IMG/VR virus record: IMGVR_UViG_3300032046_000001
Location: 124,001 to 188,000 of that record
Length of the DNA: 64,000 nucleotides
Direction: 5' to 3' (one strand)
The notes below the pieces were generated by a model. That model saw only the letters and a program-made list of their open reading frames with translations, searched no databases and was not told the origin of the DNA. The translations under genes were made by a program, and so were the position numbers. Below are positions 1 to 64,000 of the stretch, in pieces (positions within the stretch are counted from its first letter, which is position 1; each line of letters begins with the position of its first letter).

Positions 1-1
1 T

Positions 2-1075
2 CGACAGAAAACATATAAAGTTTTAGCCAATGCTCTTTATGGTATTTTAGGAACTAATATTTATAGATTCTTTAATCTTGATATGGCATCTTCGATTACA
101 CTATCAGGACAAGAAGTTATTAAAAATTCAATTTTACATGTTGATAAGTATATGGATAATTTAAAGAGAGGAATTAAAGAAGATGTTGATATCACAATAT
201 CAAAAGAAAATGTCTACACTGATTGGATGGATGTGAAATTGAAATATATCATTACAAGCGATACCGATTCGATATTAGCGACATTATCAAAATTTATAAA
301 AAGTAAAGATTATGAAACATCAATTCAAGAAATGACAGATATCTGTTCGAGTATTCAAAATTTTATAAACAATCAAGTTGTTTCAAGAATAATAAATAGA
401 CATAATGTTCCAATTGATAAAAATCGATTAAAAATTAAAAATGAATTGATGTGTTCGAGAGGTTTATTTGTTAGCAAGAAACACTACGCACTCTATGTAA
501 TATTTCAAGAGAATAAACGTGTTGATGAAATGACAATTACTGGATTAGAAATAAAACGTCGTGATTTTTCATCATATACAAAAGATTGTATGAAAGAACT
601 TCTTGATATTATTTTAAAATCTGAAAAAATATCATTTAATCAAATTATGTCATATGTCAAGGAGAAAGAATATGAATTCATTAAAAGAATTCGATGTGGT
701 GATAAAACTGTTGCAAGACCAAGTGGTTGGAAGAAAAAATTAGATGAATATAAAGTTATTCCTCAAGGAATTTACGCAATGATGAACTGGAACGATTTAT
801 TATATAATTCATTCGAATGTGGTGTTCGTGGATATTTATTTAAAATTAATGGCATAGATATTTCAAAGACACCAAAGAATGTTATTGAGAATTATAATAA
901 AATATTTGTATCTGGTGGTAAAACTTTAGAAACCATATGTGTACCGGATGAAGAATCCAGACTTCCTGAATATTTTATCCCAGATATGAAAGAGATGTTA
1001 AAGTTTCACTGGATTGATCGTTACAGTCAGTTATTAGCACCAATTATTAAACCAGTTGAATTAGTAAAAATTTAA
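2..1075 (+). CDS. Family B DNA polymerase, C-terminal part (5' truncated by window)
   Basis: Frame is open from nt 2 (RQKTYKVLANALYG = motif B KxxxNxxYG) into the 83..1075 ORF, with SDTDS (motif C), KKHYA and GLEIKR motifs. Confidence 0.93.
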   Translation, partial: RQKTYKVLANALYGILGTNIYRFFNLDMASSITLSGQEVIKNSILHVDKYMDNLKRGIKEDVDITISKENVYTDWMDVKLKYIITSDTDSILATLSKFIKSKDYETSIQEMTDICSSIQNFINNQVVSRIINRHNVPIDKNRLKIKNELMCSRGLFVSKKHYALYVIFQENKRVDEMTITGLEIKRRDFSSYTKDCMKELLDIILKSEKISFNQIMSYVKEKEYEFIKRIRCGDKTVARPSGWKKKLDEYKVIPQGIYAMMNWNDLLYNSFECGVRGYLFKINGIDISKTPKNVIENYNKIFVSGGKTLETICVPDEESRLPEYFIPDMKEMLKFHWIDRYSQLLAPIIKPVELVKI

Positions 1076-1117
1076 TTTGATATGGAATTATTTTATCATG
1101 GATGATAACAAAATATA

Positions 1118-1202
1118 AAAGAGAGATAGAGACTTAAGCTCGAAAAGAAGTATTCCGAAACTTCCTTCTCTCTTTATTATTCATTCGGAATGATTATCGG
1201 AG
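1118..1202 (+). ncRNA. Structured leader element, copy 1 (three-way junction plus pseudoknot)
   Basis: P1 1118-26/1167-75, P2 GAG/CTC, GAAAA linker, P3 GAAGT/ACTTC; loop ATTCCGAA is complementary to TTCGGAAT (1184-91) and TCGGA (1197-1201, over the SD). Confidence 0.75.
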
Positions 1203-1210
1203 ATTATAAA

Positions 1211-1816
1211 ATGAAAATTTATGAAAATTTAGATTTACAAGATTTAGATGTAGAAGTTTGGAGAACTATAAAAGAATACCCAGATTATTCTATTAGTAAT
1301 TTAGGAAGGGTTAAATCATTAAAATTTGGAAAAGAAAGAGTATTAAAACAAGGTAAAAATAGTAGAAAATATTTTTGTGTTGTTTTATCTAAAAATAAAA
1401 ATAAAAAAACAAAATTAGTTCATATACTTGTTTTTGAAATTTATAATAATTACAAATTAAAATCAAATGAGTGTATTCATCACAAAGATGGGAATAAAGA
1501 AAATAATTATTATAAAAATTTAGAAAGAATGACTAAATTAGATCACTTAAGTTTACACAACAAAGGAGAAAACAATCCTATGTTTGGAAAATATTTATCT
1601 ACAAAAACAAAAATGATGATAAGTAAAAATCATTTCGATAATAAAGGTGAAAATAATCCACATCATAAACTAACAGAAGAACAAGTTATCCAGATAAAAT
1701 TATTATTAAAAGAGGGAATATTAACTCAAGAAGAAATAGCTGATATATTTGGAGTTGGTAAAATGACAATTTCAAAAATAAAGAGAGGAAAATTATGGAA
1801 ACATGTGAAAATATGA
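1211..1816 (+). mobile_element. NUMOD4-HNH homing endonuclease with C-terminal HTH
   Basis: VWRTIKEYPDYSISNLGRVKS (NUMOD4), IHHKDGNKENN (HNH), KLTEEQVIQIKLLL...TQEEIADIFGV HTH; ATG 1211 follows GGAG (track ORF starts 1190). Confidence 0.88.
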
Positions 1817-2475
1817 AAAGTGATATGTCAATAAAAGCAATTGAGTGTTTTTCAACCTATCAAGGAGAAGGGTTATTTTCAGGAAAAAGAGTTGTATTAA
1901 TAAGATTCAAAGAATGTAATCGTGATTGTTGGTATTGTGATACAAAAAATAAAATGAAATATTATGAGGAAGGTGAATATAAATTAGAAGATATTCAAAA
2001 ATTGATAGATGTTGAATGTGCCAATCTTCTCATAACAGGTGGTGAAGTAACATTTGATAAAAATTTTCATCAAACAATATTATTATCAAATAAATTAAAA
2101 TATTCCGAGATGTATATTGAAACAAATGGTTATAAATTAGAGGAACTTTATCAATATGTAAAAAATAATAAAAATATTTATTTTGTCTATTCGCCAAAGA
2201 TCTTCAATGATAAAGATCTATTTAGTGACCCAACTGATGTCTTTATGAACTTGATTGGTAGAAATTTAATTATAAAAGTTTTATATGATGGAACTAATCC
2301 CTTTGTGGAAAAATATTTAAATAAGATTACTAAATACAGAGACAGTGTTTATTTACAACCTATGGGTTCAACCAAAGAAGATATTATTAAGAATATGAAA
2401 GTTGTTCTTGAGGCTGCGGATAAATATAAGTTTAATATTTCAAGTAGATTACATCTAATTCATGATTTCAGATAG
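1813..2475 (+). CDS. queE: 7-carboxy-7-deazaguanine synthase-like radical SAM protein
   Basis: FSTYQGEG, IRFKECNRDCWYCDT (CxxxCxxC), LITGGE, IETNG, SPK, YLQP, RLH; ATGA overlap with the upstream gene. Confidence 0.85.
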   Translation: MKSDMSIKAIECFSTYQGEGLFSGKRVVLIRFKECNRDCWYCDTKNKMKYYEEGEYKLEDIQKLIDVECANLLITGGEVTFDKNFHQTILLSNKLKYSEMYIETNGYKLEELYQYVKNNKNIYFVYSPKIFNDKDLFSDPTDVFMNLIGRNLIIKVLYDGTNPFVEKYLNKITKYRDSVYLQPMGSTKEDIIKNMKVVLEAADKYKFNISSRLHLIHDFR

Positions 2476-2484
2476 GAAAAGATT

Positions 2485-2676
2485 ATGTACAATGAACAAT
2501 CAGTATGCGACGGTTTGACTATTTATGAAAACTGTAAAGGTGAATGGCCGAATCCTCAGAAATTTAAAATTAAGATTGAATCAGGAATATGTGACATATG
2601 TAATGAAGAAAAAGAAATATTAGTATTTCTTGGAAATAATATATGTGTGGAGTGTATTAAAAAGGATAGTATATGA
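2485..2676 (+). CDS. Small Cys-rich hypothetical protein
   Basis: 63-aa ORF after GGAAAAG, two CxxC pairs, ATGA-coupled to the next frame. Confidence 0.55.
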   Translation: MYNEQSVCDGLTIYENCKGEWPNPQKFKIKIESGICDICNEEKEILVFLGNNICVECIKKDSI

Positions 2677-2829
2677 AATTTGAATTAACTTGTGATATAA
2701 ACTTTGAAGCTGATGATAAATACAACGCATTTTTTATTGAGTAATCATTTCAAATGTTTATATGAAGATGAAGACGATTTATATTTAGAATTTAATGGTG
2801 ATATAAATTTAAAACGGATTGATATATGA
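2673..2829 (+). pseudogene. Frameshifted small ORF
   Basis: ATG 2673 overlaps the previous stop. The frame stops after 23 codons, but a shift at the T6 run (2730-35) continues to TGA 2827-29, which overlaps the purM ATG. Confidence 0.5.
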
Positions 2830-3917
2830 ACTATAAAGATTCTGGTGTGGACACTAAATTAGAAACTATCGGATTAGACATTTTTATTGATAATATAAAA
2901 CAATCATTCAACAATATTCCATCAGGAGTTGGTAAAGTTTTTGATGATATTGGTTATTTCGCCAATGTCATCAATCTTACTAATGATATGAGTTTAGTTG
3001 TGTCAGCCGATGGAGTTGGAACTAAAGTTTTAATTGCCCAAATGATGAATAAATATGACACAATCGGAATTGATTGTATTGCCATGAATATAAATGATAT
3101 TATTTGTCTTGGTGCAAAACCTATCAGTTTTTTGGACTATATTGCCCTACAATCACCACAACTTGAGTTGATGGAACAACTATCTGAGGGACTATTAAAA
3201 GGTGCTCAGATGGTAGGTATAACGATTCCTGGTGGTGAAACAGCACAAGTACGAGATCTTATTAAAGGTGTTCGAAATAATTTTGGTTTTGATATAGCTG
3301 GTTTTGGTATTGGTATGGTTAATCCTGAGAAAATAATTAATGGAAGTGATATTAAAATTGGAGATTCTATAATCGGAATTGAAAGTAGCGGATTACATTC
3401 TAATGGTTATTCGTTAGCACGTAAAGTTTTACTCGACTCTAACAAATATACAGTAGATAGTTATATTCCAGAACTTCAAATGACTCTTGGTGAGGAACTT
3501 TTAAAACCAACAATTATATATTCATCAATGGTTAATGAAATATTACATGAAGATATTGATGTTAAGGCACTCATAAATATTACTGGTGATGGTATGATGA
3601 ATATGGTGAGAGTCAAGAGAGATAATATTCGATTTGCGATTGATTATCTACCAGATCCACCACCTATATTTAAATTAATTCAAAAGGAAGGAAATGTTTC
3701 AGATGCTGAGATGTATAATATTTTCAATATGGGAATTGGATTTGTAACAGTTGTTAGTCACGAAGATGAAGAAAAAATAAAAGACACTATAAGTCGATTT
3801 GACTTAAAGTGTTGGAAAATTGGAAGAATTGAAAAAGCGGATATAAAGAAAGTCAATATTTTCCCCAAAAGATTGATTGGATATCGAAGAGAATTAAATG
3901 AATGGGAAGATTTTTAA
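2826..3917 (+). CDS. purM: Phosphoribosylformylglycinamidine cyclo-ligase (AIR synthetase)
   Basis: YKDSGVD, SADGVGTK, IGIDCIAMNINDI, FLDYIA, GGETA, SSGLHSNGYSL, LLKPT, NITGDG, FNMGIG. Confidence 0.95.
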   Translation: MNYKDSGVDTKLETIGLDIFIDNIKQSFNNIPSGVGKVFDDIGYFANVINLTNDMSLVVSADGVGTKVLIAQMMNKYDTIGIDCIAMNINDIICLGAKPISFLDYIALQSPQLELMEQLSEGLLKGAQMVGITIPGGETAQVRDLIKGVRNNFGFDIAGFGIGMVNPEKIINGSDIKIGDSIIGIESSGLHSNGYSLARKVLLDSNKYTVDSYIPELQMTLGEELLKPTIIYSSMVNEILHEDIDVKALINITGDGMMNMVRVKRDNIRFAIDYLPDPPPIFKLIQKEGNVSDAEMYNIFNMGIGFVTVVSHEDEEKIKDTISRFDLKCWKIGRIEKADIKKVNIFPKRLIGYRRELNEWEDF

Positions 3918-3938
3918 AATTTAAAGGAGAAATAAAAA

Positions 3939-4226
3939 ATGAGAACATTAGAAGCAGTAAAAGACAAAATTATAGTAGAGTTGGACATCCCTCTTGAGAG
4001 TAAGACAGAATCTGGTCTTTTCATTCCAGAGACAGCAGTAAACGAACCACAGAAATATGGCAAGGTTGTCTCAATAGGTGAAGAGGTTTCTTATAGAGAC
4101 AAGTTGAATATTGGTGATATTATATCTTTTCATGGACGTGCTGGTCAGGATATAATCTTAAACCGTAAGATTTTCAAGGTGCTTCTTGAAGGTGAAGTTT
4201 ATGGAATCATAAAGGAAACTAATTAA
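3939..4226 (+). CDS. groES: Co-chaperonin GroES
   Basis: 95 aa; DKIIVE, KTESGLFIPETA mobile loop, G.VVSIGE, GDII.F; SD AAGGAG. Confidence 0.9.
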   Translation: MRTLEAVKDKIIVELDIPLESKTESGLFIPETAVNEPQKYGKVVSIGEEVSYRDKLNIGDIISFHGRAGQDIILNRKIFKVLLEGEVYGIIKETN

Positions 4227-4534
4227 TGAAAGAACTAACAACTGACAATTTTAATACAATTAAGTCAGGAGTTTCTATTGTAGATTTTTGGTCGGAGTTC
4301 TGTATGCAGTGTGTAGCACTGCAACGGACTCTCGATCAATTAGAAAAACAGTATACCCAAGTTAATTTTTATTCAGCTAATGTTGGACATTTATCTGACT
4401 TGGCTGGAGATTTAAATATAACAGCACTACCTACGATAATTTTCTTAAAAGATGGTGAAGAAAAACTACGAATTTTTGGAAACAGACCCCAAAAATATAT
4501 TGAAGATGAAATTAAAAAATTATTAGGAGAATAA
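4226..4534 (+). CDS. Thioredoxin
   Basis: VDFWSEFCMQC (CxxC), ITALPTIIFLKDGEE. Confidence 0.88.
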   Translation: MKELTTDNFNTIKSGVSIVDFWSEFCMQCVALQRTLDQLEKQYTQVNFYSANVGHLSDLAGDLNITALPTIIFLKDGEEKLRIFGNRPQKYIEDEIKKLLGE

Positions 4535-4535
4535 A

Positions 4536-5051
4536 ATGAGACGAACAATACTTATTAACGGTTCTGGTGGAACTGGAAAAGATGAACTTGTAAAGATGGC
4601 AAAAGATATTTTGGACATTCCTGTTTATAATATCTCATCTATTACACCTGTTATGGAAATGGCCAAACTTATGGGATGGGATGGAACAAAAGACGACAAG
4701 TCACGAAAACTTTTAAGTGATTTGAAAGATCTTTGGATCGAATTTAATAACGGTCCAATTAATAAACTGATTCAAACAATCGATGAAATTGATGATCAGT
4801 ACAATCCTCCAGATCCATATCTCATTTTCATTCATATTCGTGAACCATATGAAATTGAAAAGTTTAAGAGTAACTATCCAGATACAGCTACCGTTATGGT
4901 AAAAAGAAGTAAAACTACAAAATACAATAATGATAGTGATCAATTTGCAGATGAATACGCATATGACTATATAATTGAAAATGATGGGACACTAAACGAA
5001 CTGAAAGATGCAGTTGAAGTACTACTTAAAGATCTGAATATTTTAAAGTAG
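4536..5051 (+). CDS. P-loop kinase, dNMP-kinase-like
   Basis: INGSGGTGKD Walker A; C-terminal YDYIIENDGTLNELK typical of phage nucleotide kinases. Confidence 0.6.
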   Translation: MRRTILINGSGGTGKDELVKMAKDILDIPVYNISSITPVMEMAKLMGWDGTKDDKSRKLLSDLKDLWIEFNNGPINKLIQTIDEIDDQYNPPDPYLIFIHIREPYEIEKFKSNYPDTATVMVKRSKTTKYNNDSDQFADEYAYDYIIENDGTLNELKDAVEVLLKDLNILK

Positions 5052-6443
5052 TTGACGAAAGGACTACAATTGTCATCAGGTTATGTCGTGGCTGGATTTG
5101 AAGTCCTAACTACTATTATTGATAATTTCATTTTTAGTCCCAATTTCAATAATAATTTTACTCAACAAGACTTAATAAATTTTTTTGAAAATAGATGTAA
5201 TAAATTTCTGCATAGTTTTGGTTGTGATTTTAAAGGCAAGAAGAGATATGATAAGTTCATCAAGAAAAAAATATCTCTTCTTGATTATTGTAGAAATTCT
5301 GGTTTTTATGGTAATTCTGAATTTATATTAGATTCGGGTGGATTCCAGTTAAGTATTGGTATCCTCAATAAAGAAGAATCAACAGACTTACAGGATTTAT
5401 ATTATAACTTTCTAAATCAATACATTAATAAATATAATCGGGCATTTATTTTTGATATGCCTCCTGGTCCGGGTTGTACTGTCTTTAAAACATTCAAAGA
5501 TGTTTATGAAGGAAATAAACAATCATATCTTAGAGCTTCTGAATTCCCACAACATGTCAGAGACAAAATCATATATATTCATCATTTTAGGACACCAAAA
5601 TTATGGGATATATATACAAAAATTTTAGATGAAAATAATTTATTTGATAAATTTAAATATCATGGTACTGGCGGTATTGTTGCCAATCTATCGACTGATT
5701 TAGCTATTCCATGTATAATATATGTTTTACCTCTAATCACCCTTCTTAATAGAACTATAAAAACAAAAAGAAATTATTTAAACTTTCATGTATTGGGTGG
5801 TGCTGGTTTTCGAGATATTTTGTTTTATGAAATGTTCCGAATTCATATTAAAGAAAAACACAATATCGAACTAAATATAACTTACGACTCATCTGGTATT
5901 TTCAAGGCATTAATGATTGCTAAGTTTATTCACATAATAAAAGATGACTCTGTGTTTAAAGTAAATATTGGAACAATGAATCTTGAAAAAAGACATAAAA
6001 ATTCAAATATTCAGATTATCGATTTATATCGTGAGGGAATAAATAAATTCTCAGATGATAATAATTTCAAACGAATTAATTTAGAAAATATTTATGATTC
6101 GACCACAGGAACTTTCTATGAAGATATTCGTTTGTATAGTATGTTGTGTGTGTTGAATAATTACTCAGAAATAACACAATATTTTCAGAATATAGTCGAG
6201 GAATTATATACACTCTATAAGAACAAACAGTATGAAGGATTTAATGAAAAAATTGAATTAATAACCAGACGACTAAATAATGAAAAAATTACAAGAAAAC
6301 AAAATGCCAAATCTGCAAGTTTAATTAAGTCTCTCGACATGTTAACAGACTTAGATGAGGAGTATTGTAAATATCTGGTTGATAAATTTTTAATGAAAGA
6401 TGAATTTACAGAATTAGAGAAAAAGAAGTTATATACGATTTAA
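5052..6443 (+). CDS. tRNA-guanine transglycosylase fold protein (DpdA/TGT-like)
   Basis: ILDSGGFQ, FDMPP, GTGG, FHVLG, TYDSS motifs in TGT order; queE-like gene 2.6 kb upstream; TTG start. Confidence 0.7.
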   Translation: MTKGLQLSSGYVVAGFEVLTTIIDNFIFSPNFNNNFTQQDLINFFENRCNKFLHSFGCDFKGKKRYDKFIKKKISLLDYCRNSGFYGNSEFILDSGGFQLSIGILNKEESTDLQDLYYNFLNQYINKYNRAFIFDMPPGPGCTVFKTFKDVYEGNKQSYLRASEFPQHVRDKIIYIHHFRTPKLWDIYTKILDENNLFDKFKYHGTGGIVANLSTDLAIPCIIYVLPLITLLNRTIKTKRNYLNFHVLGGAGFRDILFYEMFRIHIKEKHNIELNITYDSSGIFKALMIAKFIHIIKDDSVFKVNIGTMNLEKRHKNSNIQIIDLYREGINKFSDDNNFKRINLENIYDSTTGTFYEDIRLYSMLCVLNNYSEITQYFQNIVEELYTLYKNKQYEGFNEKIELITRRLNNEKITRKQNAKSASLIKSLDMLTDLDEEYCKYLVDKFLMKDEFTELEKKKLYTI

Positions 6444-6486
6444 AAAGAATAGAATGATAACATATTAATAAAAAGGAGAAATATAT

Positions 6487-7947
6487 TTGATCACTGACTC
6501 TTTTTTAAATACTTGCTTCTCAGTCATTTTCTGTCAATCAAATATTAAAAAGAATAAATCGCTATATCGAGATATTGTAGAAATTTTAAATATTGATAGT
6601 ACGATGAAAAGTATTGATATCCCCATAAGTCTAAGAAATAAAATAGAGATTTTAAATAAGATTTGTGAGATGAAATTAAATGATAAAAATGATGATAATA
6701 TTATTGATAGTCTATCTTTTAGTAATAAATACTCCCAATTAATTCCAATTCTTGAATCAAAATTAAGTGAGTGTATAAATGATAGTGATATAGTAGATCA
6801 CGTTCATCAAATAAAATTAAGAAAGAAATTAAATTCGTTACTGACAAATCAAGATAAAATAAATAAAATTTTAAATAGCGTCAAGGAGTCATCTTTTGAT
6901 TCTATTGATGATTTAATTTGTGATTATGAAGATACCATAAAACTATTATACGTTGATATGATGAATAACAATAGAAGTGCTGGTATAGAGTCAATATCAT
7001 CAATTGATTTATGTAAAGATGATTATACTCCGGTGCTATCAAAAATAATTGAAAAGTATGATGAAGTTAACACAACACCAACTGGATATGACCTATTAGA
7101 CACTCAGATATTCTATGGTGGATTTGAAAAATCTAGATTATATATTTTTGCAGGTTGTGCTGGTTCTGGAAAATCAACACTATTGTGTAATTTGATATTG
7201 AGTTCAATCAGAAAAGAATCAACTGATATATCAAAACCAAAAGTTTATGTTTATATAACCTTAGAAAATATGATTGATGAATCATTTGTTAGAATCTATC
7301 AAGCTATGTTTGATAAAACAAAAGTTGAAGTTCTTAATGATATAAATCAGGGTGTTGATATTAGAGTCCGAATTTTAAATGAATTGGAAAAAACTAATTC
7401 AAATATAATAATGAAATATTTTACACCAGGAACTATCAGTACAACTGACGTAATGATGGTATTAGATGATGTTGCTGAAGAATATGGTAAAGAAAATATA
7501 TTAGGATTATATTTAGACTATTTAGATGTTTTGAGAAATGATATAAAATATGAACGACCAGATCTTGAAATTGGTCATATGGCTTTATCTCTTAAAGCAT
7601 TAGCGGTAAATTATAATCTTCCAGTTATAACAGTGACACATCTCAATAGTTCATCATATGGACAAGATGCGGTTAAGAATTTAAGTCTTGGTCAAATGTC
7701 AAAGTCAGTTCAAAAAATAGAACATGGTGATTTTATATGTCTAATGGTAAGAGATCCGATGAATGATACAATAATCCATATGAAGATTGGTAAAAATAGA
7801 TCAGGACAGGCTAATAATATATCAATTGATTTTAAAGTCGATTTGAGTAAATCAAAATTTATTGACTGTTTTTGGCCTAATAAAAGTAATAGCCAAAATT
7901 TTACAAATGATTCATTCATTGGATATGGGGAAAATAATCTTTTTTAA
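6487..7947 (+). CDS. Replicative helicase (DnaB/T4 gp41-like)
   Basis: TPTGYDLLD, GGFEKSRLYIFAGCAGSGKS (Walker A), YITLE, LDYLD (Walker B), IGKNRSG. Confidence 0.88.
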   Translation: MITDSFLNTCFSVIFCQSNIKKNKSLYRDIVEILNIDSTMKSIDIPISLRNKIEILNKICEMKLNDKNDDNIIDSLSFSNKYSQLIPILESKLSECINDSDIVDHVHQIKLRKKLNSLLTNQDKINKILNSVKESSFDSIDDLICDYEDTIKLLYVDMMNNNRSAGIESISSIDLCKDDYTPVLSKIIEKYDEVNTTPTGYDLLDTQIFYGGFEKSRLYIFAGCAGSGKSTLLCNLILSSIRKESTDISKPKVYVYITLENMIDESFVRIYQAMFDKTKVEVLNDINQGVDIRVRILNELEKTNSNIIMKYFTPGTISTTDVMMVLDDVAEEYGKENILGLYLDYLDVLRNDIKYERPDLEIGHMALSLKALAVNYNLPVITVTHLNSSSYGQDAVKNLSLGQMSKSVQKIEHGDFICLMVRDPMNDTIIHMKIGKNRSGQANNISIDFKVDLSKSKFIDCFWPNKSNSQNFTNDSFIGYGENNLF

Positions 7948-7988
7948 AAAGTAGTGGGTTTAATTTTTTTAAATATATAAATTATATC

Positions 7989-7998
7989 GGGAACAAAA
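7989..7998 (+). promoter_or_regulatory. GGGAACAAA motif, putative plus-strand (late) promoter
   Basis: One of 7 intergenic copies, each upstream of a plus-strand gene. Confidence 0.55.
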
Positions 7999-8071
7999 TA
8001 TAAAGGATTATGGGTAATTGTGAATCACAATTATTTTTTTTTTAATTTACTAAAATTCGGAGGTTTTTCTA

Positions 8072-8875
8072 ATGAAGAAAAATTATAAGGAACTATTAAA
8101 GGAATCTATTTTAAAAGAATTTGATGCAAGTAAGATTGTTGATGTAAAAGGTCCAATGTTGGATGCTATCTTGTCTTATAGTGGTGCTGGTGAATTACCT
8201 ACACATAAAGATGCTTCATCTATTTTAGAGAGATACTACTATGGTGAAAAGTTGGATAAGGGTGTAGAAATTCATGAATCTGAAAAAGTTGAAAATGAAA
8301 TTTCTGAAGTTCCAAAAGATAGTATTGAGGCTACAAAAAATGATATAGAAGATGAAGTTGGTGGTGACGAGACTGTTGATAAAAGGGAACTTGGTGGTGA
8401 TGCTATTGAGGAAGATATCGAAATTGAAAACACTGTCATTGAGAAATTGATTGCTGAAATGGATGATGATAGTGAAAAAAAAGATGAAGATGAAGATGAA
8501 GATGAAGATAAGGGTGATGAAGGAAAAGAATTAGATGTTGATAAAAAATTAAACGAGACTGGTTCTGGTGGCGGTGTTCCAGGATTTAAAACTTCAACTG
8601 GTCATAGATTAGGTACTGGTGGTAATGTGTCTACAGATCTTGAGGAAGCATTTCAACTCTTCCAAGAACAAGTTGAAGACGAGGACGATGAAGACGACGA
8701 TGATGATGAAAAGGAAGAGAATTTAAAAGAAGCTGAAGAAAAAGATGATGAAGATGAAGACGACGATGATGATGAAAAGGAAGAGAATTTAAAAGAAGCT
8801 GAAGAAAAAGATGATGAAGATGAAGACGATGATGATGATGATGATGATCTTGAAGAATGTAAATACATGAAGTAA
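8072..8875 (+). CDS. Highly acidic protein, possible prohead core or internal protein
   Basis: D/E-rich 267 aa, SD GGAGG, upstream of portal; the role is inferred from context. Confidence 0.6.
   Translation: MKKNYKELLKESILKEFDASKIVDVKGPMLDAILSYSGAGELPTHKDASSILERYYYGEKLDKGVEIHESEKVENEISEVPKDSIEATKNDIEDEVGGDETVDKRELGGDAIEEDIEIENTVIEKLIAEMDDDSEKKDEDEDEDEDKGDEGKELDVDKKLNETGSGGGVPGFKTSTGHRLGTGGNVSTDLEEAFQLFQEQVEDEDDEDDDDDEKEENLKEAEEKDDEDEDDDDDEKEENLKEAEEKDDEDEDDDDDDDDLEECKYMK
8687..8829 (+). repeat. 66-nt in-frame tandem repeat (2 full copies plus 11 nt)
   Basis: Units start 8687, 8753, 8819; each encodes DEDDDDDEKEENLKEAEEKDDE. Confidence 0.9.
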
Positions 8876-8999
8876 TTAAATACAACTGTTTGGAAAACAT
8901 CATTCTGAAGAAAAATGAAATGGTTCAATATGGGTTAACTATATTGTCATCTACCATGTGTAGAAAGAGTAACAATATCGTCTTAGATGATATTAGCAA

Positions 9000-9029
9000 A
9001 TATGGCAAGGGATTTTTCCCTTGCCATAT
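9000..9029. terminator. 13-bp stem-loop, putative terminator
   Basis: ATATGGCAAGGGA-TTTT-TCCCTTGCCATAT, intergenic. Confidence 0.6.
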
Positions 9030-9060
9030 ACTCCATCATAACAAATAATAAAAGGAGAAT

Positions 9061-9243
9061 TTGAAAATGACTGAAAAAAAATATTTATTTAAAATTAAAA
9101 GAGCGTTATCAGAATTTATAATTATTGATGGTAGGAGAGTTAGAACACCAGTAGAGTTTATTATCCCAAAATCACAACTGGCAAAATATGAAATAAAAAT
9201 GAGACAAGAATCTATTACAGAATATGAGATTATAGAACTTTAA
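9061..9243 (+). CDS. Hypothetical protein
   Basis: 60 aa, SD AAGGAG upstream. Confidence 0.55.
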   Translation: MKMTEKKYLFKIKRALSEFIIIDGRRVRTPVEFIIPKSQLAKYEIKMRQESITEYEIIEL

Positions 9244-9265
9244 TTTTATCAAAAATAAATTATCT

Positions 9266-9275
9266 GGGAACAAAA
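9266..9275 (+). promoter_or_regulatory. GGGAACAAA motif
   Basis: Intergenic, upstream of 9313. Confidence 0.55.
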
Positions 9276-9312
9276 ATTAAAGGAAGATAATGAATAGTTT
9301 AGAGGACCAATA

Positions 9313-9555
9313 GTGAAAATTATAAAAATTTTTCATGGAAAACAACCAATTGAATTGTATGATGATGATAAGGAGTCATTAGAAGAATGTGCTAAAACTT
9401 TCTGTAATTTAATGACTTCAAACAATATAAATATACTACAAACAACATCTGGCATTTTAATTATGAGGCCGTCTAAAATAGATGGGATTTTAATATCAGA
9501 AAAGGAGAAAAATGTGAATGATTCAGATGAAGATTTTATTAGAGACGAGGAATAA
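9313..9555 (+). CDS. Hypothetical protein
   Basis: 80 aa, GAGG upstream, tiles with the next ORF. Confidence 0.6.
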   Translation: MKIIKIFHGKQPIELYDDDKESLEECAKTFCNLMTSNNINILQTTSGILIMRPSKIDGILISEKEKNVNDSDEDFIRDEE

Positions 9556-9558
9556 TCT

Positions 9559-10008
9559 ATGTTACAAACAATAACTTCAACTATACTCATATTTGTACTT
9601 TTATTTTTATTTTTTCCACGTAGAAAGAAGGAATCATCCGTGAACTTGGATGTGATTAAAAGTTTTGACAATTATATCATTGTTCTTGAATATCATATGA
9701 AAAAGGCATATGATATAATTTTTAAAGATCAAATTATGATTTATTCATTAGAAGCAATGAAGTTAGATAATAGACAGTTAAAAGATGCCTCTAAAAAATT
9801 TGCCAAATTGGTTTTAAAACTAATAGGACCAAGACTACAAAAAGAATTTGAATATATTTACGGTGATCAAGAAACGTTATTATTCAATATAACTGAATAT
9901 TTTAACACTAAATTCGAAGATGATGAGGTTCGGCGTTGCGCCCAACAAAGAATGATGGATAATGATAAGGATAATTCAGATTTGAGTAGTATTTTTTCAA
10001 TGGAATAA
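9559..10008 (+). CDS. Hypothetical protein with N-terminal TM segment
   Basis: TILIFVLLFLFF followed by RRKK. Confidence 0.7.
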   Translation: MLQTITSTILIFVLLFLFFPRRKKESSVNLDVIKSFDNYIIVLEYHMKKAYDIIFKDQIMIYSLEAMKLDNRQLKDASKKFAKLVLKLIGPRLQKEFEYIYGDQETLLFNITEYFNTKFEDDEVRRCAQQRMMDNDKDNSDLSSIFSME

Positions 10009-10034
10009 TTAGTTAATTTAAAAAAAGGAATTTA

Positions 10035-11960
10035 TTGATGTCACTAAAAGACACTTTTACAAAATTAAAGACATCTATTGTCGGAACTAAGACTGTTTCC
10101 ATTGATACTAATCTCGACAATGCTATAAAAGATATATCTTCATTTAAAAATCAGACTGGACAACTTGGGTATATAGAACTCCTCAAAAGTTTAATATCAA
10201 AACAAAGTGATTTTAATCTTGGTAGTCAAAAATTCATGCAACATGGTGGGGCACCAAGTCCTGCTATGTATGGTCAAGCTAACCGATTGATGAGATATAA
10301 ATCATATAATGCCATATTTTCAAATATCTCATATTGTTATAGAGCATTGACAGTACTGGTAGACAATATTATTTCACCTGATGATATAACAAAACAATCA
10401 CTTGATATTAAACCAAAGTCATATTTAGAATCTGAAATAGAAACTGAATCAAAAACAGAATTGGTCAAAGAGGTTGTTAAGCAAACAAAACTTGAACAAA
10501 ATATTGATTTAATTGTCAAAAATGTTTTAGCTTATGGTGATTTCTTTGTTGAGATTGGTTCATCAAAAACTGCCTTGGTTAGCCGTGCGTATTTAATCGA
10601 ATCATATGGTAATGAGTATGCTCAGAATGAAGCCATTGATATACTAAATGTTAAAGATGATAATGAAAATAATCTCAGAATTATGATGGATTATACATCA
10701 TTCAATGAGTCTTCAAATGAGACTAAAGATGATAAAATGGACATCTCTGATATAAAATTAATGATGCATGATCCAAGGAATGTTATTAAATTACAGAGTG
10801 AGATGTTTCCGATATGTTTTGGTTATCTTGTATTTCCAAAATATATAATGAGTCATACAAATCAATTATCAGATCAAGCTATAAATGATATTTGTATATC
10901 GATATTAAAAAATCTGGAACAACGAATTCCAGACATGAAAGAATTTAGGGATAATAAAGAACTGCGAGATATTATCGCAACGATTGCTAGAGGAACAGAA
11001 TATGGTCTTGGGAGACAGGTTCAGATTAGATTTGTTCCAGCAGATAAGATGCAACACTTTAGAATTCCATCTACTAAATATTATCCCTATGGCGAATCTA
11101 TTATTGATTCGGTCACATTTCTTGGTAAGGTTTTAATCGCTCTTGAAACAGCTTTAACTATTCAAAGATTATCAAGATCAACTGAGAAATTTAAAATTGG
11201 TGTTGAGTTAGGGTTGCCAAGAGATGCTAGAAAAATTATTGATGGAATGCGCGAACAGTTCAAGAAAAGAAAAATAAGTATGGATTCTTTTGGTACTGTT
11301 GATACAATACCATCAATGATTACAACATTCGAGGATATATACATCCCTCAAAAAGATGGAAAACCATTTGTTGATATTGGAACCTTCAATGAAGGTCGTG
11401 TTGATATTAGAAGTAAAGTTGATGAACTTAAGTTTGTTCGGGATAGTTTAGTTGCTGCACTCGGTGTTCCACCTCCGCTTATTGGTATTGAAGAGAACGC
11501 ATCAATGAAAGCAACATTAGCAGAAGAGAATATACTGTTTGCAAGGACAATTGTTAGTCATCAAAAATATTTAACAAATCAAATAAACGATTTAATTAAA
11601 AAAATATTTCAATTAATTGATCCTGAAAGTTCATTAACATTATTGGATAATGTCTCAATAGCGTTTCCAACACCCAAATCTTTACAATTTGAACTTTTAT
11701 CTAGGAGAATGAACGACACAATTAATTTGATTGAAAGTTTAGAAAGAATTGGTATTCCAAAAGAATATTCAAAGAAGAAATATTTACAAGATATTGATTG
11801 GAACGATGTTGAAAATTTCCAAATTGATGGTGATATTGAAAAGAAATTGGGTATTGCTCCACCAGAAGACACTGGATTCGGTGGTGGTGGGTTTGCTATA
11901 GGAGGTGCTCAAGGTATGTCTGGAGTTCCTGGTACAGTTCCACCACAAACACAATATTAA
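10035..11960 (+). CDS. Portal protein (T4 gp20-like)
   Basis: YGDFFVE, YYPYGESII, LETALTIQRLSRSTE, EDIYIPQKDG, LVAALGVP; first gene of a portal-protease-capsid block. Confidence 0.85.
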   Translation: MMSLKDTFTKLKTSIVGTKTVSIDTNLDNAIKDISSFKNQTGQLGYIELLKSLISKQSDFNLGSQKFMQHGGAPSPAMYGQANRLMRYKSYNAIFSNISYCYRALTVLVDNIISPDDITKQSLDIKPKSYLESEIETESKTELVKEVVKQTKLEQNIDLIVKNVLAYGDFFVEIGSSKTALVSRAYLIESYGNEYAQNEAIDILNVKDDNENNLRIMMDYTSFNESSNETKDDKMDISDIKLMMHDPRNVIKLQSEMFPICFGYLVFPKYIMSHTNQLSDQAINDICISILKNLEQRIPDMKEFRDNKELRDIIATIARGTEYGLGRQVQIRFVPADKMQHFRIPSTKYYPYGESIIDSVTFLGKVLIALETALTIQRLSRSTEKFKIGVELGLPRDARKIIDGMREQFKKRKISMDSFGTVDTIPSMITTFEDIYIPQKDGKPFVDIGTFNEGRVDIRSKVDELKFVRDSLVAALGVPPPLIGIEENASMKATLAEENILFARTIVSHQKYLTNQINDLIKKIFQLIDPESSLTLLDNVSIAFPTPKSLQFELLSRRMNDTINLIESLERIGIPKEYSKKKYLQDIDWNDVENFQIDGDIEKKLGIAPPEDTGFGGGGFAIGGAQGMSGVPGTVPPQTQY

Positions 11961-11968
11961 AGTATAAT

Positions 11969-12059
11969 AGAGAGATAGAGAACGATCGCTCGAAAAGAAG
12001 TAATCCGAACTTCCTTCTCTCTTTAAATTTATCATTCGGAAAATAACCAAAAATCGGAG
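11969..12059 (+). ncRNA. Structured leader element, copy 2
   Basis: P1 11969-75/12016-22, P2 GAG/CTC, GAAAA, P3 GAAGT/ACTTC; loop TCCGA is complementary to TCGGA at 12036-40 and 12053-57 (over the SD GGAGG). Confidence 0.75.
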
Positions 12060-12067
12060 GTTATAAA

Positions 12068-12676
12068 ATGAAAATATTTGAAAATTTGGATTTAAAAGAT
12101 TTAGAAAATGAAATATGGAAAAATATTTTAGATTATGAAAATAATTATCAAATTAGTAATTCAGGACGAATTAAATCATTAAAATTTGGAAAAGAAAAAA
12201 TATTAAAACAGATCAAAGATAATTATAATTATTTTTTTATCAATTTGTGTAAAAATGGAAAATCTAAAATAAAATATATTCATCATCTTGTTTATGAAAC
12301 TTTCAAAGGAAAATTAGAAGAAGGTTATGATGCTCATCATATAAATGAAAATAAAGAAGATAATTTTGTTGGTAATTTAGAATCTAAACCACATAACGAA
12401 CATTCTAGTTTTCATAATAAAAATAAAATAGTTTCAGAAGAAACAAAAAAGAAAATATCTAAAAGTGGAAAAGGAAGAGCGGTTACAGAAGAAACAAGAA
12501 TTAAAATTAAAGGAAAAAATAATCCAAATTACAAAATAACAAATCAAAAAATTATTGATATCAGGATTGACATAGAAAAAAAATTAAGTCAAAGAAAAAT
12601 TGCTAATAAATACGATGTTAGTCAAACAACAGTTTCTAGTATAAAAACTGGAAAAGTTAGGGAGTTATATGAATAA
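12068..12676 (+). mobile_element. NUMOD4-HNH homing endonuclease
   Basis: IWKNILDYENNYQISNSGRIKS, AHHINENKEDN, C-terminal HTH (SQRKIANKYDVSQTTV). Confidence 0.88.
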
Positions 12677-13322
12677 ATTAATAGAAAATTTATTAGAAAA
12701 ATTATTTAGTACAGCATCTGATAATTTAACACCGAGATCAAATGATGATTATTCTGATGTTGAAAATCTATCAGCAGATTCAGATACATACACTACTAAT
12801 ATACCGTACTTTTCTACGGCGCAAGATTTTAATTATTTTAATACTATAGGTATGGCACGAGAACAAGCTGTTCCTCAAGATCCTGAAGAACAAGCTGCCG
12901 CTAAAGCGCAAACTCAGGTTGATCCCAATCAAACAGGACAATATCAAGATCCTAATATGACGCAACCACAAGTTGATCAATATGGACAACCCATACCCGG
13001 TACAGAAATGATTCCAGGACAAGAAGTTCAAGATCCAGAGTATTTAGGAAAAATATATGAACTAAAAAAAATATATTCAAGACTTGTTTCGATTGAATCA
13101 TTTTTAGATTCCGAGTCTGATCCTACACTATTAAAATTAAGAAATTATGTCTCATCTTCAATTGAGCTATTTCAAATGTTGATTAATAATATTTCAGTAT
13201 TTCGTGAAATGATTGATGAACTTATAGTTATTTATTATAAATTTTTATTAGAAGTTTATTCACTACTGAAAGAATATTATAAAAAAGAAAATGCTAAAGT
13301 GAAGAATGAACAAGAGGGATAA
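12669..13322 (+). CDS. Hypothetical head-module protein
   Basis: 217 aa with a Q/P-rich linker, between portal and protease. Confidence 0.7.
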   Translation: MNKLIENLLEKLFSTASDNLTPRSNDDYSDVENLSADSDTYTTNIPYFSTAQDFNYFNTIGMAREQAVPQDPEEQAAAKAQTQVDPNQTGQYQDPNMTQPQVDQYGQPIPGTEMIPGQEVQDPEYLGKIYELKKIYSRLVSIESFLDSESDPTLLKLRNYVSSSIELFQMLINNISVFREMIDELIVIYYKFLLEVYSLLKEYYKKENAKVKNEQEG

Positions 13323-13324
13323 TT

Positions 13325-13999
13325 ATGTCACATTTTATTATTGAGAGTGCAATATTCCAAGAAGCCAAACTTGTTAAAAATATTGGAAATAAAGCACGAT
13401 TTCGTATGATTATGCAAACAATGGATGAAAGTAACCAAAATAGAAGAATATATCCCAAAAATGTTTTAATGGAAGGCATGAAAGGTTGTGATGACAGAAT
13501 AAAATCAAGAAGTTTTGTGGGTGAAATGGATCATCCATTTCCTTCAGGCAATCACGATATTGATGCTGTAAGACAATCAACGGTTTCACTAAAAGAAGTT
13601 TCCCATTTAATCAATGAATATGGAGTTGATGGTAATAAATTGATGGGAGAACTTGAAACGCTTGATACCGATAATGGTAGAAAATTATTAGGATTATTAA
13701 AAGATCGTGTAGGCGCGGGGTTGTCTATGCGTGGAATGGCCGAACTCGAAAGAAATCGTGAGAATTATAATGTTGTTAAGGCACCATTAATGATAATCAC
13801 ATTTGATACTGTTTCAATGCCATCTCACAAAGCCGCTGTCGTTAACTTCAATGAATGTAGATTTGAATCAATGAGTCTTATTCAGGAAAGTTCATGTGGA
13901 ACTACAATATGTACACCCGATGGTAGATGTTACTTAGCAAATTATTTCGACAAATTAGTTGAAACTAAGATAATTCAATTTTCAAGTAACTGGGTTTAA
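13325..13999 (+). CDS. Prohead maturation protease (T4 gp21-like)
   Basis: NQNRRIYP, GEMDHP, VSH, GLSMRG, FDTVSMPS. Confidence 0.9.
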   Translation: MSHFIIESAIFQEAKLVKNIGNKARFRMIMQTMDESNQNRRIYPKNVLMEGMKGCDDRIKSRSFVGEMDHPFPSGNHDIDAVRQSTVSLKEVSHLINEYGVDGNKLMGELETLDTDNGRKLLGLLKDRVGAGLSMRGMAELERNRENYNVVKAPLMIITFDTVSMPSHKAAVVNFNECRFESMSLIQESSCGTTICTPDGRCYLANYFDKLVETKIIQFSSNWV

Positions 14000-14021
14000 A
14001 ATTTTTGTTTTTAAATTGTGC

Positions 14022-14031
14022 GGGAACAAAA
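14022..14031 (+). promoter_or_regulatory. GGGAACAAA motif
   Basis: Intergenic, upstream of 14053 and the capsid gene. Confidence 0.55.
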
Positions 14032-14052
14032 AAATAATATGTTTTAGGATAA

Positions 14053-14358
14053 ATGATGCAACTAATAAATGATGAATCGAAAAAGCAGTGGGAACATAAT
14101 TATGAAAAAGATTTTAAGTTTATGAAAAATATCATTGAGAAAATAATAACTATTGGTGAACTTGATAAAAAATTAAACTATAAAAATAATTTTGATGAAC
14201 AGATGAATATTTTACAAGAAAAAATAAATAAACAAAAAATGATACTGGAAAAATCAAAAGATCTTGAAGAGAAAATTAACAAAAAAATAGAAGAGTTAGA
14301 TGTTGAGAATTCAAATCAAAAAATTTCACTATTAGAATCTTTAGGTACTAAATTATGA
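14053..14358 (+). CDS. Coiled-coil hypothetical protein (possible scaffold)
   Basis: K/E-rich helical ORF between protease and MCP. Confidence 0.6.
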   Translation: MMQLINDESKKQWEHNYEKDFKFMKNIIEKIITIGELDKKLNYKNNFDEQMNILQEKINKQKMILEKSKDLEEKINKKIEELDVENSNQKISLLESLGTKL

Positions 14359-14768
14359 AAATAATTGATACTGAAATTCCTGACATAAATATGGATAATG
14401 TTGACGAACAAAAAGTTAATTTAATGAATCAAATAATTGAAGGAATTTATCCCTTATTAGAGAACTCAAATATATTAAAACAAAATCAAATTAAAAACCT
14501 GGAAGAAGAAATCAAAAAAAATAAGAAGTTAATTAAAAACTCAAAATTGATGTTGACTGAATTATTTAGTAGATACACCAAAAATAAAAAAATTAATCAA
14601 TTATATGAGTGTTTGAGTAAACTTGTTTCACATAACAATATAACCGATAAACATGAAACAATCATTTTATTAAGGGTTGTTGAAACTTTATCAAACGAGA
14701 AACTGGACTATCATTTATACGAAACAATAAAGTTAGTTAATAAGTATTGTACAGTATTGAGTGATTAA
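14355..14768 (+). CDS. Hypothetical protein
   Basis: 137 aa, ATGA-coupled. Confidence 0.6.
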   Translation: MKIIDTEIPDINMDNVDEQKVNLMNQIIEGIYPLLENSNILKQNQIKNLEEEIKKNKKLIKNSKLMLTELFSRYTKNKKINQLYECLSKLVSHNNITDKHETIILLRVVETLSNEKLDYHLYETIKLVNKYCTVLSD

Positions 14769-14810
14769 TTCATTTTTTTAATTTTAGATACTTAATTGGA
14801 GGTTTTTCAA

Positions 14811-16274
14811 ATGTCTAGTAATACAAAAGAGATGCTTACCGAAGCCTATAGAACCACGAAAAAAATGAGTGGTTTTGATCCTTCTAAACCGGGTAATATT
14901 AGAAATATTATTACCGATGATACTGCTTTTAACACATATGTAGAAAGTTTAGCTGAGTCTATCAAAGACAAGACTGATAAGGAAGCTTTTAAACTTTTGG
15001 CTGAGAATACTCGAATTAACCTGTTGGAAAATTCGATGTTTCAGATCAATCCTTATGAATCTTTGACTTTGCCTATTCTTAGAATATTCTATCCTAAGCT
15101 TGTAGCTAAAGAAGCCATTACGGTTGCTCCTATGGATAAACCTGAGACGATTAAAGCTTTTATTACTGCAACTTTTAGTCCTTCTAATAGTTCTACTAAG
15201 TATACCGCACCTGTTATCAATACAGATATTTCTGGTGGTCCTTCAGTTGGTACGCCTGTAACGGCTGCTATGACTGTTCCTCAGACTGCTTATGATGTAT
15301 TGAATGTTGCTGGTGTAACCAGTACACAAGCTCACTTAGAGAGAGATTTTCAGATTACCGCTGTAACTGATGGTACTTCTTGGGTTAATGTTAATATCGT
15401 TCCTGCTGTTGAAGGTCATTTCAGTTCTTCTGTTACGACTCCTGGTGGTACTGATGTTCTTTCTGGTCAAGTTGATTATTTGAATGGTACTGTTGCTATA
15501 TCTAGTGCCACTAGTATTGTAACTTCTATTCGTTATCAGGTTACAATGTCTCTGGAAGAGAACCGAATCAATCCTCAAGTTAACTTGAACATTGATAAGG
15601 TACGTCTCTATGCTAAAGACAGACAGATTTCAGCGGCTTGGACCATCAACATGGAACAGGATATGCGAGCATTGTTCGACATATCTATGCAAGCTGAAAT
15701 TGTAAATATTCTTGGTCAGCAGATTGCTCTTGATATCGATCGTGAGATTGTTAACGCCTTGATTACTGGTAATACCAGATTGAATCCTGGTGCAACTCAT
15801 ACTGGTACATTCAATAGGACTCCTCCCGGAACCTATACTTGGGGCGAAAAATACTGGCATGAAAACATTATACCTGTGTTGAACGAATTGTCAGCTCAGA
15901 TCTATAATGATACCCATTTAGAGTCAGGTAATACCATTTTGGCTAATCCACTTGATGTTGCTATTCTTGAAGATCTTCAGGGATTCAACTATACTGGTAC
16001 GTCTTATGCTGATGGTGAGTTAGGTTATCGTTCTGCTGTTGTTGCTGGTGGCAAATGGAGAGTATTGACTAGTGCTGTTGTTTCACAAGGTACTATGATT
16101 GTTATCTATAAGCCAGTTGAAGAGTTGAAATGTATATACTTATACTGTCCGTATGTTCCTGCAATTTTACACCCATATCCATTATCTTACACTCCTACGT
16201 TGACAGTTCTGTCAAGGTATGCTACGAGTCTTGTAAGACCTTTGGGTATTTGTACGCTGTCTATTGGTGCGTAA
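14811..16274 (+). CDS. Major capsid protein (T4 gp23-like)
   Basis: VAPMDKP and AKDRQISAAWTINMEQDMRALFDISMQAEIVNILGQQIALDIDREIV resemble the gp23 core; ATG 14811 follows GGAGG. Confidence 0.9.
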   Translation: MSSNTKEMLTEAYRTTKKMSGFDPSKPGNIRNIITDDTAFNTYVESLAESIKDKTDKEAFKLLAENTRINLLENSMFQINPYESLTLPILRIFYPKLVAKEAITVAPMDKPETIKAFITATFSPSNSSTKYTAPVINTDISGGPSVGTPVTAAMTVPQTAYDVLNVAGVTSTQAHLERDFQITAVTDGTSWVNVNIVPAVEGHFSSSVTTPGGTDVLSGQVDYLNGTVAISSATSIVTSIRYQVTMSLEENRINPQVNLNIDKVRLYAKDRQISAAWTINMEQDMRALFDISMQAEIVNILGQQIALDIDREIVNALITGNTRLNPGATHTGTFNRTPPGTYTWGEKYWHENIIPVLNELSAQIYNDTHLESGNTILANPLDVAILEDLQGFNYTGTSYADGELGYRSAVVAGGKWRVLTSAVVSQGTMIVIYKPVEELKCIYLYCPYVPAILHPYPLSYTPTLTVLSRYATSLVRPLGICTLSIGA

Positions 16275-16330
16275 TTAAAATAAAAAAAATAATTTTTTAT
16301 TTTTATATTTAAAAAAAAGAGGTGATTCCA

Positions 16331-16396
16331 ATGGCTGGTAAAGGCGGTGGAAAACCCAAGGGAAAACCGAAGGGCAAACCCAAGGGTGGAAAATAA
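16331..16396 (+). CDS. 21-aa basic micro-ORF MAGKGGGKPKGKPKGKPKGGK (not in ORF track)
   Basis: SD GAGGTGA at 16319-25, ATG 16331, TAA 16394-96; synonymous variation among the three GKPK units. Confidence 0.7.
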   Translation: MAGKGGGKPKGKPKGKPKGGK

Positions 16397-16404
16397 GTAA
16401 ATTA

Positions 16405-16436
16405 AACAGCTCCTATGAGAAATCATAGGAGCTGTT
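16405..16436. terminator. 14-bp GAAA-tetraloop hairpin between convergent units
   Basis: AACAGCTCCTATGA-GAAA-TCATAGGAGCTGTT. Confidence 0.8.
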
Positions 16437-16537
16437 CTCTCACTTTTTATCCCATTTCATCTTAATATAAATTGTTAATACTATTGAAAATATAGTTGTT
16501 ATACTCCCAATTAATATTCCAATCAACACATCATCCA

Positions 16538-16921
16538 TTAGTCAATGTCATTTTCTACATAAGACATAATTTGTTGTATCGTTATATTGTGTATCACCAT
16601 CATCTCCAATATCTCATCTTTATCTGGATGATCATATTGTAATGCACGTTTTAGTTGAGATGTATACTGAATATCCCAACATAGATCAAAATCATATGGA
16701 AGAAGTGGATCTGTTGGATTGGGAAAATCGTATAAATCATTTCTTAATTGCCAAGTACTAAATTCTTCAAGATTTACACAGCGACTATTTTTCAATGTTT
16801 CATCAACATATGAAACAGTTTTTTCAGTTCCATCCCAGTGGTATGTTCTGACGATACTCCCATCTGGTCGTTCATATAAAGCACCGAGAACAACACCACC
16901 AACTCTGACAGTAATAGACAT
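16538..16921 (-). CDS. Hypothetical protein
   Basis: 127 aa, SD AAGGAAG, overlaps the coaB-like stop by 1 nt. Confidence 0.65.
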   Translation of the reverse strand: MSITVRVGGVVLGALYERPDGSIVRTYHWDGTEKTVSYVDETLKNSRCVNLEEFSTWQLRNDLYDFPNPTDPLLPYDFDLCWDIQYTSQLKRALQYDHPDKDEILEMMVIHNITIQQIMSYVENDID

Positions 16922-17673
16922 TATTCTTCCTTTCTATGTAATAATTCTTGATTGATTAAGTCATACAGAGTAGAATTTAGAGTGTCTCTATTCACATCAG
17001 CAATAGAACCATTTTTTGAAATTATAACTGCTCTTTGACTATACCACTCAAGACAATTAGCAACAATAAAATCGGCATCCGATTGTCTCATACTTTTAAG
17101 AGCTATATCAATAAGTTGTTGATCTGATTTCTGACTTTCAAGTTTAAACTTAACAAGAATTCCTTTAAAACCCCATTCAGTTTTAATAAGATCAACAATC
17201 TTTGGAAGAGGAACTAATTTCAAATATAATTCTTTTCTTCCTGATTTAATCTTTGGTTCATTAATTGGCCACATCATTGGATTACCAGTATCATCATAAC
17301 CCATTTCATAAGCACCATCAACACCATAATCACTAACGGCTGCTGAATGAATTATAACATCATATTGAAATGGTGTTTCTCCGGTCATAACAGGTTGATC
17401 GGCCAATTCGCGTTGAATACTATCCTTTAATTCATCAAATGTTCTATATTGAATAACATTGATATCTATGTAATCCCATTCAAGTGATCGAATGCTTTCT
17501 TCTGCATATTCAATTAATGGTCTGGAATTTAAAAGAGTAACAACAGCACCCTGTTCAAGAAAGTATTTTGCAATCTTAGTACCAGACTTACCAGTGAATA
17601 TATTACTTATTCTTCTTACGTTGTCAATACGGGAACAAGTACTACCTCCCGTTATCAGCGTTCGTATTCTCAC
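16921..17673 (-). CDS. coaB: Phosphopantothenate-cysteine ligase (CoaB domain)
   Basis: LITGGST..IDNVRRISNIFTGKSG, HSAAVSDY, PKI, LVKFKLE, DFIVAN. Confidence 0.85.
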   Translation of the reverse strand: MRIRTLITGGSTCSRIDNVRRISNIFTGKSGTKIAKYFLEQGAVVTLLNSRPLIEYAEESIRSLEWDYIDINVIQYRTFDELKDSIQRELADQPVMTGETPFQYDVIIHSAAVSDYGVDGAYEMGYDDTGNPMMWPINEPKIKSGRKELYLKLVPLPKIVDLIKTEWGFKGILVKFKLESQKSDQQLIDIALKSMRQSDADFIVANCLEWYSQRAVIISKNGSIADVNRDTLNSTLYDLINQELLHRKEE

Positions 17674-17827
17674 TCATCTCACCCTCAATCTTCATATTAT
17701 ATCCGAAATCTTTACACCATTCTTCTATTGCCTCTCTTGCTGAATCGGTTGTGACATTAAAAAAACAATCATTAAATTGTTCGAGAGTACCATCAAATAA
17801 ATTACCATCATTAATGATTATTCTCAT
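17642..17827 (-). CDS. Hypothetical protein
   Basis: 61 aa, coupled to both neighbours. Confidence 0.5.
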   Translation of the reverse strand: MRIIINDGNLFDGTLEQFNDCFFNVTTDSAREAIEEWCKDFGYNMKIEGEMSENTNADNGR

Positions 17828-18474
17828 TTTGGTTTATCCCTCCAGATTCCGATTTCAGTATATTCTTTAGTATACTTACATGTTGACTGAAATAAACGCC
17901 GTTCAAATTCCTCTCTGGTAATTTTTTCTTTACACCAACTATAATCAAAATCACCTTGTCGATCCCAACCATCTGGATCATAAACTTCCATAGTACATAA
18001 CTTTTGCCATTCTTCACTAGTTCTATATTCAGGATCTTTTTTAGATTGGACTTCAATATCATCTTCAACTTCATTAACTAATTTAATAATTCCCCTTAGA
18101 GCATCTTCAGGAGTTTTAGCTAACCAACTTAAACTCGGATATTTTTCACATAGTCCAACATACTCATTGTCATCATCAGACCATGATATTTTATAATTAT
18201 ATTTATTCACTTGTTCTCTCTTTCTTTCATATTTATCTTCAATTTCTTTAAGTTTAGCAAGTAGTCTCGGTATATCTTTTTGTGCCTCTTCCTGCATTAT
18301 GGCAAATTGTCTTAAATTTTCTCTATTAGATTCTTTTTCTCTAGCGGCATCTATGATCTTATCAAAAGCTTCTCTTTTAGTTTTACCAAAAGAAGTTAAA
18401 CTAGGACATGGTTTATAAAAACCTATATAACCATCTACTTTTGATTTTTTAATATAAAAATCAGATTTCTTCAC
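17824..18474 (-). CDS. Protein with two HicB-like segments plus a C-terminal domain
   Basis: GYIGFYKPCPSLTSFGKTKREAF and YVGLCEKYPSLSWLAKTPEDAL; probable GTG start 18474 after GGAG (track ORF starts 18537). Confidence 0.55.
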   Translation of the reverse strand: MKKSDFYIKKSKVDGYIGFYKPCPSLTSFGKTKREAFDKIIDAAREKESNRENLRQFAIMQEEAQKDIPRLLAKLKEIEDKYERKREQVNKYNYKISWSDDDNEYVGLCEKYPSLSWLAKTPEDALRGIIKLVNEVEDDIEVQSKKDPEYRTSEEWQKLCTMEVYDPDGWDRQGDFDYSWCKEKITREEFERRLFQSTCKYTKEYTEIGIWRDKPK

Positions 18475-19195
18475 ACATGTCTCCGGTGATGAAAATAAAT
18501 CTACTATGATCAAGTGGATCAACAACAGCATAATCATTAGTGGGGAAAGTTACAAATTCATTAGAAATATTTGCATGACATTTTACAACATCAAATATTT
18601 CACCAACATGATTACTAAACCAAAATTGTGAATTTTTGGCTTCATCTTTGATTTTAACTTTAATACGACCCAATTCAAGTATTCGATCGACAACGGTAGA
18701 CACACTAGGTAATTTACCAACTCCATTAATACCACATGCAAGATTACCAACAACAGGTTTAACAATGTACCATTGATTTCTTATCAATACATCGATATTC
18801 TTTTGTGTAGCAATATTCAAATACATATTACTGTTCATTGCTGGAAATATAATTCGTGGAACATTCATTGGTGTTGCTAATATAGCAGATAAGGCCAAAC
18901 TACCAGCCATACCATGTGAAATTTTGGCTATTGTGTTTGCCGTTGCTGGAACAACAGCTAAAACATCAAGATCTTGAACAGAATCAATATGCGTTATTTT
19001 CTTACCAATCATACTGGTACTTAAATATTCATCAGCTCTTGTTTGAAGTACAGTAGGTGTTATAAAATCTAATGCTTTCTTTGTTGTCATTACTTTAATA
19101 TAAATATCAGGACATTTTTTTCTCAACATAGTCATAATGATTGGAATCTTGTAAGTTGCGATGCATCCAGTAACTATTAACAAAACTTTTTTCAT
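18461..19195 (-). CDS. coaC: Phosphopantothenoylcysteine decarboxylase (CoaC flavoprotein domain) with C-terminal extension
   Basis: VLLIVTGCIATYK, VVPATANTIAKISHG, PAMNSNM, GNLACGINGVGKL. Confidence 0.87.
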   Translation of the reverse strand: MKKVLLIVTGCIATYKIPIIMTMLRKKCPDIYIKVMTTKKALDFITPTVLQTRADEYLSTSMIGKKITHIDSVQDLDVLAVVPATANTIAKISHGMAGSLALSAILATPMNVPRIIFPAMNSNMYLNIATQKNIDVLIRNQWYIVKPVVGNLACGINGVGKLPSVSTVVDRILELGRIKVKIKDEAKNSQFWFSNHVGEIFDVVKCHANISNEFVTFPTNDYAVVDPLDHSRFIFITGDMCEEI

Positions 19196-19333
19196 TTTCT
19201 TATTCTTTCCTTAATTGATTTAAAAATTTCAACTAATATTAAACATGGAAAAAAACTAATGGAAATTATACCCATTATATTTCCAAGATAATATATAAAT
19301 GGAGAACAATTATAACGTATCATACAACACCTC

Positions 19334-19363
19334 AGATGGGAGGGAAATTGATCCCTCCCATCT
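19334..19363. terminator. 12-bp hairpin
   Basis: AGATGGGAGGGA-AATTGA-TCCCTCCCATCT, just past the 19371 stop. Confidence 0.6.
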
Positions 19364-19370
19364 TTAAGTT

Positions 19371-19559
19371 TTAATCTTTCATAAAATTGACATGTTCTTT
19401 GAGGAAGGAGAAGATCTTATTTTTTCCACCCTCTCTTATAGTGAATAAATAACTATGTCCGTTATCTTTGATTTCAACAATATCCTGTTGGAAAATTCGT
19501 TTTCCTCCATTTGAAATCTTAACATAATTCCAATCACTGCTTTTCGCCGGTATTTCCAT
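19371..19559 (-). CDS. Hypothetical protein
   Basis: 62-aa ORF in the minus-strand run. Confidence 0.45.
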   Translation of the reverse strand: MEIPAKSSDWNYVKISNGGKRIFQQDIVEIKDNGHSYLFTIREGGKNKIFSFLKEHVNFMKD

Positions 19560-19929
19560 TGTTATTTACCTCCGGTTTGTCATCATCTTTGATAAGATTT
19601 TCGATATAGTCATCGAGTAATTTCATTAAGTGTGATGGTAGTTGTTGAACTTTTTGATTATTAACAATCTTCGGAACAATATAAATAACAGCCATCTGTT
19701 TACTAGTTGGTATCATGGCTGTGAAAATTGTTGAGAATGTTAATATTATAGCACAAACTATAGGAAAAAACTTATATCTGACGATGTAATGAACATTATC
19801 CCCAAGTATCGCAATTACCCATACTACAAATGAAATAGCCAGACAAAAAATTGAGAATGTGACTGCTCCCTTACAACAATATTTAACATTATCTAATATT
19901 GTGATTAAGTATACATCAAATGCTGTCAT
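19534..19929 (-). CDS. Membrane protein (2 TM)
   Basis: Two hydrophobic segments and IPTSKQMAVIYIVPKI. Confidence 0.7.
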   Translation of the reverse strand: MTAFDVYLITILDNVKYCCKGAVTFSIFCLAISFVVWVIAILGDNVHYIVRYKFFPIVCAIILTFSTIFTAMIPTSKQMAVIYIVPKIVNNQKVQQLPSHLMKLLDDYIENLIKDDDKPEVNNNGNTGEKQ

Positions 19930-20420
19930 TGATATTTTCTCGCTGTCTTTTTAATTTTTTTGTGAAGTTGAGTATGGTTGCGACTAATATTTTTTAGATC
20001 ATATCTCAAACGGATATTTTCCAGTTGTGTATGAAGATTGAGATGCATCAAGTGAAGAAGATGTTTAGTAGCCGACGCGATTTCGACATTAATTGAAATA
20101 CTTAATTGACACAATTGAAAAATCTTTTCAGCCAATTCTTTACTTCTGAACGTAACTCCACCTTTGGTGATAAGATCAGGAAGCGTGATTATAATATCAC
20201 CCTCGGATGCTTGATATGCAAGACCATATCCAGTTGCTTGACTGAAAGGAATATGATCGGCAATCTCCCGATTACGATTGTATTTAGATACACCAAGATG
20301 ATAACCATTGTTGGTTGGAACCATAATGACCATTCCAACTTCACTTTTGACACCATCGATAACTTTGTATACAACTTCCCGAACAATAGAATCAACACCC
20401 TGAAAACCATTCTTTAACAT
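19926..20420 (-). CDS. Hypothetical protein, paralogue of 20465..21079
   Basis: Shares G.V.V....G...GVSK.N...E...F...TGY..A...I.TLPDLIT with its neighbour. Confidence 0.7.
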   Translation of the reverse strand: MLKNGFQGVDSIVREVVYKVIDGVKSEVGMVIMVPTNNGYHLGVSKYNRNREIADHIPFSQATGYGLAYQASEGDIIITLPDLITKGGVTFRSKELAEKIFQLCQLSISINVEIASATKHLLHLMHLNLHTQLENIRLRYDLKNISRNHTQLHKKIKKTARKYQ

Positions 20421-20464
20421 AATTAAATTCCTCCATTAATTTAAAATTTAGCCAATCGTCTTTA

Positions 20465-21079
20465 CTACCAAAGCCGACCGAGTTTTGTCACTTTCCGATT
20501 TAAACGGTACGTGGCATGTGTAATAGTTCTCAATCTCGACTTCAAAAGTTCATTTTCATCCGAAATTATTTTAAATTCTTTATTGAGTTTCATAAGATCA
20601 TATCTTAAGGATCTCATAGTTTCATTAAATCTGACATTTACTGGTGGTTTACCATTTTCTCTTGAACAGATATCAATTAAATCACCGACGATATTATGAT
20701 CCCTAATTATTGTTTTAATAAACTCACCACTAATAGTTATTAAATCCGGTAAAGTGACAATGAATAAACATACAGATGTTTCAACAGCGATATTATAACC
20801 AGTTCGTAGGTTAAAAGTATTACCGTGTTCAGTTTCTTTTTTGTGATTGAACTTAGAAACACCAACACGAAGTTTACCGTTTTCTTGTTGGACAAGCACA
20901 ATACAACCAACTGGTAACACGTCAGGGATCATAACGACTTGATCTTTTTTAGTACCTGGGGATAGAGAATTACAGTGAGTGGTAACATTTGATTCTTTTT
21001 TAACTAAACAACTATCTTTAATCCGAGTAACCACATGAACAAAATGATCAAACTTTTCCGGTGGGTTGATATTCTTCAT
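20465..21079 (-). CDS. Hypothetical protein, paralogue of 19926..20420
   Basis: As above, plus a C-terminal coiled coil. Confidence 0.7.
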   Translation of the reverse strand: MKNINPPEKFDHFVHVVTRIKDSCLVKKESNVTTHCNSLSPGTKKDQVVMIPDVLPVGCIVLVQQENGKLRVGVSKFNHKKETEHGNTFNLRTGYNIAVETSVCLFIVTLPDLITISGEFIKTIIRDHNIVGDLIDICSRENGKPPVNVRFNETMRSLRYDLMKLNKEFKIISDENELLKSRLRTITHATYRLNRKVTKLGRLW

Positions 21080-21417
21080 AATTTTTTCCGTAACGAATCA
21101 ATGAAACATTCTGTACTGGCATCACAGACTATCTCTCCATTTTTACCTTCACCTTCTCTGATGACTTTACCATTCTCCAGTATTTGCACAGAAACTTTAT
21201 CATCTTTTGATTGCCATTTGATACTAAACTTGGAACCAACTCGTGGACTAAAGGTATTTGAATAATAACCATCAACTTCAATTTTTTCATCATATCCATC
21301 AGAAGTAATGGTTACTGTTGAAGATCCTGTAATATTGACTATGGTATCAACCGTTCGTTCAGGGGTACTACATGAACATAAAACAAACAACATAATAAAT
21401 ATCAAAATTTTTTTCAT
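21076..21417 (-). CDS. Putative lipoprotein
   Basis: MKKILIFIMLFVLCSC signal peptide with lipobox; SD GGAGG. Confidence 0.7.
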   Translation of the reverse strand: MKKILIFIMLFVLCSCSTPERTVDTIVNITGSSTVTITSDGYDEKIEVDGYYSNTFSPRVGSKFSIKWQSKDDKVSVQILENGKVIREGEGKNGEIVCDASTECFIDSLRKKL

Positions 21418-21590
21418 AAATTTTCCTCCAGATTATGTGTAAAATCGACCATTTTTTCTGATATAATATAAATTACTCTTGGTATAATTATCAATATAGC
21501 ATAAAATAAATCAAGAAAAATAACAATCAACATTGTTATTATAATAACAAGTTTTAAAAACCACTTCATTTTAGATGTCTTCCTTTCTCT

Positions 21591-21600
21591 GGGAACAAAA
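21591..21600 (+). promoter_or_regulatory. GGGAACAAA motif
   Basis: Upstream of 21638 at a minus-to-plus switch. Confidence 0.55.
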
Positions 21601-21637
21601 ATTAAAGATAATTATTTTTAATTTGATAGGAGAATCT

Positions 21638-22267
21638 ATGAACAATTTTTATGATGAAGATGGAAAAGTTATTTGTCAAGTGTGTCAAAAATCATTTCAC
21701 TTTATTACACCTCGGCATTTAAATTTACATAATATAACATCTGATGAATATCAAGAGAAATATAATGCACCATTATTTAGAAAAGATTTTTATACTGAAG
21801 GTAAGAAAAGAGGAAGACCCTCTACTATAGAAAAACAGCCCGTGGAAATCATACTAAATAAACCTTTAATTGAAGAACTTGTTGAGTTTAAAGAAAACGA
21901 TGAGATAAAAGATCTATCAACAAATAAAGTTCAAAAAGTCAAGAATCATTTAGATCCTATGGAAGATAAGAATGATATTATTGATTTTTTAAAGACAATG
22001 TATAAGGGTATTGAAACTAATACTTTTATTACTAAATATGATAAGAACGGTTGTATTATTTATTCTTATATGACCGATATAATTGATAGAAAATCAAAAA
22101 CAATCTTTGATTTTCCAAATTCTTTTTGGCACAATGTTCAAACTGGTATTTCTAATCATGTTAAAAAAAGAATGCTTGAAAGTGATGGTTGGAAGTTTAT
22201 TGAAGTAACCGCGACTATGCCTCGTCTACATCATATCCGAGAAAAAATATCAAGTCTAAATTCATAG
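21638..22267 (+). CDS. Zinc-finger (Ros/MucR-like) protein with C-terminal domain
   Basis: KVICQVCQKSFHFITPRHLNLHNITSDEYQEKY; ATG 21638 follows AGGAG. Confidence 0.6.
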   Translation: MNNFYDEDGKVICQVCQKSFHFITPRHLNLHNITSDEYQEKYNAPLFRKDFYTEGKKRGRPSTIEKQPVEIILNKPLIEELVEFKENDEIKDLSTNKVQKVKNHLDPMEDKNDIIDFLKTMYKGIETNTFITKYDKNGCIIYSYMTDIIDRKSKTIFDFPNSFWHNVQTGISNHVKKRMLESDGWKFIEVTATMPRLHHIREKISSLNS

Positions 22268-22290
22268 AGGGAACAATTACCCTCTATGAA
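22261..22290. terminator. 11-bp hairpin between convergent genes
   Basis: TTCATAGAGGG-AACAATTA-CCCTCTATGAA. Confidence 0.7.
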
Positions 22291-22310
22291 TTTAGAAACC
22301 TGAACATAAA

Positions 22311-23018
22311 CTATTCTGGTTTGAAATACCGTGATGTAATCCAATCCAGATGGTCGATAAACTGATTGATAGTCAGCACACCTTCGGTACAATTCTTAAA
22401 CCATTCATCCGTTGTGGTTTTTAGTAATTCATTGAAATCAAATAAACTACAATCGATACCGGCCATCGAACACAAGCTGATCAGATAGTACTTATCCACA
22501 TTGAACAATGAGACATTCGATTTAACACGCAGGACGATGCTCTTTATTTCTTTCATGGCTTGTTCTTTGATAAACATATCCACATCACCGGCCAGTTGAA
22601 AATCAGGAATGAAATTGGTATATTGACAGTAATCATTCCAATTTTCAAATTTTTTGGTAAACGAAGTTTCACTGAGAATATCCAGAATATCCATACGAGT
22701 CTTCTTCGTTTTGTTTTCCGATTTTTCGAGTTCTGTAATGAGAGATAGGAACTTGGTTCGGATATCTGGCTGGAGGAGACCCCAGTTGGCAAATAGTTTT
22801 AACATGGAGAGTATTGAGATATGATTCATTGAATCAACAATGCCGGAGATTGTTTGGTTGTGTGCTGGTGAAAAGGTAATCGAAATGGCAGGAAGAGCTG
22901 TCAGTGCCTGACAAGAAAATAACTTTATGAAATAGATTTTTATCTGATTATAGGTTTCATCATACTTAACAATCTCACCAGTGAGTTCTTCAAGTAAAAT
23001 AAAAAGTTCTCGTAACAT
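22311..23018 (-). CDS. Hypothetical protein
   Basis: ATG 23018 follows AAAGGAG; the track ORF extends to 23060. Confidence 0.7.
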   Translation of the reverse strand: MLRELFILLEELTGEIVKYDETYNQIKIYFIKLFSCQALTALPAISITFSPAHNQTISGIVDSMNHISILSMLKLFANWGLLQPDIRTKFLSLITELEKSENKTKKTRMDILDILSETSFTKKFENWNDYCQYTNFIPDFQLAGDVDMFIKEQAMKEIKSIVLRVKSNVSLFNVDKYYLISLCSMAGIDCSLFDFNELLKTTTDEWFKNCTEGVLTINQFIDHLDWITSRYFKPE

Positions 23019-23074
23019 TGGTGCTCCTTTCTTATGAGGGTTAATAAAAAATTTAAACATTGTTTAATATCATA

Positions 23075-23088
23075 TATTAATATATATA
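23075..23088 (-). promoter_or_regulatory. TATATATATTAATA motif (minus strand), putative early promoter
   Basis: One of four exact intergenic 14-mers, each upstream of a minus-strand start. Confidence 0.5.
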
Positions 23089-23136
23089 GTTCATCGTTTC
23101 AAAAAAGGAATTAAAAAAAATTATAGGAAATCTAAA

Positions 23137-23934
23137 ATGATAGATAATTATTATATTTATATTTACTTAGATCCCAGAAAATCTGGACAATACTGTTATA
23201 AAGATTTTTGTTTTTTATCAGAACCGATGTATATTGGAAAAGGTAAGGGAAAAAGATATAAAGAAGTTGGTAGTAAGAAAAGAAGTCAACTATTTATTAA
23301 TAAAATAAATAAAATTAAACAATCTGGTTTAGAACCAATTGTTTTTAAATTATATGAAAATTTAAATGAGAATCAGTCATTTGAATTAGAAAAAAATTTA
23401 ATAAAAGAAATCGGAAGAATTGATTTAAACTTTGGTTCACTTCTTAATATGACAGATGGTGGAGAAGGTATAAGTGGATTTACATTCTCTAAATTTTCAA
23501 AAATAAAAATGTCAAATTCACAAAAAGGAAAATTTAAATCAGAAGAATCTGTAAATAAGAAAAAAATAAATTATCAAGAAATTAAAAATGAATTTAAAAA
23601 AAGAGGATATCAATTATTAATGGAAAAAAGTGAATATAAAAACTCTTTTACTAAATTAAATTATATTTGTCCAGAAGGTCACAAAGATTCTATGAATTGG
23701 AGTAATTTTAAACAAGGTCGAGATTGTCCAATTTGTTATAGTGAATTGTGTTCTGAAAATATAGGAGAAAAATCCCATAACCATAAACTAACAGAAGAAC
23801 AGGTTATTCAAATAAAATTATTATTAAAAGAAGGAAAATTAACTCAACAAGAAATAGCTGATATGTTTGGTGTTAATAGAACAACAATTTCAGCTATAAA
23901 AACAGAAAAAATATGGACAAATATTAAAATATAG
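23137..23934 (+). mobile_element. GIY-YIG homing endonuclease with zinc-ribbon and C-terminal HTH
   Basis: YYIYIYLDPRK...PMYIGKGKGKR, NMTDGGEG, CPEGH...CPIC, KLTEEQVIQIKLLL. Confidence 0.85.
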
Positions 23935-23941
23935 GAGAAAG

Positions 23942-25660
23942 TTGATGGCAAATATTTTTCCTCAACAAAGTCGCGCCATAGATCCTTATGCTAATTATGA
24001 TTCTAATGTGGTTAGTAGACTTACAAGAATGATAACCAGAAATATTGATAGTCTTCATTCTCCACATGCATGTGATGTAGAAATTGATAGTACATCACCT
24101 TTAACTTATATTATTGTAACTACTGGAACTCTATTCAAAGATGATGTTATAATAAGTGTTGATTCAGATTTTAGAGTTGACATGACAGACCAAGATTTTT
24201 ATACAGGAATTGCATGGAATGAGGAAGGATACTACTGGATTGTAGCACACTATAATTATGTTAAATCAAAACCTGCTCCACAAATGTCTATTCGGATATT
24301 TAAACCCAGTCAACATAATCTTTTAACAGAAAGTTATTTATTTTTAAAAGCTGTGAAAGTTAAACATAATTCTGTCACTGGTAAACAGGAAATAGAATCA
24401 CTTCATGATTATGATCCACTTGAACCAATAATTGGCAAAAGAACTTATACTCAAATATATCCTGGATTAGAGAATTCTGTTCCTTCAACATTCAATCTAA
24501 ATACAGATGAAGGTAGATTTATTTATGTTCGAAATAGAGCTGGTTTATATTTTGGTGTAGATGATTCATTCGAACCTGTTGATTCAGTACGTGATATAAT
24601 TGATACTACCAACTGTGAATTAGGTGATGTTTGTTATGTTGGAGATGATGGTAAGGCGTATCCTGCTATTGCCGATTCAACAGCAACAATTGGAACTGGG
24701 GTAGTTCTTCATGTTGGTTTAGCTGCTGATGGTACGGGTAGAGTTAAATTAGCTGGTCGTGTTGACCACGTTCCTGTTGAAACAGGATATCATATTCATG
24801 TAGGTGATTTAGTATATTTGTCAGGAAATGATCCTGGTACCGTTATAGATGGGGCACCGAATATTCCAAATCAAGTACAATTAATTGGTAGATCGTTAAC
24901 CGATTCAGCTACTGAAATTTCACTCTGGTTAATGCCTTCATTATTTAATGATGCAATATTAGGTCTACAGGGTGCATCTGGTGTGTCAGGTTTTTCTGGA
25001 TTTTCGGGTATTTCAGGTTATTCTGGACAAATTGGTCCATTAGGTTTTTCTGGATTATCGGGTTATTCTGGAGTTTCTGGATATAGTGGTGTTAGTGGAT
25101 ATAGTGGCGTTAGTGGATACAGTGGTATTAGTGGGTATAGTGGTGTTAGTGGACGATCTGGATATTCTGGTGTATCTGGATATTCAGGACAACGTGGTTT
25201 ATCGGGCTATGATTCACCTGTTTATTTCAGGGCATTTCAAGCTAACTTAACTTATTATTTAAATTCGGAAGATTCTGGAACAATATTATTTGGAAATGAA
25301 CAATATGATGTAACTGCTGGTGGTATTGGATGGAATGGTGTATCATATGCGCCATCAACATCAGGAATATATAATTTTCACTGTCAACTTGGAGGTAGTT
25401 ATCCATCAGGAGCAAGTGGTAATTTATATTTCGCCATGATTCATAATGGACAAACAATATCATCTCAGAATGTATTTTTAAATCAAACCAGTGGATATTT
25501 TTATGTACATATGTCAGCAGATGATTATATATATGGACCGTATGATTATGTTAAAATTACTTGGTTAAGTACTGGATTTGGAAGTAGCATAAAGATACTT
25601 AGTGGATCGGGTGCTACATATTTCTATGGACACAAGATTCCGTTTACAGGAGTATTATAA
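23942..25660 (+). CDS. Virion fibre-like protein with collagen-like G-X-S repeat and C1q-like C-terminus
   Basis: About 28 G-X-X triplets (approx. 24962-25210), then FRAF..ILFGNEQYDV..YAPSTSGIYNFHCQL. Confidence 0.65.
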   Translation: MMANIFPQQSRAIDPYANYDSNVVSRLTRMITRNIDSLHSPHACDVEIDSTSPLTYIIVTTGTLFKDDVIISVDSDFRVDMTDQDFYTGIAWNEEGYYWIVAHYNYVKSKPAPQMSIRIFKPSQHNLLTESYLFLKAVKVKHNSVTGKQEIESLHDYDPLEPIIGKRTYTQIYPGLENSVPSTFNLNTDEGRFIYVRNRAGLYFGVDDSFEPVDSVRDIIDTTNCELGDVCYVGDDGKAYPAIADSTATIGTGVVLHVGLAADGTGRVKLAGRVDHVPVETGYHIHVGDLVYLSGNDPGTVIDGAPNIPNQVQLIGRSLTDSATEISLWLMPSLFNDAILGLQGASGVSGFSGFSGISGYSGQIGPLGFSGLSGYSGVSGYSGVSGYSGVSGYSGISGYSGVSGRSGYSGVSGYSGQRGLSGYDSPVYFRAFQANLTYYLNSEDSGTILFGNEQYDVTAGGIGWNGVSYAPSTSGIYNFHCQLGGSYPSGASGNLYFAMIHNGQTISSQNVFLNQTSGYFYVHMSADDYIYGPYDYVKITWLSTGFGSSIKILSGSGATYFYGHKIPFTGVL

Positions 25661-27285
25661 TGGCTAATATATATCCGTCACAAAATAGGAGTATAGATCC
25701 TTTTAGTAATTATAACTCAAATATAGTTAGTAGACTAACTCAAATGATAACACGAGGGAATGATTGTCTTCATTCTCCTCATGCTCTTGATGTTATAATT
25801 GATTCAACATCACCCACAGACCATTTAGTTGTTACAGCAGGTGAATTATTTAAAGATGATATACTAATTAGAGTTGATACTGATTTTACTGTTGATATGA
25901 CAGAATCTGATTTCTATGTTTCTGGTACACCATTTAATGAAGCTGGTTATTACTGGATAGTTGCAAATTATGAATATGCAAAATCAATACCACCTCCCCA
26001 AATGAGTATTAAAATAATAAAACCAACAGATCATTCATTATTTGATTCTACAAAACATGTATTCTTGAAATCTGTGCGTGTTTTATTTAGCGGTTCATTT
26101 TATATTGATTCAGTTCATGATGTTGATCCATTAGAACCAACAATTGGTAAAAGAACTTATACTCAAATATATCCTGGATTAGAGAATTCTGTTCCTTCAA
26201 CATTTGATGTAAATAGTGATGAAGGTAGATTTGTCTATGTTAAAGATAAGGCCAGTTTATATTTTGGTACTCAAACAGAGTTTGAAGTAGTAGATTCAGT
26301 ACGTGATATAATCGACACGACCAATTGTACTATTGGTGATCTTTGTTATGTTGGTGCTGATGGTACTGTTTATCCAGCATTGGCTGATGATAGTACAACA
26401 TTAGCACAAGCTGTTGTTATTAGTGTTGGATTAGGATCAAATGGAACAGGAAAAATAAAAACATCTGGACGAGTTGATGGAGTTCGTCTTGAAACTGGTA
26501 TTGTGCCATCAATTGGTGATCTTCTTTATTTATCAGATACTGAAGCTGGAACAACAACCAATATTTCTCCTATAGCTCCAAATCAATCACAAGCAGTAGG
26601 TGTTTGTCTAAATATTGTTGGTACAACCGTATCGATATGGTTTAATGTACTGCATGTGGTAACTGGTACATCAGGATATAGTGGTTATTCTGGTATTTCA
26701 GGATATAGTGGTTATTCGGGAATTTCAGGATATAGTGGATATTCTGGTTATTCAGGAATATCGGGATATAGTGGTATTAGTGGATATTCTGGTTATTCAG
26801 GAATATCGGGATATAGTGGTATTAGTGGATATTCTGGTTATTCAGGAATATCGGGATATAGTGGTTCTGCTGGAACAATGTATGCATTTGGTGCAGATCC
26901 ATTAGATCCCACAATAATAAATGATGATAGTGATCATGTAATTATTTGGGATGAATCATATGATATCGGATCAATATTTAATTCATCTTCATTTATTGCT
27001 CCAACCGAAGGAGTATATCATTTTGATTGTATGATTAGATCTAGTGGTTATGCTAATCCAACTAGTGGTTTTTTTTCTCTTTATATAAATGACGTATCTG
27101 GATATAACGGTGTACTAGATGAAAGATATTTTACTGCTGGAATGTCAGCTATACATACCATGAATACATCAGCAGATTTTTATTTACTTTCTGGTGGTAC
27201 AGTACGCGCTACATTTCAAAATTATAGTGGAACTAGTTTTTTAATAGATACCTTGGGTTTATTTACTGGACATAAAGTAAATTAA
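25660..27285 (+). CDS. Paralogous fibre-like protein with collagen-like repeat and C1q-like C-terminus
   Basis: N-terminal ~330 aa aligns with 23942..25660; GYSGISGYS repeats 26665-26874; FIAPTEGVYHFDC. Confidence 0.65.
   Translation: MANIYPSQNRSIDPFSNYNSNIVSRLTQMITRGNDCLHSPHALDVIIDSTSPTDHLVVTAGELFKDDILIRVDTDFTVDMTESDFYVSGTPFNEAGYYWIVANYEYAKSIPPPQMSIKIIKPTDHSLFDSTKHVFLKSVRVLFSGSFYIDSVHDVDPLEPTIGKRTYTQIYPGLENSVPSTFDVNSDEGRFVYVKDKASLYFGTQTEFEVVDSVRDIIDTTNCTIGDLCYVGADGTVYPALADDSTTLAQAVVISVGLGSNGTGKIKTSGRVDGVRLETGIVPSIGDLLYLSDTEAGTTTNISPIAPNQSQAVGVCLNIVGTTVSIWFNVLHVVTGTSGYSGYSGISGYSGYSGISGYSGYSGYSGISGYSGISGYSGYSGISGYSGISGYSGYSGISGYSGSAGTMYAFGADPLDPTIINDDSDHVIIWDESYDIGSIFNSSSFIAPTEGVYHFDCMIRSSGYANPTSGFFSLYINDVSGYNGVLDERYFTAGMSAIHTMNTSADFYLLSGGTVRATFQNYSGTSFLIDTLGLFTGHKVN
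26737..26865 (+). repeat. 45-nt exact in-frame tandem repeat (about 2.9 copies)
   Basis: Units start 26737, 26782, 26827; each encodes GYSGYSGISGYSGIS. Confidence 0.9.
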
Positions 27286-27325
27286 TTTGTATTGAGTTTA
27301 TTTTTTTATATGAGTTAACATAATA

Positions 27326-27417
27326 TAAATAAGGGATAGAACTCATGATTCGAAAAGGATGACTTTCACATCTTTCCCTTATTTATTTTTTTGAAAGAAT
27401 AATCTTATGAAAGGAGG
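27326..27417 (+). ncRNA. Structured leader element, copy 3
   Basis: 11-bp P1 TAAATAAGGGA/TCCCTTATTTA, P2 GAA/TTC, GAAAA, P3 GATG/CATC; loop CTTTCA is complementary to TGAAAG at 27392-97 and 27408-13 (over the SD AGGAGG). Confidence 0.78.
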
Positions 27418-27425
27418 TTATAAAA

Positions 27426-27578
27426 ATGAAATGTGAAATTTGTGGAAGAGAGTTTGAGAATAAAAATAGGTTATCTATTCATTTATCAAGAACTCATAAA
27501 ATGACATCAAAAGAAGGTTATTGTCGTATCTGGGATTGTGGTAATTTAAAATTTAAAATTATAAATGAGGAAAAATAA
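27426..27578 (+). pseudogene. Internally deleted endonuclease remnant (50 aa, not in ORF track)
   Basis: MKCEICGREF...IHLSRTHK (C2H2 finger) joined directly to GYCRIWDCGNLKF, a C-terminal motif I recognise from phage endonuclease-like proteins. Confidence 0.6.
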
Positions 27579-29237
27579 ATGAGTGAAGAATTAAAAGAAG
27601 AACAAAAAGTAATCGATATTGAAATTGAAAAAGTTGTAGAAGTTAAGGAAGAACCTACCGAAATAACAGTTTATGAACCAGCAAAATTAAATGAACTTAA
27701 AAAACTTAATTTAGTAAAACCAGAAGATATCGAATTCATGTGTGAACACGCAGATAAGTTTCAAGAATGGTTCGCAAAACGTTCATTTTTTAGATCTGAA
27801 TTTGAAATGAGATATGGTGTTCTTTCTGAAAGCGAGCATCCAACACCAGACTCTAAGTACTGGCAAGCAATTGGAGAAGCATCTGTTCACATAGAAGAAT
27901 TTACAAATCTCGGTTTTCACTCTAAAAAATTATTAGCGGATATAGAACTAATCAAAATTCAAATTGAAGAAATGGAATATAAATTAGAATGTAATGATTT
28001 TATTAATGATTTTGAAAGAAGAAAAATAATAGTTAAACTAGATAAGAAAAATACTGAGTTACAAGAAAAACAATTTGGTTTGATTCAACAAAGAAAAACA
28101 GCCAAAGAAAGAATGAAAGAAATTAGAAATTGGGAAAAGATTATTGCCGAACTTGAACCACAAGTAAAACATGGTCTTGATGATTGGGAAGCTCATCATC
28201 CAGAACGTTATATGAAACGATATGGACAACGTTTATTACAAATGGATCTTTTAGATGCTGAAAATAAAGAACATGTCGTCAAGAATTTTATTTCATTTGC
28301 TCAGGCACCTGAAAACAAAGAGGTTGCAACACAGTATCTTCAGAATTATCAACAAAGAGCACTACAAAATAAACAACAAAATGTTTTACCACAGCCGAGT
28401 CAACAGGCATTACCAGAACCTGCAAATAAAGTTACAGAAGTTCAAAAACCAATTGAAACCAATCAAATCGATTATAAATCAAAAGATGAGATGATGGAAA
28501 AAGATCCAATAACTCAAAAATTTTTCAATCGAAAAGTTCGGAAGATATTGGTTGCAACACCACATCGAGTTGCTGAAGATAAGAATGTTACAAATTTTCA
28601 TAACATGCAAACTCCAGCGGCGTTCGACTGTAGTCTTGAAATGCCATATGGATTTAGTGTTCCAGATGCAAGAAATTTTATTGTTAATAAAGCCTTGAAA
28701 GAAGGTTATGATTATATTTTCTTTGTTGATGATGACGTTCTTATTCCTAAGAATGCTCTTGTTCAATTAATTGAACATAAGGCAGATATTGCTGGTGGTT
28801 TTTATTATCGTAAATATTTACCATTAGAATCTTGTGGAATGCATATGGATGAGGAAAGTGTGCCGATTCCAATTGAAAATTTTCAATTAAAGACTGATTT
28901 TCCAATTAATAGAAATGGAATAATTTATATCTCTAGTAATATTATTCACAACACATTAGTTCTTCCATCTGGATGTACATTAATTAAAACAAGTATTTTT
29001 AAAGAAATGGAATTTCCTTGGTATAGAACATGTACAGTTAATGATAGACCTGCTATAACTGAGGATACATATTTATGCCAAAAGATTAGAGATCTAGGCC
29101 ATGATATTATAACCGATCTTGGTATTCAATGTCTTCATATAGATAAAACAAATGGAATTTTTTATGGACATCCACAGATTGTTGATCTTGAAAATAATCA
29201 AGTTAGGATGGAATTTAGGAACTATTACGCAATATAA
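27579..29237 (+). CDS. Coiled-coil plus GT2-like glycosyltransferase domain
   Basis: C-terminal ILVATPH, DARNFIV, YIFFVDDDV, GCTLIK, EDTYLC, GIQCLHI. Confidence 0.7.
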   Translation: MSEELKEEQKVIDIEIEKVVEVKEEPTEITVYEPAKLNELKKLNLVKPEDIEFMCEHADKFQEWFAKRSFFRSEFEMRYGVLSESEHPTPDSKYWQAIGEASVHIEEFTNLGFHSKKLLADIELIKIQIEEMEYKLECNDFINDFERRKIIVKLDKKNTELQEKQFGLIQQRKTAKERMKEIRNWEKIIAELEPQVKHGLDDWEAHHPERYMKRYGQRLLQMDLLDAENKEHVVKNFISFAQAPENKEVATQYLQNYQQRALQNKQQNVLPQPSQQALPEPANKVTEVQKPIETNQIDYKSKDEMMEKDPITQKFFNRKVRKILVATPHRVAEDKNVTNFHNMQTPAAFDCSLEMPYGFSVPDARNFIVNKALKEGYDYIFFVDDDVLIPKNALVQLIEHKADIAGGFYYRKYLPLESCGMHMDEESVPIPIENFQLKTDFPINRNGIIYISSNIIHNTLVLPSGCTLIKTSIFKEMEFPWYRTCTVNDRPAITEDTYLCQKIRDLGHDIITDLGIQCLHIDKTNGIFYGHPQIVDLENNQVRMEFRNYYAI

Positions 29238-29251
29238 ATAGGAGATGTAAT

Positions 29252-29611
29252 ATGGCAACAGTATATGTAAAATTTCAATCTGATAATGATGTAGTGCAGT
29301 CAGATGACTGTACTACCCGATGGCCTAATGAAATAAGTTGTAATATTCCCATGTCAGGAATATATGAAGAAAAATATACTAATCTAATGATCATGACTGG
29401 TGATGAGGCTATTATAGACGAGTGGTTAGCTGATAATGTTGGAAAAGTTGTTGAGATGACTGAAGAGGAAGGTGATACTATTGGACAAACTATGGTTCCT
29501 GAAGGAACTACGAGTGTTCAAGAAACCATTGATGGTGAAATTATATTAGTTGCTGGTTTATTTACAATGGCCGGTGGACAAACTTGGACACCAGCAGAAG
29601 TGTCAGAATAA
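29252..29611 (+). CDS. Hypothetical protein
   Basis: 119 aa, SD AGGAG. Confidence 0.65.
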   Translation: MATVYVKFQSDNDVVQSDDCTTRWPNEISCNIPMSGIYEEKYTNLMIMTGDEAIIDEWLADNVGKVVEMTEEEGDTIGQTMVPEGTTSVQETIDGEIILVAGLFTMAGGQTWTPAEVSE

Positions 29612-29844
29612 TGATAGTTTCGACAGAATACTCAGGAAATATAAATAAAGTTGAAAAATATATTGAGAAATTAGGTATTGATCATACATCATATATTATT
29701 ATCGTAAAAGATGGTACATGGACACTCGATGTCTTTGGACAAACTAATGGTAGAAGAATTGAGGCATATGCCCCTAAGTGGTTATATTGGTGTCGAGATT
29801 TTGTAAATTCAAGAATTATATATCATTATTATAAAAAAAATTAA
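29611..29844 (+). CDS. Hypothetical protein
   Basis: TAATG coupling at 29609-13. Confidence 0.55.
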   Translation: MIVSTEYSGNINKVEKYIEKLGIDHTSYIIIVKDGTWTLDVFGQTNGRRIEAYAPKWLYWCRDFVNSRIIYHYYKKN

Positions 29845-29867
29845 ATTATAATTAAAATATTAAATCG

Positions 29868-29948
29868 AGAGAGAATAGGGTGCGCACCCGAAAAGATACC
29901 AACTCCAGTATTTTTCTCTCTTTATTTTTTTGGAAATTAACTAAGGAG
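29868..29948 (+). ncRNA. Structured leader element, copy 4
   Basis: P1 29868-75/29914-21, P2 GGGT/ACCC, GAAAA, P3 GATAC/GTATT; loop CTCCA is complementary to TGGA (29931-34) and the SD GGAG (29945-48). Confidence 0.7.
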
Positions 29949-29953
29949 AGTTA

Positions 29954-30487
29954 ATGATAAAAGATAATAATAATGAAATTTGGAAAACTATAGAAAATTT
30001 TTCAGATTATCAAGTCAGTAGTTTTGGTAGAGTAAAATCACTGAAGTTTAAAAAAGAAAAAATATTAAAATTAGGTAAAACTAAAAAAGGTTATTTTATA
30101 GTGGTTCTATGTAAAAATGGAATATATAAAACTAAAAATGTTCATGTATTGATTTATGAAACTTTCTACAATAATAAATTAAAATTAAATGAGTGTGTTC
30201 ATCATAAAGATGAGAATAAAGAAAATAATTATTATGAGAATTTAGAAAAAATAAGTGTATCAAAACATAGTAGCTTCCACAATAAAGAAAAAAGAAATCA
30301 TTTTTATAGAATAAAAAATTATGGAGAAAAAAACTCACATCATAAATTAACAGAAGAACAGGTAATTCAAATTAAATTATTATTGAAAGAAGGAAAATTG
30401 ACTCAACAAGAAATTGCCAATATATTCGGAATTTGTAGATCAACGATATCATTAATAAAAAATAGAAAAATTTGGAATTGTAATTAA
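29954..30487 (+). mobile_element. NUMOD4-HNH homing endonuclease with C-terminal HTH
   Basis: IWKTIENFSDYQVSSFGRVKS, VHHKDENKENN, KLTEEQVIQIKLLL. Confidence 0.88.
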
Positions 30488-30494
30488 ATAATAT

Positions 30495-30530
30495 AATGGG
30501 ATAAAGATAATTAATTATCTTTATCCCATT
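30495..30530. repeat. Perfect 36-bp palindrome
   Basis: AATGGGATAAAGATAATTAATTATCTTTATCCCATT is its own reverse complement. Confidence 0.85.
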
Positions 30531-30548
30531 TACTTTCAGGAATCTAAA

Positions 30549-30950
30549 ATGGACGAAATAGATATTGAAAATAAAAAGAATAAACAAAAAATAAAAAATA
30601 ACAAAAGAAGAGATAAGAATAGAAATTATGTGTTAGAATATTTAAGTGGGCATCCATGTGTTGATTGTGGTGAAACAGATCCAGTTGTTTTAGAATTTGA
30701 TCATGTGAGAGACAAAGATAAAAAGATATCAGATTTAATAAATTACTCCCATAACAGATTAAAAGAAGAAATTTTAAAATGTGAAGTACGATGTAGTAAT
30801 TGTCACAAACGAAAAACATCAAAAGAACAAAATTGGTACAAAGAGAGGTATGAAAAGAATAATGAAAAAATTGACAGTGGGAATACTGAACAAGGATCGG
30901 GGAATAGAAATTTGTTTACTATTACAATCTCTATTGAATCAGACTTATGA
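30549..30950 (+). CDS. Zinc-binding HNH endonuclease
   Basis: PCVDCGETDPVVLEFDHV...CEVRCSNCHKRKT. Confidence 0.8.
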   Translation: MDEIDIENKKNKQKIKNNKRRDKNRNYVLEYLSGHPCVDCGETDPVVLEFDHVRDKDKKISDLINYSHNRLKEEILKCEVRCSNCHKRKTSKEQNWYKERYEKNNEKIDSGNTEQGSGNRNLFTITISIESDL

Positions 30951-33072
30951 TGATTTTGATATTATCATATATGATGATAATTCAAATGATTTTTTACAGA
31001 GTAATTCTACATTTTTATCTCTTAAAAAATTACATGAAGGTTTGAACCATAATATTGAAATTATAAAAGGAGTCAATAGAGGTCCACAATTTGGTGGACA
31101 AAAAATATTTGAAAATTCAAAAACTGAATTTATTTTACGTTTAGATGATGACGTTACTCTCCAACCAGAGTGTATTGAAAATTTAATAAATTGTTTTAAT
31201 GATAACGTTGTTGCCGTTGGTCCTATTTATATCCTACCTTTTATTCCTATATCAGATCAAATCATAGATCTTGAAAAAATACCAGATTATGTTGGAACTT
31301 TGTTTGGAATTGATAGTGGTGTATATGTAAACGGTATCTTACAAATGAACGTACATTTAAACGCTGATTTAATTAAAAAATATCAAATTCAACATCTTCA
31401 TTCTGGTTTCATGTATAAGAAATCTGCACTTGAAAAAATAGGTGGTTATTTTCTTGGTTACTCAAAAGTAGGTCATAGAGAAGAAACAGATACGAGTTAT
31501 CGATTATTTTTAGATGGTGGAAAATTAAAAATCGCTCAAAATGCAGTTTGTTTTCACTTCCATCCTTCTACTGGTGGTATTCGAACAGATGGTGGAAAAC
31601 CAAATGATCCAATATTATGGGAACAGGATGAAAAAATTTTTATTGAACGATTTAAGAATAATTTTAAAAATGAAGTTATAATAGTTCCAATTCAGAAAGC
31701 CGATGAAGTAAATAAGAATATGCGTGTTTATCCAGCAAATGTTCTCGAAAAAGCTGTTAAAAATCCAATATCATTTGAAAAAAAATTAGTTAATGATCTT
31801 GCTGATATTGCAGCTAAACAAGTGGATGATGAAATAATGAATTCATATCAACCTAAAATTCATCTTGTGACCGTAACTCATGGTAATCATGAAAAATTAG
31901 AAAAATTAATTGAAAGTTTGTATAAATATACAACTACTGAATTTTCATGGACTATAGTTAATAATGATATTTCAGATGAATCATATTCAAGTTTGCTTGA
32001 ATTATTAGAACATCATCAAATGAATATTGCTCATATTCAAGTTGATAAAGAACTCTCTGTAAGTGAAGCCAGAAATCAAGGTGCTAAACTCAGACCAGAA
32101 GATACTGAATATATCTGTTTTATTGATGATGACGCTCTCGTACTTGGTAAATGGTCTGAAAAAGATTGGTTAAGAATGTTGTATGAACTCTTTATAAGTG
32201 AAACAGATATGGGAGTAGTTAGTCCAATATATACTTGGTTCGAACCGTTCCAGTCCTATGTAGCTTCAGTCGCTTGTTTATTTACATCGACTAAAGTTTG
32301 GGAACAGGTTGGCGGTTTTGATCCGATATTTGGAAATAAAGAGAAAGAATGTTGGGGATATGAGGACAACGACTGGTCTTATCGGGTTCAATCACTGGGT
32401 TATAAATTGAAGAGAATTAATGATGAGGGATTTCCATTTTATCATTGTGATACTACATTCAAACAGAAAGCTGAATGGCAAGAAAAAGGTTTGGTTAAAG
32501 CAAAAGAACTTTTATTATCAAAATATAATATAGAAGACATTAACAAATTTAGGAGAGTAGAATATCCATTTACTGATAATCAAATGAATTGTTTTGGTAA
32601 AAAATTAAATGTGGGTTGTTATCACATGAAACTTGATGGTTTTATTAATATTGATATTAATCCTGAATGTGAACCAGATATATTAAAAGATATTCGAGAA
32701 TTAGAATTTGATAATGAATCTATTGATTTAATATTAGCATCTCAAGTAATAGAGCATTTTGATTTGATAGATGTTAAATTTATATTATCAAAATTTTATA
32801 GATGGTTGAAAAAAGGTGGACAATTTATTGTAGAAGTTCCAGATGTTGGTTGTATACTTGATAAAGTTGAAAAGAATGAATGGAAAATAGAAGATTATTA
32901 TGGTGCGATCTATGGTAATAAAGAAATTATGGGGCAAAGTCATAAAAGTCAATTCGATATTATACTTCTAATAAACATGTTGAAAGAAGCTGGTTTTAAT
33001 AATACTATTAGAAATTTTAATACTTCAGATAATGACGAGATATCGCTTAGATATGATTGTATAAAGGAATAG
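30850..33072 (+). CDS. Multidomain protein: GT2 + GT2 + class I methyltransferase-like domain
   Basis: ILRLDDD...HREETD; ICFIDDD...WGYEDND; KLNVGC..LDGFINID..SQVIEH..LKKGG..VEVPD. Start 30850 or 30862 (track 30781). Confidence 0.8.
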   Translation: MKRIMKKLTVGILNKDRGIEICLLLQSLLNQTYDDFDIIIYDDNSNDFLQSNSTFLSLKKLHEGLNHNIEIIKGVNRGPQFGGQKIFENSKTEFILRLDDDVTLQPECIENLINCFNDNVVAVGPIYILPFIPISDQIIDLEKIPDYVGTLFGIDSGVYVNGILQMNVHLNADLIKKYQIQHLHSGFMYKKSALEKIGGYFLGYSKVGHREETDTSYRLFLDGGKLKIAQNAVCFHFHPSTGGIRTDGGKPNDPILWEQDEKIFIERFKNNFKNEVIIVPIQKADEVNKNMRVYPANVLEKAVKNPISFEKKLVNDLADIAAKQVDDEIMNSYQPKIHLVTVTHGNHEKLEKLIESLYKYTTTEFSWTIVNNDISDESYSSLLELLEHHQMNIAHIQVDKELSVSEARNQGAKLRPEDTEYICFIDDDALVLGKWSEKDWLRMLYELFISETDMGVVSPIYTWFEPFQSYVASVACLFTSTKVWEQVGGFDPIFGNKEKECWGYEDNDWSYRVQSLGYKLKRINDEGFPFYHCDTTFKQKAEWQEKGLVKAKELLLSKYNIEDINKFRRVEYPFTDNQMNCFGKKLNVGCYHMKLDGFINIDINPECEPDILKDIRELEFDNESIDLILASQVIEHFDLIDVKFILSKFYRWLKKGGQFIVEVPDVGCILDKVEKNEWKIEDYYGAIYGNKEIMGQSHKSQFDIILLINMLKEAGFNNTIRNFNTSDNDEISLRYDCIKE

Positions 33073-33075
33073 AAA

Positions 33076-33687
33076 GTGAATGATTTTTATATTTATATTT
33101 ATTTAGATCCAAGAAAACTTGGAAGATATTGTTATGAAAATATCTGTTTTTTATATAGTCCGCTTTATGTTGGAAAAGGAAAAGATAGAAGATGGAAAAA
33201 CATTAATGGAAGAAATCCACATTTTGAAAATAAAATAAATAAAATTAAAAAATTGGGATTAGAACCAATTGTTATAAAATTATTTGAAAATTTAAGTGAG
33301 AAAGAGTCTTTAGATAAAGAAATTGAATTAATAAAAGAAATAGGAAGATTTGATTTAAAAACTGGACCTATTGTTAATGAAACTATTGGCGGTGAAGGAA
33401 AAAGTGGAAATATTGTTTTAGAAGAAACAAGAAAAAAAATGAGTGAAAAAAAGAAAGGAATATCTAGATCGATAGAAACAAGAAATAAAATTAAAGAAAA
33501 TCATGCTAATTTTAAAGGAGAAAATAATTCAACTTCAAAATTAATAGAACAAGACGTTATCGAAATAAAAATGTTACTTATAGAAAAAAATTTCACACAA
33601 ACACAAATCGCTATTATTTTTGGAGTTAATCGAGCAGCAATTTCAAAAATAAAAACAGGTAGAACGTGGAATCATATAAAAATTTGA
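33076..33687 (+). mobile_element. GIY-YIG homing endonuclease with C-terminal HTH
   Basis: FYIYIYLDPRK...PLYVGKGKDRR, NETIGGEG, KLIEQDVIEIKMLL..TQTQIA. Confidence 0.85.
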
Positions 33688-33700
33688 AAAAGGAATAAAA

Positions 33701-33997
33701 ATGAATACAGAATTAATTAGAGAAATAAAAGAAAATGTTTATAAGATACTGGAATTATTTATTGGTACAGAATTAGTAGTAGGTGATTCATTAGATAATT
33801 ATTATATGACTTATAGAAAAGCCATCATGGATGAACTCTATAAATACAAAAATGAATTTAGTGAAACAACAAATGACGACTATATTGATTTTAAATATAA
33901 AATTGATTTTACTGTTGGTAAAAATAGAATTATAGAAGATATAACAGTAGTGTTTCAAGCACCGGAATGTATTGCTGATTATGAGGAGATTGAATAG
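33701..33997 (+). CDS. Hypothetical protein
   Basis: 98 aa, SD AAGGA. Confidence 0.6.
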   Translation: MNTELIREIKENVYKILELFIGTELVVGDSLDNYYMTYRKAIMDELYKYKNEFSETTNDDYIDFKYKIDFTVGKNRIIEDITVVFQAPECIADYEEIE

Positions 33998-34497
33998 TGA
34001 GTTTTGATGAAATCGTTGATAGAGTTGTAAAAACATTTGATATAAGACCACGAACCAGGGTTTTTCTTGGAGGAACTTGTGGTAATTCAACTTGGAGAAA
34101 TGAAATTATTCCAAAGTTACAAGTTGATTATTTTAATCCAGTTGTAGAAGACTGGACGCTTGAATGTCAAAAACAAGAAGAAGAAGAAAAAAAAATATGC
34201 AGTATTCATCTTTATATTATCACTAAAGAAATTACAGGCTATTATTCAATAGCCGAAATAGTTGATGCATCGAATAAATTTACTAACTGTGATTATGAAT
34301 CAAAATATCCATATAAAACAATTATATATTGTTTTCTTCCAGAAGGTATGACAAAACATCAAATTAAATCATTAGAATTAATTGGTGAAATGGTTGGAGG
34401 TAATGGAGCGATTTGGTTAAAAAATTTAGACGAGGTTGTTGATTATATCAATATATTTACCAATGGAGAATTTTATGAAAGGGATGATATATATTGA
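33997..34497 (+). CDS. Nucleoside 2-deoxyribosyltransferase-like protein
   Basis: VFLGGTCGNSTWR..YFNPVVEDW...YSIAEIVD pattern. Confidence 0.65.
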   Translation: MSFDEIVDRVVKTFDIRPRTRVFLGGTCGNSTWRNEIIPKLQVDYFNPVVEDWTLECQKQEEEEKKICSIHLYIITKEITGYYSIAEIVDASNKFTNCDYESKYPYKTIIYCFLPEGMTKHQIKSLELIGEMVGGNGAIWLKNLDEVVDYINIFTNGEFYERDDIY

Positions 34498-35558
34498 AAA
34501 TAATTTTTTTTAGTTCAAGAATGTCATTTGAAGCTGATAGTTTAGAAACAAGAGGACTCGGTGGTTCTGAGAGTGCAATGTTAAATATGGCATTTGCGCT
34601 TAAAATGACTTGTCCTACAGATGAAATTATAGTTTATAATAATAATTCTGGAAAATATAAAGAATATAAAGAAGTCATATTCAAAACAATAACTGATTTT
34701 TATAATGATGTTAAAAATTTCGATGCCGATGTTCTTATTTCAATTCGCCAACCAGAAATATTTTATACGATTCCATATATCGATTCAAAATTAAAAATTT
34801 TGTGGAGTCAAGATATTTGTAATGAAACTGAATTAGAAAATTTACAAAAAAATAAATATGGTATTAAAAATATTGATATCATACTTGCTAATAGTAGATT
34901 CTCACATGATAATATAAAAGAAAATTTTCCAGATTCTCATATTAGAATTTTGAGAAATGGATATAATTCTGAATGGTCGTCAGATACTAAGAAAGAAAAT
35001 ATTGCAGTATATACAAGTACTCCATTTAGGGGTTTGAATTTACTTGCTGATTACTGGGTAGAAATATATCAAAAATGTAGAAAATATTATGATATTAATC
35101 CAAAATTAAAAATATTTGGTGGAATGGATCTTTATAATCAATCCAATCATTATTTTAAAGATCTTTATGATAAATTATCTAATCTACCAAATGTAGAAGT
35201 TTTTGGAAGTGTATGTCAGAGAAGTTTATATTATCATTTAAACTCAGCTAAAGTAATGTTGTATCCATGTACTTATATAGAAACAAGTTGTATGAGCGTG
35301 TTAGAGGCTTTAGCCAATAAATTATGGATTATAACAACAAAGAGTGGTGCATTATCAGAACAAGTGATCGATGATAATAATGGCAACCTAATAGAATATA
35401 GTGAACTTAATAATTCAAATAAATATCGAGAATTATTTATTCAATCTGCAATAGATTCATTTAGAAATAGTGAAAAAATACAAGAAATACCATATACCGT
35501 ATCCTCATGGGATAAACAGTCTAAATTATTGAAATGTTTAATAAGAGAGAAATTATGA
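34494..35558 (+). CDS. Glycosyltransferase family 4 (GT-B)
   Basis: GLGGSESA, YTSTPFRGL, YPCTYIETSCMSVLEA, SGALSE. Confidence 0.85.
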   Translation: MKIIFFSSRMSFEADSLETRGLGGSESAMLNMAFALKMTCPTDEIIVYNNNSGKYKEYKEVIFKTITDFYNDVKNFDADVLISIRQPEIFYTIPYIDSKLKILWSQDICNETELENLQKNKYGIKNIDIILANSRFSHDNIKENFPDSHIRILRNGYNSEWSSDTKKENIAVYTSTPFRGLNLLADYWVEIYQKCRKYYDINPKLKIFGGMDLYNQSNHYFKDLYDKLSNLPNVEVFGSVCQRSLYYHLNSAKVMLYPCTYIETSCMSVLEALANKLWIITTKSGALSEQVIDDNNGNLIEYSELNNSNKYRELFIQSAIDSFRNSEKIQEIPYTVSSWDKQSKLLKCLIREKL

Positions 35559-35851
35559 AAGTATATAAAACAGTTCCAGTACCTGCGAGAACAAGAGAAG
35601 TAATAATGTCAAAAGTCTGTGATATTTGTAAAAAAATATATAGTGTTAATGATAAAGATTCATGGACTGATGAGAATTATGATATTTTAAATACTGAAAT
35701 TTATATGGAAGAAGGCAGAGATTATTATCATGAAGGTGGTAATAAAGAAATTACAGAAGTTGATATCTGTCCTGATTGTTTTAAAAATCATTTAATTCCG
35801 TGGTTAGAATCTATAGGAGCTATCATTAAAAAGACGGAAGTGGATTGGTAA
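35555..35851 (+). CDS. Hypothetical zinc-binding protein
   Basis: CDICK...DICPDCF; ATGA-coupled. Confidence 0.6.
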   Translation: MKVYKTVPVPARTREVIMSKVCDICKKIYSVNDKDSWTDENYDILNTEIYMEEGRDYYHEGGNKEITEVDICPDCFKNHLIPWLESIGAIIKKTEVDW

Positions 35852-36633
35852 TGAAGACACCATATATACTTGTTTCAATTCCATTTTATAATAAATCAGA
35901 TCTCACAATATCTTGTTTAGATAGTTTATTCAAATCATATATAAGCGGTTTTAATTGGCAAGTTATTCTTTGGGATGATGGTTCTTCTAAAGAAGAATTA
36001 AATAGATTAAAAAATTCTATAGATAGTCATGTTGGAATTATTTGTAATGAAAAAAATATCGGTTATACTCAAACTTGTATTAATGCAGTTAATTATGCCA
36101 AACATGAAAATTTTGATTATTTATTTTTATTAAATAATGATACTATATTATTTCCAGATGCCTTCACCAATCTTGTAAAACGAATATTAACAAACAATAA
36201 TATTGCAGCGGTTAGTGGTAAAGTTATCCACTGGAATGAAAATATAATTATTCATACAGGAACTCGAATTAAAAATAATAAAATATCAGATCCTTATTGT
36301 GGAATGGAAATAAATAACCCAATCACAAATCATGTTGAAAGAAGATTATGGATAAATGGTTGTTATTGTTTATATAATCTTGATATTTTAAGAAAAGAAA
36401 ATTTAAATTTTAATCCTGATTTTGGTCCGGCTTATTTTGAAGAGTCTGATTTAATGACTGAATTGAATATGAGGGGATATTCTGTTATATATGAACCAAA
36501 AGCAAGAGTGAGACATCTTGTTAATGGAACAACCAGAGATTATAATTTTGGAAAAATATTTGATGATAACTGGAATAAATATTTAAATAAATGGGAAAAG
36601 TACTTTAGTTCTAAAAATTTATATTTCCAATAA
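35851..36633 (+). CDS. Glycosyltransferase family 2
   Basis: WDDGS, NIGY, LLNNDT, YFEESDL. Confidence 0.85.
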   Translation: MKTPYILVSIPFYNKSDLTISCLDSLFKSYISGFNWQVILWDDGSSKEELNRLKNSIDSHVGIICNEKNIGYTQTCINAVNYAKHENFDYLFLLNNDTILFPDAFTNLVKRILTNNNIAAVSGKVIHWNENIIIHTGTRIKNNKISDPYCGMEINNPITNHVERRLWINGCYCLYNLDILRKENLNFNPDFGPAYFEESDLMTELNMRGYSVIYEPKARVRHLVNGTTRDYNFGKIFDDNWNKYLNKWEKYFSSKNLYFQ

Positions 36634-36642
36634 ATTGACAAA

Positions 36643-36684
36643 AAAAATATAACGGAGAGATAAAAGCTTCTCCGTTATATTTTT
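36643..36684. terminator. 16-bp hairpin between convergent genes
   Basis: AAAAATATAACGGAGA...TCTCCGTTATATTTTT, with A/T tails on both sides. Confidence 0.8.
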
Positions 36685-36689
36685 CATAT

Positions 36690-37061
36690 TTATTGAATTA
36701 ATGACTGAAGATTATTAATCTCTGCGGAACACAAATTGATCAACACATCCATAAATTCAGCCAATGTTTGTTGTGATATATTTTTACCACCTTGCTGAAC
36801 CAAAACAATTCCGGTAATCATTGGTGATCTTGATTTCATCACGATATCAATGATATCTATATGAAAAGTTTCACCACCCATGTCTCGATATCTATAGAAT
36901 TCGATTTCAGTTTGTGGAAGAATTACTACATTATTTTTAACAATATTAGAAATCAAGGCAAGAAAAACCAGTGGTGATAATGTTTCAATATTAAAATAGA
37001 ATGTGGATGTGCGATAATTGATAGTACAAAAATTTTTCATGTGGTTCCTCCAATCAGGCAA
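36690..37061 (-). CDS. Hypothetical protein
   Basis: 123-aa ORF. Confidence 0.6.
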   Translation of the reverse strand: MPDWRNHMKNFCTINYRTSTFYFNIETLSPLVFLALISNIVKNNVVILPQTEIEFYRYRDMGGETFHIDIIDIVMKSRSPMITGIVLVQQGGKNISQQTLAEFMDVLINLCSAEINNLQSLIQ

Positions 37062-37422
37062 TAGTGTTCAACATATCGTAAAGATCACGGGTCGCATCCT
37101 GAATCAGATCATCCATATAAGCATGAAGAGGTGATGTTGAGGTTTTTTCACCATTTTCAATCTTACAAACTATACCAGAGTACTTCAGACTTCCAGGTTT
37201 TGGTTCTCCAATGTAACCAACACCCATTATATCAATACATTCGATGATCCCACCACTTGCTTGGTGTGCTTGATGTTGACGAAAACAATTACACCTATTA
37301 TCAGTGATTTTAATCTCATCGTCAATGATACCAATGATGAGATTAAGAAGATCCAGTTGTGAATAAGCAATCACAGCACAAACAACAGTTTTGAAACTGA
37401 TCAACGCATAGATTTTTTTCAT
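37054..37422 (-). CDS. Hypothetical protein
   Basis: 122 aa, SD AAGGAG. Confidence 0.65.
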   Translation of the reverse strand: MKKIYALISFKTVVCAVIAYSQLDLLNLIIGIIDDEIKITDNRCNCFRQHQAHQASGGIIECIDIMGVGYIGEPKPGSLKYSGIVCKIENGEKTSTSPLHAYMDDLIQDATRDLYDMLNTIA

Positions 37423-37480
37423 GATGCGGATCTCCTTATAAAAATGTGAAAGATTGAAAAAATATATTTAAATAATCACC

Positions 37481-37494
37481 TATTAATATATATA
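37481..37494 (-). promoter_or_regulatory. TATATATATTAATA motif (minus strand)
   Basis: Exact copy upstream of the 37422 start. Confidence 0.5.
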
Positions 37495-37510
37495 ACTCGA
37501 AAGGAAAATA

Positions 37511-38593
37511 ATGAATAATTTAATCGAAAAAATGATCGAGAATGATAAAAAGAGAATTCAATATACAGAAGATTTATCAAAAAAATTAGATGACGTAAAA
37601 GACAATTTAACAACCATAGATGAAGTAATGGGAAAACCTAAACCATCAGATGATCATGTTGTTATTATTCAAGATGGTGGTATTGGTGATTGTATTTGTG
37701 CAACACCAATGTTAGAATCAGCAAGAAAAATATTTAAAGACAAAAAAATAATTTTTTCAAGTTTTTATCCAGAAATTTTTTTCAATAATCCAAATATTGA
37801 TAAATTATATAGTGCTCGTTCACCAGAAGATATATATGAAACTTGGGTAAAACCTCTGAGGGATTTCAGAAGTATTATTAAATGTGACATGTATAATTTA
37901 CCAATCTACAGATTATTTCCCGGTAAATTAAGTCAGGCATTTTGTTATGCATATAAACTTCCATATCCGGGTGATAATATCAAGGTTTATATAACTAAAG
38001 AAGAAGATCAAGAAGCTCAAAAATTTCTTTCATCATTTCCAAGACCAGTTATATTAATACAACCTTATGGCGGTAGAATGAATTTTAATGAGAGAGATAT
38101 TTTGACTGATAATAAGAATTGGTTTAAAGAGGAATGGGAAGAATTAGTAAAAGGACTCAATGAAACATTTGATACAGTTCAAGTTGGAGGAATTAAGGAA
38201 GAACCAATTAAAGGTATAACAACGTATTTAATAGGTATTACTAATATTAGACAAACTATGGCATTAGTTAAAAACTCATTAACTTTTGTTACAGTTGATA
38301 GTTTCTTAAATCATGTTGGACCTGCGGTTGATAAGTCTGGTGTTGTTTTATTTGGTAGGAGTAATCCATACATTTATGGTCACGATTTAAATAAAAATAT
38401 CTGGATTGAAGATTCATGTGATAATATTGGATGTGGACGACCTGAATCATATTATGGTGATATAAGAATGTTTAAAGGGATAATTGGAAATTGGGAATGT
38501 CCGAATAAGAAATGTATGAAAGCCATAACTCCTGAGATGGTAGTTAGGAAAGTATATGAAGCTGTTGAAATAAATACAAGAGAAAAAAAATAA
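37511..38593 (+). CDS. Glycosyltransferase family 9 (heptosyltransferase-like)
   Basis: GGIGDCIC..P, LIQPYGG, K.W..E.W..L, VTVDSFLNH, VVLFG. Confidence 0.8.
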   Translation: MNNLIEKMIENDKKRIQYTEDLSKKLDDVKDNLTTIDEVMGKPKPSDDHVVIIQDGGIGDCICATPMLESARKIFKDKKIIFSSFYPEIFFNNPNIDKLYSARSPEDIYETWVKPLRDFRSIIKCDMYNLPIYRLFPGKLSQAFCYAYKLPYPGDNIKVYITKEEDQEAQKFLSSFPRPVILIQPYGGRMNFNERDILTDNKNWFKEEWEELVKGLNETFDTVQVGGIKEEPIKGITTYLIGITNIRQTMALVKNSLTFVTVDSFLNHVGPAVDKSGVVLFGRSNPYIYGHDLNKNIWIEDSCDNIGCGRPESYYGDIRMFKGIIGNWECPNKKCMKAITPEMVVRKVYEAVEINTREKK

Positions 38594-38605
38594 AAAATAA
38601 ATTTG

Positions 38606-38640
38606 TGGAAGACTGATTGAGAAATCAAATCAGTCTTCCA
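38606..38640. terminator. GAAA-loop hairpin between convergent genes
   Basis: TGGAAGACTGATT-GA-GAAA-TC-A-AATCAGTCTTCCA. Confidence 0.75.
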
Positions 38641-38681
38641 TTGTTAATTATAAACTGGTTCATATAAAAAACATTGATATA

Positions 38682-38846
38682 CTACTGGACGTTGGTTTCG
38701 ATGATCCGCAAATCTCTACTTTTCAGGTGCCGCAGGGAAGCCACAGCATCATCATACTCTTCAGCGGATTTACGAATTACTTGTATGTTCCCATATCCGT
38801 CCTCATACTTGATATACCAATTTACACAATTTTCAGATGTTGACAT
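38682..38846 (-). CDS. 54-aa hypothetical protein (not in ORF track)
   Basis: SD AAGGAG, ATG 38846, MSTSENCVNWYIKYEDGYG...ETNVQ, TAG at 38684-82. Confidence 0.6.
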   Translation of the reverse strand: MSTSENCVNWYIKYEDGYGNIQVIRKSAEEYDDAVASLRHLKSRDLRIIETNVQ

Positions 38847-38906
38847 GATTTATTCTCCTTGTGAAAATAATTAAAATTTGACCAAAAACCCATTACAAAT
38901 ATCACA

Positions 38907-38920
38907 TATTAATATATATA
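38907..38920 (-). promoter_or_regulatory. TATATATATTAATA motif (minus strand)
   Basis: Exact copy; only a minus-strand start (38846) lies nearby, which fixes the orientation. Confidence 0.5.
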
Positions 38921-38927
38921 ATATGAT

Positions 38928-39659
38928 CTATTTATGTCCAACAACCTTATCATAATCTACCCGTTTTTGATAGATACAATCAAGTTCCTTGATCAGTATC
39001 TCTTTGATTATTTTCAAATCACCTAATCTTAAATAAACATCATCAAATTGGCCATCATTTAATAAATGGTCAATAGTTGAGTTTATAATAATAACTGGAT
39101 CTAAATTCTCAGGTTGAGACTGTGATATCGATCTCGATTTTGCTTCAGTGATATCACACATCATTAAAATCGCAGCCTCAAGACTTTGAGGTTTCATCAT
39201 CTTATATCTAAAAGTAGAACTATCAGTTGTTTGTGATTTATCAAAAAAATATTTAACAATTGTCGATCCATGATGTTGTGAGACAATATCGATAATATCA
39301 CGAGAAAAATTTCTATTGTTTAAGAGTATTAAAGCACCATCTGATACATGCCTTGTTATTATTTGATAACTAATAGTTGGTTCTAATGTATCATGAATAT
39401 TTTCACCTTCCGCTTGATTCTCACTGAAGTATTTTGGATTAAATAATTTTCCAATATCGTGATATAAAGCGCAAACTTTCATGAATATTGCGTGTAGTCC
39501 TAAACTAGATCCAACACTTTCAACCATTGTCATTACAGCTTGGGAATGTTTAAATGATCCAGGACAAGCCTCTTTAAACATAGTTAATAAACGATTTTGT
39601 GGATCTAATAATGAACTCAAATCAGATTCAGATTGTTGAATTTTCAAATATTTAAACAT
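38928..39659 (-). CDS. HD-domain phosphohydrolase resembling the cytoplasmic domain of PgpH/YqfF
   Basis: PGSFKHS, ALYHDIGKLFNPKYFSENQ, QIITRHV, VSQHHGSTIVKYFF, FRY...P.S.EAAILMMCD; no TM region. Confidence 0.8.
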   Translation of the reverse strand: MFKYLKIQQSESDLSSLLDPQNRLLTMFKEACPGSFKHSQAVMTMVESVGSSLGLHAIFMKVCALYHDIGKLFNPKYFSENQAEGENIHDTLEPTISYQIITRHVSDGALILLNNRNFSRDIIDIVSQHHGSTIVKYFFDKSQTTDSSTFRYKMMKPQSLEAAILMMCDITEAKSRSISQSQPENLDPVIIINSTIDHLLNDGQFDDVYLRLGDLKIIKEILIKELDCIYQKRVDYDKVVGHK

Positions 39660-39668
39660 ATAACCTTT

Positions 39669-41918
39669 CTAATGACTAAAGGTATCAAGTTCAGGAACTT
39701 TACCTTCAGCTAAAAGTTTATCTTCCATCTTGCCCTTGAATACTAAATATTCATCACTAATATATTTGAGTATTTTTCTACCCAATTTAGGATGAAATTG
39801 TTCGGTTGTGGATTTGATAATAACTCCCTCTCTTATGTGATCACCAATGGTTGATTTACCAGATGATAGTTCGATAACTTTTTCTATACTAAATGGACCT
39901 TCATATAATATAGGAACTATAGGAAGTTTTTTTCTTTCACAAAAGTTTTTAAACCAATACCAGTTTAAATATTGGTTATCAATGATCACATCAAAGAATC
40001 TTACAGTTTGAGTAAATGGTGAATCATAAGGAAAAAATTTCTGAATTCCATATCCATAAATCTCACCAAATACTTCTTCACCCAAATTCAATTTGTTTTT
40101 CAATTCATACTTCTCTGCCATTCTCCAATATACATTCAAAAACTTATCTTTCTGTGTTCTCTTCAAGTTAGTACGATGTGTACCAACAACAAAGAATCCT
40201 GGGTTTTTAACACCTAAATATTTAGTTAGTAATAATCTCATTTTTAACATCAATGGAATATATTTCCAATTGATATTAAAAGGATCTACATTACCAGTCC
40301 TAAGATTAGAATTATGTACTAATACTCCATTTGCAAAATAATTATGTGTTTCTGTTTCAATATCATAACGAGTTTTTAAATATTTATATCTGTCAGTTGG
40401 TATGTAATCATCAATTGAAATTATAGTTTGTTCAGTTAAAAGTGGAATATTTTTAAATTTTATTTTGGTAATAATAGGATTAATATTTAATCTATAATTT
40501 TCTGGTAATTTGTATTGCATACACTTTGGAATATATGGTGAAATCAAAACAAATAATTTATTTGCATCTTCATGATTAAGTCTTATTCTCCAATATTCAT
40601 CACTTTTATATTTAGTAGAATTTATATCTAAATATTTTAACGCACTAATTAAATTATCAATAGATTCTTCATTAAATCCGCATGTTGCAAATAATGCTCT
40701 ATCTTTCTGGTCTTCGTTATGAGATAATGAACCATCATCCATATACCAAAATGCTAATGATATTGGTGATAATTTTCCTATTATAGATTTTGGAACTTCT
40801 TTTTTGGAATCAATAAACCAATATGAAAATAATTTTTTTATTGATTTATCTGATACAGTTCTTGCTCGACACATTTCAGTTCCGTAACCACTAATTATAT
40901 TTTTTTGTTTATTTCCAGAAATGTCATTTAGTAATTCTAATGTATAATCAATATATTCTTCATGTTCTTTTTTATGTCCAAATTGAATAGAATTATCAGA
41001 TAAACAACCATCTCCTAACATTTTTCCTATAAGTACTTGTTCTTGAATATATGAAAGTTCTTTTTGATAATTATTAATTAAAATTTTATCATCTTTTTTT
41101 AAATCAGAACATTTAATATATTTATTTAAATCTGGATTAAATATTTCATGATTTTCAGTTATTATTAATATACCATAATGATTACCAGATATCCCATTTC
41201 TAGTAAATTTTATTTTTTTCCATTTTTCTGAAATTCCATTATTAAACCAATTTAATATTTTGGATGAAACTATATTATTATTTTCATCTACACCTTTAAC
41301 TTCTAAATTTAATTTATCATTTACTATTTTTCCAATTTTTTCTTTTTTGTCATTAAATAGATCTATTTCACATTCATAATTCAAACAACCATGAATTTTT
41401 TCAAGAATAACTACTTCTTCATCTTCTTCAAATATATCAGGAAAATTCTTGAAATTTTCAATGTTGGTATATTGTGGAAAACCAGTAAATTCAGGATATT
41501 GAGTAAATCCTTTTGATTTTAAAGCACAACCACCATCACCTGTTTCTGGTGGTTCATACTTTTCGATCTTCAGTATTTCTCTAACATCATCTCCAAGTTT
41601 CCATTCTGGTTCTTTATCAATAATCAAACCTTGAGATAATATACCTCTAAGTTTAACTGTTTTAACACGACCAGCTATGATATTACCCTGTGTATCTTTT
41701 ATTTTATTGGTAAGATATCCAGTTATTCCCAACTTTTCAGATAACTCGAATGGAATGAGGCTGTCTATAGGAATATAGACAGCCTCATCTCCAACCTTAT
41801 ATTTACCTTTAGAAGAAATACAACTCCATCCTTTAACCTGAATAATTTCTAATCTATCCGCATTATCATGAGGTGTAATATTTTTAATTTTTACAACCTC
41901 ACATATTAATGAACTCAT
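39669..41918 (-). CDS. RNA ligase (DRB0094/Rnl5-like) interrupted by an intein
   Basis: HDNADRLE, EKIHG|SN (motif I split), FGEIYG, FFDV, VPILYEG, REGVII, LK; ATG 41918 follows AGGAGGTG. Confidence 0.85.
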   Translation of the reverse strand: MSSLICEVVKIKNITPHDNADRLEIIQVKGWSCISSKGKYKVGDEAVYIPIDSLIPFELSEKLGITGYLTNKIKDTQGNIIAGRVKTVKLRGILSQGLIIDKEPEWKLGDDVREILKIEKYEPPETGDGGCALKSKGFTQYPEFTGFPQYTNIENFKNFPDIFEEDEEVVILEKIHGCLNYECEIDLFNDKKEKIGKIVNDKLNLEVKGVDENNNIVSSKILNWFNNGISEKWKKIKFTRNGISGNHYGILIITENHEIFNPDLNKYIKCSDLKKDDKILINNYQKELSYIQEQVLIGKMLGDGCLSDNSIQFGHKKEHEEYIDYTLELLNDISGNKQKNIISGYGTEMCRARTVSDKSIKKLFSYWFIDSKKEVPKSIIGKLSPISLAFWYMDDGSLSHNEDQKDRALFATCGFNEESIDNLISALKYLDINSTKYKSDEYWRIRLNHEDANKLFVLISPYIPKCMQYKLPENYRLNINPIITKIKFKNIPLLTEQTIISIDDYIPTDRYKYLKTRYDIETETHNYFANGVLVHNSNLRTGNVDPFNINWKYIPLMLKMRLLLTKYLGVKNPGFFVVGTHRTNLKRTQKDKFLNVYWRMAEKYELKNKLNLGEEVFGEIYGYGIQKFFPYDSPFTQTVRFFDVIIDNQYLNWYWFKNFCERKKLPIVPILYEGPFSIEKVIELSSGKSTIGDHIREGVIIKSTTEQFHPKLGRKILKYISDEYLVFKGKMEDKLLAEGKVPELDTFSH
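40311..41387 (-). mobile_element. 359-aa intein with LAGLIDADG endonuclease
   Basis: Starts CLNYECEI, ends YDIETETHNYFANGVLVHN, +1 Ser; LIGKMLGDG and FWYMDDG blocks. Confidence 0.93.
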
Positions 41919-41933
41919 TTTTAAGTCCACCTC

Positions 41934-43559
41934 CTAATCAGAATTTTCATGCCATTGTAGATCATCCAAAATTGCGTCAGCCACATTTTTTAGATGATCT
42001 CCTATTTTTTCAAAATTGTTAACTATATCAATAAATATAATACCAGCAAGTACATCACACTGACCTTGCTTTAATCTATTAATATGGTCACTTTTAAGTT
42101 TAGTTCTAAGTTCATTAATCATTTGTTCCTTAATTACGATACACTGAGCATCCTCAACTTTATTAGATTGAAGTGAAAAAATACTACTTTCAATCATGTC
42201 TAAAAGTTCCTTATACATTGTCATTAACCCTTGTGTTGCATCGTCTGATAATGACAATTTATTTTCTATTTTCTGTTTAATGAGATTTCTAAGATTCATT
42301 GCATGATCACCAATTCTTTCGACATCATTAACAATATGAATCAGTGCAGGAATTTTTGTGGACTCTTCATGTGATAAATTTTCTTCCATCAACCGAACTA
42401 AATAACTTGTTATAGAATACCGTCTAGTATCTACAATTTCCTCTTTTTGTTCAATGTTTTCAAGAAATTTAAGATCATTTTTTGAAAATGCGTTTATGAC
42501 AGACTGTATCATAATTTTTGACAACTCTAATGTTTTAACAATCTCTTTTGTCGCTGCTTCTATTGCTATAGATGGAGTATGCAATAAATGATTTTCAAGA
42601 TATTTAGTATCCGCATAATCATCACTATCAGTGTGTTTTTCTTTTACTAATTTGATTATGAATTTACTATATAGTTTTGTAAATGGTAAAATAAGTAATG
42701 TACATGTGACATTGAATATCGTATGTGCGTTCGCACACTGTCGAGCAAGATCAATAGATGTTAATTGAATCAAGTGAGTAAATGGATGTATAAATGGTAG
42801 AAAAATAAGTGTGCCAAAAACGTTAAAGAAAAGGTGTGCAACTGCCGTTCTCTTGGCATTTGTTGACGTTCCAATACATGCCAATAATGCCGTTGCACAT
42901 GTGCCAATATTACATCCTAAAATTAGAGGTACTGCACCACTTAGGGTTATGAGATTAAGAGATGCTAAAGTTAATACTATGCCTGTTGTGACACTACTAC
43001 TTTGAATAATGGCTGTTACAATAGCACCTGCAATGACAGCTAAAATAGGGTTTGTATTAAATCTTATAAAAATATTTTTAAATATTATACTATCAGCTAA
43101 TGGTTTTACACCAATAGTCATAATATTTAATCCCAGAAATAGAACACCAAAACCAAGCAATGACAGTCCGAAATATTTCCAGGATTTATTTTTACAAATA
43201 AGATATAAACATAAACCAATTGCCAGCACGGGTAGCGCATATTCCGTCAGTTTGAATGCTATAATCTGTGCTGTCATCGTTGTGCCTATATTGGCACCAA
43301 ATATTATACCCAACGTTTGATAGAAACTGAGAAGTCCGGCATTTACAAAACCTACAGCAAGAACCGTAGTTGCCGAGCTTGATTGAATGATAGATGTAAT
43401 TATTGCGCCAACAATAGTTCCTTTTAATGGACTGCTTGTTAATTTTCCTAAGATAGTTCTTATCTTGTTAGAAGCCACTTTTTCGAGTCCATCACCCATT
43501 AAATGGATACCATAAATAAATAATGCCAGACCGCCAATTAAATTAAATATAACATTCAT
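41934..43559 (-). CDS. Na+/phosphate cotransporter family protein with PhoU-like domain
   Basis: Two QSSS repeats, GANIGTT and GCNIGT, C-terminal ERIGDH and EKIGDH. Confidence 0.9.
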   Translation of the reverse strand: MNVIFNLIGGLALFIYGIHLMGDGLEKVASNKIRTILGKLTSSPLKGTIVGAIITSIIQSSSATTVLAVGFVNAGLLSFYQTLGIIFGANIGTTMTAQIIAFKLTEYALPVLAIGLCLYLICKNKSWKYFGLSLLGFGVLFLGLNIMTIGVKPLADSIIFKNIFIRFNTNPILAVIAGAIVTAIIQSSSVTTGIVLTLASLNLITLSGAVPLILGCNIGTCATALLACIGTSTNAKRTAVAHLFFNVFGTLIFLPFIHPFTHLIQLTSIDLARQCANAHTIFNVTCTLLILPFTKLYSKFIIKLVKEKHTDSDDYADTKYLENHLLHTPSIAIEAATKEIVKTLELSKIMIQSVINAFSKNDLKFLENIEQKEEIVDTRRYSITSYLVRLMEENLSHEESTKIPALIHIVNDVERIGDHAMNLRNLIKQKIENKLSLSDDATQGLMTMYKELLDMIESSIFSLQSNKVEDAQCIVIKEQMINELRTKLKSDHINRLKQGQCDVLAGIIFIDIVNNFEKIGDHLKNVADAILDDLQWHENSD

Positions 43560-43583
43560 TTGGTGCTCCTTAACATAAGTTTG

Positions 43584-43847
43584 TTAAAATTCTTCAGATA
43601 AACATGTAAATCTAAAGTTAAATTCAAAGGTACTACACAAACTTAATAACCTATCTTCAGCCATCAATTTCTGTTTTGAATCTGAGCATGTATATTCTCC
43701 TGTCGATTCTCGTGTCGGTATCTCGTTTTCTTTCAGTTTTTGAATTAGAACTTTAGCCATCTCTTCGGAAAGATTATTTATTCGTTTTCTATATTCATTA
43801 TATATCTCATCACATATATCATAAATCTTTTCAACTTGATCAGGCAT
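43584..43847 (-). CDS. Hypothetical protein
   Basis: 87 aa, tiled in the minus-strand run. Confidence 0.55.
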   Translation of the reverse strand: MPDQVEKIYDICDEIYNEYRKRINNLSEEMAKVLIQKLKENEIPTRESTGEYTCSDSKQKLMAEDRLLSLCSTFEFNFRFTCLSEEF

Positions 43848-44487
43848 ACTTTAATTCCAACCTTTCAATCTCTTGGATTATTTCTTCTCTAATATCCACT
43901 TCTTTGGTAACACTGTTTAATTTTTGAAAATCGAATAACTTTAATTTAGATATGATTTTAATTTTAGGAAGATCATCAACTATTTTAATATCAAATATAA
44001 TATCATCATAAATATTAAATCTGACATCATCCAAATATATCTCTCTTTTAAAAGTTCTTTTTTCTGGATTGAATGAATTTTCTCTGATTTGTTTTATTAG
44101 TGAATATACTTTAACTTCATCAATATAAATGTGAAAAATTTCTTCAAATATTTTAATAAATTTGAATTCAATTTCTTGTTTATATAATTCTCCATAAAAT
44201 TTATCACATTGATTTCTATAGTCATTTTCAAATTTGTCAAGAATTGCGACTAAGTAATCAATATTTTTATCGAGTGTTTTATACCAGCAATTAGCCCACT
44301 CTTCAGAGAATGATTTTGCGAATTTTATAAACGAGATCTTATCTTTTTCATCGGGATTATATAAATCAGGTTTGAAAGAATCAAGAAAGTACTGAAGATA
44401 TAAAATCATTCTTCCAATGCTTTCTTGACTGTAAGTCCACAATCTATCAAAGTTTTTTGTAATATTATTATTCTCTATAATGTTCAT
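43840..44487 (-). CDS. Hypothetical protein
   Basis: 215 aa. Confidence 0.7.
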   Translation of the reverse strand: MNIIENNNITKNFDRLWTYSQESIGRMILYLQYFLDSFKPDLYNPDEKDKISFIKFAKSFSEEWANCWYKTLDKNIDYLVAILDKFENDYRNQCDKFYGELYKQEIEFKFIKIFEEIFHIYIDEVKVYSLIKQIRENSFNPEKRTFKREIYLDDVRFNIYDDIIFDIKIVDDLPKIKIISKLKLFDFQKLNSVTKEVDIREEIIQEIERLELKYA

Positions 44488-44488
44488 A

Positions 44489-44683
44489 CTACATCAGTCC
44501 CATTTTCTTTAAACATCGTATTCTCCATTCTTTCAATTCATCTGGTTTTTCTTTCATATTTTTTACAATCTCAAGAGCTTCCCACAACATATCAAAATTA
44601 ATTTCATTTGTTTCTTTCCAATGATCAATTTCTTTTTGAAGCTCATTAAACGCTCTACTTACTAAATCAGTAATTTCACCCAT
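44489..44683 (-). CDS. Hypothetical protein
   Basis: 64 aa. Confidence 0.55.
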   Translation of the reverse strand: MGEITDLVSRAFNELQKEIDHWKETNEINFDMLWEALEIVKNMKEKPDELKEWRIRCLKKMGLM

Positions 44684-44686
44684 TAT

Positions 44687-45256
44687 TTATACTTCTTTTA
44701 TTATATTATGAATTAGTAATTGATATTCTTTTTGACATACCGGACATTTACCGATTTTAAATCGGAAATCTATTTTATTACCACACTCACATACCCATCC
44801 AATAATCTTGGCTGGATTCCCCACAACTAATGCGAAGTCTGGTATGTCTTTTGTTACAACCGAACCAGCACCAACAAACGCATATGACCCGATGGTATGT
44901 CCACAAACTATAGTAGCGTTTGCTCCAATACTCGCTCCTTTTTTAATAAGTGTTGGTCGCGTCTCATTCATTCGATTTATAAATGCCCTTGGATTGTTTA
45001 CGTTCGTAAAAACAACCGATGGACCGATAAATACATCATCTTCTAACGTCACATTATAATAAACTGATACGTTATTTTGAATTTTACAACCATTACCAAT
45101 TTTGACATCTGGACCTATCATACAATTCTGTCCAATGACACAGCTCTTTCCTACAATAGTACCACTTAATATATGTGAAAAATGCCAAATATTTGTATTC
45201 TCTCCAATAACACAGTTATTATCAACTATAGAAGTTTTATCAATAAAATTATTCAT
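44687..45256 (-). CDS. Hexapeptide-repeat sugar N-acetyltransferase (WbpD/WlbB-like)
   Basis: [51 protein letters not shown]. Confidence 0.88.
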
Positions 45257-45290
45257 ATCATTTCCTTTTAAAAAATTAGAAAAGGGAAGA

Positions 45291-45530
45291 TTATATCTTC
45301 CCTTTTCTCTTTAGTATTCTTTGTATCATTAAGAATATGCCGACAATAAGATTAGCCGATGCATAACCAGCAATATGATCAAATTTTAATAAACGTGCAA
45401 ATCCAAAAACAGCTCCAGCAGATATAAATAAGAATGATACATCTTTTCGTCGAACTGATTCTGGATCACAGATTAAAATTCCTGAGTAAATACTAACAAT
45501 TATAATTATTAATAATAAAATATAAAACAA
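45291..45530 (-). CDS. Small membrane protein
   Basis: Three hydrophobic segments. Confidence 0.6.
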
Positions 45531-45534
45531 TAAA

Positions 45535-45927
45535 TCACCTCAAATGTTGATATAATGGTTGAATATCCAACACGTCAATCTCTTTACAACAGATTGTTCC
45601 ATCGGGAATAGGAGAGTACCCATAATCACCACTCCTATAAAAATCATCAATATACTGTTCACGGGCAACACAACTACAAAGTTCATTAGGAACTACTTCA
45701 TCACCAATGGTATCAATCTCAGCAACAAAAAACTTTGATGGGTAGTTAGTTTCTTGATGTTTACAAAGCATTTGAACAAAACTGATAAGATTCTTTATGG
45801 TGTCAAATAGAATAAAACCGAGGGTTTCGTCATCACAAACCATTGATCCAATACTATAAATTTTTTCATATCGACCAACAACAGCAAGACTTCTATTTCC
45901 TGGTTGTAATAATTTAAATCGTTTCAT
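45535..45927 (-). CDS. Hypothetical protein
   Basis: 130 aa, SD AAGGAG. Confidence 0.65.
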   Translation of the reverse strand: MKRFKLLQPGNRSLAVVGRYEKIYSIGSMVCDDETLGFILFDTIKNLISFVQMLCKHQETNYPSKFFVAEIDTIGDEVVPNELCSCVAREQYIDDFYRSGDYGYSPIPDGTICCKEIDVLDIQPLYQHLR

Positions 45928-45948
45928 ATTCTTCTCCTTTTGAATTTT

Positions 45949-46206
45949 TTAATCTGGACATGGACCAATATCCATTTCTGGAATAAGAAATACATCACTT
46001 TTAAAATTGTCCATATTTCGCCAACTTTCACCATCAGGAACTAAATATGCCTCTCCTCTACAAAAATCAGATATATTATGAACAGGATTAAATTCACCGA
46101 AATGGCCAATAACACCTATAGGTAAATTATCATCTATTTTAGATAATAGTTCTTTTAATTGACCGACTGTAACAGCGGTATATGTCTTATCCTTCTTTTT
46201 TCCCAT
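45949..46206 (-). CDS. Hypothetical protein
   Basis: 85 aa, TVGQLKELL start. Confidence 0.6.
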   Translation of the reverse strand: MGKKKDKTYTAVTVGQLKELLSKIDDNLPIGVIGHFGEFNPVHNISDFCRGEAYLVPDGESWRNMDNFKSDVFLIPEMDIGPCPD

Positions 46207-46393
46207 TTCTTTTATTGTTCAAATCGTGAAACGATTTTCCCCTCCTTTTATCAATTTTTCTATTAGATTGTCTAAACGGATTTGATTCCTTTGACTTTTT
46301 AAATTTTTTATTTTTAGGTTCAAATGAATCACATAACTCTGCAAAATATTCATTCTTTTTTTGAATTTTAGTTGGTTTACTCACTGTAATCAA
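46187..46393 (-). CDS. Basic hypothetical protein
   Basis: 68 aa, K-rich. Confidence 0.5.
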   Translation of the reverse strand: MITVSKPTKIQKKNEYFAELCDSFEPKNKKFKKSKESNPFRQSNRKIDKRRGKSFHDLNNKRNGKKEG

Positions 46394-46598
46394 TCCCGAA
46401 TTTAATAAATAAAAATCTCAAGAATAAAATAAATCCTCCAAGGATTCCTAAAACTTTTTCACAATCACAAATGATTGTTATTCGACTATTAATATCTATA
46501 CAATCAAAGCATCTTAATGAAATTATAATTGGAAAATAAATCATGAATAATATTACAAAATCCCAGAAATGATCATGCAATTTGAATTTTTCTGACAT
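46377..46598 (-). CDS. Small membrane protein
   Basis: Two hydrophobic segments. Confidence 0.5.
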   Translation of the reverse strand: MSEKFKLHDHFWDFVILFMIYFPIIISLRCFDCIDINSRITIICDCEKVLGILGGFILFLRFLFIKFGIDYSE

Positions 46599-46612
46599 TC
46601 AGAATCTCCAAC

Positions 46613-46861
46613 CTATTTAGTTTTTATTATTCCATATTTATCTCGGCGGTAATTATAATCATCATATAATTCTTTTTTTGTCACATCTAAATCGATTTCG
46701 ATATAATCTGGTGGTTGATCTAAATTATGATAACCTACTTTCATATAATCAAAACCACCATCAATATAACACTCTCCGCAATTACAAGATCTAAAATCAT
46801 GTCTGGCGCGTGAAAATATAATATCACCACATGTTGGACATTTGATTGCATTAATCTTCAA
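46613..46861 (-). CDS. Zinc-ribbon hypothetical protein
   Basis: CPTCGDII.S..RHDFRSCNCG...IDGG. Confidence 0.7.
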   Translation of the reverse strand: MKINAIKCPTCGDIIFSRARHDFRSCNCGECYIDGGFDYMKVGYHNLDQPPDYIEIDLDVTKKELYDDYNYRRDKYGIIKTK

Positions 46862-47177
46862 ATTCTCTCCACTCCTCTACATAACAATTGAATATATCAT
46901 ATACTGTACTATCAAGTACCAAGTCTTCTTGAATTAGATCAGTTAATACGTCAAGAGTTTCAGCATTATAATGATATAATTCTTCACCGTTTTCTTCTCT
47001 TCTTGTTAACCAAATTTCATCTAATTCATTCCAAATACATTCATATTCACTCTCTGGCCAAAAGATACCATCTGTTTCTCTATAATCAATACCGAGTGCA
47101 AATCTGATAATGGCTTTCCCATCTAATCGAAATTCGTCTTCATTTTTTTCCCATCGAGGGATTGCTGGTACAATCAT
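46851..47177 (-). CDS. Hypothetical protein
   Basis: 108 aa, coupled. Confidence 0.6.
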   Translation of the reverse strand: MIVPAIPRWEKNEDEFRLDGKAIIRFALGIDYRETDGIFWPESEYECIWNELDEIWLTRREENGEELYHYNAETLDVLTDLIQEDLVLDSTVYDIFNCYVEEWREFED

Positions 47178-47500
47178 GTTTTAGATCTCTTTTTAGGAAC
47201 AACATCCATTCCATTCCATTCATATCTATCTCGATATTTATTTAAAAATTTTTCAATTTTTCTTTTCACTCGATCTATTTGATAGAAACTATTAGCTGTA
47301 AAAAATATATGAGGTCCAAACATACCATCAAAATCAATATCATAAGCTCCAGATTTTTCTAATTCAGTAAAAATAATTGAATCATCTTGTCGTTCATTTC
47401 GTTTCTTCCAGAAAGTATTAGAAAGTTTGTCGAATAATAAGAAATCTTCTTTGGATAAGGTCACACAAACATTATAACCAGTAATATCATGTTTTAACAT
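47174..47500 (-). CDS. Hypothetical protein
   Basis: 108 aa, coupled. Confidence 0.6.
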   Translation of the reverse strand: MLKHDITGYNVCVTLSKEDFLLFDKLSNTFWKKRNERQDDSIIFTELEKSGAYDIDFDGMFGPHIFFTANSFYQIDRVKRKIEKFLNKYRDRYEWNGMDVVPKKRSKT

Positions 47501-47750
47501 ACTCAGATTCTACCCTTTCAATGTATTTATAAAATTCATCATCAGCTTTGAGATGATTCAATTCTCCTCTTTCATATTTTTCATAACATTCATGACAGAC
47601 TGCTTGACCAGCCCAATTATCTGTTTTTTCTGGATCAACGATCTTGTCTTCATAGAACGGAAGATATTCATCCATATAATGAAGTTTCCAACAAATTTGA
47701 CAATTCACCTCTTTTGGCCATAGTTCAATTATTCGAATACTATTTTTCAT
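47487..47750 (-). CDS. Hypothetical protein
   Basis: 87 aa, CQIC..CHEC. Confidence 0.6.
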   Translation of the reverse strand: MKNSIRIIELWPKEVNCQICWKLHYMDEYLPFYEDKIVDPEKTDNWAGQAVCHECYEKYERGELNHLKADDEFYKYIERVESEYVKT

Positions 47751-47944
47751 TTTAATCGATTTGTGAAATCAGAAATTATTCTTCCAGCAAAATATATTTT
47801 AATGTCATGATTCTTTTCACACCACTCTATAAGTGATTCATCAGTCGTAAAAAATCTTTTTATTACATCGGTGGAAGAATCACTATAAATTAATAAATAT
47901 TCTGCACTATTATCGAATTTATATCTGTTTCTAAGTCTTCCCAT
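47747..47944 (-). CDS. Hypothetical protein
   Basis: 65 aa, SD GGAGG. Confidence 0.6.
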   Translation of the reverse strand: MGRLRNRYKFDNSAEYLLIYSDSSTDVIKRFFTTDESLIEWCEKNHDIKIYFAGRIISDFTNRLK

Positions 47945-47959
47945 TTTTCCTCCTTGATA

Positions 47960-48184
47960 TTATTTTCTCCAGTTATTTTTTTCAGCAAACCATATTTTAA
48001 AATCTTCAGGAGAACTAAATCCATCACTATACCACTTAAAAAAATCCTGTTGAGTTTTAAATTCTTGATTTAATTCAGGATCATGACTTCCTCCTTCTGG
48101 AGTCATATCAACAAAAAATCTCTTATCTTTATCATCAACCCAACCTTCAGACATCCAATCATAATATATCATTCTTCGATCCAC
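47960..48184 (-). CDS. Hypothetical protein
   Basis: 74 aa. Confidence 0.55.
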   Translation of the reverse strand: MDRRMIYYDWMSEGWVDDKDKRFFVDMTPEGGSHDPELNQEFKTQQDFFKWYSDGFSSPEDFKIWFAEKNNWRK

Positions 48185-48519
48185 CTTCCATCTATTACTA
48201 CTTCAATTTTTAGATTTTCTTCTTTCATTTCACGATCAACTTTTCTTTCAATTTCTTTTTCGTCGTGGTCAATTTCAAATATTTTCTTTTGTAACCATAA
48301 TTTAAATATTTTTGATTCTGTCAATCTTTTAAACGCATTTTTTTTATTTTGACCTTGTGATCTTTCTTCACGGGATTCACCAACGGCACCGGAGTCCCTA
48401 TGTACTATACGAACGCCAGAATTTACTTTATTTACATTTTGTCCTCCAGCACCTGAACACCTAAATGTTTGTACTTCAAAATCTTTTTTTGTTACTGAAA
48501 ATAATAATTCTTTAGACAA
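48169..48519 (-). CDS. Stand-alone class I release-factor GGQ domain (ArfB/PrfH-like peptidyl-tRNA hydrolase)
   Basis: FRCSGAGGQNVNKVNSGVRIVH...ERSQGQNKKNAFKRL. Confidence 0.88.
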   Translation of the reverse strand: MSKELLFSVTKKDFEVQTFRCSGAGGQNVNKVNSGVRIVHRDSGAVGESREERSQGQNKKNAFKRLTESKIFKLWLQKKIFEIDHDEKEIERKVDREMKEENLKIEVVIDGRWIEE

Positions 48520-48542
48520 ATTAAAAACCTACCTTTCTTAAT

Positions 48543-48551
48543 GGGAACAAA
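48543..48551 (+). promoter_or_regulatory. GGGAACAAA motif
   Basis: Directly abuts leader copy 5. Confidence 0.55.
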
Positions 48552-48637
48552 TAATTGAGAGATAGAACCCATGATTCGAAAAGAGAAAACCTTGATTCTC
48601 CTGCTCTCAGTTACTATCAAGGAATAACAACAAGGAG
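48552..48637 (+). ncRNA. Structured leader element, copy 5
   Basis: P1 48552-61/48604-13, P2 GAA/TTC, GAAAA, P3 GAGAA/TTCTC; loop CCTTGA is complementary to TCAAGG (48617-22) and CAAGG (48631-35, over the SD AAGGAG). Confidence 0.78.
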
Positions 48638-48647
48638 TTATTAAAAA

Positions 48648-49241
48648 ATGAAAATTTATAAAAATTTAAATTTACAGGATTTAAATGGTGAAATCTGGAA
48701 AGTTATAGAAAATTTTCCAGATTATCAAGTTAGTAGTTATGGAAGAGTTAAATCACTAAAATGTAGAAAAGAATTAATAATTAAACAACATATAGATTCT
48801 AAAGGATATTTGCGTACATCTATATATAAAAAAGGTAAAAAAGTTCATAGACTAGTTTATGAAACATTTAAAGAAAAATTAAATATAGATTATGATATCC
48901 ATCATATAAATGAAAATAAAGAAGATAATAATATTAATAATTTGGAGAAAAAATCTCATATTTTACATTCAATTAATCACAATCCTAAAGGCAATAATCA
49001 TAAAAATTATGGCAAACATCATTCTGAAGAATCAAAGATTAAAATAGGTAAAAATCATGTTGATATTCGTGGAATTAATAATCCAAGTAGTATATTATTA
49101 ATTCAAGAAATTATTCAAATTAAATTATTATTAAAAGAAAAAATATTATCTCAAAAAGAAATAGCAGAAATATTTGAAGTTCATCCAATGACTATATCAT
49201 CTATTAAAAATAAAAGAACTTGGTCATATATAATAATATAA
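48648..49241 (+). mobile_element. NUMOD4-HNH homing endonuclease inserted against the local strand
   Basis: IWKVIENFPDYQVSSYGRVKS, IHHINENKEDNNINNL, C-terminal HTH. Confidence 0.88.
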
Positions 49242-49248
49242 TATCATA

Positions 49249-49284
49249 AAAGAAACACCATCATTAATCTGATGGTGTTTCTTT
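49249..49284. terminator. 15-bp hairpin at convergent junction
   Basis: AAAGAAACACCATCA-TTAATC-TGATGGTGTTTCTTT. Confidence 0.7.
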
Positions 49285-50334
49285 CTCTTTAACTTCTTTC
49301 ATTTCAACAATATCACCAATTATTTCAATACGTTTTTCATCTCGCTCTTCAGGAGTACCAAACCAAGTCAGCTCCCAGAAAATTGCCTTCATCGTTTCCA
49401 AAACTTTAAATTGTTTGTTTCCAAAATACTGTTTATCATGAAAATCATCAGAAGAGTAAATTTTGAAAACATTTTTCAATCTTAATTTCAATGTTTTCAA
49501 ATAATTATTTGGAGTGAAACTTATACCATAGTAAATAAGACCATTCAGTCCCTCTGGGAGATAATCATCTTCACATGGTTCACCAATAGCATGAAAAGAT
49601 GGCCATGATGTCAAAGTTTCATATTCAGCATCATGTTCAACATCCCAATATATTTCGAGATATTTCAATTCTCCAGAACCACTGAATTCTTTTTTAGATT
49701 CTTCTATTATCGGTTTGATTCTTTCACCAGTAATAATCTCCCAAAGATCAATATTGTTTTCAACAATATCAAATATTCTTCCAAGAGTAACATCATCATT
49801 TAATCTTACATTCTCCCATATGAAATGAATCAACTTATCAGGAGCAATAATTTGTTCTTGTCTGCCTGCTTTCCAATAAGAACGAATTATTGAATTATTG
49901 GTTATTATGATACCTTCAAAATCATCTTCCTCTTCTTTCTCTGAAAAGATATGATATTTTTCATTTAAGCGTTTATCGAGTTCGGTTTTCCACTCTTTCT
50001 CAGTCCATCCATGATCAAGAAGAGTCTCATTCCACTTTCTCCACTGTTTTTTAGGTTGTTTAAAATCAGGACATAGAAGAATCATTTCCGATAACTCATC
50101 AAATATATTAGAAATCTCTTCATATGGTGTACGGACTTCTATACTATCTTTTGGTGGTATTTTAATAGAAACTGGAAATTCAAATGCCTCACCAAAAACA
50201 AGATCATTAACAGCTTTAAATTGAACTGACTTATTATATTGATTTCCCAAAAATTTTAAAATTCCATCATAATCATCGTGTGCAAAATGTATAACATACT
50301 CGCCATTTGGGTCATATATTTTGGTAAAAATCAT
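49264..50334 (-). CDS. Hypothetical protein
   Basis: 356-aa ORF, no motif recognised. Confidence 0.75.
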   Translation of the reverse strand: MIFTKIYDPNGEYVIHFAHDDYDGILKFLGNQYNKSVQFKAVNDLVFGEAFEFPVSIKIPPKDSIEVRTPYEEISNIFDELSEMILLCPDFKQPKKQWRKWNETLLDHGWTEKEWKTELDKRLNEKYHIFSEKEEEDDFEGIIITNNSIIRSYWKAGRQEQIIAPDKLIHFIWENVRLNDDVTLGRIFDIVENNIDLWEIITGERIKPIIEESKKEFSGSGELKYLEIYWDVEHDAEYETLTSWPSFHAIGEPCEDDYLPEGLNGLIYYGISFTPNNYLKTLKLRLKNVFKIYSSDDFHDKQYFGNKQFKVLETMKAIFWELTWFGTPEERDEKRIEIIGDIVEMKEVKEKETPSD

Positions 50335-50338
50335 TTTA

Positions 50339-50539
50339 TTATTTCTCCTTTATTATATCAGGAGATACTTCTATACCATACCATTCAATACAACTCGGAC
50401 AAACAAGAATATGATTTTTATCCGAATAAGTTAAATCACTTTCATCTCCAACCCAACCACATTCAGGACATTTATATTTTCCAGAACATATCTCATCATC
50501 ATCAAAATCATTATAATGGTGATTTCCAAATAATGCCAT
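50339..50539 (-). CDS. Small zinc-ribbon protein
   Basis: CPECGW...CPSC; SD GAGG. Confidence 0.6.
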   Translation of the reverse strand: MALFGNHHYNDFDDDEICSGKYKCPECGWVGDESDLTYSDKNHILVCPSCIEWYGIEVSPDIIKEK

Positions 50540-50556
50540 ATTTTAATTCCTCTTTC

Positions 50557-52002
50557 TTAAACTAAATGGTGACATTCTTTTTTAGACATAATAATTTTCA
50601 GTTCTTCATACGATACTGGTTTGAAATTATTATTATCAACTCCAACATCGTAGGACTTTCCTAATGACGGAAGTTCTCCATGTGAATTGCCCACTATTAT
50701 ATGTTTTCCATTTCTTCTAATAACTATAGTTTTATTTTTAACCTTAACACACCAAAAATGTTCATTATTTACAGTCTCAATAAAAACTTTATTTTTTAAA
50801 TTATCGTGTGTTCTACACGATCGTTTAGTTACTACCAATTCATAATTAATTTTTTTTGCAAAACCACCGCGTCGTTCAGAAATATTACACATGTATTCAT
50901 TTCTTATACATGCTGTTTGTATTAAATCTGCTTCTATTTTTTTAGATGTGTATATTAAAATTGAAGTTTTATTTTTATAACCATCTGTATGAGTATATTC
51001 TTCTAATATTATATCTAATTGATTTTGATTTGAATCAATAATTATATCACTAATAGGTTTTAATCTAATATTATAAAAATAATCTGGTTTATGAAAATTA
51101 AAACAAATTGAATCATCTTTCTGTTTATTTCTGCTATAATTAATATTCAATTTTTTTAATAAATTTTCTATTCTGTTAATTTTTCTTGTTTTAAAAACTC
51201 TAATTCTTATTAAATCAGTATTACATAAATTACCATCTGCCGCTATCCAAACTAATAACTTAATTTGGTCATTGTTTAAATTAATTCCAGTTTGATTGCC
51301 AATTGCAGATTTTTTAAATTTTCTTTTATTGATTTTAAAAATTTCATCCGTATAAAATTTTCTAAATTCCTCTTTTTTTCTTCCTATTAAAATATCAATC
51401 AATATATGATTTGGTGTTAATCTTAAATCTAACCCCTTTGATTTTATATTATACACATCACCTGTATGATTATAATCTATAATTTCGTCTATTTCATTAT
51501 ATTCTAATTTTTTATTTTCAATATTTAAAGTTAATATTTTATGACCATATAATAATTCACTTCTTTTTTTCCAACCGTTATCTGTTAAAATTTCTGTTTC
51601 ATCATCTAAACAATGGGCATATAGTTCCCATGCTCCATGATGAGAACAATTCCAAACTCTCATCGCATAATGACACAGAGTTATTTTTTGTTGTCCAATC
51701 CTAATATCATGAAGATTGTGAACTTCTTTACAATATTCTTTAATTGTATTTATAAATCGAAAATCATGATTCCCAAGGATGAATATTTTTTGACCATTCA
51801 TTTTACTAAGTGCAGTTATTGCACCTTCCTTGGTCATCGCAATATCACCTAAATAATAAACAGTGTCTTTTGTCCTAACGATTGAATTATGGTTATCCAA
51901 AAGACACTGTTGTTGTTCGTACTCATTTTTAAAAGGCCGATTGCAGTACCTCAATATATTATAATGAAGATTGTGCCAATCAGCAGTAAAGAAAATATTC
52001 AT
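50557..52002 (-). CDS. Calcineurin-like metallophosphoesterase interrupted by an intein
   Basis: DWH, LGD, GNHD, HY, AH|SH motifs; spliced product about 172 aa. Confidence 0.88.
   Translation of the reverse strand: MNIFFTADWHNLHYNILRYCNRPFKNEYEQQQCLLDNHNSIVRTKDTVYYLGDIAMTKEGAITALSKMNGQKIFILGNHDFRFINTIKEYCKEVHNLHDIRIGQQKITLCHYAMRVWNCSHHGAWELYAHCLDDETEILTDNGWKKRSELLYGHKILTLNIENKKLEYNEIDEIIDYNHTGDVYNIKSKGLDLRLTPNHILIDILIGRKKEEFRKFYTDEIFKINKRKFKKSAIGNQTGINLNNDQIKLLVWIAADGNLCNTDLIRIRVFKTRKINRIENLLKKLNINYSRNKQKDDSICFNFHKPDYFYNIRLKPISDIIIDSNQNQLDIILEEYTHTDGYKNKTSILIYTSKKIEADLIQTACIRNEYMCNISERRGGFAKKINYELVVTKRSCRTHDNLKNKVFIETVNNEHFWCVKVKNKTIVIRRNGKHIIVGNSHGELPSLGKSYDVGVDNNNFKPVSYEELKIIMSKKECHHLV
50686..51612 (-). 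mobile_element. 309-aa intein with LAGLIDADG-like domain, ending Gly-Asn
   Basis: Starts CLDDETEILTDNGWK; LTPNH block B; WIAADG and THTDG; ends FWCVKV..RRNGKHIIVGN, +1 Ser. Confidence 0.9.
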
Positions 52003-52012
52003 TTTATCTTAT

Positions 52013-52318
52013 CTACACCTTCTTATTTTTAATATCACGTAATGTAAATCCAAGTATATTAACAATCTTAACAACTCTTGGTTCAAGTTTTGATTGTTCA
52101 TCAAAAAACCCGAAATCTTTTCCACATTTTAAACATGTATACGAAACAGGATAATTAACATCTGTTCGTTCGAATGGTTCTGCAACAAATTTTGATAATT
52201 CTGGATGATTACAAGATTCTTGAACTTTCTCTTTTGCCTTCAGTAATTTTCTTTTACACTCTTTTTTAAGATCCTTAAATTCTTTTACAGCCATATCAAA
52301 TTTATTTGTGTCTAACAT
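52013..52318 (-). CDS. Hypothetical protein
   Basis: 101 aa, CNH...CLKC. Confidence 0.6.
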   Translation of the reverse strand: MLDTNKFDMAVKEFKDLKKECKRKLLKAKEKVQESCNHPELSKFVAEPFERTDVNYPVSYTCLKCGKDFGFFDEQSKLEPRVVKIVNILGFTLRDIKNKKV

Positions 52319-52948
52319 TCATTCCTCCACTGGACGAAAATGTCCGTCATGTTTTTTAATATATCTAAAAGTATCGAGTGGTACACCAACAATATTCTCA
52401 CCATTATTGTATTGTTTTCGATATTTCAAACGATAATAAAACGTACTCATAATTTTCGCCATTTTATCAGATAAATATCTTTTACTAACTATTATATCAT
52501 CAATATAACCAAAAGTTACACCAATCAAATCAACGATACATTCATTGGCGACAAATATATCTGATCTATTATTAATCGAATCAAACGGAATAAAGAATGG
52601 TGCCTTTTTTAACAACAAATGGCAAAGTTCGTGAACAACATTACCTCTCAATTCCTGATCGGTTGCTTTTTCCCATATATCGGCATTGTAGAAGATATGA
52701 ATTTTATCATCTACTATGGAATTACAAATGGCCGAGATATCCACCTTAATGGGTCTTCCATGAATAGTAAATTTTTTACTGATATTAGGTGTATTGTGAA
52801 ATCTGAAAATGATAAGTTTAAACTCTTCTTCTATATAAAGTGAAGACATAACCGCTGGAATTATTTTTAATAATCGTTGTTTGAGATTCAATTTAACATC
52901 CCTTTCTGAAAGAAAATTTTTATAATATAAAAATGACATCTCTGTCAT
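52319..52948 (-). CDS. Hypothetical protein with HExxH motif
   Basis: NVVHELCH; possible zincin-like metalloprotease. Confidence 0.55.
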   Translation of the reverse strand: MTEMSFLYYKNFLSERDVKLNLKQRLLKIIPAVMSSLYIEEEFKLIIFRFHNTPNISKKFTIHGRPIKVDISAICNSIVDDKIHIFYNADIWEKATDQELRGNVVHELCHLLLKKAPFFIPFDSINNRSDIFVANECIVDLIGVTFGYIDDIIVSKRYLSDKMAKIMSTFYYRLKYRKQYNNGENIVGVPLDTFRYIKKHDGHFRPVEE

Positions 52949-52951
52949 AAC

Positions 52952-53134
52952 GAAAATAGAAAAGGAGAAAATTCAAGTCATCACAAATTGACAGAACGAG
53001 ATGTTATTCAAATAAAATTATTATTAAAAGAAGGAAAGTTAACTCAAAAAGAAATAGCCGATATGTTTGGGGTTTCAGTATATACGATTTCAGATATAAA
53101 AAGAGAAATAACTTGGTATCATATAAAAATTTAA
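52952..53134 (+). pseudogene. Orphan C-terminal HTH of a homing endonuclease (not in ORF track)
   Basis: KGENSSHHKLTERDVIQIKLLLKEGKLTQKEIADMFGV...TWYHIKI*; in-frame stop at 52934-36, no nuclease domain upstream. Confidence 0.75.
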
Positions 53135-54330
53135 TTACCTACTATAACACCTATTGGAAATAATTTAACCACTGGTTCTATTAAATCAGATTGATCTTCA
53201 ATTACTTTATCAATATTTTTATATACTGCCGGAGCTTCGTCGAGTGGAATCTGATTTGTCCAAATTCTCTCCATTGATTTTTCCACTAATTCTCTATTTA
53301 AAGTTTTATTAGCCTCTCTTCTTCCTAATACTCTACCAGCACCATGCGATGATGTTTCAAAACTCTCTTTATTTCCCAGTCCACGCACGATATAACTTGC
53401 TGTTCCCATAGACCCTGGTATAACACTTAGTTGATCTTTTCGAGCTGCTGTCGCTCCCTTACGATGCACAACAACATCCTTTCCAAAATGCCTTTCAAAT
53501 GCTACATAGTTATGATGAATATTAATCTCTTGTTGAACTGAACAAGCTAACATTCCACAAGTAATAGACGTAAATATATTCATCATTCTTCTTCTATTTT
53601 CAAAGGCAAATTTTAAAGCGAAATTCATCAATTCATAATACGCCTTACCTTCTTTAGTTTCAATTGGTAAATATGCCAAATTTGGATCTGGTAACTGAAT
53701 ATGATATATATTCATTAAGTGTGTTGCTTGATGATGAAATTCATTACATATTTGATAACCAAGATTACGACTACCGGAATGAATCATCAACCATATATAA
53801 CCATCTTCACCTTTTAACATTTCAATAAAATGGTTTCCAGACCCTAAAGTTCCTAATTGATATCTTGATTCATTCAATGCTGACTGAATATAAGTTGGAA
53901 ATTCTGGGTGATCTTCAAAACCGTCCCATGTTTGTGGAAGAGTATGACCAATTCCTTTGCCATGTGGAACAACCCGACATGTTTCACTCATGATTCTATC
54001 AATCTGTTCTGATATGATATTTTCTGATTTGAAATCGGTTTGAACTGCAATTATACCACATGCTATATCACTACCAACTCCATAAGGAAATATAATATTC
54101 TCAGTGGCTGCAACACCACCGATGGGAAAACCATAACCACAGTGTGCATCCGCTGATAAAACTCCCCATTTATAAATAAATGGAAAACTACAGATATTAC
54201 CCATCTGCTGTAGTGCTGAATTCTCAACATCTTCACACCAAGACTTGATTGGAACATGAAGATTTTGTGCAATCTCTCTTTCCGCAATTCCTCTAAATAA
54301 ACTTGACTCTTTAGATAATACCCATTTCAT
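53131..54330 (-). CDS. rtcB: RNA 3'-phosphate ligase RtcB
   Basis: DAHCGYGFPIG, DIACG, GTLGSGNHFIE, HSGSR, HHNY, HRKGAT, PGSMGT, SHGAGR, DEAPAVYK. Confidence 0.95.
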   Translation of the reverse strand: MKWVLSKESSLFRGIAEREIAQNLHVPIKSWCEDVENSALQQMGNICSFPFIYKWGVLSADAHCGYGFPIGGVAATENIIFPYGVGSDIACGIIAVQTDFKSENIISEQIDRIMSETCRVVPHGKGIGHTLPQTWDGFEDHPEFPTYIQSALNESRYQLGTLGSGNHFIEMLKGEDGYIWLMIHSGSRNLGYQICNEFHHQATHLMNIYHIQLPDPNLAYLPIETKEGKAYYELMNFALKFAFENRRRMMNIFTSITCGMLACSVQQEINIHHNYVAFERHFGKDVVVHRKGATAARKDQLSVIPGSMGTASYIVRGLGNKESFETSSHGAGRVLGRREANKTLNRELVEKSMERIWTNQIPLDEAPAVYKNIDKVIEDQSDLIEPVVKLFPIGVIVGN

Positions 54331-54902
54331 ATATGTCCCTCAATTTTCATTGTAGTCAATTTAACATTTTTGGCATGATAGTAATATTCTGGTGAAATAA
54401 AACCTCTTGATTTTTGTATATCGATGTATATATGTTTGTTAATAAATTCTGAACCATAATCATCAATTTTATCTCCATCAATATTTTTTATTTTTAATTT
54501 CTTCTTTCCCTGAGATAAAATATGATCTTCTGTAGCTTGAAAAATCTCATCTTTTCTATAATCTTGTTCCATCAAATCTATTAAATAACACGCCCTTAAA
54601 ATATAAATTTTATTTTTCTGTATAATAGGAAATGCGTCTCTAACATCACACAGCCATATTTCATATCTAATTCTCCCTGGAAATTTATATCTCCATGATG
54701 TTAAAACGTGTCTAAGTTCGACTTCAATATTATACAAGTCTTCTTCACGATCAATTTTATAAATGAAAGCTGGTCTTTTTGACCACTTATTTGGTTCATA
54801 TATTTGACACAATTGGTGTCCGAGAGGTAATACAGATGATGTTCTTCTATCACCTTTTATAGAATCATCATATTCGAGAACAACTGCTTTAATAAACATC
54901 AT
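54327..54902 (-). CDS. Hypothetical protein
   Basis: 191 aa, coupled on both sides. Confidence 0.65.
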   Translation of the reverse strand: MMFIKAVVLEYDDSIKGDRRTSSVLPLGHQLCQIYEPNKWSKRPAFIYKIDREEDLYNIEVELRHVLTSWRYKFPGRIRYEIWLCDVRDAFPIIQKNKIYILRACYLIDLMEQDYRKDEIFQATEDHILSQGKKKLKIKNIDGDKIDDYGSEFINKHIYIDIQKSRGFISPEYYYHAKNVKLTTMKIEGHI

Positions 54903-55936
54903 GACCTCCTAAATATTCCGATATCACCATAAAGTGATTCAAACTCTTCTCTTGTATATAGAGATTTTTTATCCAATCCAAAAAAATCAAATCGGATATT
55001 TAGTCTATTCTCAATACAATTAATATACTCAAATGTTTCTTCAGAAACTTCTCTGTCGATATAATCAACATGATTCATTACAAATCTTGTTGGTCTATTT
55101 ACTATAATCGATTTTCTAGCAACTCCATAATCAAAACATCCAGCAATTCTTCTAATCCTATTAGTAACAGACGTATATTCAATAACTTGTCTTGATAACT
55201 GTTTTGATAACTCATCCCATGTTGTTTCTAAAAATAGTGGACCTGAATTACCACCAACTCTTATAGGATATGATCTGAAAACCATTACTATATCATCAAC
55301 ATCGAGTGGGCTTAAACCAGCTTCAGACACAAAACCAGCCGCTGAAGTATCACGAGAAGTAACAAACGGATAATGTTGTGAATGAAGAAGTGATAATCCG
55401 AATCCTTGGGTTCCCTCAATAATAATTCTATTTCCCATATCGAGTTGTATTCTCATGAAACGTTGAGATTCTCGAATATAATCATATAATAAAGGTTCAT
55501 CTCCAGCTAAACGTACTTTATCACGACCAATACGTCTAATCACAGCTTCACCAGTTCCACTACAAGTAGAACCTATTTTGCAACCTAATAATTTTTCTTT
55601 TTCATTATTGACATCTTCATCAGATATTAACATGGCATTTGGATCTATTATTAATCGATTTATTGAAATACCTGTTAATTCAATTTCTTTGAATAATAAT
55701 TTTAAATTGATATAACTTCCAGCAGGTAATACACAATTAATACGAGAAGTAATAGCAGATACGGGAAGTTGTCTCAATATAATAGATTCACCAGAATTAT
55801 TAATTATTGTATGTCCAGAATTTGGACCACCAACTCTAACAACAGTAGAGACGTTCTTGTCAAATGATAAATAGTAAGTTACTTTGCCTTTGCCTTCAGA
55901 ACCATATTGACCACCAACTATAACTGTAACTGGCAT
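54899..55936 (-). CDS. Adenylosuccinate-synthetase-family protein with PurZ/PurZ0 signature
   Basis: GGQYGSEGKG (Ser13 where PurA has Asp13), GPNSGHT, EGTQGF, YPFVTSRD, PIRVGGNSG, SVTNRIRR, NHVD. Confidence 0.75.
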   Translation of the reverse strand: MPVTVIVGGQYGSEGKGKVTYYLSFDKNVSTVVRVGGPNSGHTIINNSGESIILRQLPVSAITSRINCVLPAGSYINLKLLFKEIELTGISINRLIIDPNAMLISDEDVNNEKEKLLGCKIGSTCSGTGEAVIRRIGRDKVRLAGDEPLLYDYIRESQRFMRIQLDMGNRIIIEGTQGFGLSLLHSQHYPFVTSRDTSAAGFVSEAGLSPLDVDDIVMVFRSYPIRVGGNSGPLFLETTWDELSKQLSRQVIEYTSVTNRIRRIAGCFDYGVARKSIIVNRPTRFVMNHVDYIDREVSEETFEYINCIENRLNIRFDFFGLDKKSLYTREEFESLYGDIGIFRRS

Positions 55937-56226
55937 TTATTTTTTCCTCTATTTCTAAGTTTATTATTATAATTTTCAACATCATTTTTGATTTTTTCAA
56001 CTAGAAATTCTATAAAAGTATCTTTATCAAATTGTGTCATTTCTTCATCAGATATTTTAAATGTACGCGTGAGTGTACCTGAATATGTTTTCATACCTTC
56101 AATAAAAAATACTGAAATTTCTATCTGATTATCAAAAATATCAAAAGATAAGGTATTACTGTAAGGTAATTTTTGTGAGACTGTGTATAATAAATTTTTT
56201 GTCTCTAAAAGAAAAGTCAGTGGCAT
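55918..56226 (-). CDS. Hypothetical protein
   Basis: 102 aa. Confidence 0.55.
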   Translation of the reverse strand: MPLTFLLETKNLLYTVSQKLPYSNTLSFDIFDNQIEISVFFIEGMKTYSGTLTRTFKISDEEMTQFDKDTFIEFLVEKIKNDVENYNNKLRNRGKNKCQLQL

Positions 56227-56247
56227 ACAATGTTCTCCATTTGTTTT

Positions 56248-56697
56248 TCAATCTTCATGATTTTCTTCTAAAATTTTTTTCATTATTTCTATGGCATCTT
56301 GTTTAGCATGTTCTTCATCAGTGGCAAATAAATAAACTCCTCGATGATGAATATAACCTATATACTGCATAAACGTTTCTGGTGATTCATACACATAATC
56401 TTTTTCAACAACTTTAATTTCTTTTATTTTTAGATTCTTAGAATCATATTTTGAAGGTTTCGGATAGTTTGCAAAGTTTGATCTAATATCAGGTTCAAAA
56501 ATAATACAAAAATAACTTAAGTTGTGTGTGTTTGTTTTTTCAACATTTTCTACTTCGTGTTCTTCAATATAAAAATCATTTTCATCTGGAAAATTTTTCT
56601 TAAACTCTTCAAGATTTGGATTATTCATTACGGTTATTATTGGGCGATAATTATCATCTCTATCTTCATCATTTTTAAAAAAAATATAAATTTTCAT
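56248..56697 (-). CDS. Hypothetical protein, probable paralogue of 56694..57104
   Basis: Both start MK(I/V)Y and end with (F/Y)A.DE.HA...A..IM. Confidence 0.65.
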   Translation of the reverse strand: MKIYIFFKNDEDRDDNYRPIITVMNNPNLEEFKKNFPDENDFYIEEHEVENVEKTNTHNLSYFCIIFEPDIRSNFANYPKPSKYDSKNLKIKEIKVVEKDYVYESPETFMQYIGYIHHRGVYLFATDEEHAKQDAIEIMKKILEENHED

Positions 56698-57104
56698 ATC
56701 TTCTCTTTCTCCTTATCTAAAAAATCAATCATTATTTTTACAGCCTCAAATCTGGCATGATCTTCATCTTCAGCATACACACATGTACTGTATTGATTTT
56801 CAGCAGGTACTGAATAATTACGATTGATTCGATTTAACCCTTTTAAATGATATATATTTTTTTTCCATTTTCTAACAGATAAAATAACTGTAGATTTCCC
56901 TTTAAAATTTATAATATATAAATCCCTATCATCAAATGGTTCTGTATCATCAATATGAATTCCATTTAAATTTCCCAATTCAAATGGTTTTATATATACC
57001 TCTTCCATTCTTGAAAATTTTCTCAAAAATTCATCTCTTTGTTCTTCTGTTAATATCCCGACAGTTGTATCATCTTCTTCGTCGATTATAGCGTATACTT
57101 TCAC
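56694..57104 (-). CDS. Hypothetical protein, probable paralogue of 56248..56697
   Basis: As above. Confidence 0.65.
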   Translation of the reverse strand: MKVYAIIDEEDDTTVGILTEEQRDEFLRKFSRMEEVYIKPFELGNLNGIHIDDTEPFDDRDLYIINFKGKSTVILSVRKWKKNIYHLKGLNRINRNYSVPAENQYSTCVYAEDEDHARFEAVKIMIDFLDKEKEKI

Positions 57105-57106
57105 AA

Positions 57107-57295
57107 TTATCCTCCTAAAATTTCTATTAGATCATTTAAAAATGACAAGATTTCATTTTTATTTTTTGATTCTGTTATTTCATCTTTATAATTTGAAAAA
57201 TAATGTATGATGATATTTCTAATATCTTTTAATATTAGAATATCAACCTTAATAAACTCAATTCTATCGCTAGAAAAAAATGGATGAATATACAT
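57107..57295 (-). CDS. Hypothetical protein
   Basis: 62 aa, SD AAGGAG. Confidence 0.6.
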   Translation of the reverse strand: MYIHPFFSSDRIEFIKVDILILKDIRNIIIHYFSNYKDEITESKNKNEILSFLNDLIEILGG

Positions 57296-57357
57296 GTTTT
57301 ATTTATTCTCCTTTAATTTTTTTATAAAAAAAATATAATGTTTATTTTATATTCACT

Positions 57358-57371
57358 TATTAATATATATA
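57358..57371 (-). promoter_or_regulatory. TATATATATTAATA motif (minus strand)
   Basis: Exact copy at the head of the long minus-strand block. Confidence 0.5.
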
Positions 57372-57395
57372 GTTTTCTGACTATTAAATTAAACA

Positions 57396-57405
57396 GGGAA
57401 CAAAA
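57396..57405 (+). promoter_or_regulatory. GGGAACAAA motif
   Basis: Lies 5 nt before leader copy 6. Confidence 0.55.
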
Positions 57406-57410
57406 TATTA

Positions 57411-57495
57411 AGAGGGATAGAACTCATGATTCGAAAAGAAGTAGTCCCTAACTTCCTTCTCTCTCTTTATTATATTTAGGGAAAATTTAAGGGAG
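57411..57495 (+). ncRNA. Structured leader element, copy 6
   Basis: P1 57411-17/57458-64, P2 GAA/TTC, GAAAA, P3 GAAGT/ACTTC; loop TCCCTA is complementary to TAGGGA (57477-82) and AGGGA (57490-94, over the SD). Confidence 0.78.
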
Positions 57496-57502
57496 AATTA
57501 AA

Positions 57503-58123
57503 ATGAAAATATTTGAAAATTTAGAAAATGAATTGTGGAAAGTTATAATAGAATTTCCAGATTATTCTGTTAGTAATATTGGTAGAATTAAGTCATTAAA
57601 ATTTGGAAAAGAAAAAATATTAAAACAATGTAAAGATGGTAAAGGTTATTTTTGTATTAATTTATATAAAAATGGAAAATGTAAGTTAAGAAAAATTCAT
57701 ATATTATTATACGAAACTTTTAATAATTATAAATTAAAAAATAATGAATGTATTCATCATAAAGATGAAAATAAAGAAAATAATAATTTTGATAATTTTA
57801 AGTTGATGACAAAATCTAAACATAGATATTATCACATGAAATATGATAATAATCTAAGAAGTATGTTAGGAAAACATCATACTAATAATACCAAAAATAT
57901 CATAAGTAAAACGATGAAAGAAAAATTTAAAAATAAAGAATTAAATTTAAAAGGTGAAAATCATCCAAGACACAAACTAACAGAAGAACAAGTAATTCAA
58001 ATTAAATTATTATTAAAAGAAGGTATATTAACTCAACAAGAAATAGCTGATATGTTTTGTGTTAGTCAAATGACAATTTCATATATAAAAAGAGGAAAAC
58101 ATTGGAACCATATAAAAATTTAA
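57503..58123 (+). mobile_element. NUMOD4-HNH homing endonuclease with C-terminal HTH
   Basis: LWKVIIEFPDYSVSNIGRIKS, IHHKDENKENN, KLTEEQVIQIKLLL. Confidence 0.88.
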
Positions 58124-58138
58124 AAGGGAATATAAAAA

Positions 58139-58621
58139 ATGAGAAATTTGAATGAAAAAATAACAGAAAACTTCACATTTAGAGAATTTATTTATTCAGA
58201 TGTAGCCACCAGACATAATATAGATAATACTCCAAAAGATGATATAATTTGGAAAAATTTAGAAAAATTGATTATTGATTGCCTCCAACCAATTAGAAAT
58301 GAGTTTGGTCCTATTAGAATCTTATCGGGATTTCGATGCCAAGAATTAAATAGAGTAGTTGGTGGTTCTAAAACATCATCTCATTGTTTTGGATTTGCAT
58401 CCGACTTTGAACCAATCGATATAAGTATTAAATTAATTGATATTGTTAATTGGATATATAATAATCTTAAATGGAAGGAGCTTATTGCTGAATATTTTCC
58501 TGGAGGATGGATACATCTATCATATGTAAAAAATCTTTATACAACAGATATAAAGTTAAAGGACGAGAATCATAATTATAAAGTTGTAAGTTTGAACTAT
58601 TTAAATAAATTATATAAATAA
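58139..58621 (+). CDS. Peptidase M15A family endolysin
   Basis: NFTFREF..S, SGFRC..LN..VGGSKTSSH.FG.A.D, GWIHLSY. Confidence 0.88.
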   Translation: MRNLNEKITENFTFREFIYSDVATRHNIDNTPKDDIIWKNLEKLIIDCLQPIRNEFGPIRILSGFRCQELNRVVGGSKTSSHCFGFASDFEPIDISIKLIDIVNWIYNNLKWKELIAEYFPGGWIHLSYVKNLYTTDIKLKDENHNYKVVSLNYLNKLYK

Positions 58622-58640
58622 GGAATGAAAAGAAAAATGA

Positions 58641-59078
58641 ATGTCGGCTATTCCAGCACCTTTAAGGTTAATTCAAAAAAACGGGATTATATATTTTTAT
58701 GATAGGAGTAGATCAAAGTGGTTGAGTATTACCAGGGAATTTATTTTTTTTAATATTAATCATAATAATTTACAAACAAGTCAATGGATGATCCATAATG
58801 GGATCAGATCTAATATACAAGGGTATTTCATTTCTAAAAATTCAACTATAATATCAGCATCATTCCTTAGTAATAATGATTCCAACTCTAAAATTAAACT
58901 TTATAATAATGATTTGAATATTTTAAATATTTCTATATCAAATCAAAATAAAAAAATAATAGAAGATTTAAATCTTGATATAGATAAAAATCAAACTATC
59001 AAAACATTATTGGAAATTAAAAATGATATTATAAATTTTCCAACATTGAAATTAGAATTGTGTTGGAGAAAGGATTAA
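58641..59078 (+). CDS. Putative virion protein, paralogous to the C-terminal half of 59081..59953
   Basis: KNGIIYFYDRSRSKWLS vs KNGIVFIYDGTRSKWLS. Confidence 0.6.
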   Translation: MSAIPAPLRLIQKNGIIYFYDRSRSKWLSITREFIFFNINHNNLQTSQWMIHNGIRSNIQGYFISKNSTIISASFLSNNDSNSKIKLYNNDLNILNISISNQNKKIIEDLNLDIDKNQTIKTLLEIKNDIINFPTLKLELCWRKD

Positions 59079-59080
59079 CA

Positions 59081-59953
59081 ATGTCGCAGTGGAATATAAT
59101 AGTTAAAAATATAAGTGGTATACCTCAAACTGTTGAAGATCTTGGTATAATCGTTGATTCAACTGCTGAACTCAACCTTGATGAAATTTTTACATATGAG
59201 GAAATCGCTGAATCTAATGATCTTAAAAATTTTATTATCAATAATGATTTTTCAATTAGTGATGGTACTAGTGACCTCACTATAACTCAGGCAATTGATT
59301 ATTTAACAACTGATAATCTTTATTATTTAAAAGAAAATTATTATAATAAAGATTATATTGACAATCAATTACTTGATAAGAATACATTAGATGAGGCATA
59401 CGACGAAGGTGGTTCAGGTGCAGGAAGAATAATAAATGCCACAGACGGCGCAGTTAAAATTGATACTGGTGTTGCAACCAACGCACCACTCGAATTAACA
59501 GAAAAAAGTTCTCTTCCAACAACCGAATTATCATCTGGTCAATTGGCTGTCAAAAATGGAATAGTTTTTATTTATGATGGAACGAGATCAAAATGGTTAA
59601 GCGTCACAAGAATGTTTTTGGTTTTTGGAAAATCTGGTAATACAAAAAATCAATATTTGTATTTCTATGCCGGATCATTACCATCGAATAATAGCGGATT
59701 ACGACTATCAAGAAACGCAACTATTGTTTCCTTATCTGGACAATTTGATGATGTTGATACTGGAACATTTGAAATTAGAAAAAATGATGGTGTGCTTGGT
59801 ATAACCAGTTTAACTGTCACATCGGCAATTGGAAATCATGATAATACTATAAATATTGATTTAAACGAAGGTGATTATTTACAATCATATTTTTCGTCAA
59901 ATGAAAAAATTCCAGATCCAATGATAATCGTTGAAATAGCGTGGAGAGGATAA
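59081..59953 (+). CDS. Putative virion protein (two modules)
   Basis: ATG 59081; N- and C-terminal halves match the two flanking genes. Confidence 0.65.
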   Translation: MSQWNIIVKNISGIPQTVEDLGIIVDSTAELNLDEIFTYEEIAESNDLKNFIINNDFSISDGTSDLTITQAIDYLTTDNLYYLKENYYNKDYIDNQLLDKNTLDEAYDEGGSGAGRIINATDGAVKIDTGVATNAPLELTEKSSLPTTELSSGQLAVKNGIVFIYDGTRSKWLSVTRMFLVFGKSGNTKNQYLYFYAGSLPSNNSGLRLSRNATIVSLSGQFDDVDTGTFEIRKNDGVLGITSLTVTSAIGNHDNTINIDLNEGDYLQSYFSSNEKIPDPMIIVEIAWRG

Positions 59954-59954
59954 C

Positions 59955-60185
59955 TTGATTATAAATGTCAAAAATAATACAAATACTCCCATAATGATTA
60001 ACAATCTGGGAATCGAAGTTCCTACTAATGAAATAATTAATTTATCTGATTTATTTTTTATTTTTGAGATTCTCAATTCTCAAGATTTAAAGGATAAAAT
60101 CATTAGTGGTGAATTAATTATAAATAATGGAGAATATGATCTAAATATCTCAGATAGTCTGGAATATTTAAATTTTTATATATGA
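59955..60185 (+). CDS. Putative virion protein, paralogous to the N-terminus of 59081..59953
   Basis: VKN......I..LGI.V....NL..F..EI..S.DLK..I..G pattern is shared. Confidence 0.55.
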   Translation: MIINVKNNTNTPIMINNLGIEVPTNEIINLSDLFFIFEILNSQDLKDKIISGELIINNGEYDLNISDSLEYLNFYI

Positions 60186-60212
60186 CAATTTTTTTCAGTT
60201 AAAATATTTAAC

Positions 60213-60222
60213 GGGAACAAAA
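60213..60222 (+). promoter_or_regulatory. GGGAACAAA motif
   Basis: Intergenic, upstream of 60241. Confidence 0.55.
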
Positions 60223-60240
60223 TAGAAAAGGAAAAATAAT

Positions 60241-60717
60241 ATGTCAGTTGCAACTTTAATTAACGCTCTTTCAGTAGAATATACCGATCAATTTATGATT
60301 TGCGAATATGCTGCTGAAGAAATCGGAGCGGATTCTACAGGTTTAATAGAATTAGTATTACCAGGAAAAGATTTAGATCAAAAAAGCTATCGACATATTC
60401 CAGATGTTACGACAACTGGAAAAAGTTATGCTATTGAATTTATCAACATGTCTATATCCTGTAATTCGAGAAATTTTGATGCACATGTATTTAATAGAAA
60501 CGGTGCTAACTCTCTAAATACAATATACGAAGTTATTAATTATTTAAATCAAAACATGCTGATCCTTGATAAACAAAATGAACCTTTTGTTGTTAGAAAT
60601 CGTGATACAACTTTAACCAATAAATTATATCTTTTTATAAATAATAATGATTCTATTTCAACAGGAATAATCAGAGTTGAATTAGTCTACATACCAATTC
60701 AAAATAGAGAGTTTTAA
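60241..60717 (+). CDS. Hypothetical protein
   Basis: 158 aa. Confidence 0.7.
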   Translation: MSVATLINALSVEYTDQFMICEYAAEEIGADSTGLIELVLPGKDLDQKSYRHIPDVTTTGKSYAIEFINMSISCNSRNFDAHVFNRNGANSLNTIYEVINYLNQNMLILDKQNEPFVVRNRDTTLTNKLYLFINNNDSISTGIIRVELVYIPIQNREF

Positions 60718-60719
60718 TC

Positions 60720-61019
60720 ATGAATACAAAAGAAAAAATTATTAATCTTTTAGAATGTTATTATAAAGAAGATAAAAATTCAATTAAAACCGTTTCCGAA
60801 ATAGGTGGTCTTGGTGCTGGCATTGGTGGAACCCCAGTTGTACAACAGACTAAAATGCCAATGCCTGAACCTCAACTCAAAAAAACTCCAGGTCTTGAAA
60901 AAATTCTTGATTTGGTCCAAACCGAAGATTCAGAATTACCAGTTAAGACTCAAATGAAGAAATTAAAAAAAATAATAACGTCTGGTAAGAAAAAAATTAA
61001 TAAAAAATCTCAATTTTAA
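60720..61019 (+). CDS. Hypothetical protein
   Basis: 99 aa, Gly-rich core. Confidence 0.6.
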   Translation: MNTKEKIINLLECYYKEDKNSIKTVSEIGGLGAGIGGTPVVQQTKMPMPEPQLKKTPGLEKILDLVQTEDSELPVKTQMKKLKKIITSGKKKINKKSQF

Positions 61020-61030
61020 TAAATATCGCA

Positions 61031-61273
61031 ATGAATATATATGATATAAATAAAGAGACGATTAAATCAATTTCAAATAAAGAATTGATATCACTTCATT
61101 ATCGTATTCATCAATTATACGGAAATTATAAAAGTAAAAAAAGTCCAAAAATTAATGAATTGAAAAAAATTTTAAAAAATGCACATAAATTAATAATAAA
61201 AGAAATGGAGTATAGAAATTTACATCATAAATCAATAATTAAAAGTTATCTAAAAAAAATCAATGATGATTAA
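61031..61273 (+). CDS. Basic hypothetical protein
   Basis: 80 aa. Confidence 0.55.
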   Translation: MNIYDINKETIKSISNKELISLHYRIHQLYGNYKSKKSPKINELKKILKNAHKLIIKEMEYRNLHHKSIIKSYLKKINDD

Positions 61274-61598
61274 TCAAATTGAATGTGAGACAATTATGTC
61301 TAATTTTTTTAAAAAAATACCAGCTCCTATAATAGTTTTAATAGTAACATTAATTATTTCCTGGACAACATGGGTAACAGCTCAATCATATACATCACAA
61401 CAAACAAAAATAACAGTAGAAAATCATATAGTAGAAGTACAAAAACAACAGAATTATATTGTTGATCAATTAGATAAAATTAAAAATCAAATGACTAAAG
61501 AAAATGAAAAATTATCGGATAAAATTAGTCAAAATAATAAAGAAATGTACCAACTTTTATTAGACATTCAAAAACAAATGGGAGGTAAAAATGGCTAA
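61263..61598 (+). CDS. Single-TM coiled-coil protein (possible lysis accessory)
   Basis: PIIVLIVTLIISWTTWV followed by a coiled coil. Confidence 0.6.
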   Translation: MMINQIECETIMSNFFKKIPAPIIVLIVTLIISWTTWVTAQSYTSQQTKITVENHIVEVQKQQNYIVDQLDKIKNQMTKENEKLSDKISQNNKEMYQLLLDIQKQMGGKNG

Positions 61599-62178
61599 GA
61601 AAAATGACGAAGTTGATTTACTTATAAACAAAAAGCCCAAAGTAGATGACGAAAAAGAAACTGAAAATGAAGCTATGTACACAGCTCTTCCTGGACAGAG
61701 AAAACCAACACAGTTACCCAGACAAACTGCTAATGCTGCTTTAGCCTCCGCAAAGAGTCCAGCAGCTCAGAGATTGTATAGTCCACAACAAACCAAAATT
61801 CCTCTAAGAACTCCCACTAAATTAGCTACTGAAGATATTGAAGTTGAGGCACAGAAAATAGTCGAGGCGTTTAAAGCTTTCTATGGCATTAATTATGATG
61901 TAGTTACTGAAGCTGATGAACCAAAAGTTAAGATTCCTGTTGAACCAGGAGGTATGGAGTTAAAAAAAGGACAAGATGTTGAAGATACCAGTGTAGAACA
62001 TTTTAAGAAACTTATTCAAAAAGATGGTTGGGACACTGTATCAAAACGAATCATCACTTTAAAAGTTTTCAATAAAAATAAAAATCCAAACTTAAGTTCT
62101 CGGATGGATTCATTGCAGGCAAAACTGGCAAAATGGGTTGAAGATAAAAGGAAAAGTGATCCTGGTTTTGGTAAATAA
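61591..62178 (+). CDS. Hypothetical protein
   Basis: 195 aa, SD GGAGG. Confidence 0.7.
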   Translation: MAKKNDEVDLLINKKPKVDDEKETENEAMYTALPGQRKPTQLPRQTANAALASAKSPAAQRLYSPQQTKIPLRTPTKLATEDIEVEAQKIVEAFKAFYGINYDVVTEADEPKVKIPVEPGGMELKKGQDVEDTSVEHFKKLIQKDGWDTVSKRIITLKVFNKNKNPNLSSRMDSLQAKLAKWVEDKRKSDPGFGK

Positions 62179-62240
62179 TTTAACGTTGATATTTACGTCA
62201 TTATATTAACTGATCCGAATTTTTATATGAGGAAAACAAT

Positions 62241-62789
62241 ATGGCTGATTTATGGAATAAAATTAAGAATGTAGTGGGAATATCTGCACCAGTATTAGGA
62301 AATGCGATTGTTCCAGGAATAGGTGGTGCGGCTGGATCTTTAATAGCAAAAGCATTGGGATGTGAACCAAAACCAGAAGCAATAGAGACAGCTATTTCAA
62401 AAGATCCTCAAGCAGCATTAAAATTAAAAGAACTTGAAACAAAGCATTCTGAATTTCTTATCAGTGCTGCACATGAGAATGATAAGATGTATTTGACCGA
62501 TGTTCAAAGTGCCAGACAACGAGAGATTGAAGTTACCAGATCAACTGGCAAAATAAATTGGCCAATGTACCTGATTGCTCTTGTAATATTTTTGGGATTT
62601 TTTATAGTTTTAGGTTTGTTATTTAAAATTCCATTAATTATGGCAAATAAAGATATTATTGTATATACCGTTGGTGGATTACAAACAGCATTCATTACTG
62701 TAGTTGCTTACTTCTTTGGATCTTCTAAAGGTTCTTCAGAAAAAAATGATATTTTATCAAAAACCGCAACCAAAGGGGATACAAAATAA
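62241..62789 (+). CDS. Holin-like protein (3-TM GTA-holin type)
   Basis: GGAAGSLIAKALG, DVQSARQRE, two TM segments, AYFFGSS.GS. Confidence 0.7.
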   Translation: MADLWNKIKNVVGISAPVLGNAIVPGIGGAAGSLIAKALGCEPKPEAIETAISKDPQAALKLKELETKHSEFLISAAHENDKMYLTDVQSARQREIEVTRSTGKINWPMYLIALVIFLGFFIVLGLLFKIPLIMANKDIIVYTVGGLQTAFITVVAYFFGSSKGSSEKNDILSKTATKGDTK

Positions 62790-63464
62790 ATGGATGATAC
62801 GCAAAAACAAAATTTTCAAATCGAGATATTTGAACAATACGGAGAACATTGTTTAAAAGACTGTCTTGGTTTAGTTGAAACTTCAGATCGAAAACCCAAG
62901 GGTTATGTAGAAATATATGAAATGACTCCTGAAGGTGAAAAGAAATTAGTTGGTAAATCTAATCTTGTACTTTATACAGGACGAGAATTTGTAGCACAAT
63001 CTATTTTTGGTGTTGACAATCCCGCCGTAACATCATCATATAATGATCATATTTTTTGGTTTGGTGTTGGTGATGGTGGTGCTCCGATATTAGATCCATT
63101 GACACCAACTGCACCTACAAATACAGATACAGGTTTGGGAAATGATGTTGTAATAAGTTCTGATAGTACAAATGCTGATTATCGGATAACTCCAGTTGCT
63201 GGTTATTATAAGAAACCAATTTATTCAGTTGAATATCAACAAGATGTTTATAATAACAATTCATATTTAATAGCAAAAGTTACTATGATATTAGATGCTG
63301 GTGATTCAGATGGTTATAATATAAGTGAAGCTGGATTATTTGCCTCACCTTCATCCGCAGGTGGATCTTCTGGACCGTTTACATGTTACGCTAGGGTAAC
63401 TTTTCCATCTATTGTCAAAACTACAGCAAGAATTTTAACTATTATTTGGTATGTATTTTGTTGA
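62790..63464 (+). CDS. Putative tail/baseplate structural protein
   Basis: NLVLYTGRE, FGVGDGG, ISEAGLF, ARVTFPSIVK, similar to tail-fibre/baseplate N-terminal domains. Confidence 0.55.
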   Translation: MDDTQKQNFQIEIFEQYGEHCLKDCLGLVETSDRKPKGYVEIYEMTPEGEKKLVGKSNLVLYTGREFVAQSIFGVDNPAVTSSYNDHIFWFGVGDGGAPILDPLTPTAPTNTDTGLGNDVVISSDSTNADYRITPVAGYYKKPIYSVEYQQDVYNNNSYLIAKVTMILDAGDSDGYNISEAGLFASPSSAGGSSGPFTCYARVTFPSIVKTTARILTIIWYVFC

Positions 63465-63472
63465 AAAAAATT

Positions 63473-64000
63473 ATGAATAGTTTTTATATCTATATTTATT
63501 TAGATCCAAGAAAATCTGGACAATATTGTTATGGTGATTTTTGTTTTTTATTTGAACCAATCTATGTTGGAAAAGGAAAGAATGAAAGATGGAAAGATAT
63601 ATATCACAGAACAAAATATTTTAAAAATATACTAAATAAAATTAAAAATTCTGGGTTAGAACATATTGTTTTTAAATTATATGAAAATTTGAATGAAGGA
63701 CAATCTTTTGAAAAAGAAATTGAATTAATAGAAGAAATTGGAAGAAAAAATATAAAAACTGGATTTCTTGTTAATGAAACTATTGGTGGAGACGGATGTA
63801 GTGGATGTAAACGTAATAAAGAATCTATAAAACTAAGTTCTGAAAAACGAAGAAAAAATTTTCAAGAGATTAAAAATGAATTTGAAAATAGAGAATATAT
63901 TTTATTAACAACAGAAATAGAATATAAAAACGCACACCAAAAATTGAAATATATTTGTTCAAAAGGACATAATGGTTCTATTAGATGGAATGATTTTCAA
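63473..64000 (+). mobile_element. GIY-YIG homing endonuclease (3' truncated by window; not in ORF track)
   Basis: MNSFYIYIYLDPRKSGQYCYGDFCFLFEPIYVGKGK; close paralogue of 23137..23934; open to the window end. Confidence 0.85.

What the first reader, a model, noticed from the sequence alone, without database searches (positions are those of the whole stretch)
16319..16436. Unannotated 21-aa lysine-rich micropeptide directly after the major capsid gene
Seen: strong SD GAGGTGA, ATG, MAGKGGGKPKGKPKGKPKGGK, TAA, then the terminator hairpin. The three GKPK units use different synonymous codons (GGA AAA CCC AAG / GGA AAA CCG AAG / GGC AAA CCC AAG), and the ORF is GC-rich within a poly-A/T spacer. 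Inference: co-expressed with the MCP as a protamine- or histone-tail-like DNA-condensing peptide inside the head.
Basis: partly seen in the sequence, partly recalled or inferred. Interest (0 to 1): 0.65.

Follow-up and report, generated by a model that had tools for sequence, protein, structure and literature searches.

The report
Conserved polylysine micro-gene after capsid gene
A 21-codon gene for an extremely basic Gly/Lys/Pro peptide sits between the major capsid gene and its terminator in one narrow clade of uncultured 312-kb jumbo phages; it evolves like a real protein-coding gene, but what the peptide does (DNA charge neutralisation in the head is the best guess) is untested.

Summary
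The SD GAGGTGA (16319-16325), ATG (16331), the ORF MAGKGGGKPKGKPKGKPKGGK, the TAA (16394-16396) and a 15-bp hairpin (16404-16437) lie 56 nt after a T4 gp23-type major capsid gene.

The ORF is not a chance frame. All 12 contigs with MCP at least 94% identical and complete downstream DNA carry it, from sediment, soil and groundwater samples. Each keeps the SD, ATG, stop and hairpin.

Among the three-repeat forms, 9 of 10 variable columns are synonymous third positions. Length varies only by whole KPKG units, giving 16, 21-22 or 25 aa.

None of the roughly 88 relatives at 86% MCP identity or less has it. In those, the capsid stop runs straight to the homologous terminator. So this is a young, lineage-restricted micro-gene that gene callers miss.

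It has no match in Pfam, PHROGs, NCBIfam, PDB or Rfam, and no other micropeptide with the repeat was found except one unconserved 14-aa ORF beside a portal gene (L111).

Co-transcription with the capsid gene is supported by architecture only. A role as a head-internal DNA counter-ion is plausible, because T4 heads use lysyl amines and polyamines. It is unproven: there is no capsid-targeting sequence, at equimolar expression it would neutralise only about 2% of DNA charge, and sister phages do without it.

The parts
14811..16274 (+). Major capsid protein gene (T4 gp23 type). The likely start is the ATG at 14811 behind GGAGG; the ORF lister gives the TTG at 14796.
   Evidence: Pfam PF07068 E = 6e-33. 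phrog_20655 E = 5e-45. Upstream sequence. Relatives align from residue 11 onward of the 492-aa TTG-start query, i.e. past the 5 residues that precede the ATG.
16275..16318 (+). Spacer and leader made only of A and T, between the capsid stop and the SD. It is nearly invariant in the clade apart from homopolymer length.
   Evidence: Sequence. Window versus L031 shows 1 substitution and 4 one-base indels. In the same pair, 7 of 21 third positions differ in the ORF and 115 of 493 in the MCP.
16319..16325 (+). Shine-Dalgarno sequence GAGGTGA, 5 nt before the ATG. The L031-type relatives have AAGGTGA or GAGGTGA with a 6-nt spacer.
   Evidence: The genome uses SD motifs: AGGA is upstream of 42% of long ORFs, against 4% background.
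16331..16396 (+). Micro-gene of 21 codons plus TAA. The peptide is MAGKGGGKPKGKPKGKPKGGK (1,993 Da, 8 Lys, no acidic or hydrophobic side chains apart from Met1 and Ala2).
   Evidence: Conserved in 12 of 12 close relatives. 9 of 10 variable columns are synonymous third positions.
16349..16384 (+). Three tandem 12-nt units (GGN AAR CCS AAR, coding GKPK). Copy number is 2, 3 or 4 in relatives.
   Evidence: A 12-nt insertion behind 16348 is seen in a soil-metagenome contig.
16404..16437 (.). Hairpin of 15 base pairs with a 4-nt loop, shared by the convergent + and - strand transcription units. It probably acts as an intrinsic terminator or as an mRNA 3' end protector.
   Evidence: flagged on the - strand. 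(fold z = -6.7 for 16270-16450). (4 of 15 pairs show compensatory double changes; none is broken in the core).

Best explanation
This is a real, recently gained protein-coding micro-gene. It is transcribed on the tail of the major capsid mRNA. It is translated from its own strong SD, which sits behind an unstructured A/U-only leader. It ends a few bases before the operon's terminator hairpin.

The product is a 16-25 aa intrinsically disordered polycation, (M)AGKGGG-(KPKG)n-(G)K(K), with net charge about +5.5 to +9.5. The only plausible chemistry for such a peptide is electrostatic binding to a polyanion.

I take the phage's own DNA to be the most likely target. The peptide would be made late, together with capsid protein, and would act as a lysine counter-ion. 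It would travel with, or bind to, DNA as it is packaged, lowering DNA self-repulsion in a very large (312 kb) T4-type head. This resembles the lysyl amines of T4 internal proteins and the polyamines in T4 heads.

Shown:
- the ORF, SD and hairpin are present;
- purifying selection acts on the peptide;
- the gene is restricted to one clade;
- the repeat number varies.

Inferred:
- co-transcription with the capsid gene;
- high expression;
- DNA binding;
- presence in the virion.
For: Coding status:
- The ORF, SD, ATG and stop are intact in all 12 loci with MCP identity of at least 94% and complete downstream DNA. They come from independent sediment, soil and groundwater assemblies.
- There are 10 variable columns in the first 20 codons. 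Nine are third-position and synonymous; one is non-synonymous and found in a single contig.
- For the window-L031 pair, 7 of 8 changes are synonymous. The probability without coding constraint is 3e-4 to 3e-3.
- Third-position divergence is 33% in the ORF and 23% in the adjacent MCP.
- The minus-strand 79-aa ORF over the same DNA is broken by stops in L031.
- The in-frame GTG at 16322 is out of frame in L031-type relatives, so the ATG is the start.

Operon architecture:
- No hairpin lies between the MCP stop and the ORF.
- The single hairpin after the ORF has 4 compensatory pairs.
- The genome uses SD-led initiation.

Polycation:
- 8 of 21 residues are Lys, there are no Asp or Glu, and pI is 10.8.

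Precedent:
- In T4 heads the DNA phosphate charge is balanced by lysyl amines of internal proteins, polyamines and cations. This was proposed to speed packaging (PMC3012670).
Against: - There is no expression or proteomic evidence. No RNA run holds the sequence.
- The peptide has no N-terminal capsid-targeting sequence and no Glu, so it has no gp21-type cleavage motif. The T4 route of internal proteins into the prohead is therefore not available (sequence).
- The genome has 624,840 phosphates. At +8 per peptide, about 7,800 copies are needed for 10% neutralisation. At one copy per capsid subunit (roughly 1,600, my estimate from phages of similar genome size) it would cover about 2%.
- Relatives with a homologous capsid gene (MCP 86% identical or less) lack it entirely, so it is accessory. 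That includes five large contigs with no KPKGKP-coding stretch anywhere.
- The Pro codons CCC and CCG and the Gly codon GGC are rare in this genome (4.5-8% of their families). This is not what is expected of a gene tuned for very high expression.
- The repeat number and C-terminus vary, so the constraint is on composition rather than on a specific structure.
Confidence: 0.35

Rival explanations
1. A real polycationic peptide whose target is not packaged DNA. It could bind acidic phage assembly proteins: the capsid protein (pI 5.1) or the acidic 217-aa protein encoded just before the prohead protease (pI 4.3). Or it could bind RNA or ribosomes. In either case it would act as an assembly or expression modulator late in infection.
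For: The same coding and operon evidence applies. The head-module neighbours are acidic. An unrelated viral contig, L111, has an SD-led micro-ORF MGKKGKPKGKPKGK whose stop abuts the start of a portal gene. That is a second GKPK micro-ORF in a head module.
Against: No specific interaction surface can be inferred from a Gly/Lys/Pro repeat. Variation between 2 and 4 repeats argues against a fitted protein-protein interface. The L111 case is a single contig with no relatives to test conservation.
Confidence: 0.2
2. A late-made polycation that acts on the host envelope or on host defences. It could displace divalent cations from LPS or teichoic acids once the holin has opened the membrane, as an aid to lysis. 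Or it could bind an anionic host factor or signal.
For: Late co-expression with structural genes is compatible with a lysis-stage role. Polycations are known to destabilise outer membranes (general knowledge, not tested here).
Against: The peptide has no hydrophobic or amphipathic character, no signal peptide, and is not in a lysis cassette. The downstream genes are convergent and unrelated: a DFP-domain protein and hypotheticals.
Confidence: 0.08
3. The act of translating the ORF matters, not the peptide. A ribosome that stops 7 nt (3-8 nt in relatives) before the hairpin would modulate termination or protect the 3' end of the capsid mRNA. Alternatively, the 12-nt repeats are DNA- or RNA-level binding sites.
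For: The stop codon lies within a ribosome footprint of the base of the hairpin in all variants. The A/U leader is more conserved than synonymous sites. In two unrelated viral contigs, similar GGTAAACC repeats are clearly non-coding (L115 and L117).
Against: A cis-only role would tolerate non-synonymous changes, yet 9 of 10 variable columns are synonymous. All variation within the six compared repeat units falls at unit positions 3, 6, 9 and 12, the codon third positions. That is not expected of a binding site. Nothing lies downstream on the + strand to be regulated by read-through. There is no Rfam match.
Confidence: 0.1
4. A translated but functionless young ORF. It would have arisen by expansion of a 12-nt repeat in the capsid gene's 3' UTR and be kept only by short divergence time.
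For: Very narrow distribution (MCP at least 94% identical), atypical codon usage, variable repeat number and variable C-terminus.
Against: The excess of synonymous changes is significant at a divergence where the MCP has already changed 23% of its third positions. The SD and ATG are kept in every member.
Confidence: 0.07

Closest known systems
T4 internal proteins IPI, IPII and IPIII (about 1,000 copies per head), together with head polyamines
   Same: They occur in T4 gp23-type heads. Lysine side chains contact DNA phosphates and share charge neutralisation with polyamines. They are made late with the head proteins (PMC3012670).
   Different: T4 internal proteins are folded proteins of roughly 8-20 kDa. 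They carry an N-terminal capsid-targeting sequence, enter the scaffolding core and are trimmed by the prohead protease. The micro-peptide has no such sequence, no Glu, no homology to them, and is about 2 kDa.
Adenovirus Mu peptide (about 19 aa, from pX) and other viral core polycations such as adenovirus protein VII and baculovirus P6.9 (from my own knowledge; PMC6669607 and PMC10081844 surfaced but were not read)
   Same: A polycationic peptide of about 20 residues, encoded by a dsDNA virus, that condenses the genome in the particle.
   Different: Those are Arg-rich, belong to eukaryotic viruses, and in the case of Mu are released from a precursor by the viral protease. This one is Lys-rich, is translated directly as a micro-ORF in a tailed phage, and its presence in the virion is unknown.
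Phage small proteins (under 100 aa) as a class
   Same: A short, unannotated phage ORF missed by gene callers. Such ORFs are now known to be very numerous (PMC11323111).
   Different: The characterised examples in that review act on host regulation, quorum sensing or lysis-lysogeny. None is a Lys/Gly/Pro repeat peptide in a head operon ('capsid' and 'lysine' do not occur in its text). At 16-25 aa this one is below the length most catalogues consider.
Minor-groove-binding basic repeats (SPKK motifs of histone H1 tails; AT-hook RGRP core), from my own knowledge
   Same: Short Pro- and Gly-containing basic repeats that bind AT-rich DNA. This genome is 71% AT.
   Different: The motif here is KPKG, with no Ser and no Arg. 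The AT-hook core R-G-R-P is absent. Binding was not tested.

Membership tests
Protein-coding gene (bacterial or phage type) | Ribosome-binding site at a proper distance, a start codon, an open frame and a stop, all conserved in relatives | tested here: met
   GAGGTGA or AAGGTGA lies 5-6 nt before the ATG, and the frame is intact in 12 of 12 close relatives.
Protein-coding gene (bacterial or phage type) | Substitutions concentrated at synonymous third positions (purifying selection on the product) | tested here: met
   9 of 10 variable columns are synonymous third positions. Pairwise, 7 of 8 changes are synonymous, P = 3e-4 to 3e-3.
Protein-coding gene (bacterial or phage type) | Evidence of transcription and translation | not testable with these tools
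   No RNA run holds the stretch. All runs that were laid were DNA contigs.
Intrinsic (Rho-independent) terminator | GC-containing hairpin supported by covariation | tested here: met
   15 pairs, 4 of them with compensatory double changes.
Intrinsic (Rho-independent) terminator | Uninterrupted U tract directly after the stem | tested here: inconclusive
   On the + strand the tail is TCTCTCACTTTTT, which fails the scan's T-run rule. Only the - strand orientation was flagged. Relatives have TTTTCTC or TTTTTTCTC tails.
T4-type internal (head) proteins | N-terminal capsid-targeting sequence removed by the prohead protease | tested here: not met
   The N-terminus is MAGKGGG. There is no Glu and no hydrophobic residues that could form a targeting or cleavage motif (definition from PMC3012670).
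T4-type internal (head) proteins | Sequence similarity to known internal proteins or any phage family | tested here: not met
   No Pfam, PHROGs, NCBIfam or PDB match at E = 10 or below, apart from one meaningless PDB hit at E = 3.2.
Viral DNA-condensing polycations (protamine-like or Mu-like) | Very high fraction of basic residues and no acidic residues | tested here: met
   38% Lys, 0 Asp or Glu, pI 10.8.
Viral DNA-condensing polycations (protamine-like or Mu-like) | Present in the virion bound to the genome, and condenses DNA in vitro | not testable with these tools
   This needs virion mass spectrometry and a DNA-binding assay with the peptide. At 21 aa it is below the size limits of the structure and complex tools.
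AT-hook | Core R-G-R-P flanked by basic residues | tested here: not met
   The peptide contains no Arg.

The most novel reading that the evidence does not exclude
A tailed phage encodes its own 'protamine': a free-standing micro-gene of about 2 kDa. Its polylysine-like product would be made with the capsid protein and packaged with, or loaded onto, the genome. It would substitute for or supplement host polyamines in a 312-kb head. The KPKG repeat number would tune the charge. This would be the first directly translated genome-neutralising micropeptide described in a tailed phage, caught soon after its birth from a 12-nt repeat in the capsid gene's 3' UTR.
Probability: 0.25. Interest if true: 0.75.

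Novelty: new variant of a known kind. Interest (0 to 1): 0.55.

Why it matters
If the peptide is a packaged DNA counter-ion, phages can evolve charge-neutralising agents for genome packaging as tiny genes that every gene caller misses. That would give a simple, synthesisable model for how polycations affect packaging force, head pressure and ejection in giant phages.

Whatever the function, this is a clean natural example of very recent micro-gene birth. The gene is absent at 86% capsid identity or less and fixed at 94% or more. It already shows purifying selection and repeat-number variation. It is also a reminder that 3' UTRs of highly expressed phage genes can hide translated ORFs.

Tried and rejected
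- Minus-strand 79-aa ORF (16187-16426). Rejected: it overlaps the MCP 3' end and is interrupted by stops in L031.
- GTG 16322 as the start. Rejected: it is out of frame in L031-type relatives.
- Read-through or frameshift fusion to the MCP. Rejected: the frames differ and the A/T spacer is full of stops.
- Known RNA family. None found: the Rfam E-value scan of 16000-16800 gave only sub-threshold noise, and the gathering scan of the whole window gave nothing.
- Long-range pairing of the SD with the post-hairpin sequence, predicted. Not pursued: the partner sequence is not conserved in L031.
- Homologues elsewhere:
  - A blastn of the MCP region against cultured and GenBank phages gave no match.
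  - The MCP's nearest cultured relatives are only 24% identical (Bacillus phages AR9 and PBS1).
  - Degenerate DNA patterns for (GKPK)3 and GKPKGKPKG gave 4 and 21 hits in IMG/VR. Nearly all are low-complexity linkers in larger, unrelated proteins.
  - The N-terminal pattern gave 0 hits.
  - In 185,579 prokaryote genomes there were 105 hits with a median frame of 218 aa, and none is a Met-led micropeptide.
  - Five large relatives have no KPKGKP-coding stretch anywhere.
- Paralogues in the same genome. None. The near-match at window position 62889 is just DRKPKGY inside a 224-aa protein.
The structure, atlas and complex tools need at least 30 aa, so they were not used.
- A promoter in the spacer. 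The sigma-70 scan and motif counts gave nothing specific.
- L111's GKPK micro-ORF before a portal gene. Conservation could not be tested because no relatives were found.
- Literature search for the motif gave 0 papers.

Full report
**Setting.** The window is bases 124001-188000 of a 312,420-bp virus record with direct terminal repeats and 28.6% GC. Around the finding lies a T4-type head module on the + strand:
- a portal gene (10035-11960, Pfam Portal_T4);
- an inserted HNH/NUMOD endonuclease gene (12068-12676);
- a gene for an acidic 217-aa protein;
- the prohead protease gene (13325-13999, Peptidase_S77);
- two small coiled-coil-like ORFs;
- a gp23-type major capsid gene (PF07068 E = 6e-33; phrog_20655 E = 5e-45).

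The capsid gene most likely starts at the ATG at 14811 behind GGAGG and stops at 16272-16274. The nearest cultured phages (Bacillus AR9 and PBS1) share only 24% MCP identity. This is therefore an uncultured jumbo-phage lineage.

**The observation.**
- a 44-nt stretch of pure A/T after the capsid stop;
- GAGGTGA at 16319-16325;
- the ATG at 16331;
- MAGKGGGKPKGKPKGKPKGGK;
- TAA at 16394-16396;
- seven bases later, a 15-bp hairpin with a GAAA loop (16404-16437).

The three GKPK units differ only at third codon positions. The ORF is 50% GC in a spacer of 0-7% GC. It is the only SD-led Gly/Lys/Pro/Arg-rich small ORF in the whole genome. The genome does use SD-led initiation: AGGA lies upstream of 42% of long ORFs, against 4% background.

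**Is it a gene?** I collected 114 loci with a homologous capsid gene from IMG/VR, JGI metagenomes, and NCBI, ENA and Logan assemblies. The result is sharp.
- All 12 loci with MCP at least 94% identical and complete downstream DNA carry the ORF, with its SD, ATG, stop and hairpin. A thirteenth, L234, ends inside the ORF.
- None of the roughly 88 loci at 86% or less carries it. In those, the capsid stop is followed by a short A-rich spacer and the homologous hairpin.
- Five large relatives (223-277 kb) have no KPKGKP-coding stretch anywhere.

The holders come from several independent sediment, soil and groundwater studies.

There are seven distinct complete nucleotide versions of the ORF. They encode:
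- 16 aa (two KPKG units, L233);
- 21 aa (window, L235 and L243);
- 22 aa (C-terminal KK in L031 and L239-241; NK in L242);
- 25 aa (four units, L236-238). The same 12-nt insertion was seen when a soil run's contig was laid on the window.

Among the three-unit forms, 10 columns of the first 60 nt vary. Nine are third positions and synonymous. One (Gly6 to Cys) occurs in a single contig.

For the window-L031 pair, 7 of 8 changes are synonymous, where 24-33% would be expected without coding constraint (P = 3e-4 to 3e-3). Third-position divergence is 33% in the ORF, similar to the 23% of the adjacent capsid gene.

The competing minus-strand ORF is broken in L031. The in-frame GTG in the SD is out of frame in the L031 type. 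I conclude that the ATG-led frame is translated and the peptide sequence is under purifying selection. No gene caller had called it in any of the related contigs.

**The surrounding signals.** The hairpin is real. Of its 15 pairs, four show compensatory double changes and none is broken in the core. One relative has the loop inverted. It sits between convergent transcription units and is flagged by the simple scan only on the minus strand, because the + strand tail (TCTCTCACTTTTT) is an imperfect T tract. No hairpin separates the capsid stop from the ORF. The simplest reading is therefore one mRNA carrying capsid gene, micro-gene and terminator.

The A/T-only leader is strikingly conserved. 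Window versus L031 shows 1 substitution plus 4 homopolymer-length changes in about 56 nt. That is far less change than at synonymous sites. It could reflect a function as an unstructured, A/U-rich translation enhancer (inference from general knowledge), or simply mutational equilibrium in an AT-rich genome.

Codon usage of the ORF is atypical. CCC, CCG and GGC are each 4.5-8% of their codon families in this genome, and AAG is used for 3 of 8 Lys against 16% genome-wide.

**What the peptide is like.** It has a mass of 1,993 Da (1,862 Da if Met1 is removed, as expected before Ala) and pI 10.8. It contains 8 Lys, 8 Gly and 3 Pro, with no acidic, aromatic or aliphatic residues beyond Ala2. It must be disordered, and it can only act by electrostatics. 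It matches nothing in Pfam, PHROGs, NCBIfam or the PDB, and the DNA matches no Rfam family.

Pattern scans for the repeat in 2.9 million viral contigs and 185,579 prokaryote genomes returned almost only low-complexity linkers inside larger, unrelated proteins. The N-terminal pattern returned nothing. The motif occurs in no paper of the library.

There was one exception. In the unrelated viral contig L111, an SD-led ORF MGKKGKPKGKPKGK ends one base before the start of a portal gene. This is suggestive of a second, independent GKPK micro-ORF in a head module. I found no relatives with which to test its conservation.

**Mechanism.** The position points to late, abundant synthesis together with head proteins, and the chemistry points to a polyanion target.

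The best precedent is T4 itself. Solid-state NMR showed that DNA phosphate charge in the head is balanced by lysyl amines of the internal proteins, polyamines and cations, and this was proposed to aid fast packaging (PMC3012670). I therefore rank 'lysine counter-ion for the phage's own DNA during or after packaging' first.

My confidence in that is only about one in three, for these reasons:
- The peptide lacks the capsid-targeting sequence that defines T4 internal proteins. It would have to ride in on the DNA or bind the acidic core.
- The genome has 624,840 phosphates. About 7,800 peptides would be needed for 10% neutralisation, which is several-fold more than the number of capsid subunits expected for such a head (my estimate).
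- Sister lineages with a homologous capsid gene (MCP identity 86% or less) do without it.

The rivals are:
- binding to acidic head-assembly proteins or to RNA or ribosomes;
- an envelope-directed or defence-directed polycation;
- a cis role of translation next to the terminator, which is disfavoured by the synonymous-only variation;
- a functionless young ORF, which is disfavoured by the same statistics.

**Comparison with the known.** It would work like T4 internal proteins and polyamines, or like the adenovirus Mu core peptide. It is a member of neither. The defining targeting sequence and any homology were tested and not met. Mu is an Arg-rich cleavage product of a eukaryotic virus. It also lacks the AT-hook core.

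It belongs to the broad, known class of phage small proteins (PMC11323111). It is unusual there because of its size (16-25 aa), its pure Gly/Lys/Pro repeat, its head-operon position and its demonstrable recent origin.

I rate it a new variant of a known kind. The existence of the gene is well supported, and the proposed function is open.

**Limits.**
- No RNA or protein evidence was available.
- The peptide is too short for the homology, structure, atlas and complex tools.
- Conservation rests on seven haplotypes of one shallow clade.

Noticed in passing
window ~1120-1189, ~11990-12067, ~29890-29953, ~48590-48647 and ~57440-57502; genome-wide about 10 copies on both strands: A repeated intergenic element of about 70 nt (AAGAGAGATAGAGA ... 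CTCGAAAAGAAGTAATCCGAAACTTCCTTCTCTCTTTA ... TTCGGAA ... GGAGnTTATAA-ATG) sits immediately 5' of several genes, including the HNH/NUMOD endonuclease inserted between the portal and protease genes. It looks like a structured leader or a terminator-promoter cassette that travels with mobile genes. No Rfam family matches.
   Followed up: partly
L111 (IMGVR_UViG_3300009085_001027), minus strand, about 1119-1163: In an unrelated viral contig (43% GC), an SD-led 14-codon ORF MGKKGKPKGKPKGK ends one base before the ATG of a portal gene (phrog_1216). This may be a second GKPK micropeptide in a head module. No relatives were found to test conservation.
   Followed up: partly
window 12068-12676: A free-standing HNH + NUMOD homing-endonuclease gene is inserted in the head module between the portal gene and the acidic protein and protease genes.
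   Followed up: no
window 16921-17673 (minus strand): A phage gene with a DFP domain (C-terminal domain of the DNA/pantothenate metabolism flavoprotein, PF04127, E = 3e-23) converges on the capsid operon. It is conserved downstream of the hairpin in the close relatives, although small ORFs between it and the hairpin come and go.
   Followed up: no
window 15947-16600, versus run X7: One sediment contig differs from the window at 26 positions within 15947-16166 (the MCP 3' part) but is identical from 16167 to 16600. That looks like a recombination mosaic with a breakpoint inside the capsid gene.
   Followed up: no
L240:3090-3138 versus L239 and L241: The loop of the terminator hairpin is inverted (TTTC instead of GAAA) in one otherwise near-identical relative, as expected from a hairpin or cruciform flip.
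   Followed up: no
L115 and L117 (IMG/VR contigs): Tandem GGTAAACCNAAA repeats there translate as GKPK but lack a start codon. In L115 they sit among inverted GGTTTACC/GGTAAACC copies, so they look like DNA-level repeats (iteron-like). This is a caution that GKPK-coding repeats are not always coding.
   Followed up: no

What the first reader, a model, noticed from the sequence alone, without database searches (positions are those of the whole stretch)
38928..39659. Soluble PgpH-like HD domain: candidate cyclic-nucleotide signal eraser
Seen: the motif series matches the intracellular HD domain of the 7TM-HD family, but the membrane and extracellular parts are absent. Established: Listeria PgpH hydrolyses c-di-AMP through this domain. 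Inference: a phage enzyme that degrades c-di-AMP or an immune second messenger (CBASS, type III CRISPR).
Basis: partly seen in the sequence, partly recalled or inferred. Interest (0 to 1): 0.62.

Follow-up and report, generated by a model that had tools for sequence, protein, structure and literature searches.

The report
Stand-alone PgpH-type HD phosphodiesterase in jumbo phage
A 312-kb uncultured phage encodes just the catalytic domain of the bacterial c-di-AMP-degrading enzyme PgpH, without its membrane sensor; it belongs to a large family seen only in metagenomic giant phages and probably destroys cyclic adenine-nucleotide signals in the infected cell, though no substrate has been tested.

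Summary
Window 38928-39659 (-) is an intact 243-aa soluble ORF whose only solved relative is the HD domain of Listeria PgpH. The sequence match has E 1.7e-41 and a profile of the family gives 1.2e-52. The AlphaFold2 model superposes with TM 0.92 and rmsd 2.1 Å. All seven metal ligands and the catalytic Lys are kept. The 7TM and extracellular parts are absent from the whole 312-kb phage genome.

The protein belongs to a large family of 234-273 aa: over 900 metagenomic proteins and 44 IMG/VR contigs, mostly fragments of phages estimated at about 200-360 kb. The nearest ESM Atlas clusters are 94-100% viral. I found no true member in 50,697 GenBank phage records or in BFVD.

Most likely it is an unregulated cyclic-(di/oligo)adenylate phosphodiesterase, with c-di-AMP to pApA as the default reaction. 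Whether it targets housekeeping c-di-AMP or immune signals is open.

A real rival emerged. In three subclades, including this one, the gene lies within two genes of an RNA ligase; in one of them it sits inside a CCA-enzyme–RlaP–ligase–HD–Pth2 cluster. RNA end-healing therefore cannot be dismissed.

A DatZ/PurZ role is unlikely, because 0 of 44 related records carry PurZ.

Verdict: a new viral variant of a known enzyme, of moderate interest.

The parts
38928..39659 (-). Stand-alone PgpH-type HD phosphodiesterase gene (243 aa plus stop)
   Evidence: ORF listed. Pfam HD and TIGR HDIG match. PDB PgpH HD domain, E 1.7e-41. AF2 model pLDDT 86.7. Foldseek 4S1C TMt 0.92, rmsd 2.1 Å.
39546..39548 (-). 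His38, equivalent to PgpH His514 (metal ligand)
   Evidence: Alignment; ligand list in PMC8177086; invariant in 44 family members.
39447..39461 (-). H67-D68-I-G-K71 motif, equivalent to PgpH H543, D544 and K547 (two metal ligands plus the leaving-group-stabilising Lys)
   Evidence: Residue roles from PMC8177086 and PMC12072042.
39414..39428 (-). F78-S-E80-N81-Q82, a PgpH-family-specific loop motif (YFxENQ)
   Evidence: F78, E80 and N81 are at least 90% conserved in 45 phage homologues and identical in 4 of 4 cellular full-length PgpH. Q82 is invariant in the 44-member family alignment.
39348..39350 (-). His104, equivalent to PgpH His580 (metal ligand)
39267..39275 (-). H129-H130-G131, equivalent to PgpH H604-H605 (metal ligands). 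No E...GYP continuation, so not HD-GYP.
   Evidence: Pfam HD_5 scores 17.6 bits against a cut-off of 27.2.
39153..39155 (-). Asp169, equivalent to PgpH Asp648 (metal ligand; hydrogen-bonds the nucleophilic water)
39664..39669 (-). GAAAGG ribosome-binding-like site 4 nt upstream of the ATG, overlapping the ligase stop codon
   Evidence: Read directly.
39669..41930 (-). Context: DraRnl-type ATP-dependent RNA ligase immediately upstream (9-nt gap), interrupted by a 359-aa LAGLIDADG intein; probably co-transcribed
   Evidence: Pfam PHA02142 OB, RNA_ligase, LAGLIDADG_2 and Intein_splicing; TIGR02306 8e-53. Intein-less 390-aa orthologue in L004.
41934..43559 (-). Context: Na/Pi cotransporter-PhoU fusion gene, first gene of the same leftward string (3-nt gap to the ligase)
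   Evidence: Pfam Na_Pi_cotrans 4e-66 and PhoU 4e-25. Same order in the 87%-identical relative L004.
38682..38846 (-). Context: 54-aa ORF downstream with a strong AAGGAG site; function unknown; a small ORF is also called in this position in relatives L004 (54 aa) and L065 (101 aa); homology not checked
   Evidence: No PADLOC hit.

Best explanation
The gene encodes a cytosolic, sensor-less copy of the PgpH catalytic domain. This is a binuclear-metal (Mn/Fe) HD phosphodiesterase that opens 3'-5' linked cyclic adenine nucleotides, by default c-di-AMP to 5'-pApA and possibly larger or mixed rings.

Because the extracellular 7TMR-HDED and 7TM parts that regulate the bacterial enzyme are missing, the phage enzyme should act constitutively once made and collapse the target messenger pool of the infected cell.

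Shown: the fold, the complete active site, specific kinship to PgpH, phage origin, and membership of a large family specific to giant phages. Inferred: the substrate, and which pool matters. That pool could be housekeeping c-di-AMP (control of K+/osmolyte uptake and the cell wall) or immune cyclic oligoadenylates / cyclic dinucleotides.
For: Sequence: the only PDB relative is the PgpH HD domain, at E 1.7e-41 for the single sequence and 1.2e-52 for the family profile, aligned end to end.

Structure: AF2 pLDDT 86.7 and pTM 0.85. Foldseek gives 4S1C/4S1B at E 3e-14, TMt 0.87-0.93, rmsd 2.1-3.2 Å and 37-38% identity. The next fold family (HD-GYP Bd1817) is at E 2e-3 and TM 0.45.

Active site: all seven ligands and K547 are kept and invariant in the family.

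Conservation: of 45 positions at least 90% conserved in 45 phage homologues, 26 are identical in all four full-length cellular PgpH compared and 39 in at least one. None is a uniform phage-versus-cell switch. The six phage-only positions lie outside the catalytic motifs in sequence.

Distribution: 916 similar-length homologues. 44 IMG/VR loci, all 202-273 aa stand-alone ORFs (43 of them 234-273 aa; the outlier L053 is a weak partial match), on contigs up to 315 kb. Nearest Atlas clusters are 94-100% Viruses. The phage sequences form one clade against the cellular ones (SH-aLRT 99).

Biological rationale: PgpH is specific for c-di-AMP (PMC8177086). c-di-AMP accumulation suppresses phage production in Listeria (bioRxiv 10.64898/2026.05.13.725036). 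2',3'-c-di-AMP and other cyclic adenylates are immune signals (PMC11974786). Jumbo-phage HD-superfamily PDEs were already predicted to be counter-nucleotide enzymes (PMC7824862).

Neighbours in relatives include a SAM lyase, an HD_4 alarmone hydrolase and an Acb2/Tad1-like gene.
Against: No biochemical data exist for any member. The host is unknown, so it is not known whether it makes c-di-AMP. The only lead is weak: nearest Na/Pi-transporter clusters are Bacillota, while GT9 here and GH108 lysins in relatives would fit a diderm host.

Identity to PgpH is only 34-38%, so specificity could have shifted.

In this phage and two other subclades the gene lies within two genes of an RNA ligase (directly adjacent here and in L017), which suggests RNA-end chemistry instead.

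No expression data: no RNA run holds the region.
Confidence: 0.55

Rival explanations
1. RNA end-healing enzyme. The HD domain removes 2',3'-cyclic phosphate or 3'-phosphate from cleaved tRNA/RNA so that the adjacent ATP-dependent RNA ligase can reseal it, as part of a phage RNA-repair module against host anticodon nucleases or messenger-activated RNases.
For: Here the HD gene starts 9 nt after a DraRnl-type RNA ligase, and the order is kept in the 87%-identical relative L004.

In L017 the order is CCA-adding enzyme, RlaP, RNA-ligase-like, HD, one ORF, Pth2. L012 has CCA and RlaP 4-6 genes upstream. L025 has HD, NT5C, then RNA-ligase-like.

Pfam RNA_ligase matches lie 3.6-19 kb from the HD gene in 14 of the 16 related records that have a match above the family cut-off (coordinates).

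HD, DHH and EAL phosphodiesterases are known to hydrolyse 2',3'-cyclic nucleotides non-specifically, and phage phosphoesterases are expected partners of ATP-dependent ligases (PMC7824862).
Against: The protein is specifically PgpH-like, not like the HD domain of CCA enzymes or any RNA-repair phosphoesterase.

Direct ligase adjacency is limited to 3 of about 8 subclades. Other subclades have Rad52/ClpB/Holliday-resolvase, NAD-DNA-ligase/HNH or SAM-lyase/alarmone-hydrolase neighbours. RlaP is 18-61 kb away in 8 of 10 records that have it.

This genome shows no polynucleotide-kinase match. The only AAA_33 hit is the clamp loader, so healing of 5'-OH ends would be incomplete. The genome has RtcB, which needs no healing. 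It also has a separate RlaP plus 174-aa HD pair at 11-13 kb of the genome.
Confidence: 0.2
2. Hydrolase for another nucleotide messenger or by-product, such as (p)ppGpp or (p)ppApp, linear pApA or nanoRNA, Ap4A, or 2',3'-cNMP, rather than cyclic di- or oligo-adenylates.
For: HD-superfamily enzymes cover all these chemistries (PMC8177086). From my own knowledge, ppGpp binds PgpH as an inhibitor. In six related loci an HD_4 alarmone hydrolase lies 2-3 genes away, showing that these phages do target alarmones.
Against: There is no similarity to RelA/SpoT HD_4, YqeK or other HD subfamilies beyond the generic fold. A separate alarmone hydrolase in relatives argues for a different, complementary substrate. 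This genome has no HD_4 gene.
Confidence: 0.1
3. DatZ-like dATP/dNTP triphosphohydrolase serving the PurZ (2-aminoadenine genome) pathway encoded 15 kb away.
For: The window carries a PurZ-type gene at 54899-55936 (-), with Ser in place of the PurA catalytic Asp. DatZ is also an HD protein.
Against: 0 of 44 HD-bearing phage records have any PurA/PurZ gene. These include records estimated 98% and 100% complete and three at 79-89%. phmmer finds no match to any PDB chain other than PgpH at E up to 0.01, and dNTPase folds score TM 0.33-0.41. The gene is not in the PurZ cluster.
Confidence: 0.03
4. Catalytically silent nucleotide-binding protein (a sponge or regulator), or a gene of no current function.
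For: Phage sponges for cyclic nucleotides exist, such as Acb2 and Tad1 (PMC11974786).
Against: All catalytic residues are invariant across a family diverged to about 38% identity, which indicates selection on catalysis.
Confidence: 0.03

Closest known systems
Listeria monocytogenes PgpH (Lmo1466) cytoplasmic HD domain, PDB 4S1B/4S1C: a c-di-AMP-specific phosphodiesterase
   Same: Same fold (TMt 0.92, rmsd 2.1 Å), 34-38% identity over the whole domain, the same seven metal ligands and Lys547, and the same family motifs YFxENQ, NPHD-like and QHHG.
   Different: It lacks the N-terminal extracellular 7TMR-HDED domain and the seven transmembrane helices. It is viral rather than cellular, forms a separate clade and is not in a phoH-pgpH-ybeY context. 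Substrate untested.
HD-GYP phosphodiesterases (Bd1817, PmGH, PA4781), and the 'HD-GYP enzymes' of jumbo phages predicted by Iyer et al. 2021 (PMC7824862) to counter cyclic-nucleotide immunity
   Same: HD superfamily, multinuclear metal centre, cyclic-dinucleotide substrates. The same functional idea was already proposed for jumbo phages.
   Different: Second-best structural match only (E 2e-3, TM 0.45). Pfam HD_5 is below cut-off. No GYP motif. I could not check whether the accession cited in that paper belongs to this family.
Phage messenger-degrading enzymes Acb1 (2H fold), Apyc1 (metallo-beta-lactamase fold) and AcrIII-1 (DUF1874 ring nuclease)
   Same: Small soluble phage enzymes that cleave cyclic nucleotide immune signals. 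This is the role proposed here.
   Different: Unrelated folds. Those have experimental proof and this one has none. No HD-type member of this functional class has been demonstrated, as far as my searches show.
DatZ, the HD dATPase of PurZ phages (S-2L, PhiVC8)
   Same: Small soluble phage HD protein. This phage has a PurZ-type gene.
   Different: No detectable sequence relationship, and the family does not co-occur with PurZ (0 of 44).
GdpP/DhhP (DHH-DHHA1) c-di-AMP phosphodiesterases and the Sulfolobus membrane-associated DHH nuclease that degrades cA4
   Same: A precedent that a c-di-AMP-type phosphodiesterase scaffold can serve as a ring nuclease for type III CRISPR messengers (cited in PMC7824862).
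   Different: A different superfamily. Analogy only.
HD domain of bacterial CCA-adding enzymes and other RNA-repair phosphoesterases
   Same: HD phosphoesterase genetically linked to RNA ligase, RlaP and CCA genes in some lineages.
   Different: No specific sequence or fold similarity. tRNA-nucleotidyltransferase complexes score TM 0.32-0.37.

Membership tests
PgpH / 7TMR-HD c-di-AMP phosphodiesterase | HD-domain fold of the PgpH type | tested here: met
   Foldseek 4S1C E 2.8e-14, TMt 0.92, rmsd 2.1 Å. phmmer 1.7e-41, profile 1.2e-52.
PgpH / 7TMR-HD c-di-AMP phosphodiesterase | Seven metal ligands (H514, H543, D544, H580, H604, H605, D648) and Lys547 | tested here: met
   H38, H67, D68, H104, H129, H130, D169 and K71 align without ambiguity and are invariant in the family.
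PgpH / 7TMR-HD c-di-AMP phosphodiesterase | N-terminal extracellular 7TMR-HDED domain plus seven transmembrane helices | tested here: not met
   243 aa with no TM-like segment. PF07698 is absent from the whole genome while positive controls ring. Cellular comparators have 7-8 TM segments.
PgpH / 7TMR-HD c-di-AMP phosphodiesterase | Hydrolysis of c-di-AMP to 5'-pApA, with no activity on c-di-GMP | not testable with these tools
   Requires an enzyme assay.
PgpH / 7TMR-HD c-di-AMP phosphodiesterase | Typical cellular gene context phoH-pgpH-ybeY (recalled from general knowledge, not a formal criterion) | tested here: not met
   No YbeY in the genome. PhoH lies about 54 kb away.
HD-GYP c-di-GMP/cGAMP phosphodiesterase | HD_5 / HD-GYP profile above threshold and a GYP loop after the HHE motif | tested here: not met
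   PF13487 scores 17.6 bits against a cut-off of 27.2. The sequence after H129-H130 is G-S-T with no GYP. Structural TM 0.45.
DatZ (PurZ-pathway dATPase) | Sequence kinship to DatZ and co-occurrence with PurZ | tested here: not met
   No PDB hit other than PgpH. 0 of 44 family-bearing records have PurA/PurZ.
RelA/SpoT-type small alarmone hydrolase (HD_4) | PF13328 match | tested here: not met
   No hit in the protein or anywhere in the genome.
Cas3 HD nuclease | Cas3_HD profile above threshold, with a helicase partner | tested here: not met
   PF18019 scores 23.0 against 23.1 and TIGR01596 19.9 against 43.45. PADLOC Cas3 scores 25.7 bits, which is generic HD similarity only.
Phage RNA-repair end-healing phosphoesterase (functional class) | Conserved operonic linkage to an RNA ligase across lineages, with a 5'-kinase partner | tested here: inconclusive
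   Ligase within two genes in 3 subclades (directly adjacent in this one and in L017); 3.6-19 kb away in most others. RlaP is mostly distant. No kinase found in this genome.

The most novel reading that the evidence does not exclude
The family is a new, HD/PgpH-type class of viral ring nuclease or cyclic-dinucleotide eraser. It would work together with the neighbouring RNA ligase (and, in relatives, RlaP, the CCA enzyme and Pth2) as an 'erase the signal, then repair the RNA' module against messenger-activated RNases such as type III CRISPR Csm6/Csx1 or CBASS effectors. It would be the first HD-fold anti-signalling enzyme, and it is widespread in uncultured giant phages.
Probability: 0.2. Interest if true: 0.8.

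Novelty: new variant of a known kind. Interest (0 to 1): 0.55.

Why it matters
If the enzyme hydrolyses c-di-AMP, it would be the first case I could find of a virus encoding a PgpH-type c-di-AMP phosphodiesterase. It would give a direct handle on how phages rewire a messenger that is essential in many bacteria and that, in Listeria, suppresses phage production.

If instead it cleaves immune cyclic oligoadenylates or dinucleotides, it adds a fourth, structurally unrelated fold to the known phage signal-erasing enzymes. It would also be a compact, sensor-free tool for depleting such messengers in cells.

Either way the family is large, confined to uncultured giant phages and absent from isolate collections. 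It is a blind spot of current anti-defence catalogues: no PHROG match and no meaningful PADLOC hit.

Tried and rejected
1. INPHARED tblastn gave 8 'phage' hits. All four that I opened are 490-732-aa proteins with 7-8 TM segments, three of them 686-732 aa, on UNVERIFIED contigs. I take them as bacterial DNA filed as phage, not phage homologues.

2. Megablast of 24 kb of the window against phages found nothing.

3. The genome-contig scan used narrow patterns and returned only three MAG contigs from three unrelated phyla, each with only the phage-like form. These are probably mis-binned phage DNA. The scan says nothing about distant cellular kin.

4. A phylum-level search around one of those MAGs landed in a small-genome phylum, with 2 of 151 hits. 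It was uninformative for origin or host.

6. Host assignment failed. There are no tRNAs in the window. The Atlas taxa for the Na/Pi transporter point weakly to Bacillota.

7. BFVD has no close fold match; the best is E 0.02.

8. The primary PgpH structure paper and a review were not held, so base-contact residues could not be mapped.

9. My first neighbour clustering by BLAST missed divergent RNA ligases. This was corrected with Pfam searches over whole records and phmmer.

10. The AAA_33 hit that might have been a polynucleotide kinase is the clamp loader.

11. Tools not used.

Full report
**What is there.** The window is bases 124,001-188,000 of a 312,420-bp IMG/VR virus record with direct terminal repeats. 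It has about 29% G+C and a T4-like portal gene, so it is a jumbo tailed phage. The region 38928-39659 (-) is an intact 243-codon ORF with an ATG start. A GAAAGG ribosome-binding-like site lies 4 nt upstream. The ORF matches Pfam HD (7e-13) and the HDIG model TIGR00277 (1e-14). It matches no PHROG.

**Check of the observation.**
- A phmmer search of all PDB sequences finds one meaningful relative, the cytoplasmic HD domain of Listeria monocytogenes PgpH (Lmo1466, 4S1B/4S1C). The E-value is 1.7e-41 and the alignment runs end to end, residues 20-236 against 3-220 of 222.
- A profile built from 44 family members raises this to 1.2e-52, with nothing else below E 0.6.
- An AlphaFold2 model (pLDDT 86.7, pTM 0.85) superposes on 4S1C with TM 0.92 (normalised to the target) and rmsd 2.1 Å at 38% identity. 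The next family, HD-GYP, follows at E 2e-3 and TM 0.45.
- The seven metal ligands of PgpH (H514, H543, D544, H580, H604, H605, D648; PMC8177086) correspond without ambiguity to H38, H67, D68, H104, H129, H130 and D169.
- Lys547, which stabilises the leaving group (PMC12072042), corresponds to K71. All of these are invariant in the family.
- The protein has no transmembrane-like segment.
- Pfam 7TM-7TMR_HD is not found anywhere in the phage genome, while the same search rings in four control bacteria.

**A large family restricted to giant phages.**
- The word search returned 916 proteins of similar length at E ≤ 1e-5. The 120 listed are 222-283 aa long, and those beyond the phage's own clade (the top six, 73-98% identical) are 53-60% identical to it.
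- A scan of IMG/VR gave 44 loci on contigs of 5-315 kb. CheckV completeness values imply genomes of roughly 200-360 kb, most of them 240-320 kb.
- In every locus the homologue is a stand-alone ORF. Forty-three are 234-273 aa. The 44th, L053, is a weak partial match of 202 aa and was left out of the tree.
- The nearest ESM Atlas clusters are 94-100% 'Viruses'.
- A T4-like portal is detectable in 9 of the 44 records, including both that are at least 90% complete.
- By contrast, 50,697 GenBank phage records contain no true member. The eight tblastn hits lie on unverified contigs. The four I opened encode proteins of 490-732 aa with 7-8 TM segments, which I read as bacterial DNA.
- BFVD holds no close fold match.
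- On a maximum-likelihood tree the 45 phage sequences form one clade (SH-aLRT 99) apart from four cellular PgpH HD domains. The cellular sample is small, so no donor lineage can be named.
- The phage is found in sediment and soil metagenomes. No RNA run holds it.

**What it most likely does.** Kinship is specific to an enzyme reported to hydrolyse c-di-AMP to 5'-pApA and not c-di-GMP (PMC8177086). Of 45 positions at least 90% conserved among the phage proteins, 26 are identical in all four cellular PgpH and 39 in at least one. No conserved position is a uniform phage-versus-cell switch. The six phage-only positions (D19, L53, L55, L199, G213, E225) lie outside the catalytic motifs in sequence. 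I therefore see no sign of a re-tooled active site.

The default inference is a c-di-AMP-type phosphodiesterase. Lacking the sensor and membrane module, it should act constitutively in the cytoplasm. From my own knowledge, the isolated HD domain of the Listeria enzyme is active in vitro.

Two biological targets are plausible, and I cannot separate them.
- **Housekeeping c-di-AMP.** Its depletion derepresses K+ and osmolyte uptake and weakens the cell wall. Its accumulation suppresses phage production in Listeria (bioRxiv 10.64898/2026.05.13.725036).
- **Immune cyclic adenylates.** These include CBASS and type III CRISPR products, and 2',3'-c-di-AMP as used by Panoptes and sensed by Cap5 (PMC11974786).

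Iyer et al. 2021 (PMC7824862) already predicted that HD-superfamily phosphodiesterases of jumbo phages counter nucleotide-based immunity, so the concept is not new. The PgpH-type family and its extent are new as far as I could find.

**Gene context and the main rival.** In this phage the gene is the third of a tightly packed leftward string:
1. Na/Pi cotransporter-PhoU;
2. after a 3-nt gap, a DraRnl-type RNA ligase split by an intein;
3. after a 9-nt gap, the HD gene;
4. a 54-aa ORF.

The order of the first three genes is kept in the 87%-identical relative L004. In the 73%-identical relative L065 the short contig breaks off inside the unidentified upstream gene, but the HD gene and the downstream glycosyltransferases keep their order.

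Elsewhere the neighbourhood changes with the subclade:
- Rad52 / ClpB-like ATPase / Holliday-junction resolvase;
- NAD-dependent DNA ligase / HNH;
- GH108 lysin / SAM lyase / HD_4 alarmone hydrolase / metallophosphoesterase.

One 59%-identical relative has an Acb2/Tad1-hairpin gene, MazG, QueC and a dGTP diphosphohydrolase-like gene within 7 kb.

My first BLAST clustering suggested that the ligase link was private to this clade. Pfam searches over whole records and phmmer corrected that:
- In L017 the order is CCA-adding enzyme, RlaP, RNA-ligase-like, HD, one ORF, Pth2.
- L012 has the CCA enzyme and RlaP a few genes upstream.
- L025 has HD, NT5C, then RNA-ligase-like.
- In 14 of the 16 records with a match above the family cut-off, an RNA ligase lies 3.6-19 kb from the HD gene.

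So RNA end-healing, meaning 2',3'-cyclic phosphodiesterase or 3'-phosphatase activity for an ATP-dependent ligase, is a genuine alternative. Several points count against it:
- The kinship is specifically to PgpH.
- Ligase adjacency is absent in most subclades.
- RlaP lies 18-61 kb away in 8 of the 10 records that have it.
- I found no polynucleotide kinase in this genome. The one candidate is the clamp loader.
- RtcB is present, and it needs no healing.
- A separate RlaP plus 174-aa HD pair lies at 11-13 kb of the genome.

The two ideas can be joined. An enzyme that erases a cyclic oligoadenylate signal, placed beside enzymes that repair the RNA damage caused by the RNases that signal activates, would be a coherent counter-defence module. 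This is the most novel reading the data allow. I give it about 0.2.

**The PurZ alternative.** The window does carry a PurZ-type gene at 54899-55936 (-). It resembles short archaeal PurA and solved PurZ proteins, and it has Ser where PurA has the catalytic Asp in the GxxxG(D/S)EGKGK motif. However, none of the 44 other records that carry the HD family has any PurA/PurZ gene. These include records estimated 98% and 100% complete. The HD protein also shows no kinship to dNTPases. A DatZ-like role is unlikely.

**Membership and novelty.** The protein meets the catalytic-domain criteria of the PgpH family: fold, ligands, Lys and family motifs. It fails the architectural one, since it has no 7TMR-HDED or 7TM part. 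It is not HD-GYP, Cas3-HD, HD_4 or DatZ. I file it as a new viral, stand-alone variant of a known enzyme kind. Function is inferred, not shown.

**Limits.**
- Host unknown.
- No expression data.
- No substrate data for any member.
- The cellular outgroup is small.

Noticed in passing
window 39669-41930 (-): The DraRnl-type RNA ligase is interrupted by a 359-aa intein (residues 182-540: Cys182 ... His-Asn539-540, then Ser541) that carries a LAGLIDADG homing endonuclease. The intein is inserted directly after the EKIHG nucleotidyl-transferase motif. The 87%-related phage L004 has an intein-less 390-aa orthologue.
   Followed up: yes
window 54899-55936 (-): PurZ-type adenylosuccinate-synthetase homologue (345 aa) with GGQYGSEGKGK, i.e. 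Ser where PurA has the catalytic Asp. Best PDB relatives are short archaeal PurA and phage PurZ / PurA-like proteins. This suggests a 2-aminoadenine (Z) genome.
   Followed up: partly
window 53131-54330 (-): RtcB RNA ligase (Pfam 3e-103) two genes from the PurZ-type gene. The phage therefore has both RtcB and an ATP-dependent RNA ligase.
   Followed up: no
window 41934-43559 (-): Phage-borne Na/Pi cotransporter fused to PhoU domains, a phosphate-uptake auxiliary gene conserved in the close relative L004. The nearest Atlas clusters are Bacillota, which is a weak host lead.
   Followed up: partly
window 30781-38593 (+): Cluster of glycosyltransferases (GT2 with a methyltransferase domain, GT1, GT2, GT9 heptosyltransferase-like) plus a nucleoside 2-deoxyribosyltransferase-like gene at 33997-34497. 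Two unknown 122-123-aa ORFs lie on the opposite strand at 36690-37422.
   Followed up: no
window 23942-27285 (+): Two adjacent proteins of 572 and 541 aa with collagen triple-helix repeats, possibly fibre proteins.
   Followed up: no
window 50557-52002 (-): 481-aa calcineurin-like metallophosphoesterase with a weak intein-splicing hit at residues 138-204. This may be a second intein-containing gene.
   Followed up: no
G000:C1 about 11,185-13,340 (outside the window; L006:1279-1803, L067:832-1914): A second, unrelated 174-aa HD protein lies about 1 kb from an RlaP (RNA-repair Pol-beta nucleotidyltransferase) gene. This is a more conventional RNA-repair pairing than the PgpH-like gene.
   Followed up: partly
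L030, L034, L038-L041 (IMG/VR relatives): In one subclade the PgpH-like gene is followed, 2-3 genes on, by an HD_4 RelA/SpoT-type alarmone hydrolase and a metallophosphoesterase, with SAM-lyase genes on either side. This looks like an island for takeover of host signalling and anti-restriction.
   Followed up: partly
GenBank records OR848126, OR846595, MT835511, MT837542 (loci L061-L064): Records filed as phage (UNVERIFIED) carry PgpH genes with 7-8 TM segments, three of them full-length at 686-732 aa and one read as 490 aa. They are most likely bacterial DNA and would mislead a search for phage PgpH.
   Followed up: yes
L054-L056 (MAG contigs labelled Desulfobacteraceae, Saccharibacteria and Muribaculaceae): Three MAGs from unrelated phyla each carry one phage-like soluble HD gene (53-56% identity) and no other match. 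This probably reflects phage contigs binned into MAGs.
   Followed up: partly

What the first reader, a model, noticed from the sequence alone, without database searches (positions are those of the whole stretch)
54899..55936. PurZ0-like synthetase: candidate 2-aminoadenine (Z) pathway
Seen: GSEGKG with Ser13 at the position of PurA catalytic Asp13, SVTNRIRR in place of the PurA TTGRxRR loop, and NHVD keeping the Asp of the NKxD-like motif. Established: Asp-to-Ser at this position marks PurZ enzymes, which use dGMP to make the dZ precursor; the PurZ0 subgroup uses GTP and resembles short archaeal-type PurA. Inference: this phage may make dZTP, with a family B polymerase in a T4-like head lineage. 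No DatZ or MazZ partner is recognisable in this window.
Basis: partly seen in the sequence, partly recalled or inferred. Interest (0 to 1): 0.78.

Follow-up and report, generated by a model that had tools for sequence, protein, structure and literature searches.

The report
PurZ-family synthetase in a jumbo phage
A 312-kb T4-like jumbo phage carries a conserved enzyme with the hallmarks of the enzymes that start 2-aminoadenine (Z) DNA synthesis, but it belongs to an unstudied branch shared with bacterial gene cassettes and has none of the usual helper genes, so whether the phage DNA contains Z is open.

Summary
Window 54899-55936 (minus strand) is an intact 345-aa adenylosuccinate-synthetase-fold ORF with GSEGKG (Ser13), SVTNRIRR and NHVD. 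It is under purifying selection (dN/dS about 0.18).

It carries every residue that separates dGMP-using PurZ enzymes from PurA (Y11, S13, P224, W240, T255). It keeps the Asp of a GTP-type donor pocket, so its predicted chemistry is PurZ0-like.

The ML tree does not place it in the characterised actinophage PurZ0 clade or in the PurZ clade. It sits in a large uncharacterised part of the non-Asp13 clade. That part also holds accessory genes of a conserved bacterial cassette (exonuclease-kinase / PurA-like / DCD-like / dNK) and lone genes in other large phages. An AU test does not reject sisterhood to PurZ0 (p = 0.13).

The complete genome has a family B polymerase and a Gp23-type capsid. It has no DatZ, MazZ/DUF550, DUF5664, DmtZ, PolA or PurB, and only a canonical-looking dUTPase 150 kb away. 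All these negative searches had positive controls.

Best reading: a GTP-dependent, dGMP-using PurZ-type synthetase. Z in the virion DNA is plausible but unproven, and full substitution is doubtful.

The parts
54899..55936 (-). PurZ-family (Ser13) short adenylosuccinate-synthetase-fold ORF, 345 aa
   Evidence: ORF list; PF00709 E 2.9e-47; phrog_1211 E 7e-70; AlphaFold model pLDDT 87, TM 0.80-0.85 to archaeal PurA, PurZ0 and PurZ structures; dN/dS 0.18
55883..55915 (-). P-loop GGQYGSEGKGK (residues 8-18). Ser13 (55898-55900) replaces the PurA catalytic Asp. Tyr11 (55904-55906) replaces the Trp of long PurA and ToyG-like (Ala/Gly/Val in Elusimicrobia short PurA)
   Evidence: [quoted passage not shown]
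55238..55267 (-). PIRVGGNSGP (residues 224-233): signature of the non-Asp13 clade, with Pro224, a two-residue insertion and Ser231, against (V/S/P)TRV-G(P/A)GP in the Asp13 PurAs examined
   Evidence: alignment blocks and clade consensus
55217..55219 (-). Trp240, equivalent to phiVC8 W252, the top PurZ-discriminating residue in the metaGPA study
55148..55180 (-). Aspartate/nucleotide loop EYTSVTNRIRR (residues 253-263). Thr255 (55172-55174) is equivalent to phiVC8 T262 (Gly in all Asp13 PurAs examined). Asn259 replaces the Gly of PurA TTGRxRR
55061..55075 (-). NTP-base motif NHVDY (residues 288-292). His289 and Asp291 are as in short GTP-using PurA (THID) and E. coli-type TKLD. The five ATP-using PurZ references have NF(C/A/M)(N/Q)
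54327..54902 (-). 191-aa ORF whose start overlaps the synthetase stop by 4 nt. No family match. A 190-aa ORF occupies the same position between the synthetase and RtcB in a relative at 74% identity
53131..54330 (-). RtcB RNA ligase, downstream in the same gene string
   Evidence: PF01139 E 2.9e-103
55918..57295 (-). Four small upstream ORFs (102, 149, 136 and 62 aa) of the same minus-strand gene string. The three scanned (102, 149, 136 aa) have no family match
1..1075 (+). 3' part of the only replicative polymerase gene, family B (ORF G000:121842-125075, 1077 aa; it starts upstream of the window)
   Evidence: PF00136 E 1.6e-37; no PF00476 in the genome
14796..16274 (+). T4 Gp23-type major capsid protein, 492 aa
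   Evidence: PF07068 E 1.2e-32

Best explanation
The ORF encodes a functional, GTP-dependent member of the PurZ family. I predict that it phosphorylates the 6-oxo group of dGMP and displaces the phosphate with L-aspartate, giving N6-succino-2-amino-2'-deoxyadenylate. Host adenylosuccinate lyase (PurB) and host or phage kinases would then turn this product into dZTP, which the phage's family B polymerase could incorporate opposite T. Shown here: the fold, the intact catalytic framework, purifying selection, the full set of PurZ-versus-PurA discriminating residues, the GTP-type donor pocket, and membership of the non-Asp13 clade. Inferred: the substrates, and everything downstream of the enzyme. 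No enzyme that removes dATP is recognisable, so I expect partial substitution or none, unless an unrecognised dATPase exists. My estimates: PurZ-type chemistry about 0.7; any Z in virion DNA about 0.45; complete A-to-Z replacement about 0.2.
For: Ser13 plus Y11, P224, W240 and T255 match phiVC8 S14, F12, P233, W252 and T262. These are conserved across all non-Asp13 clades and differ in every Asp13 PurA examined (residue roles). Asp291 in NHVD is as in GTP-using PurA and PurZ0, whereas the five ATP-using PurZ references have Asn or Gln. The careful tree supports a non-Asp13 clade at 99/96 that holds all characterised PurZ and PurZ0 and excludes Elusimicrobia short PurA, a ToyG-like protein and long PurA. 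Of the 150 nearest representatives out of 1.84 billion proteins, only one has Asp13. The PDB sequence match to PurZ0 7VF6 is E 1.2e-43, and the structural TM-score is 0.84. dN/dS is 0.18-0.26, and the gene is conserved in seven related phage sequences. Gene GC (32%) is close to genome GC (28.6%), so it is not a recent import. Bacterial relatives sit beside a deoxynucleoside kinase and a dCTP-deaminase/dUTPase-fold protein, which fits a deoxynucleotide substrate.
Against: No member of the query's sub-clade has been assayed. The protein is below the curated cut-offs for both PurZ (227.8 against 300) and archaeal PurA (255.7 against 368). The complete genome lacks DatZ/YfbR-like, MazZ/DUF550, DUF5664, DmtZ/NDT, PolA and PurB, and the positive controls for these searches worked. 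The only Dut-family gene is about 150 kb away. It passes the canonical dut cut-offs (120.5 against 103), which characterised DutZ proteins do not (76-92), and its nearest relatives are dUTPases of phage records not known as Z phages. The closest homologues are accessory genes in bacteria, so the clade may do something other than genome substitution. At 28.6% GC, about 35% of bases would have to be drawn from the dGMP pool.
Confidence: 0.5

Rival explanations
1. The enzyme has PurZ-type chemistry, but its role is to manipulate the nucleotide pool or to act in phage-host conflict, not to substitute the genome. The same sub-clade forms the core of an accessory bacterial cassette (exonuclease-kinase / PurA-like / DCD-like / dNK). 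That cassette could drain dGMP and GTP, or make a poisonous or signalling purine deoxynucleotide during infection. The phage copy could be a captured component used to counter or mimic that system, or to redirect dGMP.
For: The query nests among bacterial and plasmid sequences in a 35-row clade supported at 100/96. The cassette is intact in unrelated MAGs (L002, L107, L108, L008). Related modules sit on plasmids beside toxin-antitoxin, TOPRIM/UvrD, HEPN/NTase, transposase and integrase genes. The gene is an extra paralogue next to a normal PurA, and it was found in only 1 of 201 sampled genomes of one phylum. In phages of this part of the tree the gene stands alone, without Z-pathway partners.
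Against: No cassette protein matches a known defence family beyond weak kinase-domain hits. No paper describing such a system was found. None of the other cassette genes is in the phage. The hypothesis is purely contextual and does not say what the product does.
Confidence: 0.25
2. It is an ordinary auxiliary PurA (IMP + Asp + GTP to adenylosuccinate) that boosts adenine nucleotide supply for a very AT-rich genome.
For: It has the same fold, and its best PDB sequence hit is archaeal PurA (2d7u, E 2.4e-46; TM 0.85). Its highest NCBIfam score is to the archaeal PurA model. The GTP pocket is of PurA type. The genome is 71% A+T.
Against: The catalytic base Asp13 is replaced by Ser, and four more positions are of PurZ type rather than PurA type. 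The protein is well below the PurA equivalog cut-off (255.7 against 368). The tree places Asp13 short PurAs outside its clade at 99/96.
Confidence: 0.07
3. It aminates another modified purine nucleotide, for example a 7-deazapurine as ToyG does in toyocamycin-type pathways, giving a different DNA or nucleotide modification.
For: A short homologue (35% identity) sits in a complete FolE/QueC/QueD/QueE/PurB/GuaC-like cluster on a Rhizobium plasmid. A QueE/NrdG-like radical-SAM ORF exists at window 1795-2475.
Against: The ToyG-like protein keeps Asp13, Trp11 and Gly255 and branches outside the non-Asp13 clade. G000 has no QueC, QueD, FolE, PurB or GuaC homologue. The radical-SAM ORF is far below every QueE cut-off.
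Confidence: 0.05

Closest known systems
PurZ0 (GTP-using 2-aminoadenylosuccinate synthetase) of actinophages: Gordonia phages Archimedes (PDB 7VF6) and Ghobes, Arthrobacter phage Wayne
   Same: Ser at the PurA-Asp13 position; an aromatic F/Y at position 11; Thr255, Pro224 and Trp240 equivalents; Asp kept in the NTP-base motif (TMLD/SFAD against NHVD); short archaeal-type architecture; 33-41% identity; TM 0.84.
   Different: The ML tree places the query in the other half of the non-Asp13 clade, although AU p is 0.13, so this is not decisive. PurZ0 phages are 40-83 kb actinophage genomes (sizes; GC not measured here). They carry PolA (DpoZ-1) and an adjacent DutZ, with or without DmtZ and DUF5664 (PMC12884076). 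This is a 312-kb, 28.6% GC, PolB, Gp23-head phage with none of those next to the gene.
PurZ (ATP/dATP-using) of cyanophage S-2L, Vibrio phage phiVC8 and Acinetobacter phage SH-Ab 15497
   Same: The same dGMP-pocket residues (S14, F12, T262, P233, W252 in phiVC8 numbering) and the same fold (TM 0.80-0.82).
   Different: In the five references PurZ has GSTGKG and NF(C/A/M)(N/Q), with Phe and Asn/Gln adapted to adenine. The query has GSEGKG and NHVD. PurZ is flanked by DatZ and MazZ, which are absent here. Identity is 27-31%.
Short (archaeal-type) PurA: Pyrococcus horikoshii PH0438 (2D7U/5K7X) and Elusimicrobia housekeeping PurA
   Same: The best sequence and structure matches (E 2.4e-46; TM 0.85); the same length; a GTP pocket of the form T/N-H-x-D.
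   Different: These have Asp13 and Gly at the Thr255 position, lack the PIRVGG-NSG signature and Trp240, and branch outside the non-Asp13 clade.
Uncharacterised bacterial cassette: RNase_H_2+AAA_18 / Ser-or-Gly13 PurA-like / DCD-like / dNK
   Same: These are the closest homologues of all (51-57% identity). They share the NH(L/V)DY motif and all PurZ-type residues, and fall in the same supported 35-row clade.
   Different: They are encoded in bacterial chromosomes and plasmids as an accessory paralogue, with three fixed partners. The phage has none of the partners. No function is known.

Membership tests
PurZ superfamily (non-Asp13 2-aminoadenylosuccinate synthetases) | Ser (rarely Gly) in place of the PurA catalytic Asp13 | tested here: met
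   Ser13 in GSEGKG. It is invariant in the 7-member phage clade.
PurZ superfamily (non-Asp13 2-aminoadenylosuccinate synthetases) | [quoted passage not shown] | tested here: met
   Y11, T255, P224 and W240.
PurZ superfamily (non-Asp13 2-aminoadenylosuccinate synthetases) | Groups with characterised PurZ and PurZ0 to the exclusion of Asp13 PurAs | tested here: met
   A 93-row clade at 99/96 in the LG+C20 tree rooted on long PurA. Elusimicrobia PurA and the ToyG-like protein fall outside it.
PurZ superfamily (non-Asp13 2-aminoadenylosuccinate synthetases) | Passes the curated NCBIfam NF038379 (amino_Aden_PurZ) cut-off | tested here: not met
   227.8 bits against a cut-off of 300. The model's cut-off was not tested here on any reference PurZ or PurZ0.
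PurZ superfamily (non-Asp13 2-aminoadenylosuccinate synthetases) | Catalyses dGMP + Asp + NTP to N6-succino-2-amino-dAMP | not testable with these tools
   Needs an enzyme assay.
PurZ0 subgroup | GTP-type donor pocket (the Asp of the NKxD-like motif retained) | tested here: met
   Asp291 in NHVD. PurZ0 has TMLD, TMVD or SFAD. The five ATP-using PurZ references have Asn or Gln.
PurZ0 subgroup | Falls in the monophyletic PurZ0 clade | tested here: inconclusive
   The ML tree places it elsewhere, with PurZ0 at 100/100 and the query inside a separate 100/96 clade. Forcing them together costs 44.3 lnL, with p-AU 0.131.
PurZ0 subgroup | The genome encodes DutZ (reported in all 98 PurZ0 genomes, PMC12884076) | tested here: inconclusive
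   One Dut-family ORF lies at G000:25161-25787, far from the gene. It passes the canonical dut cut-offs, unlike Ghobes, Wayne and Hiyaa DutZ, and its nearest relatives are dUTPases of phage records not known as Z phages. Its specificity cannot be read from sequence.
PurZ0 subgroup | DpoZ-1 type family A polymerase; DmtZ and/or DUF5664-1 | tested here: not met
   No PF00476, PF05014 or PF18909 match, and no hits with Ghobes gp51 or Wayne gp51 profiles. Controls were positive.
PurZ (ATP-using) subgroup | Adenine-adapted pocket (phiVC8 F295, with Asn or Gln replacing the Asp) | tested here: not met
   His289 and Asp291.
PurZ (ATP-using) subgroup | Z-cluster partners DatZ and MazZ/DUF550 | tested here: not met
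   PF12917 and PF04447 give no match. Custom DatZ and MazZ HMMs give best E 1.3 and 0.11. hhalign probabilities are 2.5% and 0.2%. Controls were positive.
Canonical adenylosuccinate synthetase PurA | Catalytic Asp13, and passing the PurA equivalog cut-offs | tested here: not met
   Ser13. NF003295 scores 255.7 against 368, and TIGR00184 scores 185.7 against 395.6.
Z-genome phage | 2-aminoadenine replaces adenine in virion DNA | not testable with these tools
   Short-read assemblies read Z as A. It needs LC-MS, restriction resistance or PacBio kinetics.

The most novel reading that the evidence does not exclude
The query's branch of the non-Asp13 clade is a third, functionally distinct PurZ lineage. 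In bacteria, the four-gene cassette (exonuclease-kinase, PurZ-like, DCD-like, dNK) would be an inducible system that converts deoxyguanylate into succino-amino-dAMP or dZ nucleotides, to starve or poison infecting phages. Large phages such as this one would have captured the synthetase alone and would use it, with a family B polymerase and no dATPase, to make a partly Z-substituted, AT-rich genome. This would be the first Z synthesis outside small PolA or PrimPol phages.
Probability: 0.2. Interest if true: 0.85.

Novelty: new variant of a known kind. Interest (0 to 1): 0.62.

Why it matters
Z-DNA biosynthesis has been characterised in small phages of about 40-80 kb. In those phages purZ or purZ0 sits in a tight cluster with dATP- and dGTP-hydrolysing enzymes, and usually with a dedicated family A polymerase.

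Here, a PurZ-type enzyme with all the substrate-pocket hallmarks is conserved in a complete 312-kb, 28.6% GC, T4-like-head phage with a family B polymerase and none of those partners. The same arrangement recurs in other large phages.

If the DNA contains Z, it would extend the modification to jumbo phages and to a different replication machinery. It would also show that a dATPase is dispensable, or that an unknown one exists. If the DNA does not contain Z, then PurZ homology alone, which is the basis for predicting more than 2000 'Z viruses', over-calls the modification.

The link to a widespread bacterial cassette makes a further question testable: whether bacteria themselves use PurZ-type chemistry, for example in defence.

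Tried and rejected
- Single-protein scans of viral contigs and genome contigs found almost nothing. The alignment-based viral scan worked, but its search pattern required Ser or Gly at position 13, so I did not use its residue counts as evidence.
- Drawing relatives for a virus record is not possible.
- The Tong et al. 2023 PurZ0 paper is not held. I took the PurZ0 properties from PMC12884076 and from alignments.
- The plasmid collection gave no short archaeal PurA, because Haladaptatus PurA is the long type. I used Elusimicrobia short Asp13 PurA instead.
- I considered and rejected three candidates: the 174-aa HD protein as a DatZ analogue, the 114-aa MazG-like ORF as MazZ, and the window's 243-aa HD protein as DatZ, since it is PgpH-like.
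- The immediate neighbours have no family matches. The ESM Atlas gave only sub-threshold GIY-YIG/T5orf172 leads for the 191-aa ORF.
- PADLOC has no model for the bacterial cassette, and literature searches for it found nothing.
- The promoter and terminator scan was uninformative: 52 promoter-like sites against 61 expected by chance.
- Structure comparison confirms the fold but cannot separate PurA, PurZ0 and PurZ.
- I did not use read laying, because Z reads as A in sequencing data and so it could not address the question.
Full report
THE OBJECT

Window 54899-55936 is one intact ORF of 345 aa on the minus strand. The plus strand is closed by stops. The window is G000:124001-188000 of a complete 312,420-bp virus record with 127-bp terminal repeats and 28.6% GC. 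The gene's GC is 32%.

The protein matches Pfam Adenylsucc_synt (E 2.9e-47) and PHROG 1211, '2-aminooxy adenylosuccinate synthetase' (E 7e-70).

An AlphaFold model (pLDDT 87, pTM 0.88) superposes on several solved structures:
- Pyrococcus PurA: TM 0.85.
- PurZ0 7VF6: TM 0.84.
- phiVC8 PurZ: TM 0.82.
- S-2L PurZ: TM 0.80.

This confirms the fold but does not discriminate between the subfamilies.

IS IT FUNCTIONAL AND NATIVE?

Six phage-like homologues at 68-98% identity exist in public assemblies. Against the two for which DNA was fetched, dN/dS is 0.175 and 0.188. The gene's composition is close to that of the phage genome. It is therefore a maintained phage gene, not a recent insert or a pseudogene.

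PurA OR PurZ?

By NCBIfam's curated thresholds it is neither:
- Archaeal-type PurA model: 255.7 bits against a cut-off of 368.
- PurZ model: 227.8 bits against a cut-off of 300.

I therefore compared residues and built trees. A preprint that contrasted adenylosuccinate-synthetase proteins from dZ-modified and unmodified contigs lists the discriminating residues in phiVC8 numbering. [quoted passage not shown] P233 and W252 also differ between the groups. F295 and Y298 stack on the adenine of ATP.

In a 196-sequence alignment the query has Y11, S13, T255, P224 and W240 at these positions. Every non-Asp13 clade shares these residues. The Asp13 enzymes (Salmonella long PurA, Elusimicrobia short PurA, a ToyG-like protein) have instead W or A/G/V, D, G, S/V/P and F/D/N/A at the same positions. 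The PIRVGG-NSGP segment, with its two-residue insertion, is a further signature of the non-Asp13 clade.

At the base-specifying motif of the NTP site the pattern is as follows:
- The query has NHVD.
- GTP-using PurA has TKLD or THID.
- Characterised PurZ0 has TMLD, TMVD or SFAD.
- ATP-using PurZ of phiVC8, SH-Ab 15497, S-2L, ZP6 and OH has NFCN, NFAN, NFAQ, NFCN and NFMN.

The sequence therefore predicts a dGMP-type acceptor pocket combined with a GTP-type donor pocket. That is the PurZ0 combination.

PHYLOGENY

An exhaustive HMMER search of 1.84 billion cluster representatives found 6512 relatives. Among the best 150, only one has Asp13, and it is the housekeeping short PurA of Elusimicrobia.

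I built a careful tree of 102 sequences (LG+C20 PMSF, UFBoot/SH-aLRT, rooted on long PurA). It recovers a non-Asp13 clade at 99/96, with the ToyG-like protein and the Elusimicrobia PurA outside it. Inside that clade:
- One half (93/84) holds characterised PurZ0 (Ghobes, Wayne, Hiyaa; 100/100), characterised PurZ (100/98), and a clade of kinase-fused proteins (99/93).
- The other half (83/83) holds the query and its six phage-like relatives (100/100), nested in a 35-row clade (100/96) made mainly of bacterial and plasmid sequences.

The bootstrap had not fully converged. An AU test that forces the query clade together with the PurZ0 clade costs 44.3 log-likelihood units but gives p = 0.131. The separation from PurZ0 is therefore the best estimate, not a demonstrated fact.

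THE REST OF THE PATHWAY

According to PMC12884076:
- PurZ phages carry DatZ with MazZ or DUF550, and usually DpoZ-2.
- All 98 PurZ0 genomes carry DutZ, and most carry DmtZ, DUF5664-1 and DpoZ-1.

In G000 I found none of the following:
- DUF550.
- DUF5664.
- NDT/DmtZ.
- A YfbR-type HD protein.
- A hit with custom DatZ and MazZ profiles built from five Z phages; the best E-values were 1.3 and 0.11.
- A family A polymerase.
- Adenylosuccinate lyase.

The same family searches do find the expected genes in S-2L, phiVC8, SH-Ab 15497 and Wayne.

G000's possible candidates do not hold up:
- The two HD proteins are a PgpH-type domain (4s1b, E 1.7e-41) and a CCA-enzyme/PhnZ-like HD domain.
- The 114-aa MazG-like ORF scores only 16 bits.
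- hhalign gives 2.5% probability for the 174-aa HD protein against DatZ, and 0.2% for the 114-aa MazG-like ORF against MazZ.

The one Dut-family ORF (G000:25161-25787) is about 150 kb from the gene. Its nearest relatives are dUTPases from phage records not known as Z phages, at about 40% identity. It scores 120.5 bits on the dut equivalog model, above the cut-off of 103. Characterised DutZ proteins score below it (76-92 bits). DutZ retains dUTPase activity, so this evidence is suggestive only.

The immediate neighbours of the gene have no family matches. In a relative at 74% identity, a 190-aa ORF and RtcB follow the synthetase in the same order as in the window. The replicase is family B and the capsid is Gp23-like.

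WHERE ELSE THIS BRANCH OCCURS

In bacteria, the closest homologues (51-57% identity) lie in a conserved cassette. Its order is an RNase_H_2 (PolB-exonuclease-like) plus AAA_18 kinase protein, then the Ser- or Gly13 PurA-like protein, then a 330-365-aa DCD-fold protein, then a deoxynucleoside kinase.
- It is intact in Nitrosospira multiformis and three unrelated MAGs. A three-gene form without the kinase occurs in one more MAG, and a two-gene form (PurA-like plus DCD-like) on a Sinorhizobium conjugative plasmid.
- A Nitrospirota MAG has it in addition to a normal long PurA.
- Only 1 of 201 sampled genomes of that phylum, the MAG itself, has it.
- Neighbouring genes include toxin-antitoxin, HEPN/NTase, HNH and UvrD genes.
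- It matches no PADLOC defence family, and I found no paper describing it.

In viruses, members of the same half of the tree occur in large records. None has DatZ-type HD, DUF550 or DUF5664, only G000 has a Dut, and no cassette partner lies within 10 kb of the gene.

| Record | Size | Polymerase |
|---|---|---|
| G000 | 312 kb, complete | PolB |
| G203 | 250 kb, complete | PolB |
| G204 | 81 kb, 23% complete | PolB |
| G202 | 105 kb, 93% complete | PolA |
| G205 | 188 kb, 73% complete | PolA |

Another homologue (51% identity) lies in a large phage contig that has an intein-bearing PolB.

INTERPRETATION

The enzyme is very probably a PurZ-type synthetase that uses GTP. Whether it serves to build Z-DNA is uncertain.

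In favour: every characterised member of the non-Asp13 clade does so, and host PurB and kinases suffice downstream in known systems.

Against: the lack of any dATP-clearing activity; an AT-rich genome that would need a third of its bases drawn from dGMP; and the fact that the nearest relatives work in bacteria, where genome substitution is not expected.

I therefore rank the explanations as follows:
1. A PurZ0-like enzyme feeding at least partial Z incorporation (0.5).
2. The same chemistry used for pool manipulation or phage-host conflict (0.25).
3. A canonical PurA role (0.07).
4. A 7-deazapurine or ToyG-like role (0.05), which argue against.

NOVELTY

[quoted passage not shown] What is new here:
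- The lineage: an uncharacterised part of the non-Asp13 clade.
- The carrier: a jumbo phage with a Gp23-type head and a family B polymerase.
- The absence of the canonical Z cluster.
- The connection to a conserved bacterial cassette.

I rate it a new variant of a known kind.

Noticed in passing
L002:7986-12697; L107:4963-9636; L108:5063-9696; L008:6404-10685; L003:7920-12147: A conserved bacterial accessory cassette: RNase_H_2 + AAA_18 kinase protein, Ser/Gly13 PurA-like, DCD-fold protein (330-365 aa), deoxynucleoside kinase. It is present alongside a normal PurA, is found in only 1 of 201 sampled genomes of one phylum, sits beside HEPN/NTase and HNH genes, and has no PADLOC model. It is a candidate undescribed nucleotide-modifying or defence system.
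   Followed up: partly
L104:7431-9774 (Burkholderia thailandensis plasmid NZ_CP141811.1): A separate clade of about 520-570-aa proteins fuses an AAA_18 kinase domain to the Ser13 PurA-like domain and pairs with a DUF7002 protein. On this plasmid it lies beside TOPRIM and UvrD-helicase genes (Gabija-like), a transposase, a PD-(D/E)XK nuclease and an integrase. A near-identical gene occurs in a viral contig (L035).
   Followed up: partly
L105:7375-15721 (Rhizobium leguminosarum plasmid NZ_CP071402.1): A toyocamycin/sangivamycin-type 7-deazapurine cluster (FolE, short Asp13 PurA-like, PurB, QueE, IMPDH/GuaC-like, nitrile hydratase, QueC, HAD, PRT, QueD) recurs on several rhizobial plasmids.
   Followed up: partly
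window 38928-39659 (-): A phage-encoded 243-aa HD domain closely related to Listeria PgpH (Lmo1466, E 1.7e-41), a c-di-AMP phosphodiesterase family. It may interfere with host cyclic-dinucleotide signalling.
   Followed up: partly
window 50557-52002 (-): A 481-aa calcineurin-like metallophosphatase appears to be interrupted by an intein. The translation shows an insertion, but the Intein_splicing match (21.9 bits, cut-off 35.8) and the Metallophos match (18.7 bits, cut-off 21.5) are both below Pfam's cut-offs.
   Followed up: no
window 52988-53134 (+) and 57503-58123 (+): The 48-aa ORF between RtcB and the next minus-strand gene closely repeats the C-terminal helix-turn-helix tail of the 206-aa HNH/NUMOD-like endonuclease at 57503-58123. 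It looks like a remnant of a second homing-endonuclease copy.
   Followed up: no
window 53131-54902 (-); L106:6463-8282: RtcB RNA ligase preceded by an unknown 191-aa ORF. ORFs of matching size and order (190 aa, then RtcB) follow the synthetase in a relative at 74% identity, but both are absent from the 91% relative (L005), which suggests a mobile two-gene unit.
   Followed up: partly
window 1795-2475 (+): A radical-SAM ORF directly after the polymerase gene, with weak QueE/NrdG-like matches far below the cut-offs. There is no QueC, QueD or FolE in the genome.
   Followed up: partly
P0188 and P0271-P0389: Elusimicrobia use a short, archaeal-type Asp13 PurA as what appears to be their housekeeping enzyme, with Ala, Gly or Val where other PurAs have Trp11.
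   Followed up: no
L109:1-15014: A homologue at 51% identity lies in another large phage contig, next to a DNA ligase and near an intein- and LAGLIDADG-bearing family B polymerase, ClpP, RlaP and thymidine kinase. This is a second PolB phage lineage with a lone PurZ-like gene.
   Followed up: partly
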